From positions 30,807 to 94,806 of the forward strand of contig NZ_FUIC01000027.1 of the NCBI RefSeq assembly GCF_900163695.1: a stretch of DNA of 64,000 nucleotides, given 5' to 3'. Positions within the stretch are counted from its first letter, which is position 1. Every line of letters starts with the position of its first letter. The position numbers and the translations under genes were made by a program. Under the pieces are notes generated by a model. That model searched no databases. It had not been told where the DNA came from and saw nothing but the letters and a program-made list of their open reading frames with translations. This DNA is from Gulosibacter sp. 10 (lineage in GTDB: Bacteria > Actinomycetota > Actinomycetes > Actinomycetales > Microbacteriaceae). This document shows positions 1 through 64,000 of the stretch, piece by piece.

Positions 1-2
1 TC

Positions 3-545
3 GTGCTGCCGCCCGTGTACCAGGGGTTCGGCGGCGACCACGCGCGATACCCGTGGTCGATCATGATGCCGGGCGGCGAGGGGATCGCCGGTCACGTGCT
101 GGCGACGCTCGAACGGCTCGACGCGCTCGGCGTGCGCCGCGCCGTGCTCTTCAGCGGCCACTGCGCGCACGAGCAGCTCGAGCTGATCGACGACCTCGAG
201 CGGCGCTGGTCCGGGCTGACCGGCCGCGCGCTCGAGCTGACGGCCACCTCCGTGGACCGATGCGCATCGACGCCGATCGCGCCCGACCACGCGGGGCGCT
301 TCGAGACGACGCTGCTGGCCGGCATCGATCCCGGACTCGTCCATCTCGATCGGCTCCCGCGCGGCGCGGCGCCCGATCCCGACGAGGACCCGTACGGTGA
401 GAGCCGGTTCGCGCCGGGCCATCCGCTCCGGGGCATCCTCGGGGAGGACCCGCGGGACGCCGACCTCGCGGAGGGAGCGGCGCTGCTCGAACGGCTCGGC
501 GCCTGGCTCGCCGACATCGCGGAGCACGGAGGAGGAGCGGGATGA
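3..545 (+). CDS. creatininase-family (creatinine amidohydrolase/MftE-like) protein, 5'-truncated by window edge
   Basis: ORF runs from the window start to a stop at 545 (180 aa). Family assignment is by weak recall of creatininase-type C-terminal motifs. Coherent non-Arg-rich composition. Confidence 0.4.
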   Translation: MLPPVYQGFGGDHARYPWSIMMPGGEGIAGHVLATLERLDALGVRRAVLFSGHCAHEQLELIDDLERRWSGLTGRALELTATSVDRCASTPIAPDHAGRFETTLLAGIDPGLVHLDRLPRGAAPDPDEDPYGESRFAPGHPLRGILGEDPRDADLAEGAALLERLGAWLADIAEHGGGAG

Positions 546-1321
546 CGACCTGGGCGAGGTATCCGTACGAGGGGCGCGCCGTGCTGATCACGGGCGGCGG
601 CTCGGGGATCGGCAGGGCGATCGCCCGCGCCTTCCTCGAGCAGGGCGCGACCGTGGCCGTCTGCGGGCGGCGGCGCGAGCCGCTCGAGGAGACGCTCGCC
701 GGCGCCGAGGCCGGCCGCGGCATCGCGCTGGTCGGCGACATGGCCGAGGCGGACGAGATCGAGCGGGTGGTCGGCGAGGCGCGGGAGGCGCTCGGCGGCA
801 TCGACGTCGTGATCGCCAACGCGGGGCTCTCGGAGCCGGGCACCATCGAGGACCTCGACGAGGCCTCCTGGGAGCGGATGCGGTCGATCAACCTCGACGG
901 CCTCATCCGCCTCGCCCGGGCGACGGTCGGCGAGCTCCGCCGCACGAGCGGCGCGTTCATCGCCGTCTCGTCGATCGCCGGGCTCGGCGGAGACTGGAAC
1001 CAGACCGGCTACAACGCGACCAAGGGCGCCGTGAACACGCTCGTCCAGTCGATGGCGCTCGACCTCGGGCGCGACGGCGTGCGGGTGAACGCGATCGCGC
1101 CGGGTTTCACTACGACGAAGCAGACGCGGGAGCGGCTCGAGGATCCGGTGTTCTGGGAGCGGCTGCGCGACCGGCTCGCGCTCGATCGTGCCGGCGTGCC
1201 GGAGGACGTCGCGAAGGCCGCGCTCTTCCTCGCGAGCCCGGACGCGTCGTACATCACCGGCGCGGTGCTGCCGGTGGACGGCGGCGTCACCGCCTCCTGC
1301 GGCACGCCCCGCCCGCTCTGA
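542..1321 (+). CDS. SDR family NAD(P)-dependent oxidoreductase
   Basis: 259 aa. N-terminal TGGGSGIGRAIA Rossmann motif and NAG / YxxxK-type SDR motifs (YNATKGAV). ATGA overlap with the upstream ORF. Confidence 0.85.
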   Translation: MTTWARYPYEGRAVLITGGGSGIGRAIARAFLEQGATVAVCGRRREPLEETLAGAEAGRGIALVGDMAEADEIERVVGEAREALGGIDVVIANAGLSEPGTIEDLDEASWERMRSINLDGLIRLARATVGELRRTSGAFIAVSSIAGLGGDWNQTGYNATKGAVNTLVQSMALDLGRDGVRVNAIAPGFTTTKQTRERLEDPVFWERLRDRLALDRAGVPEDVAKAALFLASPDASYITGAVLPVDGGVTASCGTPRPL

Positions 1322-1332
1322 GGACGATCGCC

Positions 1333-1953
1333 ATGGCACATGCGACCGTCCGAAACGCCTACTCCGCCCGCGCCGAGGAGTACGTGCAGGCGCTCGGCTC
1401 GATCGAGGCGACGGCGGAGGCCGACCGGGCGCTCATCCGGGGGTGGGCCCGCGGCGTCGACGGCCGCATCCTCGACGTCGGCTGCGGACCCGGCCACTGG
1501 ACGGCGCTGCTCGAGGCCGACGGCGCCGAGATCGAGGGCGTCGACCCGGTGCCCGACTTCGTGGAATCGGCCCGCGCCCGCCATCCGGGGGTCCGCTACC
1601 GGCTCGGCCGCGCCGAGCGGCTGGACGCCGAGGACGGCGGCCTCGCCGGCATCCTCGCCTGGTACTCGCTCATCCACATCGAGCCCGAGCGGCTGGGCGC
1701 CGCGATCGACGAGTTCGCGCGGGCGCTGCGTCCCGGCGGCGGCCTGCTGCTCGGGTTCTTCGAGGGCCCCGCCGTCGAGGCCTTCGATCACGCGGTGACC
1801 ACCGCCTACCGCTGGCCGGTGCCCGCCCTCGAGGCCGTGCTGGCGGAGCGCGGGTTCGCCGTGACGGCCCGCGAGACGAGGGCCGATCCGGGCGCCCGCC
1901 CCCACGGGGCGATCACGGCCGTTCGGGCCGCGGGGGAGGCCAACCTCCCGTAG
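1333..1953 (+). CDS. class I SAM-dependent methyltransferase
   Basis: In-frame ATG at 1333 inside the long artefactual 397..1953 ORF. Motif I LDVGCGPGHWT and the Glu-acidic motif are present. Product about 206 aa. Confidence 0.8.
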   Translation: MAHATVRNAYSARAEEYVQALGSIEATAEADRALIRGWARGVDGRILDVGCGPGHWTALLEADGAEIEGVDPVPDFVESARARHPGVRYRLGRAERLDAEDGGLAGILAWYSLIHIEPERLGAAIDEFARALRPGGGLLLGFFEGPAVEAFDHAVTTAYRWPVPALEAVLAERGFAVTARETRADPGARPHGAITAVRAAGEANLP

Positions 1954-1995
1954 CATTGCTGAGGCACCGCACGCATCGACTTGAGAAGGCAGCGC

Positions 1996-3417
1996 ATGAA
2001 ATTCGTCTCGACCCGTGGCCGGATGACCCCGGCCGGCTTCTCCGACGTCCTCCTCGACGGCCTCGCCTCCGACGGCGGGCTCGTGGTGCCGAGCGAGATC
2101 CCCGCCATCCCGGCCGAGCGGCTCGAGGAATGGCGCGCGCTGCGCTACCCCGAGCTCGCCCTCGAGATCATCGGGCTGTACGCGACGGACATCCCGCGGG
2201 AGGACCTCGAGCGGATCGTGCGGGCGGCGTACTCCGCCGAGCGGTTCGCCGCGCCCGAGACGGTGCCCGTGACCGACCTCGACGAGCGCATCTCGCTCGT
2301 GGGGCTCTCGGAGGGGCCGACCATGGCCTTCAAGGACCTCGCGATGCAGTTCCTCGGCGAGGTCATGCCGTACGTGCTGCAGCGCGCCGGACGCACCCTG
2401 AACATCCTCGGCGCGACCTCGGGCGACACCGGCTCGGCCGCCGAGCACGCGTTCAACGGCAAGGAGAACATCCGCGTCTTCATGCTCTCGCCGCAGGGGC
2501 GGATGAGCGCGGTGCAGCGCGCGCAGATGTACAGCCTCGACGACGAGAACATCCACAACATCGCCGTGGACGGCAACTTCGACGACTGCCAGAACCTCGT
2601 CAAGGCGATCAACGCCGATGCGGAGTTCAAGGCCTCCCACACGATCGGCGCCGTCAACTCGATCAACTTCGGCCGCATCTGCGCGCAGATCGTCTACTAC
2701 TTCTGGGCCTGGCTGCGGGCGACCGACGACGAATCCCGCCGCGAGGCGCCCGTCTCGTTCGCGGTGCCCTCCGGCAACTTCGGCAACATCTTCGCCGGCC
2801 ACCTCGCGCGGCGCATGGGGCTGCCCGTGCACCGCCTCGTGCTCGCGACGAATGAGAACAACGTGCTCGACGAGTTCTTCCGCACCGGCGTCTACCGGCC
2901 GCGCTCGCGCGAGCTCACCCTCGCGACGAGCAGCCCGTCCATGGACATCTCGAAGGCCTCGAACCTCGAGCGGTTCGTGCGCGAGCTCTTCGGCGAGGAC
3001 GCGGAGGGCTTCGCCGAGCGCTGGGCGGAGCTCGACCGCGAGGGCGTGCTCGACCTCTCGGATCAGCGCGAGGCGCTCGAGCGCGAGCACGGCTTCCTCA
3101 GCGGCACGAGCACCCACTGGGACCGGGTGAACACCATCCGGGCCGAGTTCGAGGCGAACGGGGTGATCGTCGACCCGCACACGGCCGACGGCCTCGCCGT
3201 GGCGCGCCGGCTGACCGACCTGCCCGGCCGCATCCTCGTGCTCGAGACGGCGAAGCCCGAGAAGTTCCGCGAGACGATCGAGGAGGCGCTCGGGGACCGG
3301 ACCCCGCCGCTGTCCGCGGAGCTGCTCGAGCTGCTCGAGCGGCCGCAGCGCACCGTGGACATCGAGAACTCGGCGGAGCAGCTGCGCGACTACATCGACG
3401 CGGCCTGCGAGCAGTAG
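1996..3417 (+). CDS. thrC: threonine synthase
   Basis: N-terminal MKFVSTRG signature typical of ThrC. PLP-fold residues (SGNFGN, TSGDTG). Start taken at the MKF methionine, index 5 of the listed ORF. Confidence 0.9.
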   Translation: MKFVSTRGRMTPAGFSDVLLDGLASDGGLVVPSEIPAIPAERLEEWRALRYPELALEIIGLYATDIPREDLERIVRAAYSAERFAAPETVPVTDLDERISLVGLSEGPTMAFKDLAMQFLGEVMPYVLQRAGRTLNILGATSGDTGSAAEHAFNGKENIRVFMLSPQGRMSAVQRAQMYSLDDENIHNIAVDGNFDDCQNLVKAINADAEFKASHTIGAVNSINFGRICAQIVYYFWAWLRATDDESRREAPVSFAVPSGNFGNIFAGHLARRMGLPVHRLVLATNENNVLDEFFRTGVYRPRSRELTLATSSPSMDISKASNLERFVRELFGEDAEGFAERWAELDREGVLDLSDQREALEREHGFLSGTSTHWDRVNTIRAEFEANGVIVDPHTADGLAVARRLTDLPGRILVLETAKPEKFRETIEEALGDRTPPLSAELLELLERPQRTVDIENSAEQLRDYIDAACEQ

Positions 3418-3447
3418 CCCGCCGGCAGCCCCGGCACGGCGACGCCG

Positions 3448-3490
3448 AAGGGGCCGGGACGTGAGAACCTCTCTCGCGTCCCGGCCCTTT
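3448..3490. terminator. GC-rich hairpin (14-bp stem AAGGGGCCGGGACG / CGTCCCGGCCCTTT) between convergent thrC and MFS genes
   Basis: Near-perfect inverted repeat seen directly. Followed by TTT on the + strand. Sits in the 86-bp convergent gap, consistent with a bidirectional terminator. Confidence 0.5.
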
Positions 3491-3503
3491 CGGCCTCTCG
3501 GGC

Positions 3504-4712
3504 TCAGGCCGTGGCAGGCGCGGCGGCGGCCCGGCGCTTCGGCGCCCACATGACGTACACCGAGGCGATGATCGAGACGACGAGCACGCACACGCTCACG
3601 ATGAGCATCGAGGTGAACTGGCCGCCCGAGCCGTCGATGAGGCCTCCGGCCACGAGCGGGCCGATCGCGAGTCCCGTGCCGATCATCAGGTTGGCCGCGT
3701 TCATGCCCTGCGGGCCGCCGACCTTCGAGACCGCCGACATGAGGAACGGCAGCAGCCAGCTCCACGCGAACTTGAACATCATCGCGGAGATGGCGAACAC
3801 GAACGCGGGCACGCCGCCGAGGAGCAGGAGGATGCTCGAGATCATCAGCCCGTAGCCGATGAGCACGAACCAGCGGTACAGCCTGTGCTCGCCGACGATC
3901 GTCGTGAGGAGCGCGGAGACCACGCCCACGAGCGTCGCGAGCGACAGCATCGTGGAGGCCTCGTCGAGGGTCGTGCCTCCGGCCACGGCCACGTCGGCCA
4001 TGTACGTCCACACGCCGCTGAGGCCGATGTAGAAGGTGAGCAGCGCGGCCATGCCGCCCAGGAGCGGGCCGATCTGCAGCGAGCCCGTGGCGGCCGGGGC
4101 CTCGGGCCGCGGCTCGCCGGCGGTCTCGGCCGAGGACCGGCCGCGGCGCAGCTCGTCGCCGCGGAGCAGCCAGGCGGCGGGGATGATGAGCACGCACAGC
4201 ACCACGAGCGTCCAGTAGATCGCCGAGACCGGCTGCGCCGAGAACAGCGCGGGGAAGATCGCGAGGATGAGCGCCCCCATCGCGAGCTGGGAGGCGACGA
4301 ACACCCCGTAGGCGCGACTGGGGTTCGCGGTCTTCGCGCTGATCGACAGCACGATCACCATCACCGAGCCGGCGCCCAGCGCGGTGAGCCCGCGGATCAC
4401 GACGAGCAGCGCGTAGCTGTCGATCATCGCGGTCACGGCGTTGCCGAGGATGACGATGCCGAGGCAGATGAGGCTGACGACCCGGAGGTCGGTGTTCCTC
4501 AGCCAGAGGAAGGCGGGGATGGTGGCGAGGCTGAAGCAGCCGAGCTCCACCGAGAACACGGCGCCCACCTGGAGGGCGTCGAGCGAGAACTGCTCGCCGA
4601 GCTTGGTCGCGATGACGGGCGCGACGAGCAGTACTGCGTTGAACACCGCGGAGAAGGCGGCGATGTAGCCGTAGGCCCTCCGGTCGGAGAGGCGGGGAGC
4701 GGTAGTGGTCAT
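3504..4712 (-). CDS. MFS transporter
   Basis: 402 aa, about 12 predicted hydrophobic helices. Typical MFS composition. Immediately downstream (11-nt gap) of the amidohydrolase gene on the same strand. Confidence 0.8.
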   Translation of the reverse strand: MTTTAPRLSDRRAYGYIAAFSAVFNAVLLVAPVIATKLGEQFSLDALQVGAVFSVELGCFSLATIPAFLWLRNTDLRVVSLICLGIVILGNAVTAMIDSYALLVVIRGLTALGAGSVMVIVLSISAKTANPSRAYGVFVASQLAMGALILAIFPALFSAQPVSAIYWTLVVLCVLIIPAAWLLRGDELRRGRSSAETAGEPRPEAPAATGSLQIGPLLGGMAALLTFYIGLSGVWTYMADVAVAGGTTLDEASTMLSLATLVGVVSALLTTIVGEHRLYRWFVLIGYGLMISSILLLLGGVPAFVFAISAMMFKFAWSWLLPFLMSAVSKVGGPQGMNAANLMIGTGLAIGPLVAGGLIDGSGGQFTSMLIVSVCVLVVSIIASVYVMWAPKRRAAAAPATA

Positions 4713-4722
4713 GGGAGAACTC

Positions 4723-6357
4723 CTAGGAGCGGTCGAAGACCTTCTCGCCCGCGAACCAGGTCTGCAGCGCCTGCGCCTGCAGCAGTTCGTCGAGTTCGCA
4801 GGTCATGGGGTCGAAGTCGAGCACGAGGAAGTCGGCGGACTTGCCGACGCTGATGCTGCCCGTGACGTCGTCGATGCCGAGCGCGCGGGCGGGGTTGATG
4901 GTGGCGAACTCGAGCGCCTCCTGGCGGGTGACCGCCTGCTCGGGCCAGAGGGCGCCGGGCATCGTGCGGGTCGGGTCCTGCCGGGTGATGAGCGAGTAGA
5001 TGGCGGGCCACGGGTCGGGGGAGACCGCCACGGGCCAGTCGGAGCCGGCAGCCACGAGCGCGCCGTGGTCCAGCAGGTCCCGGTTCGGCTGCACCTTGGC
5101 CGCCCGCTCGGCGGGCATCACGGATTTGAAGGACTCGGTGATGACGTTCGGGTACCAGAGCGCCGGGCTGATATCCGCGACGACGCCGAGCTCGCGGAAG
5201 CGGGGCAGATCGGAGGGCTCGATGAACTGCCCGTGGGCGATGTGATAGATCGGCTCGTGGTATCCCGCCCGGCGCACCTGCTCGACGGCGTCGAGCACGG
5301 CGCGCGCCGAGGCGTCGCCGGTGGCGTGGATCTTCGCGGAGATGCCGCGCTCGGCGGTCCTGAGCAGCCAGGACGCGAGGTCCTCCTGCGGCATCGTCAT
5401 GTAGCCGAAGTTGCAGTCCGAGCATCCCGAGTCGTCGAGATAGGGCTCGAGGAAGGCCGCCGTCTTCGCGGGCGGGACGCCGTCGAGGAAGATCTTGATG
5501 AAGTCGGGCCGGTGATGCGTGCTGCGGGTCTCCTCCATCGCGAAGATCACCTCCTCGCCGATGGGCTCGATGCCGAAGATGAACTCCTCGACCGGGCTCG
5601 CCGTGACCACCCAGGCCTTGAGCCGGCCGCGCTCGTCGAGCGACTGCAGCGCCTGCTGGGTCTGGAAGGAGGTCGCGGCGTCCTGGAAGGCGGTGATGCC
5701 GTAGCCGTGCAGCATCTCGATGGCCCGCTCGGAGGAGCGCTCGAGATCCTCGGACGAGAAGGGGGCGATGCGCTCGCGCGCCTTCTCGACCATCATGCCG
5801 CCGGCCTCGTAGAGGATGCCGGTCGCGCGGCCCTCCGCGTCGCGGGCGATCGAGCCGCCGCGGGGGTCGGGCGTGCCGTCGCCGATGCCGGCGATCTCGA
5901 GCGCGAGGCTGTTGGCCCAGCGGTTGTGCAGGCTGTCGTCGGTGAGCACGGCCGGATGGCCGTGGGCGACCTCGTCGAACCGGCGGAGCGCCTCGGGGGA
6001 GTCGAGCTCGGGGAAGAGCCCGGAGCCGACGGAGCCGCCGGTGATCCACGCGCCCTCGGGAAGCTCGCGGGCGTAGGCCTCGACGGCCTCGAACAGTGCC
6101 TCGGCCCCGAGCGTGGGGGCGGCCTTGAACTCGAAGAGGTCCTTGCGGCCGGCGATCATGTGGTGGTTGTGCACGTCGATGAGGCCGGGGATGACGGTGC
6201 GGCCGAGCAGGTCGACCCGTTCGTGGATGTCGGTCAGCCCGGCGACCTCGTCCTCGCCCACGGCGACGATGCGGCCGTCGCGGACGGCGAAGGTTGATGC
6301 GGTCGGCCGGTGCGCCTCGAGCGTGCGCACCGTTCCGTTCTCGAAAACTGTGGTCAT
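4723..6357 (-). CDS. amidohydrolase family metal-dependent hydrolase
   Basis: Amidohydrolase-3-like motifs (IPGLIDVHNHH near the N-terminus, HATGD, SDWPV). Start placed at the internal Met (MTTVFENG) because it is preceded by GAGGAA. The track ORF extends to 6414. Confidence 0.8.
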   Translation of the reverse strand: MTTVFENGTVRTLEAHRPTASTFAVRDGRIVAVGEDEVAGLTDIHERVDLLGRTVIPGLIDVHNHHMIAGRKDLFEFKAAPTLGAEALFEAVEAYARELPEGAWITGGSVGSGLFPELDSPEALRRFDEVAHGHPAVLTDDSLHNRWANSLALEIAGIGDGTPDPRGGSIARDAEGRATGILYEAGGMMVEKARERIAPFSSEDLERSSERAIEMLHGYGITAFQDAATSFQTQQALQSLDERGRLKAWVVTASPVEEFIFGIEPIGEEVIFAMEETRSTHHRPDFIKIFLDGVPPAKTAAFLEPYLDDSGCSDCNFGYMTMPQEDLASWLLRTAERGISAKIHATGDASARAVLDAVEQVRRAGYHEPIYHIAHGQFIEPSDLPRFRELGVVADISPALWYPNVITESFKSVMPAERAAKVQPNRDLLDHGALVAAGSDWPVAVSPDPWPAIYSLITRQDPTRTMPGALWPEQAVTRQEALEFATINPARALGIDDVTGSISVGKSADFLVLDFDPMTCELDELLQAQALQTWFAGEKVFDRS

Positions 6358-6625
6358 TGGTGTTCCTCGATGAGTGCGGATAGCGGCTGGTCGGCGCCGA
6401 GGCGCATCCGTCATGCGGAGCCTCGGAGCGAGCGTGCGTTGTGTCTACTAGTGGTTTACGAATGCTCCCATCAGTTGCTAACTGTTGGGGCCACCCTAGG
6501 CCGGACGGCGGGCGTCGGGAATACGGATGCGAATTCCAGACTCGCCGTCTGGTGATCGGAATCAGTGTTCGAATTCCGGATGCGCCCATCGCGCCCGCGA
6601 CTCGGGGCCGCGCGCGGCGCGCGCG

Positions 6626-7399
6626 TCAGGCGGGGAAGGAGGAGCGCCCGGTGTAGCCGAAGTCGGAGAGCAGGTTGACCCCGTTGACGGCTCGCGAGCG
6701 GGGGGATGCGAGATAGGCCACGCTCCACGCGATGTCCTCGGCGCTCTGCACCGGGTAGTCGACGTGCTCGAAGGACTCGACGCCGAGACCCTCTCTGGCC
6801 AGCGGCGTGTCGACGATGGAGGGGCAGACGCTGTTGACGCGGATGCCGTGCGCGTCGTGCAGCTCGACGGCCAGGGCCCTGGTGAGCTGGACCAGCGCGC
6901 CCTTGGAGGCGTTGTAGGCGAGCATCCCCGGCACGGAGACGAATCCCGAGTCGGAGCCGATCAGGACGACGCTGCCACAGGGCGACTCCTTGAGGAACGG
7001 GATCGCGGTCCGCACGGCGACGAACGCGCCCACGACGTTGACGTCGAGCACCTCGCGGAAGGAGTCCGTCGTGACCTCCTCGCAGGCGGCGCCCATCTCG
7101 CCGTCGATGCCGGCGGAGCAGACGAGCAGATCGATGCCGCCGAGCTCGTCGCCGAGATCGCGGACGGCCGCCGTCAGGGCGGACTCGTCGCCGACGTCGG
7201 CGGCTGCGGTGCGCACGTCCCCGGGCTCCCCGGCCAGCTCGGCCCGCGCGCGGGCGAGCCGTTCGTCGCTCCGTCCGATGATGCCCACGACGGCGCCCTC
7301 CGCGGCGTAGTGCCGGGCGACCGCCAGGCCGATGCCGGAGGAGCCGCCGGTCACGACGATGCGGCTCGGGGCGGTGGTGGTGTTCGCGAGTTCTGCCAT
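6626..7399 (-). CDS. SDR family oxidoreductase
   Basis: Start at Met index 96 of the track ORF (MAELANTT...) with an AAAGAGG RBS. The region upstream of that in the ORF is junk-like. TGGSSGIG and YNASKGAL SDR motifs. Confidence 0.8.
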   Translation of the reverse strand: MAELANTTTAPSRIVVTGGSSGIGLAVARHYAAEGAVVGIIGRSDERLARARAELAGEPGDVRTAAADVGDESALTAAVRDLGDELGGIDLLVCSAGIDGEMGAACEEVTTDSFREVLDVNVVGAFVAVRTAIPFLKESPCGSVVLIGSDSGFVSVPGMLAYNASKGALVQLTRALAVELHDAHGIRVNSVCPSIVDTPLAREGLGVESFEHVDYPVQSAEDIAWSVAYLASPRSRAVNGVNLLSDFGYTGRSSFPA

Positions 7400-7592
7400 C
7401 GGTCGGGCCTCTTTCTCGAATGCGTCCTCGTTGACGCGGATACCGTACCCACGTCCGGCGGGGGAAAAGGAATACGAGTTCATTGACCAGACTCCGAGTC
7501 TGATGAATAGACTCGTCTTCCGGACATCGGTCTCCGGGAACAGGATGGGTCCACGCCAGAAACGCTCGCGAAGGCTCCCGAAAGGAACCAGC

Positions 7593-9917
7593 ATGACCAA
7601 TCTCTCCCGCAACGAAGCGCTCGAGCTCGCAGCAGCGGCCCTGCCCTCATTCGGCCTCGCGCCCGACTCCGCCGTCGAGTTCGTCAAGTACCGCGAGAAC
7701 GTCGTCTTCCGCGTCGTCGACGGCGAGGACGCCTATGCGATGCGCGTGCACCGGCTCGATCACCGCACCGAGGCGGAGGTGCGGACCGAGAACGCCTACA
7801 TGCAGCGGCTCGGCGAGGCCGGATTCCCGGTGTCGGAGGTGGTGCCGGCGATCGACGGCGAGCTCTTCGCGGTCGTGGGCGACGGCCGCGGGCGCGAGCA
7901 CCAGATCGACGTGCAGCGCTGGGTCGCGCAGTCCGCGCCCCTGGGCGACATCGCGGAGGCCTGGGAGGGGACCGCCGAGCACGACCCGGAGTTCTTCGCG
8001 GAGCTCGGCGAGCTGTGCGGCGGCTTCCACGCCGTCTCGGCCGAGCTCGGCCGCATCCCGGGCTACTCCCGCAAGCCGTGGGACCTCGACGGCCTCACGG
8101 GAGCGGAGCCGCTCTGGGGCGACCCGCGCCGATTCGCCAAGACCGAGGAGGACCGGGCCGTCATCGACACCGCGCTCGCGAACGTCAGGGCTGAGCTCGA
8201 GGCGCTGGGCACGGGGCCGGAGGCGTACGGCGTCATCCACTCGGACTTCACGCCGGAGAACGTGCTGCTCTCGCCCGGCGGGATGACCCTCATCGACTTC
8301 GACGACTTCGGGGAGGGCTGGTGGCTCTTCGACCTGGCCACGGTGCTGTTCTGGTACCACTGGCATCCGCGCGGCGAGGAGTTCGCCGAGGCGCTCATCG
8401 AGGGTTACGAGCGGCGCTTCCCGATCCCCGAGGCCGCCCGCGCCGCGCTCGGGGGCCTCGTGGTGGCCCGCGCCCTCACCTACTTCGGCTGGGCGGCGGA
8501 CCGCCCCGGCGATGAGACCAGCGAGTTCCACCGCATCGAGCAGTACCCCGCGGTGCTCGAGCTGTGCCGCGAATACAACGACCGCCGGGCGGGCGACCGC
8601 GCCGGCGAGAACGGAGCAACGATGATGACCGACAGCAGCAACGACGACCTCATCGAGCGCCGCAACCGGACGCTCGGCCCCTATTCGCCGCTGTTCTACC
8701 GCGAGCCGCGCCACTTCGTCGAGGGCGACGGCGTATGGCTCACCGACGTGCACGGCGAGCGCTACCTCGACGCCTACAACAACGTGCCGCATGTCGGGCA
8801 CGCGAACCGCCGGGTCGCCGACGCGGCCGCCGAGCAGCTGCGCACCTACAACGTCCACACCCGCTACCTCAGCGAGCCGGTGGTGCGATACGCCGAGGAG
8901 CTGCTCGCCACCTTCGAGTCGCCGCTGGACCGGGTGTACTTCACCAACACGGGCTCCGAGTCGAACGAGCTCGCCCTGCGCATCGCCCGCCACCGCACCG
9001 GCAGCAGCGGCATCATCGTCACCGACCACAGCTATCACGGCAACACCATCACCCTGGCCGCGCTCACCACCGGGCTCCAGGTCTCGGAGCCGCGGGGCGC
9101 GAACATCCGCACGATCCACGTGCCCGACGCCTATGAGGGCGACGAGGCGCAGCTGCTCGAGGCGGCGCTGCGCGAGGTCGACGAGGCGATCGATTCGCTC
9201 GTGGCCGAGGGCTTCGGGGTCTCGGCGCTGCTGATCGAGCCCGTGTTCTCCACCGAGGGGCTGCCGACGGTGCCCGAGGGCTACCTCGCCGGGCTCGTCG
9301 ACCGGGTGCGCGCCGCGGGCGGGCTCATCATCTCCGACGAGGTGCAGGCCGGGCTCGGGCGGCTCGGCGACGACTGGTGGGCGCACCAGGCGACGGGCTT
9401 CGTGCCCGACCTCGTGACGCTCGGCAAGCCGCTCGGCAACGGCTACCCGCTCGGCGGGGTCGTGACCACCGAGGCGCTGCTCGACGACTTCAGCTCGCAG
9501 AACGAGTACTTCAACACGTTCGCCGGCACCCCGGCGGCGGCCGAGGCCGGGCGCGCCGTGCTCGCCGAGATCCGCGACCGCGACCTCGTGAACCGCACCG
9601 GGGAGCTCGGCCGGCACGTGTCCGAGCGGCTGCAGGACCTCGTCGCCCGGCATCCGAACGCGGCCGCGGCCAAGGGCCGCGGGCTGTTCTTCGGCCTCGC
9701 GATCGTGGATGCGCAGGGCCGCCCGGACGGCGCGCTCGCGAAGGAGATCGTCGAGCGCCTCGTCGCCCGGCGCATCCTCATCAGCAAGATCGGCCCCGCC
9801 GACAACGTGCTGAAGATCCGCCCGCCGATGGTCATCGAGCGCGAGGAGCTCGACCTGATCCTCGACGCCCTCGACGAGGCGCTCGCCGAGATCGAGCGCT
9901 CCGCCGCGCGCTCATGA
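7593..9917 (+). CDS. fusion protein: aminoglycoside-phosphotransferase (APH)/hydroxylysine-kinase-like kinase domain + class III (AGXT2-like) PLP-dependent aminotransferase/phospho-lyase domain
   Basis: 774 aa from the ATG at 7593 (AAAGGA RBS). N-terminal half has APH-fold motifs (HSDFTPENVLL, IDFDD). C-terminal half has the class III aminotransferase fold (SGSESNELA, DEVQAGLGRLG, TLGKPLGNGYPLG with the Schiff-base Lys). Confidence 0.8.
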   Translation: MTNLSRNEALELAAAALPSFGLAPDSAVEFVKYRENVVFRVVDGEDAYAMRVHRLDHRTEAEVRTENAYMQRLGEAGFPVSEVVPAIDGELFAVVGDGRGREHQIDVQRWVAQSAPLGDIAEAWEGTAEHDPEFFAELGELCGGFHAVSAELGRIPGYSRKPWDLDGLTGAEPLWGDPRRFAKTEEDRAVIDTALANVRAELEALGTGPEAYGVIHSDFTPENVLLSPGGMTLIDFDDFGEGWWLFDLATVLFWYHWHPRGEEFAEALIEGYERRFPIPEAARAALGGLVVARALTYFGWAADRPGDETSEFHRIEQYPAVLELCREYNDRRAGDRAGENGATMMTDSSNDDLIERRNRTLGPYSPLFYREPRHFVEGDGVWLTDVHGERYLDAYNNVPHVGHANRRVADAAAEQLRTYNVHTRYLSEPVVRYAEELLATFESPLDRVYFTNTGSESNELALRIARHRTGSSGIIVTDHSYHGNTITLAALTTGLQVSEPRGANIRTIHVPDAYEGDEAQLLEAALREVDEAIDSLVAEGFGVSALLIEPVFSTEGLPTVPEGYLAGLVDRVRAAGGLIISDEVQAGLGRLGDDWWAHQATGFVPDLVTLGKPLGNGYPLGGVVTTEALLDDFSSQNEYFNTFAGTPAAAEAGRAVLAEIRDRDLVNRTGELGRHVSERLQDLVARHPNAAAAKGRGLFFGLAIVDAQGRPDGALAKEIVERLVARRILISKIGPADNVLKIRPPMVIEREELDLILDALDEALAEIERSAARS

Positions 9918-10537
9918 CTCCCTCGGCAGCCGGTCCCGGCACCGGCGGCGTGCCGCTGTCGCTGCGCGAGCGCCAGCTGCAGCGGACCCGCGAGGACCTC
10001 ATCCGCGCGACGATCGACGTCATCGCGGAGGTGGGGCTCGAGCAGGCGACCGTGCAGCGCATCACCGCGCGGGCCGGGACGTCGCGGGCGACGCTCTACG
10101 CGCATTTCCCCGATGGCCGGGACGACCTGTACGCCCAGGCGTACCGGGCGCTGGGGCGCGGGCTCATCCAGCGCTCGGAGCAGCTCGCGTCGGAGTGCGA
10201 GACGAGCGTGGACCGGCTGTGCGCCTACACGCAGGCGATGATCGAGCTCGCCGCGCAGCGGCAGCTCGGCCTGTTCTACAACGTCTCGGGGCCGCGGCTC
10301 GCGGGCATGAAGTTCCGCGGCAGCGGCTCGCAGCGGACGCTGGACGCCTTCATCGTGGAGCTGAAGGGGGCGCAGGAGCGCGGCGAGATCGCGGAGTCGC
10401 TCGACATCGAGGCCGTCTCGGCCCTGCTGGTCGGGGCCATCCGCGAGACCGGCATCGATACGGCGCGCAATCCGTCGGTCGCGCGCCGCTCCCTCGCGGC
10501 CTTCCGGCAGCTGATCGAGGCGCTCTGGAACCGATGA
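9914..10537 (+). CDS. TetR/AcrR family transcriptional regulator
   Basis: ATG at 9914 overlaps the stop of the fusion gene (ATGA). N-terminal HTH (LEQATVQRITARAGTSRATLYAHF). Confidence 0.8.
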   Translation: MTPSAAGPGTGGVPLSLRERQLQRTREDLIRATIDVIAEVGLEQATVQRITARAGTSRATLYAHFPDGRDDLYAQAYRALGRGLIQRSEQLASECETSVDRLCAYTQAMIELAAQRQLGLFYNVSGPRLAGMKFRGSGSQRTLDAFIVELKGAQERGEIAESLDIEAVSALLVGAIRETGIDTARNPSVARRSLAAFRQLIEALWNR

Positions 10538-10550
10538 GCCGGCCGCGGCG

Positions 10551-11090
10551 TCACAGCGCCGCCAGCGCGGCGACCGCGTCCCGGACGAGGGCGCGGTCGG
10601 GCGGAGCGGACTGCAGCGTGCGGTGGATCGTCCAGCCCTCGATGAGCGCGTCGATCGCCACGCGAGCCCGCTCGCCGAAGTGGGGCGCGAGCGACTCGTA
10701 GCTGCGCGCGATCAGCTCGGCGGCCATCGTCCCGACGGCCTCGTCGTGGCCCGCGTACGCGTACATCTCGTAGATCAGCTGCTGATCGCCGCGGTCCGCG
10801 ACCTCCGGGCCGCAGATGATCGTGGTCACCGCCTCGACGGCGCCCTCGCGGTCGAGCGTCTCGGGGAGCAGGGCGGCGTAGCGCGAGGCGAGGGTGTCGC
10901 CGAGCAGCGCGAAGGCGCGCTCCAGGATCTCCTGCAGATCGGCGAAGTGGTACGTGCACAGCCCCGGCGAGACGCCGGCCGCGGCGGCGATCTTCCGATG
11001 TGTGGTCTTGTGCACGCCCTCGGCGGCGATGACCTCGAGCGCGCCGTGCAGGATCGCGGTCGGGCCCTCCGGCTGGGGATTGGCGGGCAT
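10551..11090 (-). CDS. TetR/AcrR family transcriptional regulator
   Basis: 179 aa. HTH TTHRKIAAAAGVSPGLCTYHF. Divergent from the MFS gene at 11222. Confidence 0.8.
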   Translation of the reverse strand: MPANPQPEGPTAILHGALEVIAAEGVHKTTHRKIAAAAGVSPGLCTYHFADLQEILERAFALLGDTLASRYAALLPETLDREGAVEAVTTIICGPEVADRGDQQLIYEMYAYAGHDEAVGTMAAELIARSYESLAPHFGERARVAIDALIEGWTIHRTLQSAPPDRALVRDAVAALAAL

Positions 11091-11148
11091 CGTCCTCCTC
11101 GGGTGCGTCCTCCGCCGGCGGCGGAAGGGGTTCTCCCGAAGGGTAGTG

Positions 11149-11181
11149 CCTGTACAGTTGTCCAGGCTGTACTGACGTACA
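11149..11181. promoter_or_regulatory. candidate TetR operator: palindromes CTGTACAG and TGTAC-N4-GTACA in the divergent tetR/MFS intergenic region
   Basis: Self-complementary 8-mer at 11150-11157 and an inverted repeat at 11168-11181, seen directly. Position between divergent regulator and transporter genes is typical of TetR operators. Confidence 0.35.
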
Positions 11182-11221
11182 ACGCCTGTCCGGGCCGCGC
11201 CCCTCGACGATCGGAGCCGAT

Positions 11222-12385
11222 TTGGAGTTCACGCCGCACGTCCGCCGCAACGCCGTCTTCGCGCTGTTCATGATCCCCGGGCTCGCGCTGTCCACCTGGG
11301 TGACGCGCACGCCGGACATCCGGGATCTCGTCGGCGCGAGCACCGCGGAGATGGGGCTCATCCTGTTCGGGCTGTCGATCGGCTCCATGATCGGCGTGCT
11401 CTGCTCCGCGCCGCTCGTGCGACGGTTCGGGACGAGGTCGGTGATCGGCGCCGGGACGACGCTGGTCGTCGCCGGCCTGGCCGGCATCGGCCTCGCGGCG
11501 GCGCTCGCCTCGGGGCCGCTCGTCGCGGCTGCGCTGATGCTGTTCGGCCTGGGCATGGGCGGCGGCGAGGTCGCCATCAACGTGGAGGGCGCCGACGTCG
11601 AGCGGGCGCTCCGGCGGCCGGCCATGCCCGCGATGCATGGCATGTTCAGCGTGGCGGTCACCATCGGCGCCTCGCTCGGCATCCTCGGCAACGCGCTGCG
11701 GGTGCCCATCGCCGTGCACACGGCGGTGCTCGCCGCGGTGTCGGCGCTCGTGCTCGTCGCCGCGCTGCGCCGGGTGCCGCCGGGCACGGGGCGCGCCGGC
11801 CGGAACTCGATGCCAGGGGGCTCCCGCTCGCTCCTCCGGGAGCGCGCACTGCTGCTCATCGGCGTCGTGGTGCTCGCGATGGCCTTCACCGAGGGCGCCG
11901 CCAATGACTGGCTGCCGCTCATCCTCGTCGACGGCCACGGATTCAGCGCGACCGCCGGCGCCTTGGCCTACGCGGGGTTCGCAGCGGCGATGGCGATCGG
12001 GCGGTTCGCGGCAGGGCCCCTGCTGCGTCGGTTCAGCAGGGCCGCGGTGGTGCGCTCGAGCGCGCTCGCAGGCGCGGTCGGCCTCGTGCTGGTCATCTTC
12101 GCGGAGTGGCCGCCCGCGGTGCTGTTCGCCGTGCTGCTGTGGGGCCTTGGCGCCTCGGTCGGCTTCCCTGTCGCGATGTCCGCGGCGGGGGATTCCGGGC
12201 CGGACCCCACCGCCCGGGTGTCGCTCGTTGCGACGGTGGGCTACATCGCGTTCCTGGTCGGACCGCCGGCGCTGGGATTCCTGGGGGAGGCGTTCGGGCT
12301 GCGGCCGACGATGCTCGTGATCGTGGCGCTCCTCGGACTGGCCTTCCTCGCGGCCTCCGCGGTGGGGCGCGGGCGGAAGGATTGA
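11222..12385 (+). CDS. MFS transporter
   Basis: 387 aa, multi-helix hydrophobic protein. Divergent from a TetR gene. Confidence 0.8.
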   Translation: MEFTPHVRRNAVFALFMIPGLALSTWVTRTPDIRDLVGASTAEMGLILFGLSIGSMIGVLCSAPLVRRFGTRSVIGAGTTLVVAGLAGIGLAAALASGPLVAAALMLFGLGMGGGEVAINVEGADVERALRRPAMPAMHGMFSVAVTIGASLGILGNALRVPIAVHTAVLAAVSALVLVAALRRVPPGTGRAGRNSMPGGSRSLLRERALLLIGVVVLAMAFTEGAANDWLPLILVDGHGFSATAGALAYAGFAAAMAIGRFAAGPLLRRFSRAAVVRSSALAGAVGLVLVIFAEWPPAVLFAVLLWGLGASVGFPVAMSAAGDSGPDPTARVSLVATVGYIAFLVGPPALGFLGEAFGLRPTMLVIVALLGLAFLAASAVGRGRKD

Positions 12386-12400
12386 CCTCGGCCTCCCAGA

Positions 12401-12434
12401 GAGTTAGGGTCACCTTAGTTATTGGCCCTAACTC
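12401..12434. promoter_or_regulatory. 9-bp inverted repeat GAGTTAGGG-N16-CCCTAACTC immediately upstream of the tetR-irtA-irtB module
   Basis: Seen directly in the 58-bp gap between the MFS stop (12385) and the TetR start (12444). Weak (11/19) similarity to an IdeR box only. More consistent with a TetR-type operator. Confidence 0.35.
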
Positions 12435-12443
12435 GGGAGGCGC

Positions 12444-13142
12444 GTGGTGACGAACATCGGCGGGAGACCGCGTCGCATCGATCGGCGGGATATCCTCCGC
12501 GTCGGTCTCGGCATCGGACTCCGGGACCTCAGCCTCAACGCCGTGGCCTCAGCGCTCGGCGTCTCCGCGGCGGCGCTGTACCGGCACGTGGACGGGCGAT
12601 GGGGGCTCGAGCAGCTGGTGGGGGAGCACCTGCTCGCCGAGCTGCGCCTGCCCGACGACCCGGAGCGGGACGCGGCGGGGCACCTCGTCGACTTCGGGCT
12701 CGCGCTGCGCGAGTCCGTGCTCGGCCATCCCGGCCTCGCCGCGTACCTGCAGACGCTCTTCCCGCGCGGGGACGGCGGCCGGGCGCTGCTCGTCGCCGAG
12801 ATCGAGGCGCTCGGCCGCCGCGGCTACGCGCCGGCGACCGCGCTGGTGCTCGCGAGCGCCGTCGCCTCGCACACCATCGGCTACGCCGCCGGCGAGGAGA
12901 TCCAGCGGGATCGGGGCGCGGAGCTCGAGCAGCACCGCGATCGCGTGCTGTCCGGGATCATGGCCGACGAGCGGCTCCAGCTCGCGCACACCGACCTGCC
13001 GCAGGTCGACTCGGCGGGCTATTTCCGGCTCGTGCTCATGGCGGTGGTCGACGGGCTCGTGGCCGCCGCGCCGAAGGATCGATCCGTGCACGAGGTGGTG
13101 GCCGCGCTCGAGGCGCGCCACTGCCGAGAGGCGGTGCGCTGA
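12444..13142 (+). CDS. TetR-like transcriptional regulator
   Basis: GTG start preceded by [28 protein letters not shown]. Its stop overlaps the irtA-like start (ATGA at 13140-13144). Confidence 0.7.
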
Positions 13143-15829
13143 TGGCGAAGCGGGGCTTCCAGGGCGCGATCATGCGCGGCTTCGGCGCCCGCGACCACAT
13201 CGCGGTCGTCACGGGCAGGGAGTACCTCGCCGAGCACTTCGTGCGCGTGCGCATGACCTCCGAGACGCTCTTCGACGAGGCGGTGACGGGGCCGGCGGCC
13301 TGGGCCCGCTTCTGGTTCCCCGACCCCGACGGGGGCGAGGCCGAGTACCAGCGCGGCTACACCTTCAGCGAGGCCGATGCGGCCACCGGCGAGTTCGCCG
13401 TCGACTTCGTCCTGCACGAGCCCGCCGGCCCGGCCTCGATCTGGGCCAGGACGGCCGAGCCGGGCTCGGCCGTGCCGGTGCAGGCCGTCGCGACCACCCG
13501 ATTCGACCTCCCGGCCGAGACGCCCGAGGGGTTCCTGCTCATCGGCGACTCCGCGTCGATCCCGGCCATCGGCGGGATCCTCGAGGCGCTGCCCCGAGAC
13601 GTCCCGGTCGAGGTGTACCTCGAGCAGCACGAGGACGCGGACGCGACGATCCCGCTGCCGCGGCATCCCCTCGCGCGCATCCACCGACTGCCGCGGGAGG
13701 GCGCCGACTCGCTGGCCCGCGGCATCGAGGCGCGCGACTGGTCCAACTGGTACGCCTGGATCACGCCGGAGTCCGGCTCCCTCAAGCACCTGCGCACCCG
13801 GCTCCGCGACGAGTTCGGGTTCCCGAAGTCGGAGATGCACCCCCAGGCGTACTGGATCGAGGGCCGCTCCATGGGGAAGATGCGCAACGAGGACGCCGCG
13901 GATGCGGTGCCCGCGGCCGCATCCGTGTCCGAAACCGCGACCGTTCCCGGCGTCGCCGCGGGGGCCGACGGCGCGCGATCGCCCGAGCCGCAGCCCGAGT
14001 CCCGGCCACAGCCCGAGCCCGCCGCCTCCGCGCCCAGGGGCGAGTGGCGGGCGAACGCGGCCGGGCGGCTGCTCGCGCCCCTGCGGATCACCTTCTGGCT
14101 CGCGGGGATCCTGCAGGGCATCGTCACGCTCGTCGAGCTCGCGCCCTTCGTCCTGCTCGTCGAGCTGTCGCGGCTGCTGCTCGAGGGCGCCGAGCCCGCG
14201 CGGCTCTGGACGGTGGGCCTGTGGGCGGCGGGGCTCATGGCCGCGGGCGCGCTGTGCTCGGCGGGGCTGCTCCTCTGGCTCCACGCGGTGGATGCGCGGC
14301 TCTCGAGGGACCTCCGCCGCCGACTGCTCGGCAAGACGGCCCGCCTGCCGCTCGGCTGGTTCGACGCGCGAGGATCGGGCGGGGTCAAGCAGCTCATGCA
14401 GGACGACACGCTGTCGCTGCACTACCTCGTGACCCACGCGGTGCCGGACGCCGTCGCCGCGGCGCTCGCGCCGATCGCCGTGCTGGTGTACCTCTTCGTC
14501 GTCGACTGGCGGCTCGCGCTCGTCCTGCTCGTGCCGGTGCTCGTCTACGTCGTGACGATGTACGGCATGATCGTGCGCAGCGGGACGCGGACGCGCCAGG
14601 CGGTGGCCTGGTCCGAGCGCATGAACGAGGAGGCCGGCGCGTACCTCGAGGGGCAACCCGTGGTCCGCGTCTTCGGCGGGGCCGCGGCCTCCGGCTTCCG
14701 AGCGGCGCTGGGGGAGTACATCCGCTTCCTCGACGCCTGGCAGCGGCCCTTCACCGGGCAGAAGACGGTCATGGACCTCGCGACCCGCCCGGCGACCTTC
14801 CTGCTGCTCATCCTCGGGGTCGGCGCCCTGCTCGTGACCGGCGGCTCGATGGATCCCATCGCGCTCCTGCCCTTCCTGTTCCTCGGGACCACCTTCGGCG
14901 CGCGGCTCCTCGGCATCGGCTACGGACTCTCGGGGCTTCGGGAGGGGCTGCTCGCGGCCAAGCGCATCCAGGTGGTTCTCGACGAGCCCGAGCTCGAGAC
15001 CCGTCCGGCGGAGGCGCCCGCGGCGAAGGGGCCCGTGGGCGAAACGGCCCCGGGGCTCGTGGAGTTCGAGGGCGTCGGATTCGCCTACCGCCCCGGGGCG
15101 CCGGTGCTGCAGGGCATCGATCTGCGGCTCGAGCCGGGCACCGTCACCGCGCTCGTCGGCCCGTCCGGCGCGGGCAAGTCCACCCTGGCCGCCCTCCTCG
15201 CGCGCTTCCACGACCCCGTCGACGGCGCCATCCGCGTCGGCGGCGCGGACCTCCGCGAGCTCGGCGCCGACGAGCTGTACTCCCGCGTGGGCTTCGTCTT
15301 CCAGCAGACGCAGCTCGTCCGCGGCACGGTGCGGGAGAACATCGCCCTCGCCGTCCCCGACGCCGACGACGACCGGGTGGTCGCGGCGGCGCGGGCCGCG
15401 AACATCCACGAGCGGATCCTGCGCCTCCCGGACGGGTACGAGACGGAGCTCGGCCCCGGAGCCGCGCTCTCCGGCGGCGAGCAGCAGCGGCTCACCATCG
15501 CCCGGGCGATCCTCGCCGACTCGCCGGTGCTCGTCCTCGACGAGGCGACCGCGTTCGCCGACCCCGAGTCCGAGCACCTCGTGCAGCAGGCGCTGAGCCG
15601 CCTCACCGCCGGTCGCACGGTGCTCGTCATCGCCCACCGGCTGCACACGATCACCCGCGTCGACCGGATCGCCGTGCTCGAGGAGGGGCGCCTCGTCGAA
15701 TCCGGGACGCACGACGAGCTGCTCCGGCGCGACGGCACCTACCGCAGACTCTGGCACGCCGGCGGCTACGAGGAGCGCCCCGCCCGGGCATCCGAGCCGG
15801 CGGCCACCGGGAAGGAGACCCGCGCATGA
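13142..15829 (+). CDS. irtA: IrtA-like siderophore importer subunit: N-terminal siderophore-interacting (FAD-binding, ViuB/SIP-like) domain fused to ABC exporter-fold transmembrane domain and ATPase
   Basis: 895 aa. N-terminal about 250 aa has the SIP/FAD-binding RxYT motif (QRGYTFSE). A six-helix TMD follows. C-terminal NBD has Walker [10 protein letters not shown], the LSGGEQQR signature and Walker B VLVLDEAT. Confidence 0.85.
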
Positions 15830-17559
15830 TCCGGACGTTCCTCGACCTGCTGCCGAGCGGCAGCCGCGCGCGCCTCGCAGCGCACCTGGCACTGACCCTG
15901 CTGAGCGTCGCGCTGCGCGCCGCCGGCATCGTGCTCCTGGTGCCCGCCCTCGCCGCGCTGTTCGGCCCCGAGCCCGCAGGAGCCTGGCCGTGGATCGGCG
16001 CACTGGCGGCCGCGACCGTCGCGGGCTGGATCGTCGACTGGGTCGTGGCCCGCATCGGCTTCGACCTCGGCTTCGGACTCCTCGAGCACGGGCAGGCCGC
16101 CGTCGCGGAGCGCATCGCCCGAATCCGGCTCGGCTGGTTCGACGTCGAGCATGCGGCGGCCGCGCGACGCGCCGTGGCGGCCACCGGCCCGGAGCTCGTC
16201 GGGCTCATCGGCTATCTCGTGACCCCGCTGCTCAGCGCCGTGCTGCTGCCGATCGCGATCGGGGTCGCGCTCCTCCCGATCGCGTGGCCGCTGGGCGTCG
16301 CCGCGCTCATCGGCGCACCGCTCCTGCTCGGCGCCTTCTGGGCCTCCTCCGCCCTCGGCCGGCGGGCGGACGCCGAGGCGGCGGCGACGAACAGCGATCT
16401 CACCGAGCGGATCGTCGAATTCGCCAGGGTGCAGCAGGCGCTGCGGGCCTCGCGTCGGGTCGAGCCGGCGCGCAGCAGCGCGGGCGAGGCGCTCGCCCGC
16501 CAGCACGGGGCCGGCATGCGCCTGCTCCTGATGCAGGTGCCGGGGCAGATCGTCTTCAGCCTCGCGACGCAGCTCGCGCTGATCGTCCTGGCCGGCACGA
16601 CCGTGCTGCTCACCACCGGCGGAGCCGTGAGCATCCCCGAGGCGATCGCGCTCATCGTCGTGATCGTCCGCTACCTCGACCCGTTCCTCTCGCTGGGCGG
16701 GCTCGCCCCCGGCCTCGAGTCGGCCTCGCGCACGCTGCGCGACATCGGGCGCGTGCTCGACGCCGAGCCGGTGCGCGAGGGCGCCGAGCGCGTGCCGGCC
16801 GCCGACGCCCCCGCGATCGAGCTCCGGGGGGTCGGGTTCCACTACGGCGACCCGGCGCAGCCCGTGCTGGAAGGGCTCGACCTCCGGATCGAGGCGGGCA
16901 CGACCACCGCGATCGTCGGCCCCTCCGGCTCGGGCAAGAGCACCGTCCTGGCGCTCATCGCGGGCCTGCACGAGCCGACCTCGGGGCGGGTGCTGGTGGA
17001 GGGCGTCGACCTCGCCGCCCTCGATGCGGGCAGCCGCGCCGCGCTCATCACCATGGTCTTCCAGCAGCCCTTCCTCTTCGACGGCACGATCCGCGAGAAC
17101 GTGCTCGTCGGCGCCCCGGGCGCCCGGGAGGCCGCGCTCGAGCACGCCGCACGGCTCGCCCGCGTGGATGCGGTCGTCGCGGGCCTGCCCCGCGGCTGGG
17201 AGACGCGTACGGGCGAGGGTGGCGCATCGCTCTCCGGCGGGGAGCGGCAGCGCGTCTCCATCGCGCGGGCGCTGCTCAAGCCGGCGCCCGTCCTGCTCGT
17301 GGACGAGGCGACCAGCGCGCTCGACACCGAGAACGAGGCGGCCGTGGTGGCCGCGCTGGAGGAGGACCCCAGGCGCCGCACCCGGGTGATCGTCGCCCAC
17401 CGGCTCGAGAGCGTCCGGCGCGCGGACCGGGTCCTGTTCCTCGAGGAGGGCCGGATCGTGGAGGACGGGCCGGTGGAGGCGCTCCTGCGGGCGAGCGGTC
17501 GGTTCGCCGAGTTCTGGCGGCGGCAGGACGCGGCCTCGGGGTGGCGGATCCGCGACTAG
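15826..17559 (+). CDS. irtB: IrtB-like ABC transporter permease/ATP-binding subunit
   Basis: 577 aa. ATG overlaps the irtA-like stop (ATGA) and is preceded by GAAGGAG. TMD plus NBD ([28 protein letters not shown]). Confidence 0.85.
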
Positions 17560-17596
17560 GCCGTTCCTCCGTCCTTCCGCCGCGCCTCGGCGCCGC

Positions 17597-18109
17597 TCAA
17601 GCGCGGTCGTCGTCCGGGTCGATCTTGAAGTCCTCCGGCTCGACCTGCTCGACGAACTCGCGGAACTCCGCGATCTCCGCCTCCTCGTCGTCGTCCTGCA
17701 CCTCGGTCTCGACGCCGACCTCGTCAAACACGTCGTCCGCGACCCAGACCGGCGCCCCCACGCGGGAGGCGAGCGCGATGGCGTCGGAGGGCCGCGCATC
17801 CAGGGTCTCCGAGCCGGCGGGGGTCACAAGGTCGATCTCTGCGTAGAACGTGTCCTCGCTGAGCCGGGGGATCGCGACCCGCTCGACACGGCTGTCGGTG
17901 GCCCGCAGCAGCGAGGCCATGAGGTCGTGCGAGAGCGGGCGCTCCACCGCGGTGCCCTGCACGGCGGCGAGGATGGAGGCCGCCTCCTGCGAGCCGATCC
18001 AGACGGGCATCACCTTCTGGGCGCGCACCGGGTCGTCGATCGGCTTGAGCAGAATCACGGGCTGCTGGCGCAGATCGATCGCGAGACCGATGACTTCGAC
18101 ACGGATCAC
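17597..18109 (-). CDS. bifunctional nuclease family (DUF151/BFN) protein
   Basis: 170 aa from a GTG at 18109 (GGGAGG RBS 6 nt upstream). The N-terminus IRVEVIGLAIDLRQQPVILLKP... matches the BFN-family start. Acidic C-terminal tail. It is the only coherent part of the 896-aa track ORF. Confidence 0.7.
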   Translation of the reverse strand: MIRVEVIGLAIDLRQQPVILLKPIDDPVRAQKVMPVWIGSQEAASILAAVQGTAVERPLSHDLMASLLRATDSRVERVAIPRLSEDTFYAEIDLVTPAGSETLDARPSDAIALASRVGAPVWVADDVFDEVGVETEVQDDDEEAEIAEFREFVEQVEPEDFKIDPDDDRA

Positions 18110-19401
18110 AGGGGGCCTCCCGGGGTCGAACGGCTGGCGTTCCAGTCTAACGGCGGCAGGTCGTCCAAGCCGAGGCCCTCGAGGAGCGCGTCGGCGTGCT
18201 CGAGCAGCTCCTCGACCGACCAGGCGTCGGCAGCCAGGAACATCGTGCCGCCTGCGAACCCGGTCGTGGTGAACGCGTCGGCCGCCGCGGGGAGCGGACG
18301 GCCCTCGAGCAGATCGTCGCGGAACCACATCCGGTAGCCCCGGGGCGTCTTCTTGGCGTTGCGTCGCGCCCGGGCCAGGCGGGTGTTGCCGGCGACGAAG
18401 ACGCGGGGCTCGAAGGCCTCGATGGATCGGGCCGCGAGGAAGTCGACGAGCGGGATGTCGGGCTCCTCCTCGGGCGCGACCGGCTGGAACTTGACGAGGA
18501 ACTGGTCGTGGTTCGGACGATCGTGGTTCCGCCAGAGGTTCAACGTGCACCGGGAGCCGGAGGGGACCTCGAGGCGCAGCGTCGTGGTGAGTGACCACCC
18601 CTCGCCGCCTGCCGAGGTCTCGGCCGCGCCCGCGAGGATGCTCCTGAGATGCTGCGAGCCGCCGTCCCACTCGGCATCGGCGAACGTCCACCGCCGGTCG
18701 CCGAAGACCGGCCTGACTGCGTCCGTGAAGCGGAGGAGGGGCGCCGCGAGATCCTGGGGCCGGAGGACGCGGCGGCCGCCGAACGAGGTGATGTTGGCGC
18801 CGACGCTCCACGGCTCCGTGCCCGCGTCGGCGGCTGCCTCCGCGCGGCTCGGCCCGGGTGCGGGCCTCGGCTCCTCGCCCCGGACCTTCGCGAGGTGCGC
18901 GGCGAGGAAATCGCCGAACGTCTCGTGCGCCTCGACCACGCCGAGGCTCCCCTCGATGTATCCGGGAGCGGCGATCACGCGCGGCTGCACCCGGCCCTCC
19001 CGGATCGGCATCACGAACACCGCGCCCCACCACCGGTCGATGCCGATCTGCAGGTGATGCCGGGGGTCGAGCCCCAGACGTTCGAGCTCGCCGGCCCGGG
19101 CGTGCCAGGGCAGCGCGGTGGAGTCCGTCCCCAGCGAGGCGGGGTCCGCGAGCTGGGCGGCGGACGCGAGCTCGAGCCCCTTCGAGGTCTCGCGCGGAAT
19201 GCCGTATTCGCGCGGATTCCAGCCGTTCTGCAGCCCGAGATACCGGCGGTGCTCGGGGTCGAGCGTCGCGCCGAGGCGCCGTTCGAGGTCCTCGAGCTCG
19301 GCCTCGGAGGCGCCGGCAGGCGGTGCTCCCGCAGACCGATCCTCGAGCATCGAGCGGGTCGCGCGGTCCCATTCGCGGATCACATCGTGTTTCGTCTCCA
19401 T
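18106..19401 (-). CDS. hypothetical protein with N-terminal SMI1/KNR4 (SUKH-1)-like domain
   Basis: 431 aa, normal composition. N-terminal segment (SEAELEDLERRLGATLDPEHRRYLGLQNGW) resembles the SMI1/KNR4 signature. Its stop overlaps the BFN GTG start (GTGA). Confidence 0.6.
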   Translation of the reverse strand: METKHDVIREWDRATRSMLEDRSAGAPPAGASEAELEDLERRLGATLDPEHRRYLGLQNGWNPREYGIPRETSKGLELASAAQLADPASLGTDSTALPWHARAGELERLGLDPRHHLQIGIDRWWGAVFVMPIREGRVQPRVIAAPGYIEGSLGVVEAHETFGDFLAAHLAKVRGEEPRPAPGPSRAEAAADAGTEPWSVGANITSFGGRRVLRPQDLAAPLLRFTDAVRPVFGDRRWTFADAEWDGGSQHLRSILAGAAETSAGGEGWSLTTTLRLEVPSGSRCTLNLWRNHDRPNHDQFLVKFQPVAPEEEPDIPLVDFLAARSIEAFEPRVFVAGNTRLARARRNAKKTPRGYRMWFRDDLLEGRPLPAAADAFTTTGFAGGTMFLAADAWSVEELLEHADALLEGLGLDDLPPLDWNASRSTPGGPL

Positions 19402-19522
19402 GCGAAGACGCTAGCGCGGAAGCTTGGCAGGCGGATGCATCCCGGAATTGTCCTCGGATCCGAGCGGCGGCTCGTCGTTCCGCCGGGAAGGGGAGTAGAT
19501 TCCTTGGGAGACGCGGCGCGCG

Positions 19523-20293
19523 GTGCGGCTGCGAGACGACTTGCTGTGCCCGGCGCCGTTGCGCGCCCGCGGCAGAGGGAAGGGTAGGAGGAACTTGGAG
19601 CCCACCGAGAAGGTCCCCGGACACGAGCTGAGCCCCCCGGTGGAGGGCGGCCGCCCGCAGGCGACGCCGCCGAAGTCGCTCGAGCAGTCGATCGCCGAGA
19701 GCACCAGGCAGATGCGGCTCGCGCGCGGGCTCACGCTCGCGGAGCTCGCCTCCCGGGTGGGCATCAGCCGGCAGATGCTGTCGAAGATCGAGAACGCGCA
19801 GACCTCCGCGAGCCTCGCCACGGTCGACGCGCTCGCCAAGGGCCTCGAGGTGCCGGTGACGAGCCTGTTCCGCGCGGCCGACTTCGAGACCCAGGCCGTC
19901 TTCGTCAAGGCGGGCCGCGCCCCGGAGACGGTGCGACGCGGCAGCAACCTCGGCCATCGGTACCAGCTGCTGGGCGCGCTGTCGGGGCACAACGCGAATC
20001 TCGAGCCCCTGCTCGTGACCCTCACCGACGACAGCCAGGCATTCCCGCTGTTCCAGCACACGGGCAGCGAGTTCGTCTACATCATCGAGGGCGTCATGGA
20101 CTACCAGCACCAGGAGACGACCTATCGGATGGAGCCGGGCGACAGCATCCTCTTCGACGGCGAGGGCGTGCACGGCCCGGCGCAGATCGTCGAGGCGCCG
20201 GTGCGCTTCCTCTCCGTCTTCGCCTCGCAGGAGCGCAGGCTCGACACGTTCGGCGACGGCCGGTCGTCGAACGGCGAGAACGGCCACCGCTAG
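19523..20293 (+). CDS. XRE-family HTH + cupin-domain transcriptional regulator
   Basis: HTH LTLAELASRVGISRQMLSKIEN followed by a cupin-like C-terminal domain (GSEFVYIIEGVMDYQH...GDSILFDGEGVHGP). Start is uncertain: GTG at 19523 or TTG at 19595 after AGGAGG. Confidence 0.75.
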   Translation: MRLRDDLLCPAPLRARGRGKGRRNLEPTEKVPGHELSPPVEGGRPQATPPKSLEQSIAESTRQMRLARGLTLAELASRVGISRQMLSKIENAQTSASLATVDALAKGLEVPVTSLFRAADFETQAVFVKAGRAPETVRRGSNLGHRYQLLGALSGHNANLEPLLVTLTDDSQAFPLFQHTGSEFVYIIEGVMDYQHQETTYRMEPGDSILFDGEGVHGPAQIVEAPVRFLSVFASQERRLDTFGDGRSSNGENGHR

Positions 20294-20375
20294 CCGGGGA
20301 TGGATTCGGCTCCAGCGCCGTGCCGCTGGAGCCGAATCCGGTTCTTCGACGGGGCCCGCTCCCGTCCGCGCGCGG

Positions 20376-20710
20376 CTAGAGGGCCGCGTCGCCCCGTTCG
20401 CCGGTGCGAATGCGAACGGCGTCGTCGACCGTGGTGGACCAGACCTTGCCGTCGCCCACCTCGCCAGTGCGGGCGGAACCCGTGATGACCCGGATGACGT
20501 CCTCAGCGGCCTCGTCGGCGACGAGGATCTCGAGCCGGACCTTCACCACGAAGTCGATCGTGAACTCCGCGCCGCGGTACACCTCCCGGTGGCCGAGCTG
20601 GCGGCCGTAGCCGGAGCACTCGCTCACGGTCATCCCGGTGATGCCGTGCTGTGCGAGGGCGACTTGGACATCGGTGAGGACGTCGGGCTGCAGGATTGCG
20701 GTGATGAGTT

Positions 20711-20714
<4 letters not shown>
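20376..20714 (-). CDS. glnK: P-II nitrogen regulatory protein
   Basis: 112 aa from a GTG with an AGGAAGAGG RBS. Classic PII sequence (KLITAI..P, T-loop GYGRQLGHREVYRGAEF, with Tyr51 present). GTGA overlap with the amtB stop. Confidence 0.9.
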
Positions 20715-22048
<1,334 letters not shown>

Positions 22049-22204
22049 ATTCACCCTCCCGAAGAGTCGCGGTCGGGGAACTGCCCTCAGTCCCCCTGTG
22101 TGGGACAAAGGTAACTGTTGGTGGAACTATGTGTCAACTGAAAAGGGCGCATGTCTACTTGTGGATGCGCTCGACGGTGGGGTATCGCCTAGGATGGACG
22201 CATC

Positions 22205-22630
22205 ATGACGGACAGCGTGCGAATCGATGCGTGGCTCTGGTCGGTGCGCGTCTACAAGACCAGGTCGGCCGCCACCGCCGCCGTGCGCGGCGGCAAGGTG
22301 CGGGTGAACGACAACCACGTCAAGGCCTCGTACGGTGTGCGCATCGGGGACCGGGTGCGCGTGCGCATCGACGGCTTCGACCGCATCCTCGTGGTCAAGG
22401 CGCTGCTGCAGAAGCGGGTCGGCGCGCCCGTCGCCGCGACGGCCTACGAGGACCGCTCCGCGCCGCTGCCGCCGCGCGAGCTGCGCCGGCCGCCGGCCAT
22501 CCGCGAGCGCGGGGCCGGCCGTCCCACCAAGCGCGAGCGCCGCGAGCTCGACCGCCTGCTCGCGCAGGACGAGCGCGACCTGGATCGGATCCGGGCGGAG
22601 CTGCTCGGCGAAGCGCAGCCCGAGGACTGA
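22205..22630 (+). CDS. S4-domain RNA-binding protein (Hsp15/HslR-like)
   Basis: 141 aa. N-terminal S4 motif (VRIDAWLWSVRVYKTRSAA...GGKVRVND) and a basic C-terminal tail. Confidence 0.8.
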   Translation: MTDSVRIDAWLWSVRVYKTRSAATAAVRGGKVRVNDNHVKASYGVRIGDRVRVRIDGFDRILVVKALLQKRVGAPVAATAYEDRSAPLPPRELRRPPAIRERGAGRPTKRERRELDRLLAQDERDLDRIRAELLGEAQPED

Positions 22631-22657
22631 GCCGCGGCCGTTCGGCAGGGGGGCGCC

Positions 22658-23950
22658 TCAGCGCCCCGCCGCGGCGTCGATCGCCCGGACGAGCCCATCG
22701 GGGAGCAGCGCCTGCCACCAGTGCGCGTCGTGCCCGCCGACGGCGGTGTCGAAGGAGAGCAGGCCGCCCTGCACGCGCAGCAGCTCGGCGGCCTGGCGGA
22801 TATCCCGGAACAGGTCCCATTCGAGCACTCCGCCCTGGAGGACGAGCGGGGAGGGCCGTGCCGCGGCGGCGCGCTCGCCGAACCAGGTGCCCCGGCCCTC
22901 GCCGAACCGGCCGCTGTTGGGCCACCAGAACGACGGGGACTGCGCGACCCCGGCCAGCACGAGGTCGGGGTCGCGGGTCGCGGCGAGCGCGGTGAAGAGC
23001 CCGCCGAGGCTCTGCCCCGCGAGGATGAGGCCGGCGCTCCGCGGGGCTCCCGCCGCGCGCACCGCTTCGAGCAGCGCGCGCATCGCCTCGGCGTCGGCCG
23101 TGTAGTCGACCGTCCGCTGCCGGGGGCCGCCGGACTCCAGCAGGAGCACGTGGACCGGCTCGCAGCCGCCCGCATCGATGCGTCGCTCGAGCTCCGCGAC
23201 GATCGGGTACTGCTCGTGCCACACCTCGCCGTCGAGGAGCAGCACGGCGGGCGACTCCGGGGTCGCGCGGGGATGCGACCAGCGGTGCAGCGCGAGCGGC
23301 TCGCCGTTCGAGGGGCTCGGGATGCGCACGGGCCCGTCGAGCTCGGCGCGCTCGGCGAGGCGCAGCTCCGGGGCGCCCGGCCCGCGGCCGACGGCCAGGC
23401 GCACGGGGCCGAGCTTGTTCGGCGCGTACTCGCGCGCGTGCGGATCCTCGACGAGCCGGGCGCGCAGCCCGGCCGCGAGCGCCATGTCGACCGGCGCGTG
23501 GAGCCGCGGCGCGGGCAGCGGCGAATCGGGGAGGACGAACTGATACGTGCCGAGCCAGGCGGACGGCAGCTCGAGCGTCAGCGAGTGCAGCCGGGTCTCC
23601 GCGATCGGCGCGAGGGCGGTATCGGCCGGGTCGAGGATGTCGCTGATCTTGTTGGCGAACAGCAGGACTCCGTGGGGCGCCTCGCCGTGCCAGAGGAAGG
23701 TGACGAGGACCTCGCCGTCGTCCCCCGCGGCCGGCTCGACGAGCGGGGTCCCCTGGGCGCGCAGGGCCGTCGCGAGCTCCGCCGCCCGCCGCTCGCGCTC
23801 CTCCGGGCCGGCGATCACGGCGAGCTCGGCCCGCACCGCCTCGACGCGCGGCGATTCGGCCACGGGCAGCGGCCACGGGCGGATCGAGTGCGGCGGCATG
23901 GTGGGATCGCGGCGGGCGCCGTGCTGCGGTGCGGTTCGTGCTGCGGACAT
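22658..23950 (-). CDS. enterochelin-esterase-like (Fes/IroE family) alpha/beta hydrolase
   Basis: 430 aa with a GAAGGAG RBS. C-terminal esterase domain has the nucleophile elbow GQSLGG. An N-terminal domain precedes it, as in Fes. Located at the distal end of the siderophore ABC operon. Confidence 0.7.
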   Translation of the reverse strand: MSAARTAPQHGARRDPTMPPHSIRPWPLPVAESPRVEAVRAELAVIAGPEERERRAAELATALRAQGTPLVEPAAGDDGEVLVTFLWHGEAPHGVLLFANKISDILDPADTALAPIAETRLHSLTLELPSAWLGTYQFVLPDSPLPAPRLHAPVDMALAAGLRARLVEDPHAREYAPNKLGPVRLAVGRGPGAPELRLAERAELDGPVRIPSPSNGEPLALHRWSHPRATPESPAVLLLDGEVWHEQYPIVAELERRIDAGGCEPVHVLLLESGGPRQRTVDYTADAEAMRALLEAVRAAGAPRSAGLILAGQSLGGLFTALAATRDPDLVLAGVAQSPSFWWPNSGRFGEGRGTWFGERAAAARPSPLVLQGGVLEWDLFRDIRQAAELLRVQGGLLSFDTAVGGHDAHWWQALLPDGLVRAIDAAAGR

Positions 23951-24009
23951 CGGGGATGCTCCTTCTCTGGCGATGCGGTTCGGGGATGGTCGGGTTCGGG
24001 CGGCCGGGG

Positions 24010-25131
24010 CTACCGGTCGTCGGCGCGGAGCCGGCTCGCGAGCGTGCCGGGCCCGTATCCGGCGGGGAATCGTCCGGCGGCGACGAGGGCCGGGACGACC
24101 TCCTCGGCGAAGAGCTCGAGGGAGCGCCAGGAGCCCATGGGCAGGGCGATGACGCCGTCGGCCGCGCCCGCGTCGAGCCGCTCGAGGATGCGATCCGCGG
24201 CGGCGCGCGGGGTGTCGGCGACGGTCCAGTGCCGGACGTGAGCGGGCGCGCGGATCCCGCTGCGCTCCGCCGACTCCCGGGCCTCCTGCCGCGTCTCGGC
24301 CAGCCAGAGCGAGAGCCCGGGCAGGATGCGGGGCGAGGGGCGCCCGGCCGCGGCGGCGAGCCGGGCGGCCTCGCGACGGAGCCGGATGCCGTCCTCGGGC
24401 TCCGCGGTCATGGCGAAGATCGCATCGGCGCGGCGCGCGGCGAATGCCAGCGAGGCCGCGGAGCCCCCGGCGTGGAGGAGCGGCAGCGCCGACTCCTCGA
24501 ACGCCGGCGCGGTGAGCGGGCCGGTCGCGCGGAACGGCCCGTGGGGCTCCGCCGTGCGCACCGCGCCGGGGTCGGCGAACTCGCCCGACTCCCGGTTGAG
24601 CCGGAGCACGCCGGCGGGGAAGGTGGCCCGCAGCTCCTCGACGGCCGCGACGAACTCCTCGGCCCGGCGGTACGGGTCATCGACCGGCGGGACGTCGGGG
24701 AAGCGGCCGGGATCGGCGAGCGAGGTGACGACGTTCCAACCGGTCCGGCCCTCGGAGAGCCGGTCGAGCGACTGCAGCTGCCGGGCGGCGGAGTACGCCT
24801 GCGCGAACGTCGAGGAGAGCGTGGGGACGAGGCCGATCCGGGAGGTCGTCGCGGCGAGCGCGCTCATCACGACGATCGGGTCGAGCGAGGCGAACCCCGG
24901 CTCGCGGGACATCGGGGCGGGATCGAGCACGATCGCGTCCGGGCGGAACACGAAGTCGAGCCCGGCGGCCTCGGCGAGTCTCGCCGCCCGCAGCGGGAAC
25001 TCGAGCGAGAACATCGTCTCGACGCCGCTGTCCCGGCGCCGCCAGGCGTCGCCCTTCAGCCAGGTGGGCGAGAGCGAGAGGCCGATGACGGCGCGCTCGC
25101 GAGCCGCCGGGACGCCGTCCGCGGCCGTCAC
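24010..25131 (-). CDS. LLM-class (luciferase-like) flavin-dependent monooxygenase/oxidoreductase
   Basis: About 373 aa. LLM signature LDRLSEGRTGWNVVTS. GTG start overlaps the ABC ATPase stop (GTGA). The N-terminal extension in the 600-aa track ORF was rejected. Confidence 0.75.
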   Translation of the reverse strand: MTAADGVPAARERAVIGLSLSPTWLKGDAWRRRDSGVETMFSLEFPLRAARLAEAAGLDFVFRPDAIVLDPAPMSREPGFASLDPIVVMSALAATTSRIGLVPTLSSTFAQAYSAARQLQSLDRLSEGRTGWNVVTSLADPGRFPDVPPVDDPYRRAEEFVAAVEELRATFPAGVLRLNRESGEFADPGAVRTAEPHGPFRATGPLTAPAFEESALPLLHAGGSAASLAFAARRADAIFAMTAEPEDGIRLRREAARLAAAAGRPSPRILPGLSLWLAETRQEARESAERSGIRAPAHVRHWTVADTPRAAADRILERLDAGAADGVIALPMGSWRSLELFAEEVVPALVAAGRFPAGYGPGTLASRLRADDR

Positions 25132-25952
25132 GAGGAGGGGGCCGCGGTGCTGCTGGCGATCGGCACGACCATCGGCGTCTCGAACACGGGATCGCTGAGC
25201 ACCCGGGCGGTGAGGCCGAAGACGTCCTCGAGCAGGGGCTCGGTGAGCACCTCCTCGGGCCGGCCGCTCGCGGCGAGCGCGCCGTCCTTCATCACGACGA
25301 GATGATCGGCGTACCGGGCGGCCTGGTTCAGGTCGTGCAGCACGAGCACCATGGTGCGCGACTCCTCGCGGTTGAGGCGCCGGCAGAGCTCGAGCACGTC
25401 GAGCTGATGGGCGATGTCGAGGAACGTGGTCGGCTCGTCGAGGAGCATCGTCGGGGTGTCCTGCGCCAGCAGCATCGCGATCCAGACCCGCTGCCGCTGC
25501 CCGCCGGAGAGCTCCTCGACGGCGCGGTCCGCGAGGTCGATCACGCCAGTCGAGCGCATCGCGAGGTCCACGGCGCGCTCGTCGTCCTGCGACCACTGCT
25601 GCAGCATCCGCTGATGCGGGAACCTGCCGCGGGCGACGAGATCCGCGACGGTGATGCCGAACGGCGCCGTCGAGGACTGGGGGAGCAGTCCGAGGCGCTT
25701 CGCGAGCGTTTTCGGGGCCAGCGAGCGGACGTCCTCCCCGCCGAGCAGGACGCGCCCGGCATCGGGGACGAGCAGGCGCGAGAGCGCGCGCAGGAGGGTC
25801 GACTTGCCGCACGCGTTCGGGCCGATGATGATCGTGACCTCGCCCTCGGGGATCGAGACGGTGAGATCGCGCGCGATCTCGCGGGCGTCGTAGGAGAGCG
25901 TGACGCGCTCGGCGTGGAGCGAGGAGGGGGATGGCATTGGGGATCCTTGCAT
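25128..25952 (-). CDS. iron-siderophore ABC transporter ATP-binding protein (FepC/FecE-like)
   Basis: Walker A GPNACGKST, signature LSGGQRQR, Walker B LLDEPT. An alternative start at 25937 is preceded by AAGGA. Confidence 0.9.
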   Translation of the reverse strand: MQGSPMPSPSSLHAERVTLSYDAREIARDLTVSIPEGEVTIIIGPNACGKSTLLRALSRLLVPDAGRVLLGGEDVRSLAPKTLAKRLGLLPQSSTAPFGITVADLVARGRFPHQRMLQQWSQDDERAVDLAMRSTGVIDLADRAVEELSGGQRQRVWIAMLLAQDTPTMLLDEPTTFLDIAHQLDVLELCRRLNREESRTMVLVLHDLNQAARYADHLVVMKDGALAASGRPEEVLTEPLLEDVFGLTARVLSDPVFETPMVVPIASSTAAPSS

Positions 25953-25953
25953 G

Positions 25954-27000
25954 TCAGACCTGCTTGGAGCGGGTCAGGAGCCAGATGAGGTAGAAGCCGC
26001 CGATGATGCCGGTGATGCGGCCGATCGGCAGCGTCGCGGTGACCGGCAGCAGCTGGCCGATGAGGTCGGCGACGAGGAGCATCGCGGCGCCCATCGCCCC
26101 GGCGCTGAACACCGGCATGGACCGCGAGCGCGAGAGGCGGATGACGAGCTGCGGCGCCGCGAGCGCGATGAACGCGATCGGGCCGGCCGCGCCCGTGGCG
26201 AGCCCGGCGAGCACCACGGCGGCGAGCATGAGCAGCAGCCTGGTCCGCTCGACGCGCACGCCGAGCTGCTGCGAGAGGTCGTCGCCCATCTCCATGAGGG
26301 AGGCGCGGCGCCCGAGCGCGCCGATGAACGGCACGATGAGGACCACGCCGATCATGACGGGCAGGGCGTGGCCCCAGTTGCGGGCGTCGAGCGAGCCGGA
26401 GAGCCAGAGGTTCGCGGCGATGGCGTTGTCGAGCTCGCCCAGCACGAGCATGAGCCCGTTGAGCGCGCCGAGCACCGCGCCGACCCCGATGCCCACGAGC
26501 ACGAGCCGGTAGCCGCCCGTCACCCCGCCCTTGCGGGAGAGCAGGTACACGGCGGCGGCGGTGAGGATGCCGCCCGCGACCGCGCTCAGGGCGATCTCGA
26601 GCGGGGTGCCCTGGAAGATCACGATCTGCGTGATCGCGCCCGTGGCGGCGCCGGTCGTGAAGCCGATGATGTCCGGCGAGCCGAGGGCGTTGCGCGAGAC
26701 CGACTGGAAGACGGCGCCGGAGACCCCCAGCGCGGCGCCGGCGAAGATCGCGGTGAGCACGCGGGGGAGGCGCAGGTTCTGCACCACGTGCGTATTGCGC
26801 CCGTCCTCGCCGCCGAAGAGCGCCGAGAGCACGTCGCCCATGGAGATGTCGAGGCTGCCGACGGTCATGGCGAAGACGCCGAGGACGAGCAGCAGCGCGA
26901 GCAGCACCGCGGTGACGGCGACGAGCCGCGGCGAGACGAGCACGGAGAAGCGCCGGGTGCGCCAGACGGCGCGGCGGGGCGGGGCTTCGGTTCGGGTCAC
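25954..27000 (-). CDS. iron-siderophore ABC transporter permease (FecCD family)
   Basis: 348 aa. FecCD-type hydrophobic profile. 1-nt gap to the ATPase gene. Confidence 0.85.
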   Translation of the reverse strand: MTRTEAPPRRAVWRTRRFSVLVSPRLVAVTAVLLALLLVLGVFAMTVGSLDISMGDVLSALFGGEDGRNTHVVQNLRLPRVLTAIFAGAALGVSGAVFQSVSRNALGSPDIIGFTTGAATGAITQIVIFQGTPLEIALSAVAGGILTAAAVYLLSRKGGVTGGYRLVLVGIGVGAVLGALNGLMLVLGELDNAIAANLWLSGSLDARNWGHALPVMIGVVLIVPFIGALGRRASLMEMGDDLSQQLGVRVERTRLLLMLAAVVLAGLATGAAGPIAFIALAAPQLVIRLSRSRSMPVFSAGAMGAAMLLVADLIGQLLPVTATLPIGRITGIIGGFYLIWLLTRSKQV

Positions 27001-28085
27001 AGTTGCACCATCCTGCGGCGGCGGACGAGGTAGACGAAGAAGGGGCCTCCCAGCAGCGCGACCATGATGCCGACGCTCACCTCGCCCGCGACGGGCAGGG
27101 CGCGCCCCAGCGTGTCCGCGAACACGAGCAGGAAGGCGGAGATGAGCGCGGAGTAGGGCAGCACCCAGCGGTGGTCGACCCCGACGATGAGCCGCGCGAG
27201 GTGGGGCGCGGCGAGCCCGAGGAAGGCGATGGGGCCGGCGGCTGCGGTGGCGGCGCCCGCGAGGACGATCACGACGACCCCCGAGAGGGCCCAGACGCGC
27301 GAGGGGTTGCCGCCCAGGGATTTGCTGAGGTCCTCGCCGAGCATCGCGGCATCGAGCGCCCGCGAGAGGAAGAAGGCGGCGACCAGGCCGAGCGCGACGA
27401 CCGGGGCCACCGCGGCGAGCACGTCGTAGCCGCGGCCGGCGAGGGAGCCGACCATCCAGTGCCGGTACCGGTCGAAGACGTCCTCGGGGCCGTTCACGAG
27501 CACGAACTGGGTGAGCGCCGTCATCACGACCGAGAACGCGGCCCCGGCCAGCACCAGGCGCACGGGATTCGTGCCGCGGCGCACGCCGCCGAGCAGGTAC
27601 ACCGCGACGCCCGCCGCGGCCGCGCCGACGAAGCCGAGCAGCATGTACCCGAAGACGTTGGCGATGCCGAAGAACGAGATGCCCGTCGCGATCGCGAGGG
27701 CGGCGCCGCCGTTGACGCCGAGGATCCCGGGCTCGGCCAGCGGATTGCGGGTGAGCGACTGCATGATCACGCCCGCGACCCCGAGCGCGAGCCCGACGAC
27801 CACCGAGAGCAGGGCGCGCGGGATCCGCTGATGGAACACCAGCAGGTGCGCGGAATCCTCCGGGTCGAACGCGAAGATCGCCTGCCAGGTGTCGGCGAGC
27901 GCGATCTCGCGGACGCCGATGCAGGCGCTGAAGAACATCGTCACCGCGATCGCGATGACGAGGGGGACGACTCCGAGCCGGCGCCGACGGCGCATCCGCG
28001 CGGTGACGGGGGAGGACGACGGGGCGGGGCGGCGCCGGGCGGACCCGGCGCCGCCGCGCCGACTAGTTGCCGAAGTGGTTGACAA
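26997..28085 (-). CDS. iron-siderophore ABC transporter permease (FecCD family)
   Basis: 362 aa. FecCD family. 4-nt overlap with the downstream permease. Confidence 0.85.
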   Translation of the reverse strand: MSTTSATSRRGGAGSARRRPAPSSSPVTARMRRRRRLGVVPLVIAIAVTMFFSACIGVREIALADTWQAIFAFDPEDSAHLLVFHQRIPRALLSVVVGLALGVAGVIMQSLTRNPLAEPGILGVNGGAALAIATGISFFGIANVFGYMLLGFVGAAAAGVAVYLLGGVRRGTNPVRLVLAGAAFSVVMTALTQFVLVNGPEDVFDRYRHWMVGSLAGRGYDVLAAVAPVVALGLVAAFFLSRALDAAMLGEDLSKSLGGNPSRVWALSGVVVIVLAGAATAAAGPIAFLGLAAPHLARLIVGVDHRWVLPYSALISAFLLVFADTLGRALPVAGEVSVGIMVALLGGPFFVYLVRRRRMVQL

Positions 28086-29064
28086 CGCTGTCGACGATCT
28101 CCGTGGCGCTGTACTTGTCGATGCGGAAGGAGTTCAGCCCGAGGCCGTACACCTGCCCGTCCTGCACGGAGGGCAGATTGGCGAGGGTCGGGTCCTCCAC
28201 GAACGCCTTCGCGCCCTCGTCGTCCTGGCTCAGGATGAATGTGGTGTCGGCGGTGAGCTCGGTGAGGTTCTCGTAGGAGGCGAAGACGAAGTCCTCTCGC
28301 TCCTGCGGCTGGGTGTGCCAGTCGGGGTTCGGCTCCTCGATCTCGAAGCCGAGCTGGGCGAGCAGCTGCCCGTGCGGGCCCTCGGCGCGGCCGATGGGGT
28401 TGCCCTCGCTGGGGCCGTTGTAGGAGACGATGTTCGCCTGGCCCTCGGGCACGGTGATGCTCGAGGCGGCGTCCTCGACGTAGGCGTCGAACTCGTCGAT
28501 GCTCGCCTGCGCCTGCTCCTCGAGGCCGGTGGCCTCGCCGAGCTCGACCGCGAGGTCCTGCCAGGTCTGCGCGCCGTAGTCGACGACGATCGTCGGCGCG
28601 ATCTGCTGCAGCTCGGCGACCTGGTCGGCGACGGAGTCGGCGCCGGTCGCGGCGACCACGATGAGGTCCGCGTCGTAGGCGTAGGCCGCCTCGATGTCGA
28701 CCTCGCCCGCCGACCACAGGTTCTCCACGCCCTGCTCCTCGGCGACGTCCGCCCACTGGGCGAAGAAGTCGCCGGCGGCGTCGGTGCCCGAGGCGACCAG
28801 CGGCGCGTCGATCGCGAGCAGCGTGCCCGAGACCGAGACGGAGGTCGAGACGATGTTCTGCGGCTGCTCGGGGATCTCGGTGGTGGTGCCGTCCGCGTTC
28901 TCGAAGGTGCGGGGCCAGGTGCCGCCGTCGGTCGAGGAGGCATCGCCCTCGCCGGTGGATTCGGGCGCGGCGTCGGAGGCGCAGCCGGCGAGCGCGAGGG
29001 CGCCGACGGAGAGCGCGGCGAGCCCGGCCAGCAGTCGGGAGCGCGTGGAGCGCGAACGGTTCAT
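28063..29064 (-). CDS. iron-siderophore ABC transporter substrate-binding lipoprotein
   Basis: Start at Met index 14 (MNRSRSTRSRLLAGLAALSVGALALAGC) with an AAAGGA RBS, giving a signal peptide plus a LAGC lipobox. Periplasmic-binding-protein type 2 sequence. The 3' end overlaps the permease start. Confidence 0.8.
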   Translation of the reverse strand: MNRSRSTRSRLLAGLAALSVGALALAGCASDAAPESTGEGDASSTDGGTWPRTFENADGTTTEIPEQPQNIVSTSVSVSGTLLAIDAPLVASGTDAAGDFFAQWADVAEEQGVENLWSAGEVDIEAAYAYDADLIVVAATGADSVADQVAELQQIAPTIVVDYGAQTWQDLAVELGEATGLEEQAQASIDEFDAYVEDAASSITVPEGQANIVSYNGPSEGNPIGRAEGPHGQLLAQLGFEIEEPNPDWHTQPQEREDFVFASYENLTELTADTTFILSQDDEGAKAFVEDPTLANLPSVQDGQVYGLGLNSFRIDKYSATEIVDSVVNHFGN

Positions 29065-29168
29065 GATCGTCCTTTCGGGGGTCGACGATGCGTCGAAGGC
29101 CGGCACCGCGGCGGCGAGGGATTCGCGTGGCCGTGGAAGGGCCGGATTCGCGCATCACTGAGCATTGG

Positions 29169-29187
29169 CTAGGCAAGGCTAGCCTAA
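29169..29187. promoter_or_regulatory. candidate IdeR/DtxR iron box (CTAGGCAAGGCTAGCCTAA) upstream of the siderophore ABC operon
   Basis: 15/19 match to the IdeR consensus TTAGGTTAGGCTAACCTAA, counted by hand. Lies about 105-125 bp upstream of the SBP start codon on the operon side of the terminator. Confidence 0.4.
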
Positions 29188-29230
29188 CCGGAAGGTGTTC
29201 GGAATGCCGGGACGCGAACCGGGGGAGAAC

Positions 29231-29290
29231 GGGCTGAAAAACAGCGAGGGGCCGGCGCCGCGATCAAGCATCGCGGCGCCGGCCCCTCGC
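29231..29290 (-). terminator. intrinsic terminator: perfect 21-bp stem (GCGAGGGGCCGGCGCCGCGAT / loop CAAGC) followed by a U-tract on the minus strand
   Basis: Perfect inverted repeat at 29244-29264 and 29270-29290, seen directly. Minus-strand downstream sequence is TGTTTTTCAG. Lies 6 nt after the AKR stop codon. Confidence 0.65.
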
Positions 29291-29295
29291 CGTCG

Positions 29296-30782
<1,487 letters not shown>

Positions 30783-31420
30783 TCGTCGACCATCCCGGTG
30801 GCCTGCATGAGCGCGTACATCGTGGTCGGGCCGACGAACCGGAATCCGCGCGCGCGGAGCGCGGCGCTCATCGCCGTGGACTCCGGCGTGATCGCGGGCA
30901 CCTCCCGCAGGGAGCGCGGCCGCGGCGCGGCGGCGGGGGCGAATGACCAGAGCAGCTCGTCGAACCCGCCGGGCGCCATCTCCGCGACGAGCCCGGCGTT
31001 GGTGATCGCGGCGAGGATCTTCTGCCGGTTGCGGATGATGCCCGCGTCGGCGAGCAGGCGCTCGACGTCGGCGTCCGTGTAGCCGGCCACCGCGCGCGGA
31101 TCGAATCCGTCGAACACGGCGCGGAACCGGGGCCGCTTGCGCAGCACCGTGATCCACGAGAGCCCCGCCTGGAAGCCCTCGAGCACGAGGCGCTCGAAGA
31201 GCGCGGCGTCGCCGTGCACCGGATGCCCCCATTCCTCGTCGTGATATCGCGTGTAGTCGGGCGTCCTGCCCGCCCAGCCGCAGCGGGCGGCGCCGTCCTC
31301 GCCGGTGATGAGATCGCTGTCCATGCCGTTCAGCGTACGGTCCTTCCGGGCGCGGCGCGGCGCCCATCCACACCGGCCGGACCTGTGGATGCATGCGCCG
31401 CCCACGGCGGAACTGCGAGG

Positions 31421-32572
31421 ATGTCGGGTATGAATCCGAACTCGCAGCCGCCGAATCCGCAGCAGCCGCACCCGCAGTTCCAGGGCCGGCCGGGGCAGGG
31501 CCCGCAGCCGTTCGCGAACGCCGGGTCGCCGCGTCCGGCCGCCGGGGGCGTTCCCGGGCAGCCCCCGCGCGGCCCGCAGGGCTTCCCCGCCGAGCCGGTC
31601 GGCGGAGGCCGGCCGCCGGCCGTAGGCGGGCCAGCCCCGCAGGCCCCGAACCGCCGGCCGGAGGACGGCATCCGCGAGCGCCGGGCGATCTCGATCAACG
31701 GCCTGCTGGGCCTGCTCATCGGCCTCGGGCTCATGGTCGTGGGGGTCGTCGTCGGGTTCAACGGCGCCCGGGCCGCCGGCGACTCCGCGCCGGGCGGGGG
31801 CAGCGGCGGCGGCGTCCTGGCGATCGTCCTGGGCATCCTGCTCTTCGTGCTGGGATGGCTGCTGCTGCAGAGCCTCACGATCAACGGCCCGGGCGACTCC
31901 AAGGTCGTCCAGTTCTTCGGCTCCTACATCGGCACCATCCGCGCCGAGGGGCTGCGCATGACCGTGCCGCTCACGCGCAAGCGCCCGGTGTCGGTGAAGG
32001 TGCGGAACTTCGAGACGCACGAGCTCAAGGTGAACGACGCCGACGGCAATCCCATCAACATCGCCGCGATCATCGTGTGGCGGGTGGCGGACACCGCCCG
32101 CGCCGTCTTCTCGGTCGAGCACTTCCAGCAGTTCGTGGCGGTGCAGTCCGAGTCCGCGCTGCGGCACGTGGCCTCGACCCACCCCTACGACGACCCCGGC
32201 CCGGGGGAGACCTCGCTGCGGGGCTCGGCCGAGCTGATCTCGCGCGAGATCGCCGAGGAGGTCGCGGCGCGGATCGGCATCGCGGGCCTCGAGGTCGTCG
32301 AGGCCCGGATCTCCTCCCTCGCCTACGCGCCGGAGATCGCGCAGTCGATGCTGCAGCGCCAGCAGGCCTCGGCGGTGATCGCGGCGCGCGAGCGCATCGT
32401 GGAGGGCGCCGTGACGATGGTGCAGCAGGCCGTGCAGCGGCTCGAGGACGACGGCACCGTGGCGCTCGACGCGGACCGGCGCGCGGAGATCGTGTCGAAC
32501 ATGCTCGTCGTGCTCACCTCCGACCAGACGGTCACGCCGGTCATCAACACGGCGGCGAACCGCCCCGGCTGA
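31421..32572 (+). CDS. SPFH/band-7 domain membrane protein with Pro/Gln/Gly-rich N-terminal low-complexity region
   Basis: Start placed after the tag start (ATG at 31421 or 31430). Pro/Gln/Gly-rich disordered N-terminus, one TM segment, then an SPFH domain (VVQFFGSYIGTIRAEGLRMTVP...). Confidence 0.75.
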   Translation: MSGMNPNSQPPNPQQPHPQFQGRPGQGPQPFANAGSPRPAAGGVPGQPPRGPQGFPAEPVGGGRPPAVGGPAPQAPNRRPEDGIRERRAISINGLLGLLIGLGLMVVGVVVGFNGARAAGDSAPGGGSGGGVLAIVLGILLFVLGWLLLQSLTINGPGDSKVVQFFGSYIGTIRAEGLRMTVPLTRKRPVSVKVRNFETHELKVNDADGNPINIAAIIVWRVADTARAVFSVEHFQQFVAVQSESALRHVASTHPYDDPGPGETSLRGSAELISREIAEEVAARIGIAGLEVVEARISSLAYAPEIAQSMLQRQQASAVIAARERIVEGAVTMVQQAVQRLEDDGTVALDADRRAEIVSNMLVVLTSDQTVTPVINTAANRPG

Positions 32573-32646
32573 ACGGAGCGGTAGTCCGCATGCGATGCGG
32601 ATGCAAGCCCCAGGAACCTCCAGGGGCAGATCGTTACTCTGTCGTA

Positions 32647-33258
32647 ATGAGCACCAGAGGTCGAGGCCGTCCCCCAGTCACCACGCATGAAGCGGTCGAG
32701 GAGACCGCGCTCGCACTGTTCGAGGAGCGCGGCGTCGAGAACACGACCGTCGTCGACATCGCCGAGGCGTGCGAGATGAGCAAGACGAGCTTCTTCCGCT
32801 ACTTCGCCTCGAAGAACGAGATCCTCTGGCGGCCCTTCGACGAGCACGTCGAGCGCATCCGCGAGGGCCTCGCGGACCAGCCGGAGGACAGGCCCGTGAC
32901 CGCGGCCATCGACGACGCGCTGCGCGCCGCGCTCACCTCGGAGGTCGACATCGCCGGGGTGTGGCTGCGCCGGCTGCGCTTCCAGAGCGCCCCGGACCAG
33001 CAGGCGGTCGCGGCGGAGCACTGGGCGCGATGGACGCAGCTCATGGCGCGCTTCATCCGGGTGCGCTCCGAGCCGGCCGAGGACGACCTGCTGCCCGAGA
33101 CCGTCGCAGGCGCGGTGACCGGCACCTTCACGGCGTTCGTGCGCATCCTCGTGGTGCGGCACCAGATCTCGCCCGACGAGGTGCTGGCGCGGTACGACGA
33201 GAAGGTGTCGCCGATCATCCGCGAGCTCCAGCCCTTCGTCGAGCGCATCGAGCGGTAG
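32647..33258 (+). CDS. TetR/AcrR family transcriptional regulator
   Basis: 203 aa. HTH VVDIAEACEMSKTSFFRYF. Convergent with the MMPL gene. Confidence 0.75.
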   Translation: MSTRGRGRPPVTTHEAVEETALALFEERGVENTTVVDIAEACEMSKTSFFRYFASKNEILWRPFDEHVERIREGLADQPEDRPVTAAIDDALRAALTSEVDIAGVWLRRLRFQSAPDQQAVAAEHWARWTQLMARFIRVRSEPAEDDLLPETVAGAVTGTFTAFVRILVVRHQISPDEVLARYDEKVSPIIRELQPFVERIER

Positions 33259-33270
33259 CCGGGGCGCCCG

Positions 33271-35445
33271 TCAGGGCGTCGACCGGCGCGCGAGCCGCGA
33301 GGGCCACCAGGCCCGCCGGCCGAGATCGTAGACGAGGGCGGGCACGAGCAGGGTCCGCACGACGAACGTGTCGAGCAGCACGCCGAAAGCCACGATGAAG
33401 GCGAGCTGCACCAGGAACAGGATCGGGATCACCGAGAGCGCGGCGAAGGTCGCCGCGAGCACGACGCCGGCCGAGGTGATCACCCCTCCCGTGATGGTGA
33501 GCCCGCGCAGGACGCCCTGTCGGGTGCCGTGCTCGAGCGATTCCTCGCGCACCCGCGTCATGAGGAAGATGTTGTAGTCGATGCCCAGCGCGACGAGGAA
33601 CACGAAGCCGTAGAGGGGTACGGCGGGATCGGCGCCGGGGAGGTCGAGGACGCCGTTGAAGACGAGCGCCGAGACGCCCATCGCGGTGCCGAAGGACAGC
33701 ACGGTCGTGAGGATGAGCAGCACCGGCGCCACCAGCGCGCGCAGCAGCAGCATGAGGATGAGCGTGATCACCACGAGCACGATCGGGATGATGAGGTTCC
33801 GGTCGTGGATCGAGGCGTCGTTCGTGTCCACCGCGGTGGCCGTCACCCCGCCCACGAGCGCGTCGGGGCTCGTGCCGGCGAGCTCGGCGCGGAGCGCGCG
33901 CACGGTGTCGGCCGCCGCATCCGAGTCGGCGGCGTCCGCGAGCGTGGCCTGCAGCAGCACCTGGCCGTCGACGACGGTCGGCTCGGGGGCCGGCGTCCCC
34001 GGCGGGCCGGCCGCCTCGATGCCGGCCTCCGTCACCGGGGCGGTGCCGCTCGGCGAGTCCGCCGCGGCGATCGAGACCGCGTCGAGCCCCTCGTGGCCGA
34101 GGAGCAGCTGCGCGGCGTCGTCGAGCTCCGACTCGGGGAGGAGCACGTAGACCGGGCTCCCGGAGCCCTGGGGGAAGTGCTCGCCGAGGGCGACCTGGCC
34201 GTCGCGGGCCTCGGACTCGCCGAGTACGAGGTCCGATTGGGGGACGCCGTCGGCGTCGAGCTGGGTCGCCGCGAGGGCGCCGAGCACGAGCACGCCGCTC
34301 GTGGCGAGCCACACGACGCGCGGCCGGGCGCTGATGAGCCGCGCGGTGCGCGCCCACAGCCCGCGGTCGGCGACGGCGTGGGGATCGGCCTGCGGCCGGT
34401 ACTCCGGCCGGCGGGGCCAGAACGCGGCACGGCCGAAGAGGAAGAGGATCGACGGCAGGAGGGTCAGGGCCGCGAGCATCGCGAAGACGATGCCGATCGA
34501 GGCCACGGGGCCGAGCGTGGAGTTCGACTTGAGGTCGCTGAGCAGCAGGCACAGCAGGCCGGCGATCACGGTGCCGCCCGAGGCGAGGATCGGCTCGAGC
34601 GTGCCGCGCACGGCGTTCCTCGTGGCGAGGCCCTTGTCGGTGGTCTGGCGGAGCTCCTCCCGGTATCTCGCGACGTAGAGCAGCGAGTAGTCGGTGGCCG
34701 CGCCGATCACGAGGATGAAGAGGATGCCCTGCGTCTGCCCGCTCAGCAGCAGCACCTCGGCCTTCGCGAGCCACCAGACCGTGAGCAGCGCGACGCAGAG
34801 CGCGAACATGCTGGTCGACAGCACGGCGATGGGCAGCAGCAGCGAGCGGTAGACGAGGACGAGGATGACGAGCACGGCGAGGAGCGCGACGCCCAGCAGC
34901 AGGCCGTCGATGCCGGCGAAGCCGGCGATGAGATCGGCGCTGAACCCCGCGGGGCCGGTCACCGAGGCGGCGACGCCCTCGGGCAGATCGGCGTTCAGGG
35001 CGTCGTGCACGGCGGCGACCACGTCGCCGATCTCCGCGTCCGAGTCGATGGGGAGGAAGGCCTGCGCCGCGAGGCCGTCCTCGGAGGGGAGCACGGGGGA
35101 GACGTCCGCCGCGACGCCGTCGATCTCGGCGGCGCGGTCCACGGCCGCGCCGATCGCGTCGAGCGCCTCGTCGTCGAGGGCCTCCTCGCCGACGAACACG
35201 ACCACGGCGGGGATCGCGTCCGAGTCGCTGAACTCCGGCAGCAGCAGCTGCACCCGCGTCGCGTCGGCCGAATCGGGCAGATAGGCGGTCTGATCGTTCG
35301 AGGAGACCTCGGACACCTTGCCGAAATACGGCCCGCCGACGCCCGCCCCCGCCAGCCACAGGAGGATGAGGAGGGCGGGGACGAGCACGCGCGCCCACGT
35401 CCGGCCCCGGCTCCGCGTCCCGGTCCGCCCCGATGCATGTGCCAT
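33271..35445 (-). CDS. MMPL family RND-type transporter
   Basis: 724 aa with two blocks of about six TM helices plus two periplasmic domains. GIDYSLLY / GIDYNIFL MMPL motifs. Confidence 0.85.
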   Translation of the reverse strand: MAHASGRTGTRSRGRTWARVLVPALLILLWLAGAGVGGPYFGKVSEVSSNDQTAYLPDSADATRVQLLLPEFSDSDAIPAVVVFVGEEALDDEALDAIGAAVDRAAEIDGVAADVSPVLPSEDGLAAQAFLPIDSDAEIGDVVAAVHDALNADLPEGVAASVTGPAGFSADLIAGFAGIDGLLLGVALLAVLVILVLVYRSLLLPIAVLSTSMFALCVALLTVWWLAKAEVLLLSGQTQGILFILVIGAATDYSLLYVARYREELRQTTDKGLATRNAVRGTLEPILASGGTVIAGLLCLLLSDLKSNSTLGPVASIGIVFAMLAALTLLPSILFLFGRAAFWPRRPEYRPQADPHAVADRGLWARTARLISARPRVVWLATSGVLVLGALAATQLDADGVPQSDLVLGESEARDGQVALGEHFPQGSGSPVYVLLPESELDDAAQLLLGHEGLDAVSIAAADSPSGTAPVTEAGIEAAGPPGTPAPEPTVVDGQVLLQATLADAADSDAAADTVRALRAELAGTSPDALVGGVTATAVDTNDASIHDRNLIIPIVLVVITLILMLLLRALVAPVLLILTTVLSFGTAMGVSALVFNGVLDLPGADPAVPLYGFVFLVALGIDYNIFLMTRVREESLEHGTRQGVLRGLTITGGVITSAGVVLAATFAALSVIPILFLVQLAFIVAFGVLLDTFVVRTLLVPALVYDLGRRAWWPSRLARRSTP

Positions 35446-35492
35446 ACCGCGAACCTACACCGAAGCCGCCGGACGCGGGCGGAGGCCGGCGA

Positions 35493-36386
35493 TCAGGAGA
35501 AGCGCGCGATCTCGATCCTGCGCATCGTCATGAGCGTCTCGTACGCGCGCGGCCGGGTCATGAGGTCGTCCATGTCCTCGGGGACGATCTGCCAGCTCAC
35601 CCCGAACTCGTCCTTGCACCAGCCGCACGCCTCCGCGTCGGGGACGGCCGAGAGGGCGTGCCAGTACCGGTCGATCTCGGCCTGATCCCGGCAGTTCACC
35701 TGCAGGGAGACGCCCTCGGTGAAGGTGAAGCCCTGCTCGACGCCGCTGTCCATCGCGGCGAAATGGCCGCCGCCGAGCACGAAGCGGCCGTGCATGACGG
35801 ACCCGGGGGAGGCCGGCCCCGTCTGCTCGGGGTACTCGGCGACGGCGCCCATCCGGGAGTCGCGGAAGATCCCGGTCCAGCGCTCCATCGCCGCGCGGGC
35901 CCGATTGACGACGGGGCCGCCGAACATGAACGTGGGGATGATCACCGGCTGGAGCTCCCCGGTCGGCTGCGAGAGGAGGAGCTGCCAGCTCGTGCCGAAG
36001 CGGTCCTGCACCCAGCCGTACAGCTCCGAGAAGGGGTACGCGTCGAGGGGCATGAGGACCTCGCCGCCCTCGCCGAGCCGCTCCCAGAGCCGCTCGATGT
36101 GCCCGCGGGCGTCCGCCCGCGCCGAGGGGTCGACGTTCACCGTGAACGAGATCGCGGGGTTCGGCCGGAACTCGTCGCCCGCGTTGATCGCGATGAACTC
36201 TGTGTCGGCGATCTGGAACCCGATGGTCAGCACCTCGCCCGCCATGCTCCGCTGGAACTCCGGCAGCCCCTCGGACGGGTAGTGGGATATCGAGGTCCTG
36301 ACGGCCTCTGGGAAGGCGCCGAGGTAGAAGTCCACCGCCTCCTCGGCATCGCCGTCGCACCAGATGTTCGGCGTGATGAACTGCAT
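35493..36386 (-). CDS. VOC-superfamily protein with tandem PhnB / 3-demethylubiquinone-9 3-methyltransferase-like domains
   Basis: 297 aa. Two repeated halves with an FxGxAEEAxxFY-like motif at each N-terminus (MQFITPNIWCDGDAEEAVDFY... and ...VNCRDQAEIDRYW). Confidence 0.7.
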   Translation of the reverse strand: MQFITPNIWCDGDAEEAVDFYLGAFPEAVRTSISHYPSEGLPEFQRSMAGEVLTIGFQIADTEFIAINAGDEFRPNPAISFTVNVDPSARADARGHIERLWERLGEGGEVLMPLDAYPFSELYGWVQDRFGTSWQLLLSQPTGELQPVIIPTFMFGGPVVNRARAAMERWTGIFRDSRMGAVAEYPEQTGPASPGSVMHGRFVLGGGHFAAMDSGVEQGFTFTEGVSLQVNCRDQAEIDRYWHALSAVPDAEACGWCKDEFGVSWQIVPEDMDDLMTRPRAYETLMTMRRIEIARFS

Positions 36387-36484
36387 GATGGCTCCTTCGC
36401 TCGCAGCGGCGCGGGCGCCGCGCCCGCGCCCTCAGGCTAGGAGCGCGGGCGGGGAATCGCCCGGACGGGAGGTGGGAGAACCGC

Positions 36485-38863
36485 TCAGGGGGCCGAGACG
36501 TACTCCCGCAGGTGCCGCCCGGTGAGCGTGCCCGCCTCCGCCACGAGCGCTCGCGGGGTGCCCTCGAAGACCACGCGGCCGCCCTCGCTCCCGGCCCCGG
36601 GGCCGAGGTCGATGATCCAGTCGGCATGGGCCATGACCGCCTGGTGGTGCTCGATCACGACGACCGACTTGCCGGCGTCCACCAGCCGGTCCAGCAGCGC
36701 CAGCAGCTGCTCGACGTCCGCGAGGTGGAGGCCGGTGGTGGGCTCGTCGAGCACGTAGACGCCGCCCTTCCCACCCATCCGGGTGGCGAGCTTGATGCGC
36801 TGCCGCTCGCCGCCGGAGAGCGTCGAGAGGGGCTGCCCGAGCGTGAGGTAGCCGAGCCCCACGTCCTCGAGCCGGTCGAGGACCTTCGAGGCGGCCGGGG
36901 TGCGGGCCTCGCCCTCGGCGAAGAATTCGCGGGCGCGAGAGACGGAGAGCCCGAGCACCTCGCTGATGTCGAGGCCTCCGAGCGTGTACTCGAGCACCTC
37001 GGCCTGGAAGCGCTTGCCGCCGCACTCCTCGCAGATGCTCGAGACGGTGGCCATGACGCCGAGCTCGGTGAAGACGAGGCCGAGCCCCTTGCAGGCCGGG
37101 CAGGCGCCGGCCGAGTTGGCGCTGAACAGCGCGGGCTTGACGCCGTTGGCCTTGGCGAAGGCCTTGCGGATGGGGTCGAGGAGCCCCGTGTAGGTGGCGG
37201 GGTTGCTGCGGCGCGAGCCCCGGATCGCGCTCTGGTCGATGGCGATGAGCTCCTCGCCTTCCCCGATCGCGGCGGGCAGCGAGCCCTCGACGAGGGAGCT
37301 CTTGCCGGAGCCCGCGACGCCGGTCACGACGCAGAGCACCCCGAGGGGCACGTCCACGTCCACGTGCCGCAGGTTGTGCGAGTGCGCGTCCCGGATCTCG
37401 ACGCGGCCGCGGGGCGCGCGGACCTCCTCCTTGAGCGAGGCGCGGTAGGCGAGGTGGGCTCCGGTCAGGGTGCCGCTCCCGCGGAGCGCGGCGACCGAGC
37501 CCTCGAAGGTGATCTCGCCGCCGGCGGCGCCCGCGCGCGGGCCGAGGTCCACCACGTGGTCGGCGATCGCGATCGTCTCGGGCTTGTGCTCGACCACGAG
37601 CACGGTGTTGCCCTTGTCGCGCAGCTGCAGCAGGAGCTCGTTCATCCGCTGGATGTCGTGCGGGTGCAGGCCGATCGTGGGCTCGTCGAACACGTAGGTG
37701 ACATCGGTCAGGGCCGAGCCCAGATGGCGGATGAGCTTGGTGCGCTGCGCCTCGCCGCCGGAGAGCGTGCCGGCGGGGCGGTCGAGCGAGAGGTACCCGA
37801 GGCCGATGTCGATGAAGGAGTCGAGGGTGTCCGCGATGCTCTCGAGCAGCGGGGCGAGCCCGGGCTCGTCGATGCCGCGCACCCACTCCGCGAGCTCGGT
37901 GATCTGCATGCGGCACGCGTCCGCGATGCTCGTGCCGTCGATCCGGGACTCGCGGGCCCCCTCCGCGAGCCGGGTGCCCTCGCAGTCGGGGCAGGCGGTG
38001 AACGTCACGGCGCGGTCGACGAAGGCGCGGATGTGCGGCTGCATCGAGTCGCGGTCCTTCTGCAGCATCGACTTCTGGATCTTCGGGATGAGCCCCTCGT
38101 AGGTCATGTTCGCCCCCTCGAGCCTCACCTTGACCTGCTCCTTGTAGAGGAAGTCGTGGAGCTCGCGCTTCGTATAGCGCTTGATGGGCTTGCCCGGGTC
38201 CATGAACCCGGAGGCGGCGAAGAGCTTCACGTACCAGCCGTCGGCGGTGTAGCCGGGCACCTTGATCGCGCCCTCGCGCAGGCTCAGGTCCTCGTCGTAG
38301 ATCTCGCCCAGGTCGATGTCGTTGATCACGCCCATGCCCTCGCAGCGGGGGCACATGCCGCCGGTCTGCTCGAAGGTGGCCTTCTCGGCGATCGTGTTGC
38401 CGCGCTTGACGGTGATCGCGCCGCTGGCCTGCACCGAGGGGACGTTGAAGGAGTACGCCTGCGGCCCGCCGATCTGCGGCTGCGCGAGACGGCTGAAGAG
38501 TATGCGCAGCATCGCGTTCACGTCGGTGGCGGTGCCGACCGTCGAGCGGGGGTTCGCGCCGAGCCGTTCCTGGTCGACGATGATGGCGGTCGTGAGGCCC
38601 TCGAGCCGATCGACCTCCGGGCGGGCGAGCGAGGGCATGAACCCCTGGAGGAAGGCGCTGTAGGTCTCGTTGATCATGCGCTGCGACTCGGCGGCGATCG
38701 TGCCGAAGACGAGCGAGCTCTTGCCGGAGCCGGAGACGCCGGTGAAGACGGTGAGCCGCCGCTTGGGGATGTCGACGCTGATGTTCTTGAGGTTGTTCTC
38801 CCGTGCGCCGATGACGCGGATGACGTTGTGGCTGTCGGCGATGTGGACCGAGGTGTCGCTCAT
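36485..38863 (-). CDS. UvrA class II paralog (excinuclease ABC subunit A-like, DrrC/UvrA2 type)
   Basis: 792 aa. Two ABC ATPase modules (GVSGSGKSS and GVAGSGKSS Walker A; LSGGEAQR and LSGGERQR signatures). Zinc-finger C-x2-C pairs. Shorter than canonical UvrA and lacks the UvrB-interaction domain region. Confidence 0.85.
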   Translation of the reverse strand: MSDTSVHIADSHNVIRVIGARENNLKNISVDIPKRRLTVFTGVSGSGKSSLVFGTIAAESQRMINETYSAFLQGFMPSLARPEVDRLEGLTTAIIVDQERLGANPRSTVGTATDVNAMLRILFSRLAQPQIGGPQAYSFNVPSVQASGAITVKRGNTIAEKATFEQTGGMCPRCEGMGVINDIDLGEIYDEDLSLREGAIKVPGYTADGWYVKLFAASGFMDPGKPIKRYTKRELHDFLYKEQVKVRLEGANMTYEGLIPKIQKSMLQKDRDSMQPHIRAFVDRAVTFTACPDCEGTRLAEGARESRIDGTSIADACRMQITELAEWVRGIDEPGLAPLLESIADTLDSFIDIGLGYLSLDRPAGTLSGGEAQRTKLIRHLGSALTDVTYVFDEPTIGLHPHDIQRMNELLLQLRDKGNTVLVVEHKPETIAIADHVVDLGPRAGAAGGEITFEGSVAALRGSGTLTGAHLAYRASLKEEVRAPRGRVEIRDAHSHNLRHVDVDVPLGVLCVVTGVAGSGKSSLVEGSLPAAIGEGEELIAIDQSAIRGSRRSNPATYTGLLDPIRKAFAKANGVKPALFSANSAGACPACKGLGLVFTELGVMATVSSICEECGGKRFQAEVLEYTLGGLDISEVLGLSVSRAREFFAEGEARTPAASKVLDRLEDVGLGYLTLGQPLSTLSGGERQRIKLATRMGGKGGVYVLDEPTTGLHLADVEQLLALLDRLVDAGKSVVVIEHHQAVMAHADWIIDLGPGAGSEGGRVVFEGTPRALVAEAGTLTGRHLREYVSAP

Positions 38864-40068
38864 GAGGAACGAGTGTATGCGCGATCCCCGTCGGGCATGG
38901 CGAGCCGCAGCACGAGCGCGGCGAACGGCACGAGCGCGATGATGCTCAGTGCGATCGGCAGGGTGAACAGGTCGCCGAGCCCGGCGATCGAGGGGGTCAG
39001 CGCGATCAGCCCGAGCCGCATCGTCCAGGCCACGAGCGTGACGCCCGTGTGCTCGCGGATGCCCGGCACGGCGTCCGCCTTCGCGAAGGCGAGGGGGACG
39101 GTCACGGCGCTGCTGCACCCCGCGATCGCGAAGCCGACGAGCGTGAGCGCCGCGTCGGGCGCCCAGGCCACGAGGCCCACGCCGAGGAGGATGCCGATGA
39201 GGCTCGCGACGATCGTGCGGTTCGCGCCGAAGGCGTTGATGACGGCGTCGCCGAGCAGCCGGCCCGCGAACTGGGCGGCGAGCAGCACGGTGAGCCCGAT
39301 GCCCGCCGAGGCGGGCTCGATGCCGCGCTCGCCGCTCAGCAGCACCGCGGACCAGTTGTTGCCGATGTCCTCGACGGTGATGCCCGCGATCGCGACCAGC
39401 GACAGCGGGATGAGGAACCGCCACGCCGAGGCGGGCACCCTGCCGGGCCGCTCCTCGTCCTCGCCCCGATCGGCGGGGATGAAGGCGGTGCCGGCGATCG
39501 CGACGGTCGCCGTGAGGAAGGCGCCCCACACGAGCAGGTGGAGGACGAGCGGCACGCCGAGCGTGGCCGCGAGGGTGCCGACCGCGCCGCCCGCGGCGGC
39601 GCCGATGCTCCAGCCCGCGTGCATCGAGGTGAGCACGGATCGCCCCAGCTCCTCCTGGACGCGGAGCCCCTGCGCGTTCTGGGCGACGTCGACGGTCGAG
39701 TCGAGGAATCCGGCGAGGAGGAGGCCGAGGACGAAGACCCAGAGCTGCAGCGTCAGGACGCCCACGGCCGCGAGGACGAAGGCGAGGGCGATGCCGCCGG
39801 TGCCGAGCACCGTCACGGCGCGCGCCCCGAACCGCCGCAGCAGGACGCCGGGGAGGTGGAGGACGGCGGCCATGCCGATCGTTGTCGCCACCACGACGAG
39901 GCCGAACGCGCCCGTCGTGAGCCCGAACGTCTCCTTGACCTCCGCGTAGCGGGCGAGCAGGGTCGCGGGCATGGCGCCGTTCACCATGAACGCGGCGGTT
40001 GCGCCGATCCGCGCCCGCCGAAGGGTCCTCGTGTTCCCGTCCGATGCCATCAGCACAGGGAAGCACAC
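38860..40068 (-). CDS. MFS transporter
   Basis: 402 aa, 12-TM profile. Its stop abuts the uvrA-paralog start. Alternative start at 40050. Confidence 0.75.
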   Translation of the reverse strand: MCFPVLMASDGNTRTLRRARIGATAAFMVNGAMPATLLARYAEVKETFGLTTGAFGLVVVATTIGMAAVLHLPGVLLRRFGARAVTVLGTGGIALAFVLAAVGVLTLQLWVFVLGLLLAGFLDSTVDVAQNAQGLRVQEELGRSVLTSMHAGWSIGAAAGGAVGTLAATLGVPLVLHLLVWGAFLTATVAIAGTAFIPADRGEDEERPGRVPASAWRFLIPLSLVAIAGITVEDIGNNWSAVLLSGERGIEPASAGIGLTVLLAAQFAGRLLGDAVINAFGANRTIVASLIGILLGVGLVAWAPDAALTLVGFAIAGCSSAVTVPLAFAKADAVPGIREHTGVTLVAWTMRLGLIALTPSIAGLGDLFTLPIALSIIALVPFAALVLRLAMPDGDRAYTRSS

Positions 40069-40152
40069 GTCGCGGCGCGAAGAAAACCGACGGCCGGTCC
40101 GGCGCGCCTCCGAGGAGGGGCGCCGGACCGGCCGGTTGGGACGCCTTCCGAG

Positions 40153-42039
40153 CTAGTAGCGCTTGAAGGGCTTCCGCCCGCCGCCGTCCCAGTCGTCGCG
40201 CCGGCCCCGTCCGCCGCGGTCATCGCGGTCGTAGCCGCCGCGTCCGCCGCGGTCGTAGCCGCCGCGGCCCCGGCGGTCGTCGCGGTCGTAGCCGCCGCGG
40301 CCTCCCCGGTAGCCGCCGCGGTCGTCGTTCCGCCCGCCGCGCCCCCGGCCGCCCTTGTCCGGCTTGATGTCGATGTCGCGCCCGCCGACCTGCGTGTTCC
40401 GCAGCCGGTCGAGCACCGACCGGTCGAGGTTCTCGGGCAGCTCGACGATCGAGAAGCTCGGGAAGATCTTGATCGAGCCGATCTGCTCGCGCGAGAGGCC
40501 GCCCTCGTTCGCCAGGGCGCCGACGATGCGGCCCGGCATCGCGCCGTCGCGCTTGCCGACCTCGATGCGGTAGCCCGTCAGGCCCTCGGAGCTCCGCTCG
40601 CGGCGGGGCCCGCGCTCGCGGTCCTCGCCGCGGCGCTCGCCCCGGCCCGAGGTCCGCAGCTCGTCCTTCTGGGGGTCGAGCAGCAGGCGGTCCTCGCCCT
40701 GGCCGACCACCGCGAGGGCGGCGGCGACGTCGAGCTCGGGCACGTCGTGGTGGCGCACGTAGTGGTCGATGATGTCGCGGAAGGCGGAGACGCGCTCGGT
40801 CTGCTCGAGCGCCTTGGTGATCTCGTCGTCGAACCTGGTGAGCCGCGTCTCGTTGATGTCTGCGACCGAGGGCAGCTGCACCTCGGTCATGGGCTGCCGG
40901 GTGGTGCGCTCGATGTGGTTGAGCAGGCGCCGCTCGCGCGGGGTGACGAAGCTGATGGCGATGCCCGAACGGCCCGCGCGGCCCGTGCGGCCGATGCGGT
41001 GCACGTAGGACTCCGGGTCGGTGGGGATGTCGAAGTTCACGACGTGCGTGATGCGCTCCACGTCGAGGCCGCGCGCCGCGACGTCGGTGGCGACGAGCAC
41101 GTCGAGCCGGCCCGACTTGAGATTGTCGACGAGCCGCTCGCGCTGGGCCTGCGGCACGTCGCCGTTGAGCGATCCCGCAGAGAACCCGCGGGCGCGGAGC
41201 TTCTCGGCGAGCTGCTCCGTCTCGCTCTTGGTGCGCACGAAGACGATCATGCCCTCGAACTCCTCGACCTCGAAGATGCGCGTGAGGGCGTCGACCTTCT
41301 GCTGGTAGGAGACGATCAGGTAGCGCTGCTCGATGTTCGAGGAGGTGGTGGTCTTCGACTTGACCGTGATCTCGGCGGCGTCGTTGAGGTACTTCTGCGA
41401 GATGCGGCGGATCTGCGGCGGCATGGTGGCGGAGAACAGGGCGACCTGCTTCTCGGCGGGCGTGTCCGCGAGGATGGTCTCGACGTCCTCCGCGAAGCCC
41501 ATCTTCAGCATCTCGTCGGCCTCGTCGAGCACGAGGAAGCGGAGCTGGGTGAGGTCGAGGGTGCCCCGCTTGAGGTGGTCCATGATGCGGCCGGGCGTGC
41601 CGACCACGACATCCACGCCGCGGCGCAGGGCCGAGAGCTGGCCGCCGTAGGCCTGGCCGCCGTAGATGGGCAGCAGGCGGACGTCGGGGAGCTTTGACGC
41701 GAAGCTCTCGAACGCCTCCGCCACCTGCAGCGCGAGCTCTCGGGTCGGGGAGAGCACGAGCGCCTGCGGCGCGCGCTGGCCGGGCTCGATGCGAGAGAGC
41801 ACGGGCAGCGCGAACGCGGCGGTCTTGCCGGTGCCGGTCTGCGCGAGGCCGACGACATCCCGGCCCTCGAGGAGGGTCGGGATGGTCGCCGCCTGGATGG
41901 GGGACGGGCGCTCGTAGCCGATCGCGCTGATCGCTTCGAGCACGGGTGCGCTCAAGCCGAGTTCTGCGAATTTGGGGGTGGCATCGGGCGCCTCGGAGGC
42001 GGAACCGTTCGTTTCGGGGCCATTGGAATGAGGCGTCAT
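40153..42039 (-). CDS. DEAD-box ATP-dependent RNA helicase (DeaD/CsdA-like) with DbpA-type RNA-binding domain and RGG/RGGY-repeat C-terminal tail
   Basis: Start at Met index 112 (MTPHSNG...). The upstream part of the track ORF is junk. Q-motif, Walker A AQTGTGKT, DEAD (VLDEADEM), SAT and HRIGRTGRAG motifs. Low-complexity Arg/Gly/Tyr tail. Confidence 0.85.
   Translation of the reverse strand: MTPHSNGPETNGSASEAPDATPKFAELGLSAPVLEAISAIGYERPSPIQAATIPTLLEGRDVVGLAQTGTGKTAAFALPVLSRIEPGQRAPQALVLSPTRELALQVAEAFESFASKLPDVRLLPIYGGQAYGGQLSALRRGVDVVVGTPGRIMDHLKRGTLDLTQLRFLVLDEADEMLKMGFAEDVETILADTPAEKQVALFSATMPPQIRRISQKYLNDAAEITVKSKTTTSSNIEQRYLIVSYQQKVDALTRIFEVEEFEGMIVFVRTKSETEQLAEKLRARGFSAGSLNGDVPQAQRERLVDNLKSGRLDVLVATDVAARGLDVERITHVVNFDIPTDPESYVHRIGRTGRAGRSGIAISFVTPRERRLLNHIERTTRQPMTEVQLPSVADINETRLTRFDDEITKALEQTERVSAFRDIIDHYVRHHDVPELDVAAALAVVGQGEDRLLLDPQKDELRTSGRGERRGEDRERGPRRERSSEGLTGYRIEVGKRDGAMPGRIVGALANEGGLSREQIGSIKIFPSFSIVELPENLDRSVLDRLRNTQVGGRDIDIKPDKGGRGRGGRNDDRGGYRGGRGGYDRDDRRGRGGYDRGGRGGYDRDDRGGRGRRDDWDGGGRKPFKRY
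40156..40330. repeat. tandem imperfect GC-rich repeats (about 17-24 nt unit, CGCGGTCGTAGCCGCCG-like) encoding the RGGY tail
   Basis: Repeated GTCGTAGCCGCCGCG units seen directly. In frame, encoding the GGYDR/GGRGG repeats. Confidence 0.5.
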
Positions 42040-42062
42040 GCCCTCAAGGCTACTCGCTCCGG

Positions 42063-43214
42063 CTACCCTTCGACCGCCGTTCGGAAGATCGAGGCCACCG
42101 GGGAGTCGTCCGGCAGATCCGCCCGGCGCACCGCGACGACGCGACCGCCGGTGCGCAGCACCCGCGCCGCGATCTCGTCGACGAGCCGGTAGGTGGTCGG
42201 CCCGGGCTCCGGGACCGGGAACACGGCGCCGAACTCGTCGATGACCCCCTCGTCGTTCGCCTCGATGTCGAACAGCAGCTCCTCCACCTGGCCGGCGCTG
42301 GCCGCCTTCGCCACCGCCTCGAGGTTCGAGCCGGCCCGGCGGTGCGCCTTCTGGGTGCCGAAGCGCTCGCACCACTCCGCGAGGCCGCGCCGGTACTCGC
42401 GGTCGAGGACGGCGCGGCCGCGCTGCTCGAGATCCGCGAGCGAGAGCGAGGCGGGGTTCGCCGAGATGCCCTCCTCGAGCAGCGCGCCGTAGCGGTTGAC
42501 CTGCCGGTACGCCGGATCGAGGTCGGCGGCCGCGGCGAGCACGAGCGGCACCGAGTCCTCGCCGATCTCGGCGAGCACCGCGTCCTGCACGATGGTGCAG
42601 TAGCGCCGCTGCTCGATCTTCGGTCCGAGCGTGCCGTCGGCCCGATGCCGGTCGAACCGTCCGGTGGTGACGGAGTTGCTCAGCACGTCCGAGGCGTCCT
42701 CGGGGAGCGAGCGCAGCTCGATGCTCCGGCTCGTCGCCGCCGAGTCGAGGTAGAGCAGCCGGACGTCGCCCTCGGTGACGGCGAGCACGTAGCCGGTGTG
42801 GGCGAAGCTCGAGGCGCGCACGAGCGGGCCGACGTCGAACCGGTCGCCGACGGCGGTGAGCGGCGCGAGGCGGTTCATCAGGCGGAAGGCGCGGATGCCC
42901 TCGGGCGAGGCGAAGACGGCGACGCTGCGAGCCTGGGTGCCCCAGAAGTCGCGATCGCCCTCGAGCTCCCGGATCCGCTCGGCGATCGCCTCGCGCTCGG
43001 GCTTGGGGATGTCGATCTCGGCGAGCTCCGCGAGCGCGGCGTTCGCGGCTGATCGGAGCGAGAGGCGCGCGGCCTCGGTGTCGTGGGCGATCGGGGGACG
43101 CTGGCCGTCGTCCTTCCCGTGCTCCGCGGCGCTCACGTAGATCGACACGCTCGCCACGTCGCGGTGCCTGGTCAGCTGGGCAAAGTCTTCTGCGGAAGGA
43201 ATATCGATGCTCAT
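42063..43214 (-). CDS. conserved hypothetical protein, possibly eRF1/Pelota-like (baeRF-type) fold
   Basis: 383 aa, normal composition. C-terminal segment AGQVEELLFDIEANDEGVIDE resembles the eRF1 domain-3 motif. Assignment is by weak pattern recall only. Confidence 0.45.
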   Translation of the reverse strand: MSIDIPSAEDFAQLTRHRDVASVSIYVSAAEHGKDDGQRPPIAHDTEAARLSLRSAANAALAELAEIDIPKPEREAIAERIRELEGDRDFWGTQARSVAVFASPEGIRAFRLMNRLAPLTAVGDRFDVGPLVRASSFAHTGYVLAVTEGDVRLLYLDSAATSRSIELRSLPEDASDVLSNSVTTGRFDRHRADGTLGPKIEQRRYCTIVQDAVLAEIGEDSVPLVLAAAADLDPAYRQVNRYGALLEEGISANPASLSLADLEQRGRAVLDREYRRGLAEWCERFGTQKAHRRAGSNLEAVAKAASAGQVEELLFDIEANDEGVIDEFGAVFPVPEPGPTTYRLVDEIAARVLRTGGRVVAVRRADLPDDSPVASIFRTAVEG

Positions 43215-43279
43215 CCCCGCAGGCTAGCCAGCGCCGATCAGAGCCGCCTCAACGCCGAGCGGGCGTGGCCCCGGGCGGA

Positions 43280-45805
43280 TCAGCGAGCGGGGCGCTTCAC
43301 GCCGCGGCGGGGCTCTGCGGCGAGCGGATCCTCGGGCCACGGATGCTTGGGGTAGCGGCCCCGCATCTCGGCTCGCACCTGGGCGTAGGGCCCGGCCCAG
43401 AACGACTCGAGATCGTCCGTGATCGCGACCGGCCTGCCCGCCGGGGAGAGCAGCTGGAGCAGCAGCGGGACGCGGCCGTCGACGAGCCGCGGGGTGCGGA
43501 GCCACCCGAAGCACTCCTGCAGCTTGACCCGCAGGACGGGCCGGGGCCGCTCGGTTCCCGGGTCCGGGTAGTCGACGCGGATGCGGGAACCGCTCGGCAC
43601 CTCGATGCGCTCCGGCGCGAGCTCGTCGAGGCGCGCGGCCTCGGGCCAGGGCAGGAGCCGTCGGAGGGCGCCGAGCACGTCGACGCGCCCGAGCGGGGCG
43701 CCGCGGGAGACGGCATCGAGCTCGGGGCCGAGCCACTCCTCGAGCCGCTTCCGCAGCCCGGCGTCGGAGACGTCCGGCCACGGCTCGCCCAGCTCGCCGC
43801 GCAGCAGCGCGAGGCGGTTGCGCAGCTGCACCGCCGCGGGCGGCCACGGCAGCATCGAGAGGCCGTCCCGTGCGAGGGCCTCGGCGAGCGCGGCCCGCGC
43901 CTGCGCGGGGCTCGGCGCGACCGGGGCGGCCGAGAGCTCGATCGCCCCCAGCCGGCGGATGCGCCGCGCACGGGCCTTCCCGTCCCGCCATCGGGTCTCC
44001 ACGCGCTCCTCGAGGAGGGGCCCGGCCAGCTCGATGGCGAGATCCGGGTCGATCGGGGCCGCGGCGCGGATGACCGCCCCGCCGGAGGGCCTCCTGCCGA
44101 GGTCGGCGATCGCGAGCCAGGGCTGGCCGCGAAGCGCGGCGTCCCGGGGGAGCGAGGCGCCGGTGCCGCCGGCGAGCAGGTAGTCCTCGGACCCCTCGCC
44201 GCGGGCCCGGGCGAGCCGCTCAGGATAGGCGAGCGCCGCGATGACGCCGAGCGCCGTGTCGTCCGAGGAGGGCGGGGCGGGGCGGCCGCCCGCAGCCCCC
44301 GCGATCCCGGCGAGCCGGTCGGCATCCCGCCGCCAGCGCCGGGCCTCGCGCGAGGAGCCGTCCCGGAGCCGGCGCAGCGCGGCCGCGAGGTCGGCGCCCG
44401 GCGCGCGCTCCGCGCTCTCGATCGCGGCGACCAGCTCACCCGCGCGCCGGGGCCCGAGCCGCTCGGCGCCGTCCAGCAGCGCCCGGGCGAGGCGGGGATG
44501 CGCCGGCACCTCGGCGAGCCGCCGGCCCCGGGCCGTGACCGCCACGCGCTCCCCGTCGAGCTCGATCGCGCCGAGCGAGCGGAGCGTCTCGTGGGCCAGC
44601 GCGAGCGCGCGCGGCTCCGGCGCATCGGGCAGCGCCATGCCCCGGCCGCCGGGGGCGCCCCAGACCGCGAGGGCCAGGGCGGCGGCCGTGAGGTCGCCGC
44701 TCAGCATCTCCGGGCGGGCCTCGCGGGGGAAGCCCGCCCACTCGTGCTCGGCGGCGCAGCGGATGGCGATCCCAGGGCCGAGCCGGGCGGCACGGCCCGC
44801 CCGCTGGTCGCCCGAGGCCTGCGAGACCGATTCGGTGACGAGCCCCGAGATATTGCGCTCGACGTCGAGCCGCGGCACCCGGGCGAGCCCCGAATCCACC
44901 ACCAGCCGGACATCGGGAACCGTCAGGGAGGACTCCGCCACCGAGGTCGCGACGATGGCGCGCCTCGGCCCGGGCGCGAGCGCGGCGTCCTGCTCCGCGC
45001 TCGAGAGCGAGCCCGTCAGCGGCAGCGCGTCGACGCCGAGGGCCCGCAGCTCGCGCACGACGGCGTCGACCTCGTAGCCGCCCGGCAAGAAGACGAGCAC
45101 CGAACCCGAATCCGAGGCGCGCATGGCCCCGGCGGCGGTGCGCGCCACGTGCGCGAGGAACTCGCGCGAGACGCCCCGCCGGTCGAGCCGCGCGCCGGCG
45201 AACGGCGCCCAGCGGATCTCGAGCGGATGCGGCGCGGCCGGCGCGCGGACCACGGGCGCCGCCTCGCCCGCCGCGCGCCCCAGCAGCGACGCCCAGCGGC
45301 CCGCGTCGAGCGTGGCCGACATCGCGAGGATCGCGAGATCCTCCCGCAGCGTCCCGACCTCCGCGAGCATGGCCGCCGCGAGATCCGTGTCGAGATGCCG
45401 CTCGTGCACCTCGTCGAGGACGACGGCGTCCACCCCCGGCAGCTCCGGATCCCGCAGCAGCCGGCGCAGCAGGATCCCGGAGGTCACGAACTCGATCCTC
45501 GTCGCCGGGCCCGCCCGGCGCTCGCCCCGGATCGAGTACCCGACCGCCTCGCCCACGCGGGTCCCCGCCAGCGCCGCGAGCCGGGAGGCGGCCGCGCGGG
45601 CCGCGATCCGCCGCGGCTGCGCCACCAGGACGCGACCGCGCGCGTTCGCGACCGCGGGCGGCACGATCGTCGTCTTGCCGGAGCCCGGCGGCGCCTCGAC
45701 CACCGCCCGGCCGCGATCGCGCACGGCCCGGTCGAGATCGGGGATCAGCCGCGCCGCGGGCAGCCCCGCCGCGATCGCCTCGAGATCGAACATGGCATCC
45801 AGCAT
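43280..45805 (-). CDS. hrpB: ATP-dependent helicase HrpB (DEAH-box)
   Basis: Walker A PPGSGKTT, DEVHER (DEAH) box, C-terminal HrpB-specific domain. Start ambiguous among 45793, 45805 and 45850. Confidence 0.85.
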   Translation of the reverse strand: MLDAMFDLEAIAAGLPAARLIPDLDRAVRDRGRAVVEAPPGSGKTTIVPPAVANARGRVLVAQPRRIAARAAASRLAALAGTRVGEAVGYSIRGERRAGPATRIEFVTSGILLRRLLRDPELPGVDAVVLDEVHERHLDTDLAAAMLAEVGTLREDLAILAMSATLDAGRWASLLGRAAGEAAPVVRAPAAPHPLEIRWAPFAGARLDRRGVSREFLAHVARTAAGAMRASDSGSVLVFLPGGYEVDAVVRELRALGVDALPLTGSLSSAEQDAALAPGPRRAIVATSVAESSLTVPDVRLVVDSGLARVPRLDVERNISGLVTESVSQASGDQRAGRAARLGPGIAIRCAAEHEWAGFPREARPEMLSGDLTAAALALAVWGAPGGRGMALPDAPEPRALALAHETLRSLGAIELDGERVAVTARGRRLAEVPAHPRLARALLDGAERLGPRRAGELVAAIESAERAPGADLAAALRRLRDGSSREARRWRRDADRLAGIAGAAGGRPAPPSSDDTALGVIAALAYPERLARARGEGSEDYLLAGGTGASLPRDAALRGQPWLAIADLGRRPSGGAVIRAAAPIDPDLAIELAGPLLEERVETRWRDGKARARRIRRLGAIELSAAPVAPSPAQARAALAEALARDGLSMLPWPPAAVQLRNRLALLRGELGEPWPDVSDAGLRKRLEEWLGPELDAVSRGAPLGRVDVLGALRRLLPWPEAARLDELAPERIEVPSGSRIRVDYPDPGTERPRPVLRVKLQECFGWLRTPRLVDGRVPLLLQLLSPAGRPVAITDDLESFWAGPYAQVRAEMRGRYPKHPWPEDPLAAEPRRGVKRPAR

Positions 45806-45962
45806 GCCACCGTCTGCGTCGCACGAGAGCCGGTCCGGCGCGCGCCGCATCCGACCGCGGCCGGATGCGGCGGGGGAGGCGGCTCGAGGATAATCGTCTC
45901 AGTTCATCCTCGGCCCAGGTCACATCGCGACGGAAGGCGATGCCGACCCGCCGGCACAACGC

Positions 45963-47453
45963 ATGAAAGGCCCATCGCCTATGGACTTCGTCCTGACACC
46001 CCTGCTGATCGTGGGCGGCATCGTCGCGCTCGTGATCATCGTCGTGATCGCGATCGTGTTCGCGATCATCACCCGCACCTGGTACCGCACCGCCGCAGCC
46101 GACGAGGCCCTCGTCATCACGGGCAAGGCCAAGCGCGGCGCCGAGTCCTCGAAGATCGACGTCGTCTCCGGCGGCGGCCTCTTCGTCAACCCCTTCACGC
46201 AGCGCTCCTCCAAGCTCTCGCTGCGCTCGCGGTCGATCGAGATCAAGCCCACCGCGCAGGCCGCGAACGGCGTGACCGTGGACGTCGAGGGCATCGCGCT
46301 CGTCAAGGTCGGCTCCAACCCCGACTACATCCGCCGGGCCGCCGAGCGATTCCTCTCGCAGGACCGCGCCATCGAGGCCTTCACCACCGAGGTGCTCGAG
46401 GGCGCCCTGCGCGGTGTGGTCGCCACGCTGACCGTCGAGACGCTCATGAAGGACCGCAAGGCCCTCGCGGCGCAGATCGCGGAGGGCATCGAGGGCGACC
46501 TCGAGCGCCAGGGCCTCGTGCTCGACTCCTTCCAGATCCTCGGCATCACCGATCAGGGCGGCTACATCGAGGCGCTCGGCGCGCAGGAGCTCCAGCGCGT
46601 GCACCGGGAGGCCGACACCGCGCGGATCGACGCCGAGCGCGCGGTCGCCAAGCGCCAGATCGAGACGAACACCGAGACGCTCGGCGAGCGTACGGCGTTC
46701 CAGGAGTCCGAGGCCGCCGCGAAGGCGAAGGTCGGCCGCGCGAACGCCGAGGCCGAGCAGGCGGAGGCCCTCCGCCGCGCCGAGCTGCAGCAGGCGGTGC
46801 TCGAGCAGGAGGCGAACAACAAGCAGTCCGAGCTCGACGCCGAGGTGAAGAAGGTCGCCGACGCGAACCTGTACGACCAGGAGCGGAAGGCCGACGCGCG
46901 CGCCTACCAGGAGTCGAAGGAGGCCGAGACCCGCAAGAAGGTCGCGGACGCCGATGCGCAGGCGCGCACCACGGCGGCCCGCGCGGAGGCCGCGGCCCGC
47001 ACCACGCACGCCGAGGCCGAGGCGGCCGCGAGACGAGCCGAGGCGGATGCCGAGGCCCACGCCCGCCGCGTGCAGGCCGAGGCCGAGGCCGAGGCGATCC
47101 GTCAGGCCGGCGAGGCCGAGGCCGCGTCGCAGCTCGCGATCGGCGAGGCGATCGAGAAGCACGAGCAGGCGCTCATCACCCAGAAGCTCATCGACCAGCT
47201 CGTGCCGATGGTCGCGGAGTTCGCCAAGGCGCAGACCGCGATCGGCGGCTACACGGTGATCTCGGCCGAGGGCGCGGCGGAGCACCAGGCCGCGCAGTCG
47301 GCGGCGACGCTCAAGGCCCCGTTCGACGCGATCAACGCCGCGACGGGCATCGACCTCGGCGCGCTCATCCAGTCGGGCGTGCAGGGAGAGCGCACCGGCT
47401 CGGCCCTCGCCGAGGGGATGCGCCGGCGCGAGTCCGCGGAGCCGCAGGAGTAG
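45963..47453 (+). CDS. flotillin-family (SPFH) membrane protein
   Basis: 496 aa. N-terminal TM segment, SPFH domain, long Ala/Glu-rich coiled-coil (EA repeats), flotillin-like C-terminus. Alternative start at 45981 with a GAAAGG RBS. Confidence 0.8.
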   Translation: MKGPSPMDFVLTPLLIVGGIVALVIIVVIAIVFAIITRTWYRTAAADEALVITGKAKRGAESSKIDVVSGGGLFVNPFTQRSSKLSLRSRSIEIKPTAQAANGVTVDVEGIALVKVGSNPDYIRRAAERFLSQDRAIEAFTTEVLEGALRGVVATLTVETLMKDRKALAAQIAEGIEGDLERQGLVLDSFQILGITDQGGYIEALGAQELQRVHREADTARIDAERAVAKRQIETNTETLGERTAFQESEAAAKAKVGRANAEAEQAEALRRAELQQAVLEQEANNKQSELDAEVKKVADANLYDQERKADARAYQESKEAETRKKVADADAQARTTAARAEAAARTTHAEAEAAARRAEADAEAHARRVQAEAEAEAIRQAGEAEAASQLAIGEAIEKHEQALITQKLIDQLVPMVAEFAKAQTAIGGYTVISAEGAAEHQAAQSAATLKAPFDAINAATGIDLGALIQSGVQGERTGSALAEGMRRRESAEPQE

Positions 47454-47487
47454 GCGCTGCGGCGGGTCGCGCGGCGACACGCGTGCG

Positions 47488-47517
47488 GAGGGGTCCGGCC
47501 GGTCGGCCGGGCCCCTC
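47488..47517 (+). terminator. GC-rich hairpin (GAGGGGTCCGGCC-GGTC-GGCCGGGCCCCTC) downstream of the flotillin gene
   Basis: 13-bp stem with one mismatch, seen directly, 35 nt after the stop. No U-tract, so function as a terminator is uncertain. Confidence 0.35.
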
Positions 47518-47519
47518 CG

Positions 47520-47596
47520 TGCATACTGGCAGGCAGCCCGCCGGGCTGGGCGCCGATGCCTTCCTGCTCGGGCCCTTCCATGCATACTGGCAGGCA
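47520..47596. repeat. two direct copies of TGCATACTGGCAGGCA (about 22 bp with flanks) 45 bp apart, the second ending at the ATG of the downstream esterase gene
   Basis: Copies at 47520-47535 and 47581-47596, seen directly. Flanks CCTCCG / CCTTCCA are also similar. Confidence 0.5.
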
Positions 47597-48273
47597 TGAC
47601 GACCGAATCCAGCGCCGAGCCGAATCGGCTGCCGCCGATAGCCCCCATCACGACCGCCATCGGCCCCGCGGGCCCCCGCGCCCAGGAGGGCCCGCTGCTC
47701 CTGCTGCTGCACGGATTCGGGTCGAACGAGCGCGATCTGCCGGGGATCGTCTCCCGGCTCGGGGACGGGTGGGACTGGTGCTCGGTGCGCGCGCCATACC
47801 CCGTCCCGACGATGGGCGGTTCCGCGTGGTTCCCGATCGGCCAGTACGCCGAGCTCGATCGCGGGGCCGTGGATGCGGCCGCGGCCGGGCTGGTGGAATT
47901 CGTGGACGAGCGGATCGAGCCGGGGCGGCCCGTCGTGCCGGTCGGCTTCTCGCAGGGCGGGCTCATGGCGCTCGAGCTGCTGCGCGCGCGGCCCGACCGG
48001 GTGCCGGCGGCCGCGGTGCTGTCGGGATTCGTGGACCCGGCGCCGCACGAGGGCGACGAGGGGCTCGCGGCCCGGGCGCGGCGGGTGTTCTTCGGCCGCG
48101 GCGACCGGGACGACTCCATGATCCCTCCCGAGGCGTTCCTCATCACGGAGTCATGGCTGCGGGAGCACTCCGAGGCGACGATCCGCGTGTATCCCGGGCT
48201 CGGCCACGCCGTCTCGGAGGAGGAGATCGGCGATCTCGCCGACTTCCTCGCCGGCGCCGTCGAGCGCGGCTGA
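47596..48273 (+). CDS. phospholipase/carboxylesterase-family alpha/beta hydrolase
   Basis: 225 aa. LLLHGFGSNERDL, nucleophile elbow GFSQGG, and C-terminal GDRD and H (GLGHAV) triad residues. Confidence 0.75.
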   Translation: MTTESSAEPNRLPPIAPITTAIGPAGPRAQEGPLLLLLHGFGSNERDLPGIVSRLGDGWDWCSVRAPYPVPTMGGSAWFPIGQYAELDRGAVDAAAAGLVEFVDERIEPGRPVVPVGFSQGGLMALELLRARPDRVPAAAVLSGFVDPAPHEGDEGLAARARRVFFGRGDRDDSMIPPEAFLITESWLREHSEATIRVYPGLGHAVSEEEIGDLADFLAGAVERG

Positions 48274-48313
48274 CCGGTCGACCGACCCGCTCCGGGCCGG
48301 CGCACCGACCGGG

Positions 48314-51300
48314 TCAGTCCGCCGGGCCGGAGGCGGGCTCCGCCACGATCTCGCTGGCGCCGTCGGGGCGCACGCGCACGTCGAGCTGCGCCGGGATGCG
48401 CTCGTGCATCGAGCGCACATGGCTGATCACGCCGATCGTCCTGCCGCCCTGCCGCAGATCGTCGAGGGTCCGCATCGCCAGCTCGAGGGTGTCGCCGTCG
48501 AGCGATCCGAAGCCCTCGTCGATGAACATGGTGTCGAGGGCGATGCCGCCGGCCTGGGCGGAGACGACGTCGGCGAGCCCGAGCGCGAGCGCGAGGGACA
48601 CGAGGAAGGTCTCGCCGCCCGAGAGCGAGGCGGGGGTCCGCGACCTGCCGTTGTAGACGTCGAAGATCCGCAGCCCGAGCCCGGACTGCCGCTGCCTGCC
48701 GGCGAGGCCGTCGTCGAGCTCGAGCTCGTAGCGGCCGGCGGTGATGCCCCCGAGGCGGGCATTCGCCGCGGCGATGATCTCCTCGAAGTGGCCGGCGAGC
48801 ACGAACGCCTCGAGGTTGATCCGGCGCTCGTTCTGCCCGGAGAGGTCCGACGCGAGCTGCCGCTCGGCCTCGGCGCGTTCGCCGAGCTCATCGAGCCGGC
48901 GCATCGCGGCGCGCGCCCGCTCGGCCTCGTCGGCCGCGGTACGGTGCAGGCGTTCCGCGGCCCCGATACGGGTCGCCGCCGCGTTGAGCGCGTCCGCAGC
49001 CGTGCGCTCCGCGGTGCGGAGCGGCTCGAGGTCGACCCGGGCCTCGGGCAGGCCGTCGAGGTCCGGCTCCGCGAGGGCGCGGAGCGCCGTGCGCAGCGCG
49101 GTGCGATGGGCGTCGAGCTCCTCGGCGAGCGCCCGCCTCGTCGAATCCTCGAGATGCGCCGCGCGCACGGCCCCGGCATCCTCGAACCCGCTCTCGGCGA
49201 GCGCGGCGACGAGCGTCTCGCGGGCGGCGTCGGCCTCCTCGCCGGCCGACTCGGCGGCGCGCTCGGCCCGGTTCCGGGCGCGCACGGCCTCGAGCAGCGC
49301 CTCCGTCCGCCGCAGTCGGTCCCGTACCGTGTCGAATGCTCCCCGGAGGGCGCGCTGCTCGGCGCGCAGCTGCTCGAGCGCGCCCGCCGCGCGGGTCGCC
49401 GCGGCGCGATGCTCCTGGAGTCGCCGGTCGAGCGCCCGGCCGGCCCTCGCGTCCTCGGCGTCGGCGGCGTCGAGCGCCTCGATCTCGGCCGCGAGGGCCG
49501 CGGCCCGCTCATCCGCGTCTCGTGCGCGCCCCACCTCGGCGAGCGCCGCCTCGACCCGCGCCGCCGCTGCCGCGATATCGAGTCCGCCGGTCTCGGCGGC
49601 CCTCGCGGCGTGCTCCTTGCTCGCCGTCTCGGCGCGTTCGCGGGCCTGCGCGAGCTCCGCATCCGCCTTCGCCGCGGCGTGTTCGGCGGCGTCGATCTCG
49701 GCGTCGGAGACCGGCTCGATCGACGCGGCGGCTGGAGCGGGATGCTCGAGCGAGCCGCAGACGGGGCAGGGGCCGCCCGGCCGCAGATCCGCGGCGAGGT
49801 GCGGGGCCGCCCCTCGCCAGCGGCGGTCGTAGCGCTCGCGCACCGCCCGCTCCGCCTCGTCGGCGTCGGCCTCCGCCCGCCGCACCGCGGCGAGGGCGGA
49901 GCCGAGACGCTCCTCGAGCTCCGGCAGCGCCCGCGCGGCGGCCTCCTGGTTCCGAAGGCGCTCGAGCGTCTCGTCGGCGCGCTCGAGACTCTGGGCGCTC
50001 GCGCGCGCCTCGGCCCGACGCTCCGCGAGGCGCTCCCGCGCCTCCGGCCGCTCGGCGCGCCGAAGCTCGAGCTCGGCCGCGCGCGCCTCGAGCTCGCGTA
50101 CCGTCTTCTCGAGCTCGCGGCAGCGCTCTGCCTCGGACTCGATGCGGTCGTCCAGGTCGGCGCCGTCCGAGAGCGACCCGAAGAGCTCGGTGAGCACCCG
50201 CTCCGCGGCCTCGCGAGCGGCGGCGGCCTCGTCGGGAGCCCGGCTCTCCGCGCCTGCCGGAGGCGCTCCGGCGTCACGATCGGAGGGTTCCCCGACGCGC
50301 AGGCCGTCGTGCGGCAGGGCGCGGCCGGCCGCCGCCTCGATATGGCACTCCTCGAGGAGATGCGCCCGTGCCTCCTCGAGCCGTTCGAGGGCGGCCGAAC
50401 GCACCGCACGGCGGCGCTCATCCGCGGCCACGGCGGCGAGCAGCGGACGGGCGCGCTCGTCCGCGGCGAGCCGGTCGGCGACCTCGCTGTCGATGCGCTC
50501 CCGATCCGCCTCGCGCTCGGCGCGCTCGGCGCGGGCCGCGTCGCGACGGCGCTGCAGGTCGAGGGTGCGCTCGCCGAGCCGGCGCCGCTCGGATGCGCGC
50601 TCGAGCGAGCTCCTGCACCGCGCCTCTCGGGAGCGGCAGTCGGCGAGGTGCGCTTCGCCGCGCTCCAGCAGATGCCCGAGCCATTCGGCGTCGAGAGGCG
50701 GATCGTCCGCGGCGGAGCCGGGCGCCGTGCCGCGAGGCTCCGCGTCATCGGGAGCCGTGCCGACGGATTCCCTGCCGACGGATTCCCTGCCGACGGACTC
50801 GGTGCCGACGGACTCGGTGCCGAGGCGCCTCGCAACGTCGGATGCGGCGCCGGTCTCGTCCCCGGCGGCGGCATCCCCGGCGCCGTCGATCTCCCGCTCC
50901 GCGGCGTCGAGATCGGCCTCGACGCCGCGGAGGCGCACCGCCACGTCCTCGAGCCGCCTGCGCTCGGCCGTGAGCTCCGCGCCCGAGGTCTTCGCGCGTT
51001 CGACGACGAGCCCCGCGATCCGCTCGTACCGCCGGGTCCGGAAGAGCGTGCGCAGCAGCCGCTGCCGATTCGCGGAATCGGCGCGGAGGAACTCCTGGAA
51101 CTTGTTCTGCGCGAGCATGACGACCTGCAGGAACTCGCCCGCCGTGAGGGGGAAGATGCCCGCGAGGAGTTCCGCGACGTCGCGCGCCCTCGTCGCCAGC
51201 GCCACCCAGGTCGCCCCCTCGAGCCGTTCGAGCCGCTGGGCCGACGGGCGCACGGTCGTGCCGGTGCCGCGCGCCTTGGCGGCCTCGTACTCGGGCGCCC

Positions 51301-51580
51301 GGGTCACCCGATGGCGCGCGCCGCCGTGCTCGAACTCGAGCATCACCGAGGTGGGCTCCTCGAGGGAGCAGAACGTGCTGCGCACCTCCTTCGACGCCCC
51401 CTCGTAGCGGGGCGTGCTGCCGTAGAGCGCGTAGACGATCGCGTCGAGCACGCTGGACTTGCCGGCCCCGGTCCTGCCCCGGATGAGGAAGAGCCCCTCC
51501 TCGTCGAAGCGCGCGAAGTCGATGCGCTGCGGGTCGCGGAACGGCCCGAAGCCCCGGAGCTCGAGGGCGAGGAGCCTCAT
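48314..51580 (-). CDS. sbcC: exonuclease SbcCD subunit C (SMC-like ATPase)
   Basis: 1088 aa. N-terminal Walker A GRTGAGKSS, long coiled-coil with a central CPVCGS zinc hook, C-terminal signature LSGGETF and Walker B. Confidence 0.9.
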   Translation of the reverse strand: MRLLALELRGFGPFRDPQRIDFARFDEEGLFLIRGRTGAGKSSVLDAIVYALYGSTPRYEGASKEVRSTFCSLEEPTSVMLEFEHGGARHRVTRAPEYEAAKARGTGTTVRPSAQRLERLEGATWVALATRARDVAELLAGIFPLTAGEFLQVVMLAQNKFQEFLRADSANRQRLLRTLFRTRRYERIAGLVVERAKTSGAELTAERRRLEDVAVRLRGVEADLDAAEREIDGAGDAAAGDETGAASDVARRLGTESVGTESVGRESVGRESVGTAPDDAEPRGTAPGSAADDPPLDAEWLGHLLERGEAHLADCRSREARCRSSLERASERRRLGERTLDLQRRRDAARAERAEREADRERIDSEVADRLAADERARPLLAAVAADERRRAVRSAALERLEEARAHLLEECHIEAAAGRALPHDGLRVGEPSDRDAGAPPAGAESRAPDEAAAAREAAERVLTELFGSLSDGADLDDRIESEAERCRELEKTVRELEARAAELELRRAERPEARERLAERRAEARASAQSLERADETLERLRNQEAAARALPELEERLGSALAAVRRAEADADEAERAVRERYDRRWRGAAPHLAADLRPGGPCPVCGSLEHPAPAAASIEPVSDAEIDAAEHAAAKADAELAQARERAETASKEHAARAAETGGLDIAAAAARVEAALAEVGRARDADERAAALAAEIEALDAADAEDARAGRALDRRLQEHRAAATRAAGALEQLRAEQRALRGAFDTVRDRLRRTEALLEAVRARNRAERAAESAGEEADAARETLVAALAESGFEDAGAVRAAHLEDSTRRALAEELDAHRTALRTALRALAEPDLDGLPEARVDLEPLRTAERTAADALNAAATRIGAAERLHRTAADEAERARAAMRRLDELGERAEAERQLASDLSGQNERRINLEAFVLAGHFEEIIAAANARLGGITAGRYELELDDGLAGRQRQSGLGLRIFDVYNGRSRTPASLSGGETFLVSLALALGLADVVSAQAGGIALDTMFIDEGFGSLDGDTLELAMRTLDDLRQGGRTIGVISHVRSMHERIPAQLDVRVRPDGASEIVAEPASGPAD
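50758..50824. repeat. four tandem 15-bp repeats (TGCCGACGGAYTCSS) inside sbcC, encoding an (ESVGx)n peptide repeat
   Basis: Seen directly at 50758-50819. The unit is 5 codons, so copy-number change stays in frame. Confidence 0.5.
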
Positions 51581-52746
51581 CGCGATGCCTCCTGCGCGGC
51601 GTACTCGTCGAGCGCCTCCTCGAGGATGCGCCGCTCGGCCTCCGTCGGGCCCTGCCCGTTGCGGGTGTGCTCCAGGAAGCGCTCGATGCGCTCCGCGTCG
51701 GTCGGGGCCTTCGCGAGCGTCGCCGCGTAGCCGCCGTGCTCCCGCCCGCGTCGCTCGGCGGGGGCGTGCTCGACGTGCACGGCCCGGGGGAACCGCGTGC
51801 GCAGCCGGGACATCGCGTCCACGGGGCGGCGCTCATCGGTGAGGGTCGCGGCGACCCAGTGCTCGCGCACGGCCTCATAGTCGGGCGCCTCGAGCAGCGC
51901 CCGGAGCGAGTCGCGCAGGCGCACGAGGGGGCGCGGGACGGGCAGCGGCAGCCACTCGGCGCCGGCGAACCCGTGCGCGTCCAGCTCGACCAGCCAGGCG
52001 CCCCTGGGGGAGCCGGCCTCGGAGAACGAGTAGTGCAGCGGCGAGCCGGAGTAGCGGACGCGGTCGCGCAGCGTCGCGCGGCCGTGGATGTGCCCGAGCG
52101 CCACGTAGTCGAAGCCGTCGAAGACCTCGACGGGCACGACGTCGAGGCCGCCGGCGGTGAGGTCGCGCTCGATGTCCTGGGCGTCCGCGGAAGCAGGCAC
52201 GCCCGCGGCGAAGCAGTGGGCGATCAGCAGGGAGCGGGGCGAGCCGGAGGCGTCCAGATCGGCGCGCGCGAGGTCGGCGGCCCAGCGCATCGCCGCCTCC
52301 TGCGTCCGGCTCGCCGGCGCGCCCTCGACGTGGCGGATGAGGGCCGGCTCGAGATAGGGCACGCCGTAGACGCGCACGGGGCCGTGCTCGTCCCGGAGCT
52401 CGATCGCTCCGAAGGCCGACTCGGGATCGGCGATCACGTGGATCCCGGAGGCGCGCGCCCAGCGGGACTGGAAGCGCAGCCGCGAGGCGGAGTCGTGGTT
52501 GCCGCTCGTGAGCACCACCCGGGCGCCGGTCTCGTGCAGCGCGACGAGGATGTCGGTGAGGAAGTCGAAGGCCGCGGCCGAGGGCATCGTCGAGTCGAAG
52601 ACGTCGCCCGCGACCACCACGGCGTCGACCTCGTGCTCGCGCGCCGCCGCGACGAGCGCGAGGAGGGCCTCGCGCAGCTGCGCGGAGACGTCCTCGCCGA
52701 AGAACGTCCGGCCGATATGCCAATCGGAGGTGTGGAGAATCCTCAT
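51577..52746 (-). CDS. sbcD: exonuclease SbcCD subunit D (Mre11-like phosphoesterase)
   Basis: 389 aa. Metallophosphatase motifs (HTSDWHIG, GDVFD, GNHD, HGH). 4-nt overlap with sbcC. Confidence 0.9.
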   Translation of the reverse strand: MRILHTSDWHIGRTFFGEDVSAQLREALLALVAAAREHEVDAVVVAGDVFDSTMPSAAAFDFLTDILVALHETGARVVLTSGNHDSASRLRFQSRWARASGIHVIADPESAFGAIELRDEHGPVRVYGVPYLEPALIRHVEGAPASRTQEAAMRWAADLARADLDASGSPRSLLIAHCFAAGVPASADAQDIERDLTAGGLDVVPVEVFDGFDYVALGHIHGRATLRDRVRYSGSPLHYSFSEAGSPRGAWLVELDAHGFAGAEWLPLPVPRPLVRLRDSLRALLEAPDYEAVREHWVAATLTDERRPVDAMSRLRTRFPRAVHVEHAPAERRGREHGGYAATLAKAPTDAERIERFLEHTRNGQGPTEAERRILEEALDEYAAQEASR

Positions 52747-52755
52747 GCGCGCAGG

Positions 52756-53241
52756 CTAGCGCGAGCCCGCGACATCGGGCTCGGGCAGCACCCGCCGGGC
52801 CTGCGCGACGACGAACCAGACGAGCAGGACGGCGATCACGACGTCCGCGGCGATGTAGAAGTAGTGCACCGTCGAGCCGCCGTCGTCGAGGCCGGCGAGC
52901 ACCGCGTCGGTGTGCCCCGCCAGCAGCGGCCGGATGACGAGGAGCTTGACGAGCAGGACCGCGGCGAGCGCCCCGAAGAGCGTCCAGCTGCGGCGGTCCG
53001 CGCGGGAGCGCCGCAGCGCCGCGGCGAGCAGCGCGGCGGTGACGAGCTCGGCGATGTTCATGGCGAGGAAGACGAGGCGACCGATGCCGAGCCCGAGCGG
53101 GATCGTGATGCCGGGGGCCTGGAACTTGAGCGGCGCCTCGATGACGTCGATCGCGATGATCATGCCGATCCAGATCGCCGGCAGGACGAGGCGGAGCGCG
53201 AGGGAGGCACGGACTGACACGAGGCCGATCCTACTCCCCAA
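52756..53241 (-). CDS. hypothetical membrane protein
   Basis: 161 aa with four predicted hydrophobic helices. No recognisable family. Start uncertain. Confidence 0.45.
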   Translation of the reverse strand: MGSRIGLVSVRASLALRLVLPAIWIGMIIAIDVIEAPLKFQAPGITIPLGLGIGRLVFLAMNIAELVTAALLAAALRRSRADRRSWTLFGALAAVLLVKLLVIRPLLAGHTDAVLAGLDDGGSTVHYFYIAADVVIAVLLVWFVVAQARRVLPEPDVAGSR

Positions 53242-53244
53242 GGC

Positions 53245-53994
53245 TCAGCCGCCCGGGGCGGTCACGAAGTCGATGAGCTCCTCGACGCGGCCGATCATCG
53301 CCGGCTCGAGGTCGCGCCAGTCGCGCACCCGCCCGAGGATCCGCTGCCACGCGCGCGCGATGTCGGCCTGATCCTCGTGGGGGAGGCCCAGCGCCGCGCA
53401 GATGCCGTGCTTCCAGGACTGCCCCTTGGGGATCACCGGCCAGGACTCCCGGCCGAGCCGCTGCGGGCGCACGGCCTGCCAGACGTCGACGTAGGGATGG
53501 CCGACCACGAGCACCGCGTCGGCGCCGAAGCGCTCGGCGATCGCGTCCGCGATGCGCGACTCCTTGGAGCCCCGCACGAGGTGGTCCAGCAGGACGCCGA
53601 CCCGTCGCGCGGGGGCGGGGCCGAACTCTGCGAGCACCTCGTCGAGGCGGTCGGCGCCCTCGAGGTACTCGACCACGACGCCCTCGACGCGGAGATCGTG
53701 GCCCCAGACCTTCTCGACGAGCTCCGCGTCGTGCCGTCCCTCGACGAAGATCCGTCCCGACCGCGCGACCCGCGCCGTCGCGTCCTCGACGAGGAAGGAG
53801 CCGGAGGTGCTGCGGGCGCGGGCCTTCGGCTCGGGCGCGCGGAAGACGAGCCGGACGGCGCCCTCGTCGTCGAAGAAGGTGCTGTGCCGGGGGAACGAGC
53901 GCCGGGCGCCGTCGGCATCCTGCAGCGTGACGGTCTCGCGCGTCGCGGAGACGAGCCGGCCGTAGAACTCGGTCACCGGGTCCTCCAGCCACAT
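53245..53994 (-). CDS. DUF3097-family conserved actinobacterial protein
   Basis: 249-aa C-terminal portion of the 446-aa track ORF, starting at MWLEDPVTEFYG. The upstream part of that ORF is antisense junk over the garA gene. Confidence 0.65.
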   Translation of the reverse strand: MWLEDPVTEFYGRLVSATRETVTLQDADGARRSFPRHSTFFDDEGAVRLVFRAPEPKARARSTSGSFLVEDATARVARSGRIFVEGRHDAELVEKVWGHDLRVEGVVVEYLEGADRLDEVLAEFGPAPARRVGVLLDHLVRGSKESRIADAIAERFGADAVLVVGHPYVDVWQAVRPQRLGRESWPVIPKGQSWKHGICAALGLPHEDQADIARAWQRILGRVRDWRDLEPAMIGRVEELIDFVTAPGG

Positions 53995-54214
53995 GCCGCG
54001 CCGGGCGGTCGCCTCCCGCGGCGGCCGCGGCTTCCGGCCCTCGCGGAACGCGATCAGGGGATCGCCGTCGTATCGCTCATCGAAGTCCACGCCGTGCAGT
54101 GTAGCCGTCGACCCGGCTGAGCGATGTCCCAGGTACTCCGGGGAAGATTGGGGGAGTTTTCGCACCAGTGCCCATGCGGTAGGCTGGAGCATCTTGACCA
54201 AGCAGGAGGAATTC

Positions 54215-54715
54215 ATGGCGCAGTTCGACGAACGAGACTCCGAGCAGAGCTCCACCGCCGGCGCCAACCCGGAGGGCGACACCTCGTCGACGATGTCGTT
54301 CACCGGGGACTTCAGCGCGCAGCTTGCCGCGCTCATCGCCGGCGGCGTCTCCAAAGAAGAGATGGACTCGATCGGCGCGCTGCCGTCCGGGTCGGCCCTG
54401 CTCATCGTTCGCCGCGGCAACAATGTCGGCGCGCGCTTCCTGCTCGACACCGACCTGCAGATCGCGGGCCGCCACCCGAACGCCGAGATCTTCCTCGACG
54501 ACGTGACGGTCTCGCGGCGCCACGCGGAGTTCACCCGCCAGGGGCGGCACTTCCAGGTGCGCGACCTCGGCTCGCTCAACGGCACCTACTACAACGGCGA
54601 GCGCATCGATCAGGTGCAGCTGGCGAACGGCGGCGAGGTGCAGATCGGCAAGTACCGGCTGACCTTCTACGCGTCGCCGCTCGACGCGAACGCCGCCCCG
54701 ATGGCCGCCGAGTAG
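54215..54715 (+). CDS. garA: FHA-domain regulator GarA/OdhI
   Basis: 166 aa, with an AGGAGG RBS 6 nt upstream. Close full-length similarity to M. tuberculosis GarA (SALLIVRRGNNVGARFLLD...IFLDDVTVSRRHAEF...GSLNGTYYNGERID...VQIGKYRLTFY). N-terminal phospho-acceptor region DTSSTMSF. Confidence 0.85.
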   Translation: MAQFDERDSEQSSTAGANPEGDTSSTMSFTGDFSAQLAALIAGGVSKEEMDSIGALPSGSALLIVRRGNNVGARFLLDTDLQIAGRHPNAEIFLDDVTVSRRHAEFTRQGRHFQVRDLGSLNGTYYNGERIDQVQLANGGEVQIGKYRLTFYASPLDANAAPMAAE

Positions 54716-54720
54716 CCCGC

Positions 54721-55440
54721 ATGGGGTTGAGTTCCGCAGCGTCCCGCAACTCCGGGGCGCTTCCCAAGCTATCGATCGGGCAGGTGCTCCAGCGCCTCGG
54801 CGGCGAGCATCCCGAGCTGACGCCCTCGAAGATCCGCTTCCTCGAGGAGCAGGGGCTCGTGCACCCCGCTCGCACCTCCTCGGGCTATCGCAAGTTCTCG
54901 GACGACGATGTCGAACGCATCCGCACGATCCTCTCCCTGCAGCGCGACTACTACCTGCCGCTCAAGGTCATCGGCGAGCACCTCGAGGCGCTCGACCGCG
55001 GCGAGCGCCCGGAGCTGCCCGCGCTGGCATCGGCGCGCCCGCAGCACTCCTCCGGCAGCATCCTCGAGGACGCCGCCGAGCTGACGCGGGAGGAGCTGCT
55101 GCGCCGCTCCGGCGCGTCGAAGGAGCTGCTCGAGCAGTCGCAGGGCGCCGGGCTGATCCCGCGCGCGGGGCGCTTCCACGAGGACGACCTGCTCGTGCTG
55201 TCCGCCCTCATGGAGCTCGAGTCGAGCGGCATCGGGCCGCGCCATCTGCGCCCCTTCCGCACCGCCGCGCAGCACGAGGTCGGGCTCGTCGAGCAGGCGC
55301 TCGGGACCCTCAGCCGCAAGCCGGAGTCGACGCATCGCGCGCGCACGGAGGCGAAGGCCGAGGAGCTCACCGCGGCGCTCGAACGGGTCCGCCGGGGGCT
55401 CGTGCGCCAGTCGCTGCGGGATCGTCATCAGCACCGATGA
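54721..55440 (+). CDS. MerR-family transcriptional regulator (FtsR/Rv1828-like)
   Basis: Starts 5 nt after the garA stop. MerR HTH (LSIGQVLQRLGGEHPELTPSKIRFLEEQGLVHPART). Same gene order as garA-Rv1828 in mycobacteria. Confidence 0.8.
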   Translation: MGLSSAASRNSGALPKLSIGQVLQRLGGEHPELTPSKIRFLEEQGLVHPARTSSGYRKFSDDDVERIRTILSLQRDYYLPLKVIGEHLEALDRGERPELPALASARPQHSSGSILEDAAELTREELLRRSGASKELLEQSQGAGLIPRAGRFHEDDLLVLSALMELESSGIGPRHLRPFRTAAQHEVGLVEQALGTLSRKPESTHRARTEAKAEELTAALERVRRGLVRQSLRDRHQHR

Positions 55441-55688
55441 TCACGGTTTGGTCTCAACCTCAAGTTGAACCTGAACTTCACGGCGTGGCTCCCGAACCGG
55501 CCCTCGCGATCTGACACGATCACATCGTTGTTGTTTCGACACTCGAGGTCTGCGAAGGCCTCCCATAGACTGTGTGTGGCCTAGTGGTTCGCCGAAGTCC
55601 TCACGCGTCCGCAGGCGCGCCTCGCACGGGGTGTCGTTTCCTGCGGTTAGCGTGGGACGACTCCGCGTCAGGCAAGAAAGGTGACGTC

Positions 55689-56237
55689 ATGAGCGTTGAA
55701 GACGGTAGGGAAGCGAAGCGGGAGGTCCGTGAGGAGTTCCTCTTCACCGACGGGCTGCCCGACCTGGACCCCTCGATCGGCTACCGCGGCGCCGTCGCGG
55801 CCCGAGTGGCCGGGATCACCTACCGCCAACTCGACTACTGGGCGCGCACCGAGCTGGTGGGGCCGAGCATCCAGGACGCCAGCGGCTCGGGATCGAAGCG
55901 CCTCTACTCCTTCCGCGACGTGCTCGTGCTCAAGCTCGTGAAGCGCCTGCTCGAGACCGGCATCTCGCTGCAGCAGATCCGCATCGCCGTCGAGCAGCTG
56001 CACGATGCGGGCATCACCGACCTCGCCCAGACGACGCTGATGTCGGACGGTGCGAGCGTCTACCTCTGCACCTCCAACGACGAGGTGATCGACCTCGTCC
56101 AGCGGGGGCAGGGCGTGTTCGGCATCTTCGTCGGCCAGGTGCTCCGCGAGGTCGAGGGCAATCTCGTCGACATCGAGACGGATGCCGCCGACCCCATGGA
56201 CGAGCTCGCGGCCCGCAGGAAGAGCCGCGCCAGCTGA
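55689..56237 (+). CDS. MerR-family transcriptional regulator (Rv1830-like)
   Basis: Start at internal Met MSVEDG with an AAAGG RBS. MerR HTH (ITYRQLDYWARTELVGPS). Confidence 0.8.
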   Translation: MSVEDGREAKREVREEFLFTDGLPDLDPSIGYRGAVAARVAGITYRQLDYWARTELVGPSIQDASGSGSKRLYSFRDVLVLKLVKRLLETGISLQQIRIAVEQLHDAGITDLAQTTLMSDGASVYLCTSNDEVIDLVQRGQGVFGIFVGQVLREVEGNLVDIETDAADPMDELAARRKSRAS

Positions 56238-56339
56238 GGATGATCAACTTGTAGGCGTACTACAAGAACCAGGCTCGTAACTTGTCCCAAGTTCGGATAT
56301 ATTGAGTCCGAAATTGTGATTCGGCCAAAGGGGGCTTGG

Positions 56340-59300
56340 GTGTTCCGAAAAATTCTCGTTGCGAACCGTGGTGAGATCGCCATTCGCGCGTTCCGCGCCG
56401 CAGTCGAACTCGGTGTGCGCACGGTGGCGGTCTATCCGTTCGAGGACCGCAACTCGCTGCACCGGCTCAAAGCCGATGAGGCCTACGAGATCGGCTCGCA
56501 GGGCTCCCCGGTCCAGGCCTACCTCGACATCGACGAGATCATCCGCGTCGCCCTCGAGAGCGGTGCCGACGCGATCTACCCGGGGTACGGGTTCCTCTCC
56601 GAGAACGCCGACTTCGCCCGCGCGTGCGCGGAGAACGGGATCACCTTCATCGGGCCCGCCTCCGAGATCCTCGCGAACGCGGGCAACAAGGTGCACGCGA
56701 AGGAGCAGGCCATCCGGGCCGGCGTGCCGGTGCTCGCCTCCTCCGATCCCTCCACGGATGTGGACGCGCTCGTCGCGGCGGCGGAGGAGATCGGCTTCCC
56801 GGTCTTCGCCAAGGCGGTCGCGGGCGGCGGCGGTCGGGGCATGCGCCGCGTCGAGCGGCCCGAGGATCTCCGGGATGCGCTCGAATCCGCGATGAAGGAG
56901 GCCGAGGCGGCCTTCGGCGACGCGACGATGTTCATCGAGCAGTGCGTGCTGCGCCCGCGCCACATCGAGGTCCAGGTGCTCGCGGACTCGACGGGGCACG
57001 TGGTGCACCTCTTCGAGCGCGACTGCTCGGTCCAGCGCCGGCACCAGAAGGTGATCGAGATCGCCCCGGCGCCCTTCCTCGACGAGGACATCCGGCAGGC
57101 GCTCTACCGCGACGCGGTCGCCTTCGCCGAGTCCATCGGCTACGTGAACGCCGGGACCGTCGAATTCCTCGTCGACACCGCGGGGGAGCGGGCCGGTCAG
57201 CACGTGTTCATCGAGATGAACCCGCGCATCCAGGTCGAGCACACGATCACCGAGGAGATCACCTCGGTGGACCTCGTGCAGTCCCAGATGCTCATCGCCT
57301 CGGGCTCCTCGCTCGAGGAGCTCGGCCTCACCCAGGACCGCATCGAGATGCGCGGCTCGGCGATCCAGTGCCGGATCACCACCGAGGACCCGACGCACGA
57401 CTTCCGCCCCGACTCCGGCACGATCACCACCTACCGATCGGCGGGCGGCTCCGGCATCCGCATCGACGGCGGCACGATCGCCACCGGCTCCGAGGTGCTG
57501 CCGTACTTCGACTCGCTGCTGCTCAAGCTCATCGCGCACGGCAAGGACTTCGCCACCGCGGTGCTGCGCGCGCGCCGGGCGCTTGCGGAGTTCCGGGTCC
57601 GCGGCATCGCGACGAACATCCCGTTCCAGAGCGCCGTGCTCGGCCACGCCGACTTCCTCGCGGGCGAGCTGTCCACCGGCTTCATCGAGGAGCGCCCCGA
57701 GCTCTTCGAGTACCGCAAGCCCGGCGACCGCTCGACCAAGATCCTCAACTGGCTCGCCGACGTCACCGTGAACCAGCCCAACGGCGAGCGCCCGACCGCG
57801 GTCCGCGCCCGCGTCAAGCTCCCCGAGCTGCCCGGCGGGGAGCTGCCCGAGGGGGAGCGCGACCGCCTGCTGCGGCTCGGCCCCTCGGAATGGGCGAGGG
57901 CGCTGCGCGCCGAGACGGGGCTGCGGGTCACCGACACCACGTTCCGGGACGCGCACCAGTCGCTGCTGGCGACGCGCGTCCGCACGAAGGACCTCCAGCT
58001 CGCGGCGCCGTACGTCGCGCACCGGCTGCAGGGCCTGCTCTCGGTCGAGGCCTGGGGCGGGGCGACCTACGACGTGGCGCTGCGCTTCCTCGGCGAGGAC
58101 CCGTGGGAGCGGCTCGAGAAGCTCCGCGAGGCCATGCCGAACGTGCCCATCCAGATGCTCCTGCGCGGCCGCAACACCGTGGGCTACACGCCCTCGCCCA
58201 CCGCGGTGACGAACGCCTTCGTCGGGGAGGCCGCCACGACCGGCGTGGACATCTTCCGGATCTTCGACGCGCTCAACGACGTGAAGCAGATGCGCCCGGC
58301 GATCGACGCGGTGCTCGAGACCGGCACGGCGGTGGCGGAGACGACGCTCTGCTACACCGGCAACCTCCTCGACCCCCGCGAGGACCTCTACACGCTCGAC
58401 TACTACCTCCGGCTCGCCGAGGAGATCGTCGAGGCGGGGTCCCACGCGCTCGCCATCAAGGACATGGCCGGACTGCTGCGCCCGGCCGCCGCGAAACGGC
58501 TCGTCTCGGCGCTGCGCGAGCGGTTCGACGTGCCCGTGCACCTGCACACCCACGACACCGCGGGCGGCCAGCTCGCGACCCTGCTCGCCGCCTCCGAGGC
58601 GGGCGTGGACGCGGTGGACGTGGCCGCCGCCCCGCTGTCCGGCACCACGAGCCAGGTGCCGATGAGCGCCCTCGTCGCCGCGCTGGAGGGCACGGAGCGG
58701 GACACCGGGATCGACCTCGACGTGGTGACCGACTTCGAGCCCTACTGGGAGGCCGTGCGCCACATCTACCGGCCCTTCGAGTCCGGTCTGCCCGGCCCGA
58801 CGGGGCGCGTCTACCGCCACGAGATCCCGGGCGGTCAGCTCTCGAACCTCCGTCAGCAGGCGATCGCGCTGGGGCTCGCCGACGAGTTCGAGCGCATCGA
58901 GGACATGTACGAGGCCGCCGACCGCATCCTCGGCCGCATCCCCAAGGTGACCCCGTCCTCGAAGGTGGTCGGCGACCTGGCCCTGCACCTGGTCGCGGTG
59001 AACGCCGACCCGGAGGACTTCGAGGCGAACCCGGAACGGTACGACATCCCGGACTCGGTGATCGGCTTCCTCGCCGGCGAGCTGGGGGAGCTCCCGGGCG
59101 GCTGGCCCGAGCCCTTCCGCTCCAAGGCGCTCGCCGGCAAGCACCCGCAGATCGAGGTGAAGCCGCTCACCGCCGAGGAGCAGGCGGGCCTCGAGGGGGA
59201 GTCCGCAACGCGCCGCTCGACCCTCAACCGGTTCCTGTTCCCGCAGCCCAGCGCGATCTTCGAGGACGTGCGCGAGCTGTTCGGCGACCTCTCCGTGCTC

Positions 59301-59768
59301 GACACCCTGGACTACCTCTACGGCCTCGAGCCCGGGACGGAGCACCGGGTGCGCCTCGGCAAGGGCGTGGACGTGTTCATCCAGCTCGAGGCCATCGGCG
59401 AGCCCGACGAGGACGGGAAGCGCACGGTCATGGCGATGGTGAACGGCCAGCTCCGCCCCGTGCTGGTCCGCGATCGCAGCGTGCAGGTCGACGCCGTGGT
59501 GCGGGAGCAGGCCGACCCGAACCAGCTCGGCCACGTGGCGGCGCCCTTCTCCGGCGTGGTCACCGTGCGCGTCGAGCCCGGCGCGAAGGTGAACCAGGGC
59601 GACCAGGTCGCGACCATCGAGGCCATGAAGATGGAGGCGTCCATCACGGCCACCTGCACGGGTATCATCGACCGAGTGGTGCTGCACGCACCCGAGGAGG
59701 TAGACCACGGCGATCTGCTCGTGGTGATTCGACCCGACGACGCCGCGGGAGCCTCCGACGTCGAGTGA
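56340..59768 (+). CDS. pyc: pyruvate carboxylase
   Basis: GTG at 56340 (AAGGGGG RBS) gives the canonical N-terminus VFRKILVANRGEIAIRAFRAA. The track start is 56316. Biotin carboxylase, carboxyltransferase (HTHDTAG) and C-terminal biotinyl domain (EAMKME) are all present. Confidence 0.9.
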   Translation: MFRKILVANRGEIAIRAFRAAVELGVRTVAVYPFEDRNSLHRLKADEAYEIGSQGSPVQAYLDIDEIIRVALESGADAIYPGYGFLSENADFARACAENGITFIGPASEILANAGNKVHAKEQAIRAGVPVLASSDPSTDVDALVAAAEEIGFPVFAKAVAGGGGRGMRRVERPEDLRDALESAMKEAEAAFGDATMFIEQCVLRPRHIEVQVLADSTGHVVHLFERDCSVQRRHQKVIEIAPAPFLDEDIRQALYRDAVAFAESIGYVNAGTVEFLVDTAGERAGQHVFIEMNPRIQVEHTITEEITSVDLVQSQMLIASGSSLEELGLTQDRIEMRGSAIQCRITTEDPTHDFRPDSGTITTYRSAGGSGIRIDGGTIATGSEVLPYFDSLLLKLIAHGKDFATAVLRARRALAEFRVRGIATNIPFQSAVLGHADFLAGELSTGFIEERPELFEYRKPGDRSTKILNWLADVTVNQPNGERPTAVRARVKLPELPGGELPEGERDRLLRLGPSEWARALRAETGLRVTDTTFRDAHQSLLATRVRTKDLQLAAPYVAHRLQGLLSVEAWGGATYDVALRFLGEDPWERLEKLREAMPNVPIQMLLRGRNTVGYTPSPTAVTNAFVGEAATTGVDIFRIFDALNDVKQMRPAIDAVLETGTAVAETTLCYTGNLLDPREDLYTLDYYLRLAEEIVEAGSHALAIKDMAGLLRPAAAKRLVSALRERFDVPVHLHTHDTAGGQLATLLAASEAGVDAVDVAAAPLSGTTSQVPMSALVAALEGTERDTGIDLDVVTDFEPYWEAVRHIYRPFESGLPGPTGRVYRHEIPGGQLSNLRQQAIALGLADEFERIEDMYEAADRILGRIPKVTPSSKVVGDLALHLVAVNADPEDFEANPERYDIPDSVIGFLAGELGELPGGWPEPFRSKALAGKHPQIEVKPLTAEEQAGLEGESATRRSTLNRFLFPQPSAIFEDVRELFGDLSVLDTLDYLYGLEPGTEHRVRLGKGVDVFIQLEAIGEPDEDGKRTVMAMVNGQLRPVLVRDRSVQVDAVVREQADPNQLGHVAAPFSGVVTVRVEPGAKVNQGDQVATIEAMKMEASITATCTGIIDRVVLHAPEEVDHGDLLVVIRPDDAAGASDVE

Positions 59769-59799
59769 CACCGGCGCCGGCCATGGCTCGACGCGGAGA

Positions 59800-61269
59800 A
59801 TGCGAGGAGCCATGGCCGGCAGTTCCGCCGAGCAGCCCGGTGCGGAGGAGGTCTTCGATCTCATCGTGATCGGAGCGGGGTCAGGGAACTCGATCCCGTC
59901 CCCGGAATTCGCGGATCGCAGGATCGCGATCGTCGACGACGGCCGATGGTTCGGCGGCACCTGCCTCAACGCGGGATGCATCCCCACCAAGATGTTCGTC
60001 CGCCCCGCCGAGATCGCTCGCGAGGCGCGGGAGGGCGGCCGCCTCGGCCTCGCCGCGGACTCGGTCCGGCTCGACTGGGCCGCGGTCCGCGACCGCGTGT
60101 TCGGGCGCACCGACTCGATCTCCCGCTCCGGCGAGGAGTACCGCGAATCGGGGGAGCGGAACGTCTCCCTCGTGCGGGAGACGGTGCGCTTCACCGGCCC
60201 CCGCACGCTGGTCACCGAATCGGGGCGGATCCTGCGCGGCGAGCGCATCGTGATCGGCGCCGGCTCGCGGCCCCGGGAGCTCGAGCTGCTGCCGTTCGGC
60301 GGCTCGGTCTTCTCGAGCGACGACGCGCTGCGGCTCGACGCGCTCCCGCAGCGCCTCGCGGTGCTCGGCGGCGGGGTGGTCGCGTCCGAGTTCGCGGCGA
60401 TCTTCTCGGCGTTCGGCGCGGAGGTGGTGCAGGCCAACCGCTCCCCGCTGCTGCGCTCGCTCGACGGCGAGGTCTCCGAATCCTTCAACCGCATCGCCGC
60501 CCGCAACTGGCGCGTGGAGACCGACGCCGCCCTCGAATCGGCCGAGCACGGGGAGGGCGGCTGGCGCCTGGGCTTCGCCAACGGCGCCGCGGTCGAGGTG
60601 GACGCGGTGCTCGTGGCCGTCGGACGGGTGCCGAACAGCGATCGGCTCGACACGGCCGCCGCCGGGTTCGACCACCACGAGGACGGCCGGATCGAGGTCG
60701 ACGCCCATCAGCGGGTTCTCGCGGGCGGCAGGCCGCTCGAGGGCGTCTACGCGCTCGGCGACGTGAGCTCCCCGCATCAGCTCAAGCACGTGGCCAATCA
60801 CGACGCGCGCGTCGTCGCGGCCAACCTGCTGGCCGAATCCGAGGGGCGGGCGCTCGTCGAGAACACGCTCGGCCCGGTCCCCTCGACCATCTTCAGCTGG
60901 CCCGAGATCGCGGTGTTCGGCAGCACCCTCGAGGAGGCGCGCGCCGCCGGCGCGGACGCGCTCGAGGTGCGCCAGGACTACGGCGGGACCGCGTGGGGCT
61001 GGGCGCTCGAGGACGAGGAGAGCTTCTGCAAGCTCGTCGTCGACCGCGGCTCCGGCGCGCTGCTCGGCGCGCACATCATCGGCCCGGACGCGCCCATCCT
61101 GCTGCAGCCGCTGCTGCAGGCGGCGAGCTTCGGCGCAGGCGTGCGCGGCCTCGCGCGCGGACAGTACTGGCCGCATCCCGCGGCCACCGAGATCATCGAG
61201 AACGCCCTGCTCCAGGCAGAGGCGGAGCTGACGGCATCCGCGCCGTCGCAGTCACAGGAGGACGACTAG
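59800..61269 (+). CDS. mycothione-reductase-like FAD/NAD(P)-dependent disulfide oxidoreductase
   Basis: FAD motif IVIGAGSGN, redox-active disulfide [15 protein letters not shown]-terminal HP-x-x-x-E (WPHPAATE). Alternative start at 59812. Confidence 0.75.
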
Positions 61270-61271
61270 CA

Positions 61272-61763
61272 GTGGCAGTTCGCAATATCCGCTACTACGG
61301 GGACCCGGTGCTCCGCACCCCGTGCGACCCGATCGCCGAGATCGACGACAGCGTGCGCACGCTCATCCAGGATCTGCTCGACACGACCGACATGGAGGGC
61401 AGGGCGGGCGTCGCCGCACCGCAGATCGGCGTCGGCCTGCGGGCCTTCAGCTGGCACATCGACGGCCGGACCGGCTACATGATCAACCCCGTGCTCGAGG
61501 AGGTCTCGGGCGAGCCCGAGGAGATCGACGAGGGCTGCCTCTCGGTGCCCGGCCTGTGGTTCAAGACGAAGCGCTACCCCTATGCGCGCGCCCGGGGCAT
61601 CGACCTCGACGGCGAGGAGATCGTGCTGGAGGGGGAGGGCCTCATGGCGCAGATGATCCAGCACGAGTGCGGGCACCTCGACGGCACCGTCTTCGTGGAC
61701 ACGCTCGCGAAGGACGAGCGCCGCGCGGCCATGCGGCAGATCCGCGAGTCGGACTGGTTCTGA
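61272..61763 (+). CDS. def: peptide deformylase
   Basis: GTG start 3 nt after the upstream stop. The three Def motifs are present: G-x-G-x-AAPQ-x-G ([11 protein letters not shown]), EGCLS and HExxH (QHECGHLDG). Confidence 0.85.
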
Positions 61764-61826
61764 GCCGTTCCGGAAGCGCCGCGCCCCGGGTCCCGATCGG
61801 GACCCGGGGCGCGGCGCTTCCGGCTC

Positions 61827-63683
61827 CTACACCGTGGGGATCGAGGAGGTCCCCGAGTAGATCCGGTCGATCACCGGGGCGATCTGCTCCATCGCGACGT
61901 TCCGCTTGAGGGAGAGCTTGGGGGTGAGCGTGCCGTCCTCGATCGTGAACGTGCGGTCGAGGACCTCGAACTTGCGGATGGACTCGGCGCGGGACACGCG
62001 CCGGTTGGCGCGGTCGATGACGCCCTGGATGTGCTCGCGCACCCGCGGGTGCGCCGCGGCCTCCGCGAGCGGCATCCCGGGGTCGAGGTCGTGCAGCTCG
62101 AGCCACTTCGGCAGCATCTCGGGGTCGAGGGTGACCACGGCCGCGATGAAGGGCTTCTGATCGCCGACCACGATGCACTCGCCGACGATGCCGTCGGCGC
62201 GGATCGGATCCTCGAACGCGGCGGGGGCCACGTTCTTGCCGCCCGCCGTGACGATGATGTCCTTCTTGCGGCCGGTGATCGTGATGTACCCCTCCTCGTC
62301 GAGCTGCCCGAGATCGCCGGTGCGGAACCAGCCGTCCTCGGTGAACGCGGCCTCCGTGGCCTCGGGGTTGTTCCAGTACTCGCGGAACACGTTGATGCCC
62401 CGGGTGAGGATCTCCCCGTCCTCGGCGATCCGGACGCCGCAGCCCGGCAGCGGCGGGCCGACCGTGCCGATCTTGAACCTGCCCGGCAGGTTCACCGAGA
62501 CCGGCGCGGTCGTCTCGGTGAGCCCGTAGCCCTCGAGCACCTGCACGCCGAGCGCCCGGTAGAAGTGGCCGAGGAAGAGCCCGAGCGGGGCGGAGCCGGA
62601 GACCGCGTGCTGGACGCGCCCGCCGAGGGTGGCCCGCAGCTTCCTGAAGACGAGCAGGTCGAACAGCCGGTACTGGAGCCTGAGCCCGAGGGAGGCGCCG
62701 CCCGAGTCCATCGCCCGCGAATACGCGACGCCGACGCTCACCGCGCGTCGGAAGATCTTCTCCTTGCCGCCCTCGGACGCCTTCTGCAGCGCCGAGTTGT
62801 AGACCTTCTCGAAGACCCTGGGCACCGCCAGCAGGAAGGAGGGCCGGAAGGAGCCGAGGGAGGGCACGAGCCGGGTGGTGTCGTGCTGGTGGCCGACGCG
62901 GATGCCGTAGGCCACGCCGATCACCGAGATGAGCCGGGCGAAGACGTGCGCGAGGGTCACGAAGAGCAGGGTCGAGGAGCCCGGCACGTCGATGACCTCG
63001 CCGAGGGGCTCCTGGATGTTCCGCGAGAGCTCCACGAAGTTGGAATGGACCAGCACCGTGCCCTTGGGCCGCCCGGTCGTGCCGGCCGTGTAGATGAGCG
63101 TCGCGATCGAGTCGCCCCGGGCGTGCGAGCGGGCCTGCTCGAGCCGCTCGTCGCTCACCTCGGCGCCCGCCCCGCGCAGCTCGTCGAGGGCGCCCTCGGC
63201 CATCGAGAGCCGCCAGCGCAGCTCGGGGCGGTCGCCCTCGATCTCGTCGTACTTGGCGTCGAGCTCCGGCGTCTGCGAGATCAGCCCCTCCGCGCCGGAG
63301 TCCTGCAGGATCCACTGCAGCTGCCCGGGCGAGTTGGTCTCGTACACCGGCACCATGATGGCGCCCGCGTACCAGAGGGCGAAGTCCACGAGCGTCCACT
63401 CGTAGCTCGTGTACGCGATGAAGGCGATCCGGGTCTCGGGGACGATGCCCTTCGCGATGAGACCCTTGGCGATGGCCCGCACGTCGTCGTGGAACTCCTT
63501 CGTCGTGATGTCGCGCCAGGACTCGCCCTCCGGCACCGCGAACAGCGGCCGATCGGGGGTGGCGGCGACGCGCGCCTCGAGCAGGTCCGTCGTGTTCTGC
63601 TCGGGCGCGGGGGCGGCGATGGGCGGAGTGATCCACTCACGTCGGGCTCCGGGAGCCACGGCAGCGGTCGGCGAGTCTGTCAT
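61827..63683 (-). CDS. long-chain fatty-acid--CoA ligase (AMP-dependent synthetase, FadD15-like)
   Basis: 618 aa. AMP-binding motifs (TSGTTGRPKG-type TAGTTGRPKGTVL, YGLTET, TGDLG), with the long-chain ACS insertion. Confidence 0.85.
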   Translation of the reverse strand: MTDSPTAAVAPGARREWITPPIAAPAPEQNTTDLLEARVAATPDRPLFAVPEGESWRDITTKEFHDDVRAIAKGLIAKGIVPETRIAFIAYTSYEWTLVDFALWYAGAIMVPVYETNSPGQLQWILQDSGAEGLISQTPELDAKYDEIEGDRPELRWRLSMAEGALDELRGAGAEVSDERLEQARSHARGDSIATLIYTAGTTGRPKGTVLVHSNFVELSRNIQEPLGEVIDVPGSSTLLFVTLAHVFARLISVIGVAYGIRVGHQHDTTRLVPSLGSFRPSFLLAVPRVFEKVYNSALQKASEGGKEKIFRRAVSVGVAYSRAMDSGGASLGLRLQYRLFDLLVFRKLRATLGGRVQHAVSGSAPLGLFLGHFYRALGVQVLEGYGLTETTAPVSVNLPGRFKIGTVGPPLPGCGVRIAEDGEILTRGINVFREYWNNPEATEAAFTEDGWFRTGDLGQLDEEGYITITGRKKDIIVTAGGKNVAPAAFEDPIRADGIVGECIVVGDQKPFIAAVVTLDPEMLPKWLELHDLDPGMPLAEAAAHPRVREHIQGVIDRANRRVSRAESIRKFEVLDRTFTIEDGTLTPKLSLKRNVAMEQIAPVIDRIYSGTSSIPTV

Positions 63684-63910
63684 GAGCGTTGCGGCCTTCC
63701 AATCGGGGGAACGGGCCGGCGCGGATTCGGCGGCCGCGCATCGTCAGACGATTCGCGGCAGCTCTGCCGCGCCGATGTCCCCCAATAGTAGACAGTCGGG
63801 CGCCGGTTTCCGTCAGCCATCGGACCCGCGAGGCGAATCGCGCCCGCACGAATAATAGGGACGGCCGTTCGGTGGGTATGATGTGAGTCGCCCGACGGGA
63901 GGATCACCGC

Positions 63911-64000
63911 ATGTTCTATTGGCTGCTCAAGCATCTTGTTGCCGGCCCCGTCGCGCGTCGGCTCTTCCGGCCCCAGGTGGAGGGGGCGGAGAACATCCCC
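63911..64000 (+). CDS. lysophospholipid (1-acyl-sn-glycerol-3-phosphate) acyltransferase family protein, 3'-truncated by window edge
   Basis: ATG at 63911 gives MFYWLLKHLVAGPVARRLFRPQVEGAENIP, a typical PlsC-family N-terminus. Only 30 codons are available. Confidence 0.45.
   Translation, partial: MFYWLLKHLVAGPVARRLFRPQVEGAENIP

Follow-up and report, generated by a model that had tools for sequence, protein, structure and literature searches.

A siderophore importer operon of Gulosibacter sp. 10 with an LLM flavoprotein that probably serves catecholate siderophore use

In a 64-kb window of Gulosibacter sp. 10 (the whole stretch of DNA analysed, 64,000 nucleotides), we identified a six-gene siderophore importer operon that includes an LLM flavoprotein and a Fes-like esterase. 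We read it as an iron-repressed operon for catecholate use in which the LLM would carry out an FMNH2/O2-dependent attack on the imported ligand, and we put the probability of this reading at roughly 0.5. The LLM and the importer form a conserved module rather than a feature added locally, because adjacency of the LLM gene to an ATPase or receptor gene recurs across three phyla.

Operon layout and boundaries

The operon comprises six co-directional minus-strand genes within 22658-29064, in the order ViuP/FepB-type binding lipoprotein (SBP), two FecCD permeases, FepC-like ATPase, LLM flavoprotein and Fes-like esterase:

28063-29064, minus strand: SBP of ViuP/FepB type (Peripla_BP_2), with lipobox LAGC and SD GAAAGGA
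26997-27995, minus strand: FecCD permease 1, FepD-like (PF01032 1e-91; NF007760 277 bits)
25954-27000, minus strand: FecCD permease 2, FepG-like (PF01032 1e-74; NF007759 304 bits)
25128-25952, minus strand: ABC ATPase, FepC/FecE-like (PF00005; NF007606 334 bits and NF008409 322 bits, both under the equivalog cut-offs)
24010-25131, minus strand: LLM flavoprotein of 373 aa (PF00296 2e-30), start codon GTG
22658-23950, minus strand: Fes/IroD-like esterase of 430 aa (Enterochelin_N 4e-10; Esterase 4e-10), with its own SD GAAGGAG

All six genes are real, because their called frames have a third-position GC of 0.94-0.99 and every product has its predicted domain; gene calls and domains thus bear out the importer run with LLM and esterase proposed in the initial annotation. 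Most junctions are overlapping or tiny, as had also been proposed. Direct reading of the sequence gave a 4-nt GTGA overlap between the two permease genes, a 1-nt gap between permease 2 and the ATPase, and a second GTGA overlap in which the LLM starts with GTG on the ATPase stop, and the LLM and esterase genes are separated by an unstructured 59-nt spacer. The SBP/permease 1 junction departs from this description, being most likely a 67-nt spacer that holds a hairpin and not an overlap; the permease 1 start was set at ATG 27995, whereas the alternative TTG 28085 would overlap the SBP gene, and the corresponding gap in homologous operons is 49-68 nt. An internal promoter or terminator separating the LLM from the transporter had been named beforehand as grounds for doubting their linkage, and we found neither a promoter-like site nor a convincing terminator between these genes.

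The downstream end of the operon is set by an S4-domain gene (22205-22630) convergent with the esterase gene. The interval initially assigned to the operon, 22658-29290, holds for the genes themselves, but 29065-29290 is noncoding and contains the terminator of an upstream gene and the promoter/iron-box region. There are no siderophore biosynthesis genes in the 64-kb window, so the siderophores are probably made by other organisms.

Regulatory elements

Three non-coding elements were recognized:

29244-29290, minus strand: intrinsic terminator of the aldo-keto reductase (AKR) gene, a 20-bp stem, 18 pairs of which are GC, and then a T-run
29169-29192, no strand assigned: IdeR/DtxR-type iron box made up of two 19-mers that overlap; the SBP start codon lies about 105 nt downstream of it
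28023-28060, minus strand: GC-rich 16-bp hairpin without a U-tract, in the SBP/permease 1 spacer

The strong terminator of the AKR gene (29296-30168) forms the upstream operon boundary. Comparison of CTAGGCAAGGCTAGCCTAA with TTAGGTTAGGCTAACCTAA gave agreement at 15/19 positions of the iron box, a match that arose in 0/60 Markov-simulated windows, and the two 19-mers are the sole sites in the 64-kb window with at least 13/19. A canonical 19-mer box at three or fewer mismatches was not found. Homologous operons have boxes of 13-17/19 at the equivalent location in 10 of 12 scanned loci. The six-gene operon is predicted to be iron-regulated, and iron-repressed, through this putative IdeR/DtxR-type box. 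The hairpin region (81 nt) has a folding energy of -45.8 kcal/mol (z = -2.9; none of 200 shuffles as stable) and may be an mRNA-stabilising or attenuating element favouring SBP excess; a search with Rfam found no riboswitch.

Substrate class and comparison with known importers

The SBP scores 381 bits against NF008200 (cut-off 205) and aligns with ViuP (PDB 3r5s) without gaps over 284 aa at 52% identity (E 4e-94), whereas the match to FepB (3tlk) is weaker (E 4e-52), which places it, by sequence, nearer the vibriobactin binder ViuP than FepB. The esterase has a GQSLGG nucleophile motif and a GGHD histidine that align with Fes (3mga), but reaches only 100 bits against NF007758 (cut-off 222), a weak resemblance that we count against the main reading. 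Catecholates of the vibriobactin/enterobactin kind are our candidate substrate class, because the SBP so closely resembles ViuP and scores above the cut-off of the FepB/ViuP model, and the esterase keeps the catalytic motifs of Fes; this assignment is part of the main reading.

The V. cholerae system, ViuPDGC with ViuB, shares the layout of SBP, two FecCD permeases and ATPase, and likewise needs a cytoplasmic accessory enzyme for iron release. That enzyme is the SIP-fold reductase ViuB in V. cholerae, whereas Gulosibacter has an LLM-fold flavoprotein and a Fes-like esterase. Unlike V. cholerae, Gulosibacter is Gram-positive, has an SBP that is a lipoprotein, lacks a TonB-dependent receptor for this system, and has an IdeR/DtxR-type box in place of Fur control. 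The operon has an importer of the same family as FepBDGC of E. coli and follows the same principle as Fes, hydrolysis of esters in the cytoplasm, its esterase combining Enterochelin_N and Esterase domains with the Ser/His motifs of Fes; to our knowledge, the E. coli cluster includes no LLM. RUSTI, a horizontally mobile island for iron uptake in Actinobacteria from cheese rind, among which are relatives of Gulosibacter, also has a FepCDG-like siderophore import module (PMC5526665). It differs in its siderophore reductase, its pair of SBPs and its AraC regulators, and LLM and esterase, both present in Gulosibacter, are unmentioned in that report (PMC5526665); no integrative-element genes adjoin the Gulosibacter operon in the window.

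Another of the closest known systems is the FvbA-FepBCDG xenosiderophore cassette of P. aeruginosa (PA4155-PA4161), whose homologues of the operon proteins show identities of 48% (SBP), 56% (permease), 60% (ATPase) and 48% over 287 aa (LLM). On a P. aeruginosa contig with a gene order like that of PA4161 to PA4155, the LLM gene follows the receptor gene as the last gene of the fvbA-fepBCDG cassette, with gene numbers taken from PMC10846271 and bioRxiv 10.64898/2026.07.27.740964. PA4155 is therefore assigned to the same LLM clade by synteny, not from the PAO1 record itself. In PAO1 it is co-regulated with PA4156, PA4158 and PA4161 (PMC6546240), and xenosiderophore induces a seven-gene FvbA cassette; the literature searched held no published function for PA4155. 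The Pseudomonas LLM is a long form (about 435 aa) that scores above the TIGR03860 cut-off, a test made with the P. putida homologue, whereas that of Gulosibacter is short. The Pseudomonas cassette also differs in encoding a TonB-dependent receptor together with an IclR regulator but no esterase, and in being split over divergent units.

Family and structure of the LLM

The LLM is identical to WP_087007283.1 of Gulosibacter sp. 10. It scores 212.6 bits against TIGR03860 (cut-off 279.7) and 34-35 bits against the SsuD models (cut-offs above 500), which points to the NtaA/DmoA type and not SsuD; clustering with alkanesulfonate monooxygenases had been named as a result that would separate the protein from iron, and it lies outside that group. 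Within the NtaA/DmoA family we classify it as a short form of a distinct SPTW clade, whose members are associated with transporters. The clade hallmark is an N-terminal "SPTW" motif instead of the usual Gly-x-His, with loss of the terminal His of beta-1 (Trp24 in this protein). In LadA and its relatives catalysis requires this His, and its loss is a point against the main reading. So are the lack of the 66-aa beta7-alpha7 insertion in this LLM and other short forms, and its four substitutions relative to the clade consensus (P112A, G140D, N143R and G306D), all at positions that are otherwise highly conserved.

Family-wide residues, common also to the out-group, are retained (W30, D65, T96, R117, R129, W132-N133 and A221-G222-S224), and S35, E38, P64, H301-W302 and P331 are invariant in the SPTW clade only. 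Because these family-wide residues are kept and the AF2 model (pLDDT 90) is a TIM barrel, the protein is predicted to be a flavoenzyme, presumably FMN-dependent. The best Foldseek matches are YtnJ/CmoJ, NtaA, BdsA, RcaE and EmoA (TM 0.82-0.85), and the A1 profile reaches E 3e-76 to YtnJ and 2e-74 to NtaA (3sdo). These enzymes and DszA, the best relatives in sequence and structure, share fold and family with the LLM, but at only 26-30% identity. NtaA and EmoA are nitrilotriacetate and EDTA monooxygenases that act on metal-chelator complexes, with genes near chelate transport genes; unlike the operon LLM, enzymes of their type have Gly-x-His in place of SPTW and carry the insertion, and no NtaB/EmoB-type reductase gene lies near the operon LLM.

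Conservation of the LLM-importer linkage

The coupling of LLM and ATPase, initially considered unusual, is not so among genomes. Of 43 sampled loci with an SPTW-clade LLM gene, drawn from Actinomycetota, Pseudomonadota and Bacillota, 37 place it beside siderophore transport genes: FecCD permeases are encoded within 7 kb at 34 of them, and the other 3 have a gene for a Peripla_BP_2 protein or a TonB-dependent receptor in the vicinity. By comparison, none of five loci of non-clade NtaA-like LLMs had such genes nearby. Micromonospora polyrhachis and one metagenome contig have an identical six-gene operon, again with overlapping junctions, and receptor-LLM adjacency is seen in P. putida, P. protegens, P. 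delhiensis, P. aeruginosa and Delftia. Among 117 neighbouring ORFs at 37 clade loci, no Flavin_Reduct or FMN_red was found in the 25 commonest families, and the lack of a recurrent flavin reductase gene near clade LLMs counts against the main reading.

In a census of 38 lineages sampled via the SBP alone, 17 were informative, with LLM in 8, Fes in 5, Fes and SIP in 3 and SIP in 1. In these operons, the LLM accompanies the importer as often as Fes or SIP/ViuB does, and in its 8 lineages, as in Pseudomonas, it is the only accessory enzyme.

Alternative functions of the LLM

The main rival, unlikely but a serious contender, is that the LLM acts as a ferric-siderophore reductase that depends on flavin. 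It would do the work of SIP/ViuB without being homologous to it, reducing the bound Fe(III) complex with reduced FMN and without O2. In SBP-sampled ViuP-type operons the gene after the ATPase encodes either LLM or SIP, and no SBP-sampled lineage has both within the cluster; the order ATPase-SIP-Fes of two lineages (L097 and L100) mirrors ATPase-LLM-Fes in Gulosibacter sp. 10, and Pseudomonas cassettes have no SIP. The loss of the beta-1 His and the lack of a dedicated reductase partner fit reduction, as do clade members in Propionibacteriaceae, Arachnia and Scrofimicrobium, believed to occupy low-oxygen habitats, which suit an obligate oxygenase badly and count against the main reading. However, SIP genes lie within 10 kb of 11/54 loci sampled through the LLM; in L034, L004, L019 and L037 they are part of the cluster, and the first three of these combine SIP, Fes and LLM. 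LLM and SIP are therefore not simple alternatives. We also know of no LLM-fold ferric reductase, and the close structural relatives are all oxygenases or lyases.

Coexistence of the LLM with both Fes and SIP would also suit a role after iron release, which we consider doubtful: the LLM, not needed for release, would degrade or detoxify spent ligand or hydrolysis products, such as N-(2,3-dihydroxybenzoyl) amino acids, preventing cytoplasmic re-chelation of iron or allowing salvage. Members of the family break C-N and C-S bonds in aminocarboxylates and in amino acids substituted at N or S, and proteobacterial cassettes carry IclR-type regulators, typical of catabolic clusters. Yet where the LLM is the sole accessory, in 8/17 informative lineages and Pseudomonas, iron release needs some agent, and the neighbouring-ORF family count gave no recurrent downstream catabolic genes.

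It is improbable that the transporter imports an aminopolycarboxylate or other natural chelate as a nutrient for the LLM to catabolise, as NtaA and EmoA do with NTA and EDTA. The nearest characterised relatives do degrade chelators, the proteobacterial IclR regulators fit, and LLM-adjacent SBPs of Rhodobacterales and Paenibacillus are not of FepB/ViuP type, but the iron box, the ViuP-like SBP (52%) and the Fes-like esterase argue against it, as do the siderophore subfamily (TIGR01783) of the receptors, the presence of FvbA, a published vibriobactin receptor, in the Pseudomonas cassette, and the Rfam result without a riboswitch. A passenger with an unrelated role in sulfur or xenobiotic metabolism, suggested by sulfur-scavenging NtaA/DmoA and SsuD relatives and the score under the TIGR03860 cut-off, is very unlikely given the adjacency in 37/43 clade loci of three phyla against 0/5 for non-clade relatives, the 4-nt ATPase overlap retained in distant genomes, the co-regulation of PA4155 with fvbA and fep genes, and LLM pairwise identities that track those of ATPase (r 0.66) and SBP (r 0.51), although species phylogeny confounds these correlations.

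A proposed step in catecholate use

Under the main reading of an oxygenase attack on imported catecholates, the lipoprotein SBP would capture the ferric siderophore complex, the FecCD pair and the ATPase would carry it into the cytoplasm, and the Fes-like esterase would cut its backbone ester bonds there. The LLM, supplied with reduced flavin by a housekeeping flavin reductase, would act on the ligand in the cytoplasm and, with O2, might hydroxylate or cleave it, the exact reaction being speculative, which would lower its affinity for iron or destroy a hydrolysis-resistant ligand. Cleavage is suggested because the nearest relatives NtaA, EmoA and CmoJ cleave C-N and C-S bonds. The roles proposed initially, iron release by reduction or oxidation, or modification of the siderophore, appear plausible and are narrowed by the comparative data. 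The literature searched assigns no function to the clade, and its LLMs probably represent a so far undescribed step in catecholate siderophore use, one that would be distinct from SIP reduction and Fes hydrolysis, because some clusters encode the LLM together with both a SIP reductase and a Fes esterase.

Gene order, boundaries and predicted iron regulation of the operon

The operon consists of six co-directional minus-strand genes, supported by a third-position GC frame plot (the window has a G+C content of about 72%) and by domain searches. Exact protein matches place the window in Gulosibacter sp. 10 (Microbacteriaceae).

Genes of the operon, with coordinates, strand and domain assignment
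28063-29064, minus strand: binding lipoprotein (SBP), Peripla_BP_2
26997-27995, minus strand: permease 1, FecCD
25954-27000, minus strand: permease 2, FecCD
25128-25952, minus strand: ATPase, FepC/FecE-like
24010-25131, minus strand: luciferase-like flavoprotein (LLM; WP_087007283.1), PF00296
22658-23950, minus strand: esterase, Enterochelin_N and Esterase

The initial annotation described tight junctions, and this description holds for the permease, ATPase, LLM and esterase spacings: a GTGA overlap joins the two permease genes, a 1-nt gap lies between permease 2 and the ATPase gene, the ATPase and LLM genes overlap as GTGA, and the LLM and esterase genes are separated by a 59-nt spacer with no predicted structure but with a good Shine-Dalgarno sequence. 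It fails at the SBP/permease 1 junction, where the spacer is most likely 67 nt long and contains a stable GC hairpin (28023-28060, minus strand; 16 bp, no U-tract) immediately past the SBP stop codon; homologous operons likewise leave 49-68 nt at this junction. The same annotation had considered that an internal promoter or terminator might split the LLM gene from the transporter genes, and the run was found to contain neither a promoter-like site nor a credible terminator. A terminator-like match at 27961-27938 was discarded as a chance hit, having a weak stem and lying within the permease 1 coding region. Upstream, the operon is bounded by a 20-bp terminator (29244-29290) at the end of an aldo-keto reductase gene (29296-30168), and downstream by a convergent S4-domain gene. 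Just beyond this convergent neighbour lies an amtB-glnB (P-II) pair (20376-22054, minus strand), an ordinary housekeeping context.

A putative iron box precedes the operon. The sequence CTAGGCAAGGCTAGCCTAA, located at 29169-29187 between the aldo-keto reductase terminator and the SBP start, matches the IdeR/DtxR box at 15 of 19 positions. It came from a scoring scan, in which it was the sole site of at least 13/19 in the 64 kb; a search with the canonical IdeR 19-mer allowing up to 3 mismatches gave no match. A 15/19 site occurred in none of 60 simulated windows, and boxes of 13-17/19 were present at the equivalent position in 10 of the 12 homologous operon loci scanned. This candidate 19-bp palindromic box in the promoter region fits membership of an IdeR/DtxR regulon. 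An Rfam scan of the operon region returned no riboswitch (e.g., cobalamin) at E-values up to 1. The terminator, the iron box, the convergent downstream gene and the blank Rfam scan together point to a self-contained and very probably iron-repressed operon, a prediction that we hold with high confidence at the level of the operon.

Importer and esterase

The transport genes encode two PF01032 proteins and one PF00005 protein, with junctions that overlap or lie 1 nt apart. The SBP is ViuP-like: it scored 381 bits against the FepB/ViuP model NF008200 (cut-off 205), and its nearest solved relative is ViuP, which binds ferric vibriobactin in V. cholerae (3r5s; E = 4e-94; an ungapped 284-aa alignment with 52% identity), with FepB more remote (E = 4e-52). 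The permeases and ATPase score below the equivalog thresholds of the FepD, FepG and FepC models in NCBIfam; by gene set, the importer is of the ViuPDGC/FepBDGC type and is predicted to transport ferric catecholates. In the esterase, PF11806 and PF00756 both exceed their gathering scores, and the motifs GQSLGG (the GxSxG serine) and GGHD (the C-terminal histidine) are intact and align with those of the enterochelin esterase Fes (3mga). Its likeness to Fes stays below equivalog level (100 bits against NF007758, cut-off 222; the Micromonospora polyrhachis homologue reaches 201 bits). The importer and the esterase each add a member to an established type, ViuPDGC/FepBDGC and Fes, respectively.

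No siderophore biosynthesis genes (NRPS or dhb) were found in the window. About 5 kb from the operon, an IrtA/IrtB-like pair is encoded at 13142-15829 and 15826-17559 (both plus strand). The IrtA-like protein carries an N-terminal FAD_binding_9 and SIP reductase domain fused to an exporter-fold ABC transporter (ABC_membrane and ABC_tran), a fusion layout shared with IrtAB, the siderophore importer of mycobacteria. From its domains, the pair is a predicted second, SIP-based siderophore route of the host.

Family, fold and signature of the flavoprotein

The public annotation of the LLM is merely generic. Its best family model was TIGR03860 (NtaA/DmoA), at 212.6 bits and under the 279.7 cut-off, which a long-form protein of its clade, from P. 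putida, passes at 357.7 bits. The models of the SsuD alkanesulfonate monooxygenases gave 34-35 bits against cut-offs of 510-518, so the grouping with alkanesulfonate monooxygenases that would have separated the protein from iron was not seen. An AF2 model (pLDDT 90) is a TIM barrel, with YtnJ/CmoJ, NtaA, BdsA/DszA, RcaE and EmoA as closest structures (26-30% identity; Foldseek E = 4e-29 to YtnJ).

The best 120 database matches form one clade, here called the SPTW clade, with the N-terminus [IV]G[LMI]SL[SA]PTWLxGxxWR. Trp24, invariant in 120/120 sequences, occupies the Gly-x-His site that follows beta-1 in the ordinary family, and the out-group has His, Gly, Pro or Leu there; we take this site to be the His17 position of LadA, whose histidine is presumably catalytic. 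S35, E38, P64, H301-W302 and P331 are invariant in the clade alone. The family residues W132-N133-V135-T136, A221-G222-S224, R117 and R129, which we assume to form the FMN site, are conserved in clade and out-group alike. The window LLM falls in a subgroup of short proteins (355-385 aa), most of them actinobacterial; the short forms (28 of the 120) lack a beta7-alpha7 insertion of about 66 aa, corresponding to YtnJ residues 290-358, the absence of which would open the top of the barrel. Four substitutions in the window LLM, P112A, G140D, N143R and G306D, affect positions with a clade conservation of at least 97%, and in the out-group, too, P112, N143 and G306 do not vary. The protein is no decaying outlier, with 4 departures in 76 highly conserved columns against 0-16 in other short forms, but it could conceivably be a weakened enzyme.

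Linkage of the clade to siderophore import

A clade-pattern scan of one genome per species yielded 48 loci, 43 of which encode clade members and 5 non-clade NtaA-like proteins. FecCD permease genes lie within 7 kb at 34 of the 43 clade loci; at two more a Peripla_BP_2 gene lies 16 nt downstream, and at one more a TonB-dependent receptor gene is nearby. All three were absent from the five non-clade loci. The taxa belong to Actinomycetota (Microbacterium, Cumulibacter, Isoptericola, Leucobacter, Demequina, Propionibacteriaceae and Scrofimicrobium), Pseudomonadota (Erwinia, Pantoea, Providencia, Devosia, Bosea, Ruegeria, Jiella and Psychrobacter) and Bacillota (Paenibacillus and Cytobacillus), and a link between the LLM gene and siderophore import thus runs through many lineages. 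The exact six-gene operon of the window recurs in M. polyrhachis and on one metagenome contig, where the ATPase and LLM genes overlap by 4 nt and the LLM and esterase genes by 1-4 nt. Other arrangements are receptor-LLM-SBP-permease-permease in P. putida and, in P. protegens, P. delhiensis, Delftia and P. aeruginosa, a leftward fepG-fepD-fepB followed by fepC, an IclR gene, the receptor gene and the LLM gene. Mirror-tree comparison of LLM identities with those of the importer partners gave r = 0.51-0.66, values that species phylogeny confounds and that therefore lend weak support. We estimate a probability of roughly 0.8 that the LLM has a role dedicated to siderophore use. The RUSTI island (PMC5526665) was considered as the same module as the window operon and rejected.

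Gene order and published gene numbers identify the P. aeruginosa LLM, by synteny, as PA4155. In a microarray table (PMC6546240), PA4155 is co-regulated with PA4156, PA4158 and PA4161, and it completes the seven-gene cassette that is reported to be induced by cyanochelin B (bioRxiv 10.64898/2026.07.27.740964). The window proteins are 48-60% identical to their counterparts in this cassette. In the open-access full-text literature, no function was found assigned to PA4155 or to any LLM in a siderophore cluster.

Neighbouring genes of clade members

Recurring neighbours of clade LLMs are limited to transport genes, Fes, ViuB-type siderophore reductases (SIPs) and regulators. A flavin reductase gene was found neither in the window operon nor in eight Pfam-annotated loci; of the families represented in the 117 other ORFs that lie within 3 kb of a clade LLM, none occurs more than 4 times, and the 25 most frequent include no flavin-reductase family. 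A linked partner is not obligatory, as some NtaA/DmoA family members use an unlinked reductase. A tie to siderophore biosynthesis was rejected, an NRPS Condensation domain being present in just 2 of the 117 ORFs, and further neighbours inspected were unrelated (an autotransporter, a DNA methylase and an inositol-phosphate synthase).

Two Paenibacillus loci (L016, 5478-8750, and L031, 5532-8804; both minus strand) encode a nitrogenase-like reductase, comprising one NifH-like and two NifD/K-like (Oxidored_nitro) genes. Adjoining these are an AraC regulator gene, a clade LLM gene and importer genes for a Peripla_BP_2 SBP and a FecCD permease pair. At five loci from Propionibacteriaceae and Arachnia (L009, L010, L017, L028 and L042), the genes that come after the clade LLM encode a 2H phosphoesterase of LigT type, a TetR regulator and the ATPase and membrane protein of an ABC-2 type exporter; this arrangement may be an export or recycling arm. 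At L028, no importer lies beside the LLM.

Accessory enzymes of ViuP-type importers

An independent sample was drawn with the ViuP-like SBP alone, giving 80 metagenome loci that dereplicated to 38 lineages.

Accessory genes in SBP-sampled lineages
LLM: 8 lineages
Fes: 5 lineages
Fes and SIP: 3 lineages
SIP: 1 lineage

The rest were short contigs or biosynthetic or receptor contexts. The LLM is thus a mainstream accessory of ViuP-type importers. In this sample, LLM and SIP never occurred in one cluster and the order ATPase-SIP-Fes parallels ATPase-LLM-Fes, which suggested that the LLM is a plain substitute for SIP. This reading was weakened when an HMM built from five SIPs was run over the LLM-sampled loci: SIP genes lie within 10 kb at 11 of 54 loci, and in or beside the cluster at L004, L019, L034 and L037, the SIP gene of L034 being divergent from SBP...ATPase-LLM-Fes. 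Genuine SIPs were also recognised at other loci and in the IrtA-like gene of the window. That LLM, SIP and Fes can coexist argues that the LLM performs a third step, distinct from both.

Proposed mechanism and the reductase alternative

The LLM is probably cytoplasmic, since direct reading reveals no obvious N-terminal signal peptide and reduced flavin is a cytoplasmic cofactor. An unlinked reductase would supply FMNH2, and the imported ligand would be the substrate. The LLM would then attack the catecholate ligand or its backbone oxidatively, complementing ester hydrolysis and reaching amide-linked ligands that Fes cannot cut. The nearest relatives hydroxylate the carbon beside N or S, leading to C-N or C-S cleavage, and NtaA and EmoA do so on metal-chelator complexes; this chemistry favours oxidative attack. 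We nevertheless hold the oxygenase mechanism tentatively, at somewhat less than even odds. Four features speak against a classical oxygenase and leave room for the alternative that the LLM is a reductase: the loss of the beta-1 His in the clade, the missing 66-aa insertion, the lack of a partner reductase and the distribution of the clade, which extends to bacteria of oxygen-poor environments. The domain content of the LLM is PF00296 alone, and the FAD_binding_9 and SIP domains of SIP/ViuB reductases are absent, so any reductase role would be by analogy and not through membership of that family.

Other genes of the window

Elsewhere, the window encodes a 774-aa fusion of an APH-type kinase and a class-III aminotransferase flanked by TetR regulators (7593-9917, plus strand). 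A member of baeRF family 11, the bacterial proteins resembling archaeo-eukaryotic release factors, is encoded at 42063-43214 (minus strand), with the gene for a DeaD-type RNA helicase on one side (40153-41955) and that for an HrpB-type helicase on the other (43280-45850). An sbcCD pair (48314-52746, minus strand) represents an ordinary housekeeping context.

Significance

The operon is a module for siderophore utilisation that includes a conserved enzyme, as yet uncharacterised. Such modules also occur outside this window, and public annotations already show the association; the contribution made here is the recognition of the clade, its signature and its frequency. To our knowledge, iron release from very tight, non-hydrolysable catecholates is partly understood, and the textbook enzymes are just two, the esterases and the SIP/FSR reductases. 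The LLMs constitute an uncharacterised third enzyme family that is as frequent with ViuP/FepB-type importers as these two, and its presence in a model pathogen with ready-made mutants makes its role directly testable. A bolder and rather unlikely proposal is that the SPTW clade represents widespread, unrecognised siderophore-processing flavoenzymes, an "oxidative Fes" that would oxygenate or cleave hydrolysis-resistant amide-linked catecholates, such as vibriobactin, to free iron. If true, this would add a third cytoplasmic iron-release mechanism to ester hydrolysis and reduction, and would explain xenosiderophore use without ViuB by P. aeruginosa (PA4155) and many Actinobacteria. A ligand-destroying oxygenase might also affect the intracellular processing of siderophore-antibiotic conjugates, and would matter for how siderophore piracy plays out ecologically in communities such as those of cheese rinds and the rhizosphere.

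What the first reader, a model, noticed from the sequence alone, without database searches (positions are those of the whole stretch)
29169..29187. IdeR/DtxR-type iron box upstream of the FepBDGC-like operon
CTAGGCAAGGCTAGCCTAA matches 15 of 19 positions of the actinobacterial IdeR consensus TTAGGTTAGGCTAACCTAA. It sits about 105-125 bp upstream of the SBP start. It lies between the upstream gene's intrinsic terminator (29231-29290) and the operon, where an iron-repressed promoter is expected.
Basis: seen in the sequence. Interest (0 to 1): 0.5.

Follow-up and report, generated by a model that had tools for sequence, protein, structure and literature searches.

The report
IdeR/DtxR iron box before siderophore operon
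A 19-base operator of the well-known actinobacterial iron repressor (IdeR/DtxR) type sits in front of a siderophore-uptake operon and is conserved in eight other actinobacterial genera, so it is real but ordinary.

Summary
CTAGGCAAGGCTAGCCTAA lies at 29169-29187 and matches the IdeR consensus at 15 of 19 positions. It sits 105-123 nt upstream of the ATG (29064, minus strand) of a FepB-type lipoprotein gene, and downstream of the terminator of the preceding aldo/keto reductase gene.

It is far beyond chance. About 0.008 such matches are expected in this 72.7% G+C window. A matrix built from 31 verified C. glutamicum DtxR sites scores it 23.3 bits. That is above the median of the verified sites. 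The best score in 200 simulated windows was 15.0 bits.

All four departures from the consensus fall on positions 4/5 of the CCTAA pentamers. All four pentamers keep the T3 and C1/C2 that IdeR needs.

In eight orthologous fepBDGC loci from eight other actinobacterial species (seven other genera plus a second Gulosibacter), the top matrix hit of each whole locus lies just upstream of the SBP gene (17.8-29.4 bits). An alphaproteobacterial ortholog has a RirA-type palindrome there instead.

Best explanation: an Fe2+-IdeR operator overlapping the promoter of a six-gene catecholate-siderophore uptake operon (29064 to 22658).

Not shown: an ideR gene (none in the window, and the rest of the genome was out of reach), binding, the transcription start, or iron response.

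It is a new member of a known kind, of low interest.

The parts
29169..29187 (-). IdeR/DtxR-type iron box. On the operon strand it reads TTAGGCTAGCCTTGCCTAG. It consists of four CCTAA-type pentamers: CCTAA, GCTAG, CCTTG, CCTAG.
   Evidence: It matches the consensus at 15/19. It scores 23.3 bits with a PWM built from 31 verified C. glutamicum DtxR sites, higher than 22 of the 31 leave-one-out scores. All four pentamers keep T3 and a C at position 1 or 2. It is the most conserved 19-mer region of the intergenic gap across 8 orthologs in a scan that used no IdeR prior.
29176..29181 (-). Candidate -10 hexamer TAGCCT (TANNNT), inside the box. Inferred.
   Evidence: Read by hand. The same TAGSCT at box offset 7 is present in 7 of the 9 boxes examined (this window and 6 of the 8 orthologs). 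The strict sigma-70 scan found no promoter. No transcription-start data are available.
29199..29204 (-). Candidate -35 hexamer TTCCGA, 17 nt upstream of TAGCCT. Inferred and weak: 3/6 to TTGACA.
   Evidence: In the Microbacterium CIAB417 ortholog a perfect TTGACA lies 19 nt upstream of the equivalent TAGGCT.
29234..29290 (-). Intrinsic terminator of the upstream aldo/keto reductase gene. It isolates the operon promoter from that gene.
   Evidence: A 20-pair stem (18 G-C pairs) followed by TGTTTTT.
29296..30168 (-). Upstream aldo/keto reductase gene (DkgA-like). Not part of the regulated unit.
   Evidence: Pfam Aldo_ket_red, E = 2e-53. NCBIfam DkgA, 335 bits, below the cut-off.
28063..29064 (-). 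fepB-like gene for the siderophore substrate-binding lipoprotein. First gene of the operon.
   Evidence: Pfam Peripla_BP_2. NCBIfam NF008200, the Fe2+-enterobactin SBP equivalog, scores 381 bits against a cut-off of 205. The protein is identical to one from Gulosibacter sp. 10.
26997..27995 (-). fepD-like permease gene.
   Evidence: Pfam FecCD, E = 1e-91. The best NCBIfam match is the Fe(3+)-siderophore permease, below the cut-off. The start follows the gene call on the identical metagenome contig L001.
25954..27000 (-). fepG-like permease gene. It overlaps the previous gene by 4 nt.
   Evidence: Pfam FecCD, E = 1e-74. The best NCBIfam match is the iron-enterobactin permease, below the cut-off.
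25128..25952 (-). fepC-like ATPase gene.
   Evidence: Pfam ABC_tran. The best NCBIfam match is the iron-enterobactin ATP-binding protein, 334 bits, below the cut-off.
24010..25131 (-). Luciferase-like FMN-dependent monooxygenase gene (NtaA/DmoA-like). Its GTG start overlaps the fepC-like stop codon (GTGA).
   Evidence: Pfam Bac_luciferase. NCBIfam TIGR03860, 212 bits, below the cut-off. The start/stop overlap is read. The same gene follows the ATPase gene in Microbacterium CIAB417 and Micromonospora.
22658..23950 (-). Enterochelin-esterase-like gene. It follows a 59-nt gap with no terminator and is the probable last gene of the operon.
   Evidence: Pfam Enterochelin_N plus Esterase. NCBIfam enterochelin esterase, 100 bits, below the cut-off. 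No terminator-like site in 22400-25300. RBS GAGAAGGAG.

Best explanation
The 19-bp element at 29169-29187 is an operator of the IdeR/DtxR (DmdR) type. It controls a six-gene catecholate-siderophore uptake and utilisation operon on the minus strand: fepB-, fepD-, fepG- and fepC-like genes, a luciferase-like monooxygenase gene and an enterochelin-esterase-like gene (29064 to 22658).

Proposed mechanism. When iron is sufficient, two Fe2+-loaded IdeR dimers bind the four CCTAA-type pentamers on opposite faces of the DNA. The box contains the likely -10 hexamer (TAGCCT, 29181-29176), so bound IdeR would occlude RNA polymerase and shut the operon off. When iron is scarce, apo-IdeR would leave and the operon would be transcribed.

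Shown here: the sequence match, its statistical significance, the identity of the operon, and conservation of the box in orthologous loci.

Inferred: the promoter position, the identity of the binding protein, and repression by iron.
For: 1. Match and significance. The site matches the consensus at 15/19 and is unique in the window. Expected count is 0.008 per window. It scores 23.3 bits with a PWM from 31 RT-PCR- and EMSA-verified C. glutamicum DtxR sites (Brune 2006, PMC1382209). The leave-one-out median of those sites is 21.0 bits. The simulated-window maximum was 15.0 bits.

2. The departures are benign. C6, A7 and G14 are each the second commonest base at their position in verified sites (23-26%). 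All four departures fall on pentamer positions 4/5. Every pentamer keeps T3 and C1/C2. Marcos-Torres 2021 (PMC8464063) found T3 and C1/C2 to be the minimum for each quintet, and found that A4A5 substitutions only lowered affinity (apparent KD 128 nM).

3. Phylogenetic footprint. Eight orthologous loci were examined: Arachnia, Gulosibacter chungangensis, two Microbacterium, Brachybacterium, Micromonospora, Nocardia and Agromyces. Their SBPs are 59-70% identical to this one and the fepBDGC gene order is the same. In each, the highest PWM hit of the whole 7-13 kb locus lies 47-153 nt upstream of the SBP start, at 17.8-29.4 bits. All hits elsewhere score <=13 bits. A scan with no IdeR prior places the conservation peak of the 231-nt gap at 29167-29194, about 4 sd above the mean.

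4. Context. The SBP passes NCBI's FepB equivalog cut-off, and the partners best match FepD, FepG, FepC and Fes. The box lies after a strong terminator.

5. Verified DtxR sites of repressed genes lie within promoters (PMC1382209).

6. The Devosia ortholog lacks the box (maximum 3.5 bits). It carries TGA-N9-TCA, the RirA-box of Rhizobiales. The operon family is therefore likely iron-controlled by whichever iron regulator the host has.

7. DtxR/IdeR regulators are reported in all 11 Microbacterium genomes sequenced in one study, from the same family, Microbacteriaceae (PMC7438953).
Against: - No IdeR/DtxR homolog is encoded in the 64-kb window (tblastn with Mtb IdeR, best E = 0.59; no Fe_dep_repress hit among the ORFs scanned with Pfam). 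The rest of the genome could not be reached.
- The strict sigma-70 scan finds no promoter. The -35 candidate is weak. Because a -10-like TAGSCT is intrinsic to the box consensus, its presence is not independent evidence.
- The PWM comes from Corynebacterium, not from a Microbacteriaceae species.
- There are no binding, transcription-start or expression data.
- The second-best PWM hit in the window, upstream of an irtAB-like cluster, is not supported as an IdeR box by its own orthologs. No second confirmed regulon member is visible here.
Confidence: 0.85

Rival explanations
1. The box is bound by a different DtxR-family paralog, for example an Mn2+-responsive MntR/SirR-type regulator. The operon would then respond to manganese or another metal rather than iron.
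For: DtxR-family paralogs coexist with IdeR in Actinobacteria (own knowledge). The regulator could not be identified here because no DtxR-family gene is in the window.
Against: The site fits the iron-type 19-bp consensus and the four-pentamer rule established for IdeR. The cargo is a FepB-equivalog siderophore importer plus an enterochelin-esterase-like gene. PMC8464063 describes the Mn-dependent DtxR-family regulators as structurally and functionally more divergent from IdeR.
Confidence: 0.05
2. The conserved element is mainly a core promoter (-10 region and spacer), or the operator of an unrelated regulator that recognises the local palindrome AGGCTAGCCT. The resemblance to the IdeR box would then be incidental.
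For: TAGSCT within the box is a TANNNT -10-like hexamer. In the nine boxes the upstream half is better conserved than the downstream half (74/81 against 57/81 matches), which suggests an extra constraint there. The window's site also contains a 10-bp even palindrome, AGGCTAGCCT.
Against: The conserved block in the orthologs is TTAGGTTAGSCT followed by ACC, far longer than a -10 hexamer and identical to the IdeR consensus. The AGGCTAGCCT palindrome is not present in any ortholog. The Devosia ortholog replaces the block with a different iron-regulator motif rather than keeping a promoter-like block.
Confidence: 0.06
3. It is a chance match with no function.
For: The consensus is degenerate in practice: verified sites match it at only 11-16 of 19 positions. 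About 0.4 matches of >=15/19 are expected somewhere in a 3-Mb genome of this composition.
Against: The expected number in this particular 231-nt gap is about 3e-5 (derived). None of 200 simulated windows reached even 16 bits, against 23.3 observed. The same element recurs at the same place in 8 of 8 actinobacterial orthologs, whose intergenic DNA shows no comparably conserved block elsewhere.
Confidence: 0.02

Closest known systems
IdeR (Mycobacterium tuberculosis), DtxR (Corynebacterium diphtheriae and C. glutamicum), DmdR1 (Streptomyces) and SeIdeR (Saccharopolyspora erythraea) iron boxes, consensus TTAGGTTAGSCTAACCTAA
   Same: The site has the same 19-bp length and four CCTAA-type pentamers in palindromic arrangement. 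Its score falls in the upper range of verified C. glutamicum sites. It lies upstream of a siderophore ABC importer, the commonest class of IdeR/DtxR targets (PMC1382209). Close look-alikes among verified sites are cg2234 TTAGGCAAGGCTACCTTTT and cg1405 TTTTGTTAGGCTTGCCTAG.
   Different: The host is a Microbacteriaceae species (Gulosibacter sp. 10). I found no experimental IdeR work for that family. Three of the four pentamers end in G instead of A (CCTAG, GCTAG, CCTTG), so affinity may be somewhat below consensus. Binding is untested.
Fur-repressed fepB / fepDGC / fes regulon of Escherichia coli (enterobactin uptake)
   Same: The transporter parts are the same: the SBP passes the FepB equivalog cut-off, and the partners best match FepD, FepG, FepC and Fes. 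The logic is the same: an iron-loaded repressor sits on the promoter.
   Different: The regulator family and operator differ. No Fur box is present here (best 9/19). All genes are in a single co-directional operon. There is an extra luciferase-like monooxygenase gene. The SBP is a lipoprotein of a Gram-positive cell.
RirA-box (TGA-N9-TCA) upstream of iron-uptake genes in Rhizobiales (Rodionov 2006, PMC1698941)
   Same: It occupies the equivalent position upstream of the orthologous SBP gene in Devosia honganensis (AACTTGA-N9-TCAAGTT). Its presumed role is the same: iron-dependent repression.
   Different: The motif and regulator family are different. It is not present in this window.

Membership tests
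IdeR/DtxR iron box (operator) | A 19-bp near-palindrome matching TTAGGTTAGSCTAACCTAA about as well as verified sites do. | tested here: met
   The site matches at 15/19 (16/19 with S). Verified C. glutamicum sites match at 11-16/19, median 14. The PWM score is 23.3 bits against a leave-one-out median of 21.0.
IdeR/DtxR iron box (operator) | Four CCTAA-type pentamers, each with T at position 3 and C at position 1 or 2 (Marcos-Torres 2021). | tested here: met
   The pentamers are CCTAA, GCTAG, CCTTG and CCTAG, and all pass. The rule is taken from PMC8464063.
IdeR/DtxR iron box (operator) | Located in or overlapping the promoter of an iron-metabolism gene. | tested here: inconclusive
   The site lies in the only gap between a terminator and a fepB-like gene, 105 nt from the ATG. 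The -10 (TAGCCT) and -35 (TTCCGA) are assigned by eye only, and the strict scan found none. No transcription-start data are available.
IdeR/DtxR iron box (operator) | Conserved upstream of orthologous genes in related genomes. | tested here: met
   In 8 of 8 actinobacterial orthologous loci the top hit of the locus lies upstream of the SBP gene, at 17.8-29.4 bits. A prior-free scan peaks on the box.
IdeR/DtxR iron box (operator) | A cognate IdeR/DtxR regulator is encoded in the same genome. | not testable with these tools
   None is in the window. DtxR/IdeR is reported in all 11 Microbacterium genomes sequenced in PMC7438953.
IdeR/DtxR iron box (operator) | Metal-dependent binding by the regulator and iron-dependent repression in vivo. 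| not testable with these tools
   This requires EMSA or footprinting and expression assays.
FepBDGC-type ferric-catecholate ABC importer | The SBP belongs to the FepB equivalog family. | tested here: met
   NF008200 scores 381 bits against a cut-off of 205, covering 18-332 of 333 aa.
FepBDGC-type ferric-catecholate ABC importer | The two FecCD-family permeases and the ATPase reach the FepD, FepG and FepC equivalog cut-offs. | tested here: not met
   The best matches are the FepD, FepG and FepC models, but all fall below their cut-offs (277/428, 304/422 and 334/497 bits). The Pfam FecCD and ABC_tran domains are clear. The parts are Fep-like in architecture, but orthology of the permeases and ATPase to E. 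coli FepDGC is not established.

The most novel reading that the evidence does not exclude
The most novel reading not excluded concerns the operon family rather than the box. This fepBDGC family has moved between phyla: its SBPs are 59-63% identical between Actinobacteria and the alphaproteobacteria Devosia and Pelagibacterium. Each recipient appears to have re-wired it to its own iron sensor, with an IdeR box in Actinobacteria and a RirA-type TGA-N9-TCA palindrome in Devosia. Within Gulosibacter, IdeR may additionally act through a 14-bp half-site (TTAGGGTCACCTTA, 12404-12417). That half-site is layered on a TetR-family operator in front of a SIP-fused IrtAB-like importer, which would give dual control.
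Probability: 0.3. Interest if true: 0.35.

Novelty: new member of a known kind. Interest (0 to 1): 0.18.

Why it matters
The finding gives a well-supported annotation: a regulatory site and a six-gene operon for catecholate-siderophore uptake in a little-studied Microbacteriaceae genus. It extends the comparative evidence that the IdeR/DtxR operator is conserved across Actinobacteria, here in eight genera in front of one operon family. It does not change any concept, because IdeR boxes in front of siderophore ABC importers are the textbook case. The side observations are modestly more interesting: an operator swap in an alphaproteobacterial ortholog, a conserved monooxygenase partner gene, and a TetR-family operator before an IrtAB-like importer.

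Tried and rejected
1. Second IdeR box. The second-best PWM hit in the window is GAGAGTTAGGGTCACCTTA at 12399-12417 (14.6 bits). It lies 27 nt upstream of a TetR-like gene followed by irtA-like and irtB-like genes. The equivalent upstream regions in Brachybacterium, Rhodococcus and Amycolatopsis score only 3.6-11.4 bits. Instead they share an AGTTA-N7-TAACT palindrome. The motif persists in Rhodococcus even though no irtAB-like genes are adjacent there. I judge it more likely to be the TetR-like protein's own operator, and I do not count it as regulon evidence.

2. IdeR gene in the window. None was found by tblastn or by Pfam on the window's ORFs.

3. Reaching the rest of the genome. The exact SBP sequence was found only on metagenome contigs of 3.5 kb or less.

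4. RNA element in the roughly 100-nt leader. There are no Rfam hits anywhere in the window.

5. Other metal-regulator boxes in the gap. The best matches are poor: Fur 9/19, Zur 8/15, RirA 4/6.

6. Strict sigma-70 promoter scan. It found nothing, so the promoter assignment is manual and weak.

7. A +5 register (29174-29192, 16 bits). One of its pentamers lacks T3. It reflects the 5-bp periodicity of the box and is not a separate site.

8. Literature. Rodriguez 2002 (Mtb IdeR boxes) is not held. The supplement of the G. molinativorax paper does not mention IdeR or DtxR. No paper on IdeR in Gulosibacter was found.

Full report
**1. The observation**

The plus strand at 29169-29187 reads CTAGGCAAGGCTAGCCTAA. 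It matches the IdeR consensus TTAGGTTAGGCTAACCTAA at 15 of 19 positions, and at 16 of 19 if the centre is S and W is allowed. Across both strands of the 64-kb window (72.7% G+C), every match of 14/19 or better belongs to this locus. They are the site itself, its reverse complement, or a 5-nt shifted register. The next unrelated matches are 12-13/19.

With the window's base composition, a match of >=15/19 is expected 0.008 times per window and 0.37 times per 3-Mb genome. A degenerate pattern covering the common variants (TWAGGYWAGSCTWRCCTWA) hits the site with one mismatch. It found nothing, even at three mismatches, in 100 dinucleotide-preserving shuffles.

**2. Surroundings**

The regulated genes are on the minus strand. 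The SBP gene starts at ATG 29064. GAAAGGA lies 6 nt upstream, and the product begins MNRSRSTRSRLLAGLAALSVGALALAGC, a lipoprotein signal.

Upstream of the box is the terminator of a DkgA-like aldo/keto reductase gene (30168 to 29296). It has a 20-bp stem at 29290-29244 followed by TGTTTTT.

Downstream the genes run as follows.

| Gene | Coordinates (minus strand) | Evidence |
|---|---|---|
| SBP | 29064-28063 | NCBIfam FepB equivalog NF008200, 381 bits against a cut-off of 205 |
| FecCD permease | 27995-26997 | Best match FepD, below cut-off |
| FecCD permease | 27000-25954 | Best match FepG, below cut-off |
| ABC ATPase | 25952-25128 | Best match FepC, below cut-off |
| NtaA/DmoA-like luciferase-like monooxygenase | 25131-24010 | GTG start overlaps the ATPase stop codon (GTGA) |
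| Enterochelin_N + Esterase protein | 23950-22658 | Follows a 59-nt gap with no terminator |

Tight spacing and a shared strand make a six-gene operon likely. This is an inference.

The SBP is 100% identical to a protein of Gulosibacter sp. 10, a member of the Microbacteriaceae.

**3. Does the site look like a real IdeR/DtxR site?**

I built a symmetrised PWM from the 31 C. glutamicum DtxR motifs whose genes changed expression in a dtxR mutant. Thirty of the 31 shifted in EMSA (Brune et al. 2006, PMC1382209, Table 1). The site scores 23.3 bits against the window's base-composition background. The training sites have a leave-one-out median of 21.0 bits (range 10.5-28.4). The site exceeds 22 of the 31, and all 31 when a uniform background is used. 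In 200 first-order Markov simulations of the window, the maximum score averaged 8.4 bits (sd 2.1) and never exceeded 15.0.

Three of the four departures from the consensus (C6, A7, G14) are the second commonest base at their position in verified sites, at 23-26%. Only C1 is rare, at 6%. Verified sites such as cg2234 (TTAGGCAAGGCTACCTTTT) and cg1405 (TTTTGTTAGGCTTGCCTAG) share the same variant half-sites.

Marcos-Torres et al. 2021 (PMC8464063) showed that each IdeR monomer reads one of four CCTAA repeats. Two dimers bind the 19-bp site. Each quintet needs at least T3 and a C at position 1 or 2. Replacing A4A5 only lowers affinity (apparent KD 128 nM). The four quintets here are CCTAA, GCTAG, CCTTG and CCTAG. 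All satisfy the rule, and all four mismatches lie at quintet positions 4/5.

**4. Phylogenetic footprint**

A homolog search and contig look-ups gave orthologous loci with the same SBP-FecCD-FecCD-ATPase order. Their SBPs are 59-70% identical to this one. The species are Arachnia propionica, Gulosibacter chungangensis, Microbacterium sp. CIAB417, Microbacterium sp. No. 7, Brachybacterium timonense, Micromonospora polyrhachis, Nocardia puris and Agromyces archimandritae.

I scanned each whole 7-13 kb locus with the PWM. In all eight the best hit lies 47-153 nt upstream of the SBP start, at 17.8-29.4 bits. An example is TTAGGTTAGGCTCACCTAA in Brachybacterium. Every hit elsewhere scores 13 bits or less.

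As a test with no IdeR prior, I took every 19-mer of the window's 231-nt gap and summed its best matches in the eight orthologous upstream regions. The peak lies at 29167-29194, with a sum of 112 against a mean of 92.5 (sd 4.8).

The consensus of the nine boxes is TTAGGTTAGSCTnACCTnA. The half distal to the gene is better conserved than the proximal half (74/81 against 57/81 matches).

The alphaproteobacterial ortholog in Devosia honganensis (63% identity) has no such motif (maximum 3.5 bits). It carries AACTTGA-N9-TCAAGTT about 60 nt upstream. That fits the RirA-box TGA-N9-TCA of Rhizobiales (PMC1698941).

**5. Mechanism**

The best-supported reading is classical. Fe2+-IdeR binds as two dimers to the box and blocks the operon's promoter. 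Iron limitation releases it.

The box contains TAGCCT (29181-29176, TANNNT), with TTCCGA 17 nt upstream. In Microbacterium CIAB417 a perfect TTGACA lies 19 nt upstream of the equivalent TAGGCT. In C. glutamicum, verified sites of repressed genes lie within the mapped promoters.

This step is inferred, for three reasons. The strict sigma-70 scan found no promoter. The -10-like hexamer is intrinsic to the box consensus. No transcription-start data exist.

**6. What could not be shown**

No DtxR-family gene lies in the window. DtxR/IdeR regulators are reported in all 11 Microbacterium genomes sequenced in one study (PMC7438953). IdeR is described as the main iron regulator of Actinobacteria (PMC8464063). 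A cognate regulator is therefore expected but unverified. Binding and iron response are untested.

**7. Rivals**

- A chance match is effectively excluded.
- A different DtxR-family paralog such as MntR is unlikely, given the iron-type consensus and the siderophore cargo.
- A pure promoter element, or an operator for an unrelated palindrome-binding protein, is unlikely. The conserved block is the IdeR consensus itself, and the local AGGCTAGCCT palindrome is absent from the orthologs.
- No Fur, Zur or RirA box is present.
- No Rfam family matches anywhere in the window.

**8. Verdict**

This is a new member of a very well-known kind, in a family (Microbacteriaceae) where I found no experimental work on it. 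It is useful for annotation and of low general interest (0.18).

Side observations are listed separately. They are the IrtAB-like cluster with a TetR-family operator that partly mimics an IdeR half-site, the operator swap in Devosia, and the conserved monooxygenase partner gene.

Noticed in passing
window 12399-12439 (+), upstream of 12444-17559: The second-best DtxR-PWM hit of the window is GAGAGTTAGGGTCACCTTA (14.6 bits). It contains the 14-bp IdeR half-site TTAGGGTCACCTTA with one mismatch. It lies 27 nt before a TetR-like gene (12444-13142). That gene is followed by an IrtA-like gene (SIP/FAD_binding_9 fused to ABC_membrane and ABC_tran, 13142-15829) and an IrtB-like gene (15826-17559). 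Orthologous upstream regions (L016, L017, L018) do not keep an IdeR box (3.6-11.4 bits). They share CCTTAGTT plus an AGTTA-N7-TAACT palindrome, even in Rhodococcus where no irtAB-like genes are adjacent. It is probably the operator of this widespread TetR-like family (50-62% identity across many actinobacterial genera). Dual control with IdeR is not excluded.
   Followed up: partly
L007 2858-2890 (Devosia honganensis): An alphaproteobacterial ortholog of the SBP (63% identity) has no IdeR box. It carries AACTTGA-N9-TCAAGTT about 60 nt upstream of the start, which fits the RirA-box TGA-N9-TCA of Rhizobiales (PMC1698941). A Pelagibacterium lacus homolog (62% identity) also exists. This suggests cross-phylum transfer of the transporter, with its operator replaced by one for the host's own iron regulator.
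   Followed up: partly
window 24010-25131 (-): A luciferase-like FMN-dependent monooxygenase gene (NtaA/DmoA-like, below the family cut-off) is translationally coupled to the fepC-like gene through a GTGA overlap. The same gene follows the ATPase gene in Microbacterium CIAB417 (L010) and Micromonospora (L012). Its role in a catecholate-siderophore uptake operon is unknown.
   Followed up: no
L009 4573-4591 and 4593-5882 (Gulosibacter chungangensis): In the sister species an enterochelin-esterase gene lies directly upstream of the SBP gene, and the strong box (23.4 bits) sits between the two. A weaker box-like sequence, GAAGGGTACCCTTACTTTT (13 bits), abuts the esterase start. In the window the esterase-like gene is at the end of the operon instead. 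Gene order has been rearranged, but the box stays in front of the SBP gene.
   Followed up: no
the nine orthologous boxes (window 29169-29187; L008-L015): Read on the operon strand, the half of the box distal to the gene (TTAGGTTAG) is much better conserved than the proximal half (74/81 against 57/81 consensus matches). This suggests an extra constraint on that side, such as an overlapping promoter element.
   Followed up: partly
window 42063-43214 (-), 48314-52746 (-), 31214-32572 (+), 45963-47453 (+): Unrelated genes noted while annotating the window: a bacterial eRF1-like (baeRF family 11) protein next to a DeaD helicase gene, an SbcCD pair, and two SPFH/Band-7 proteins. None is iron-related, and none has a box.
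   Followed up: no
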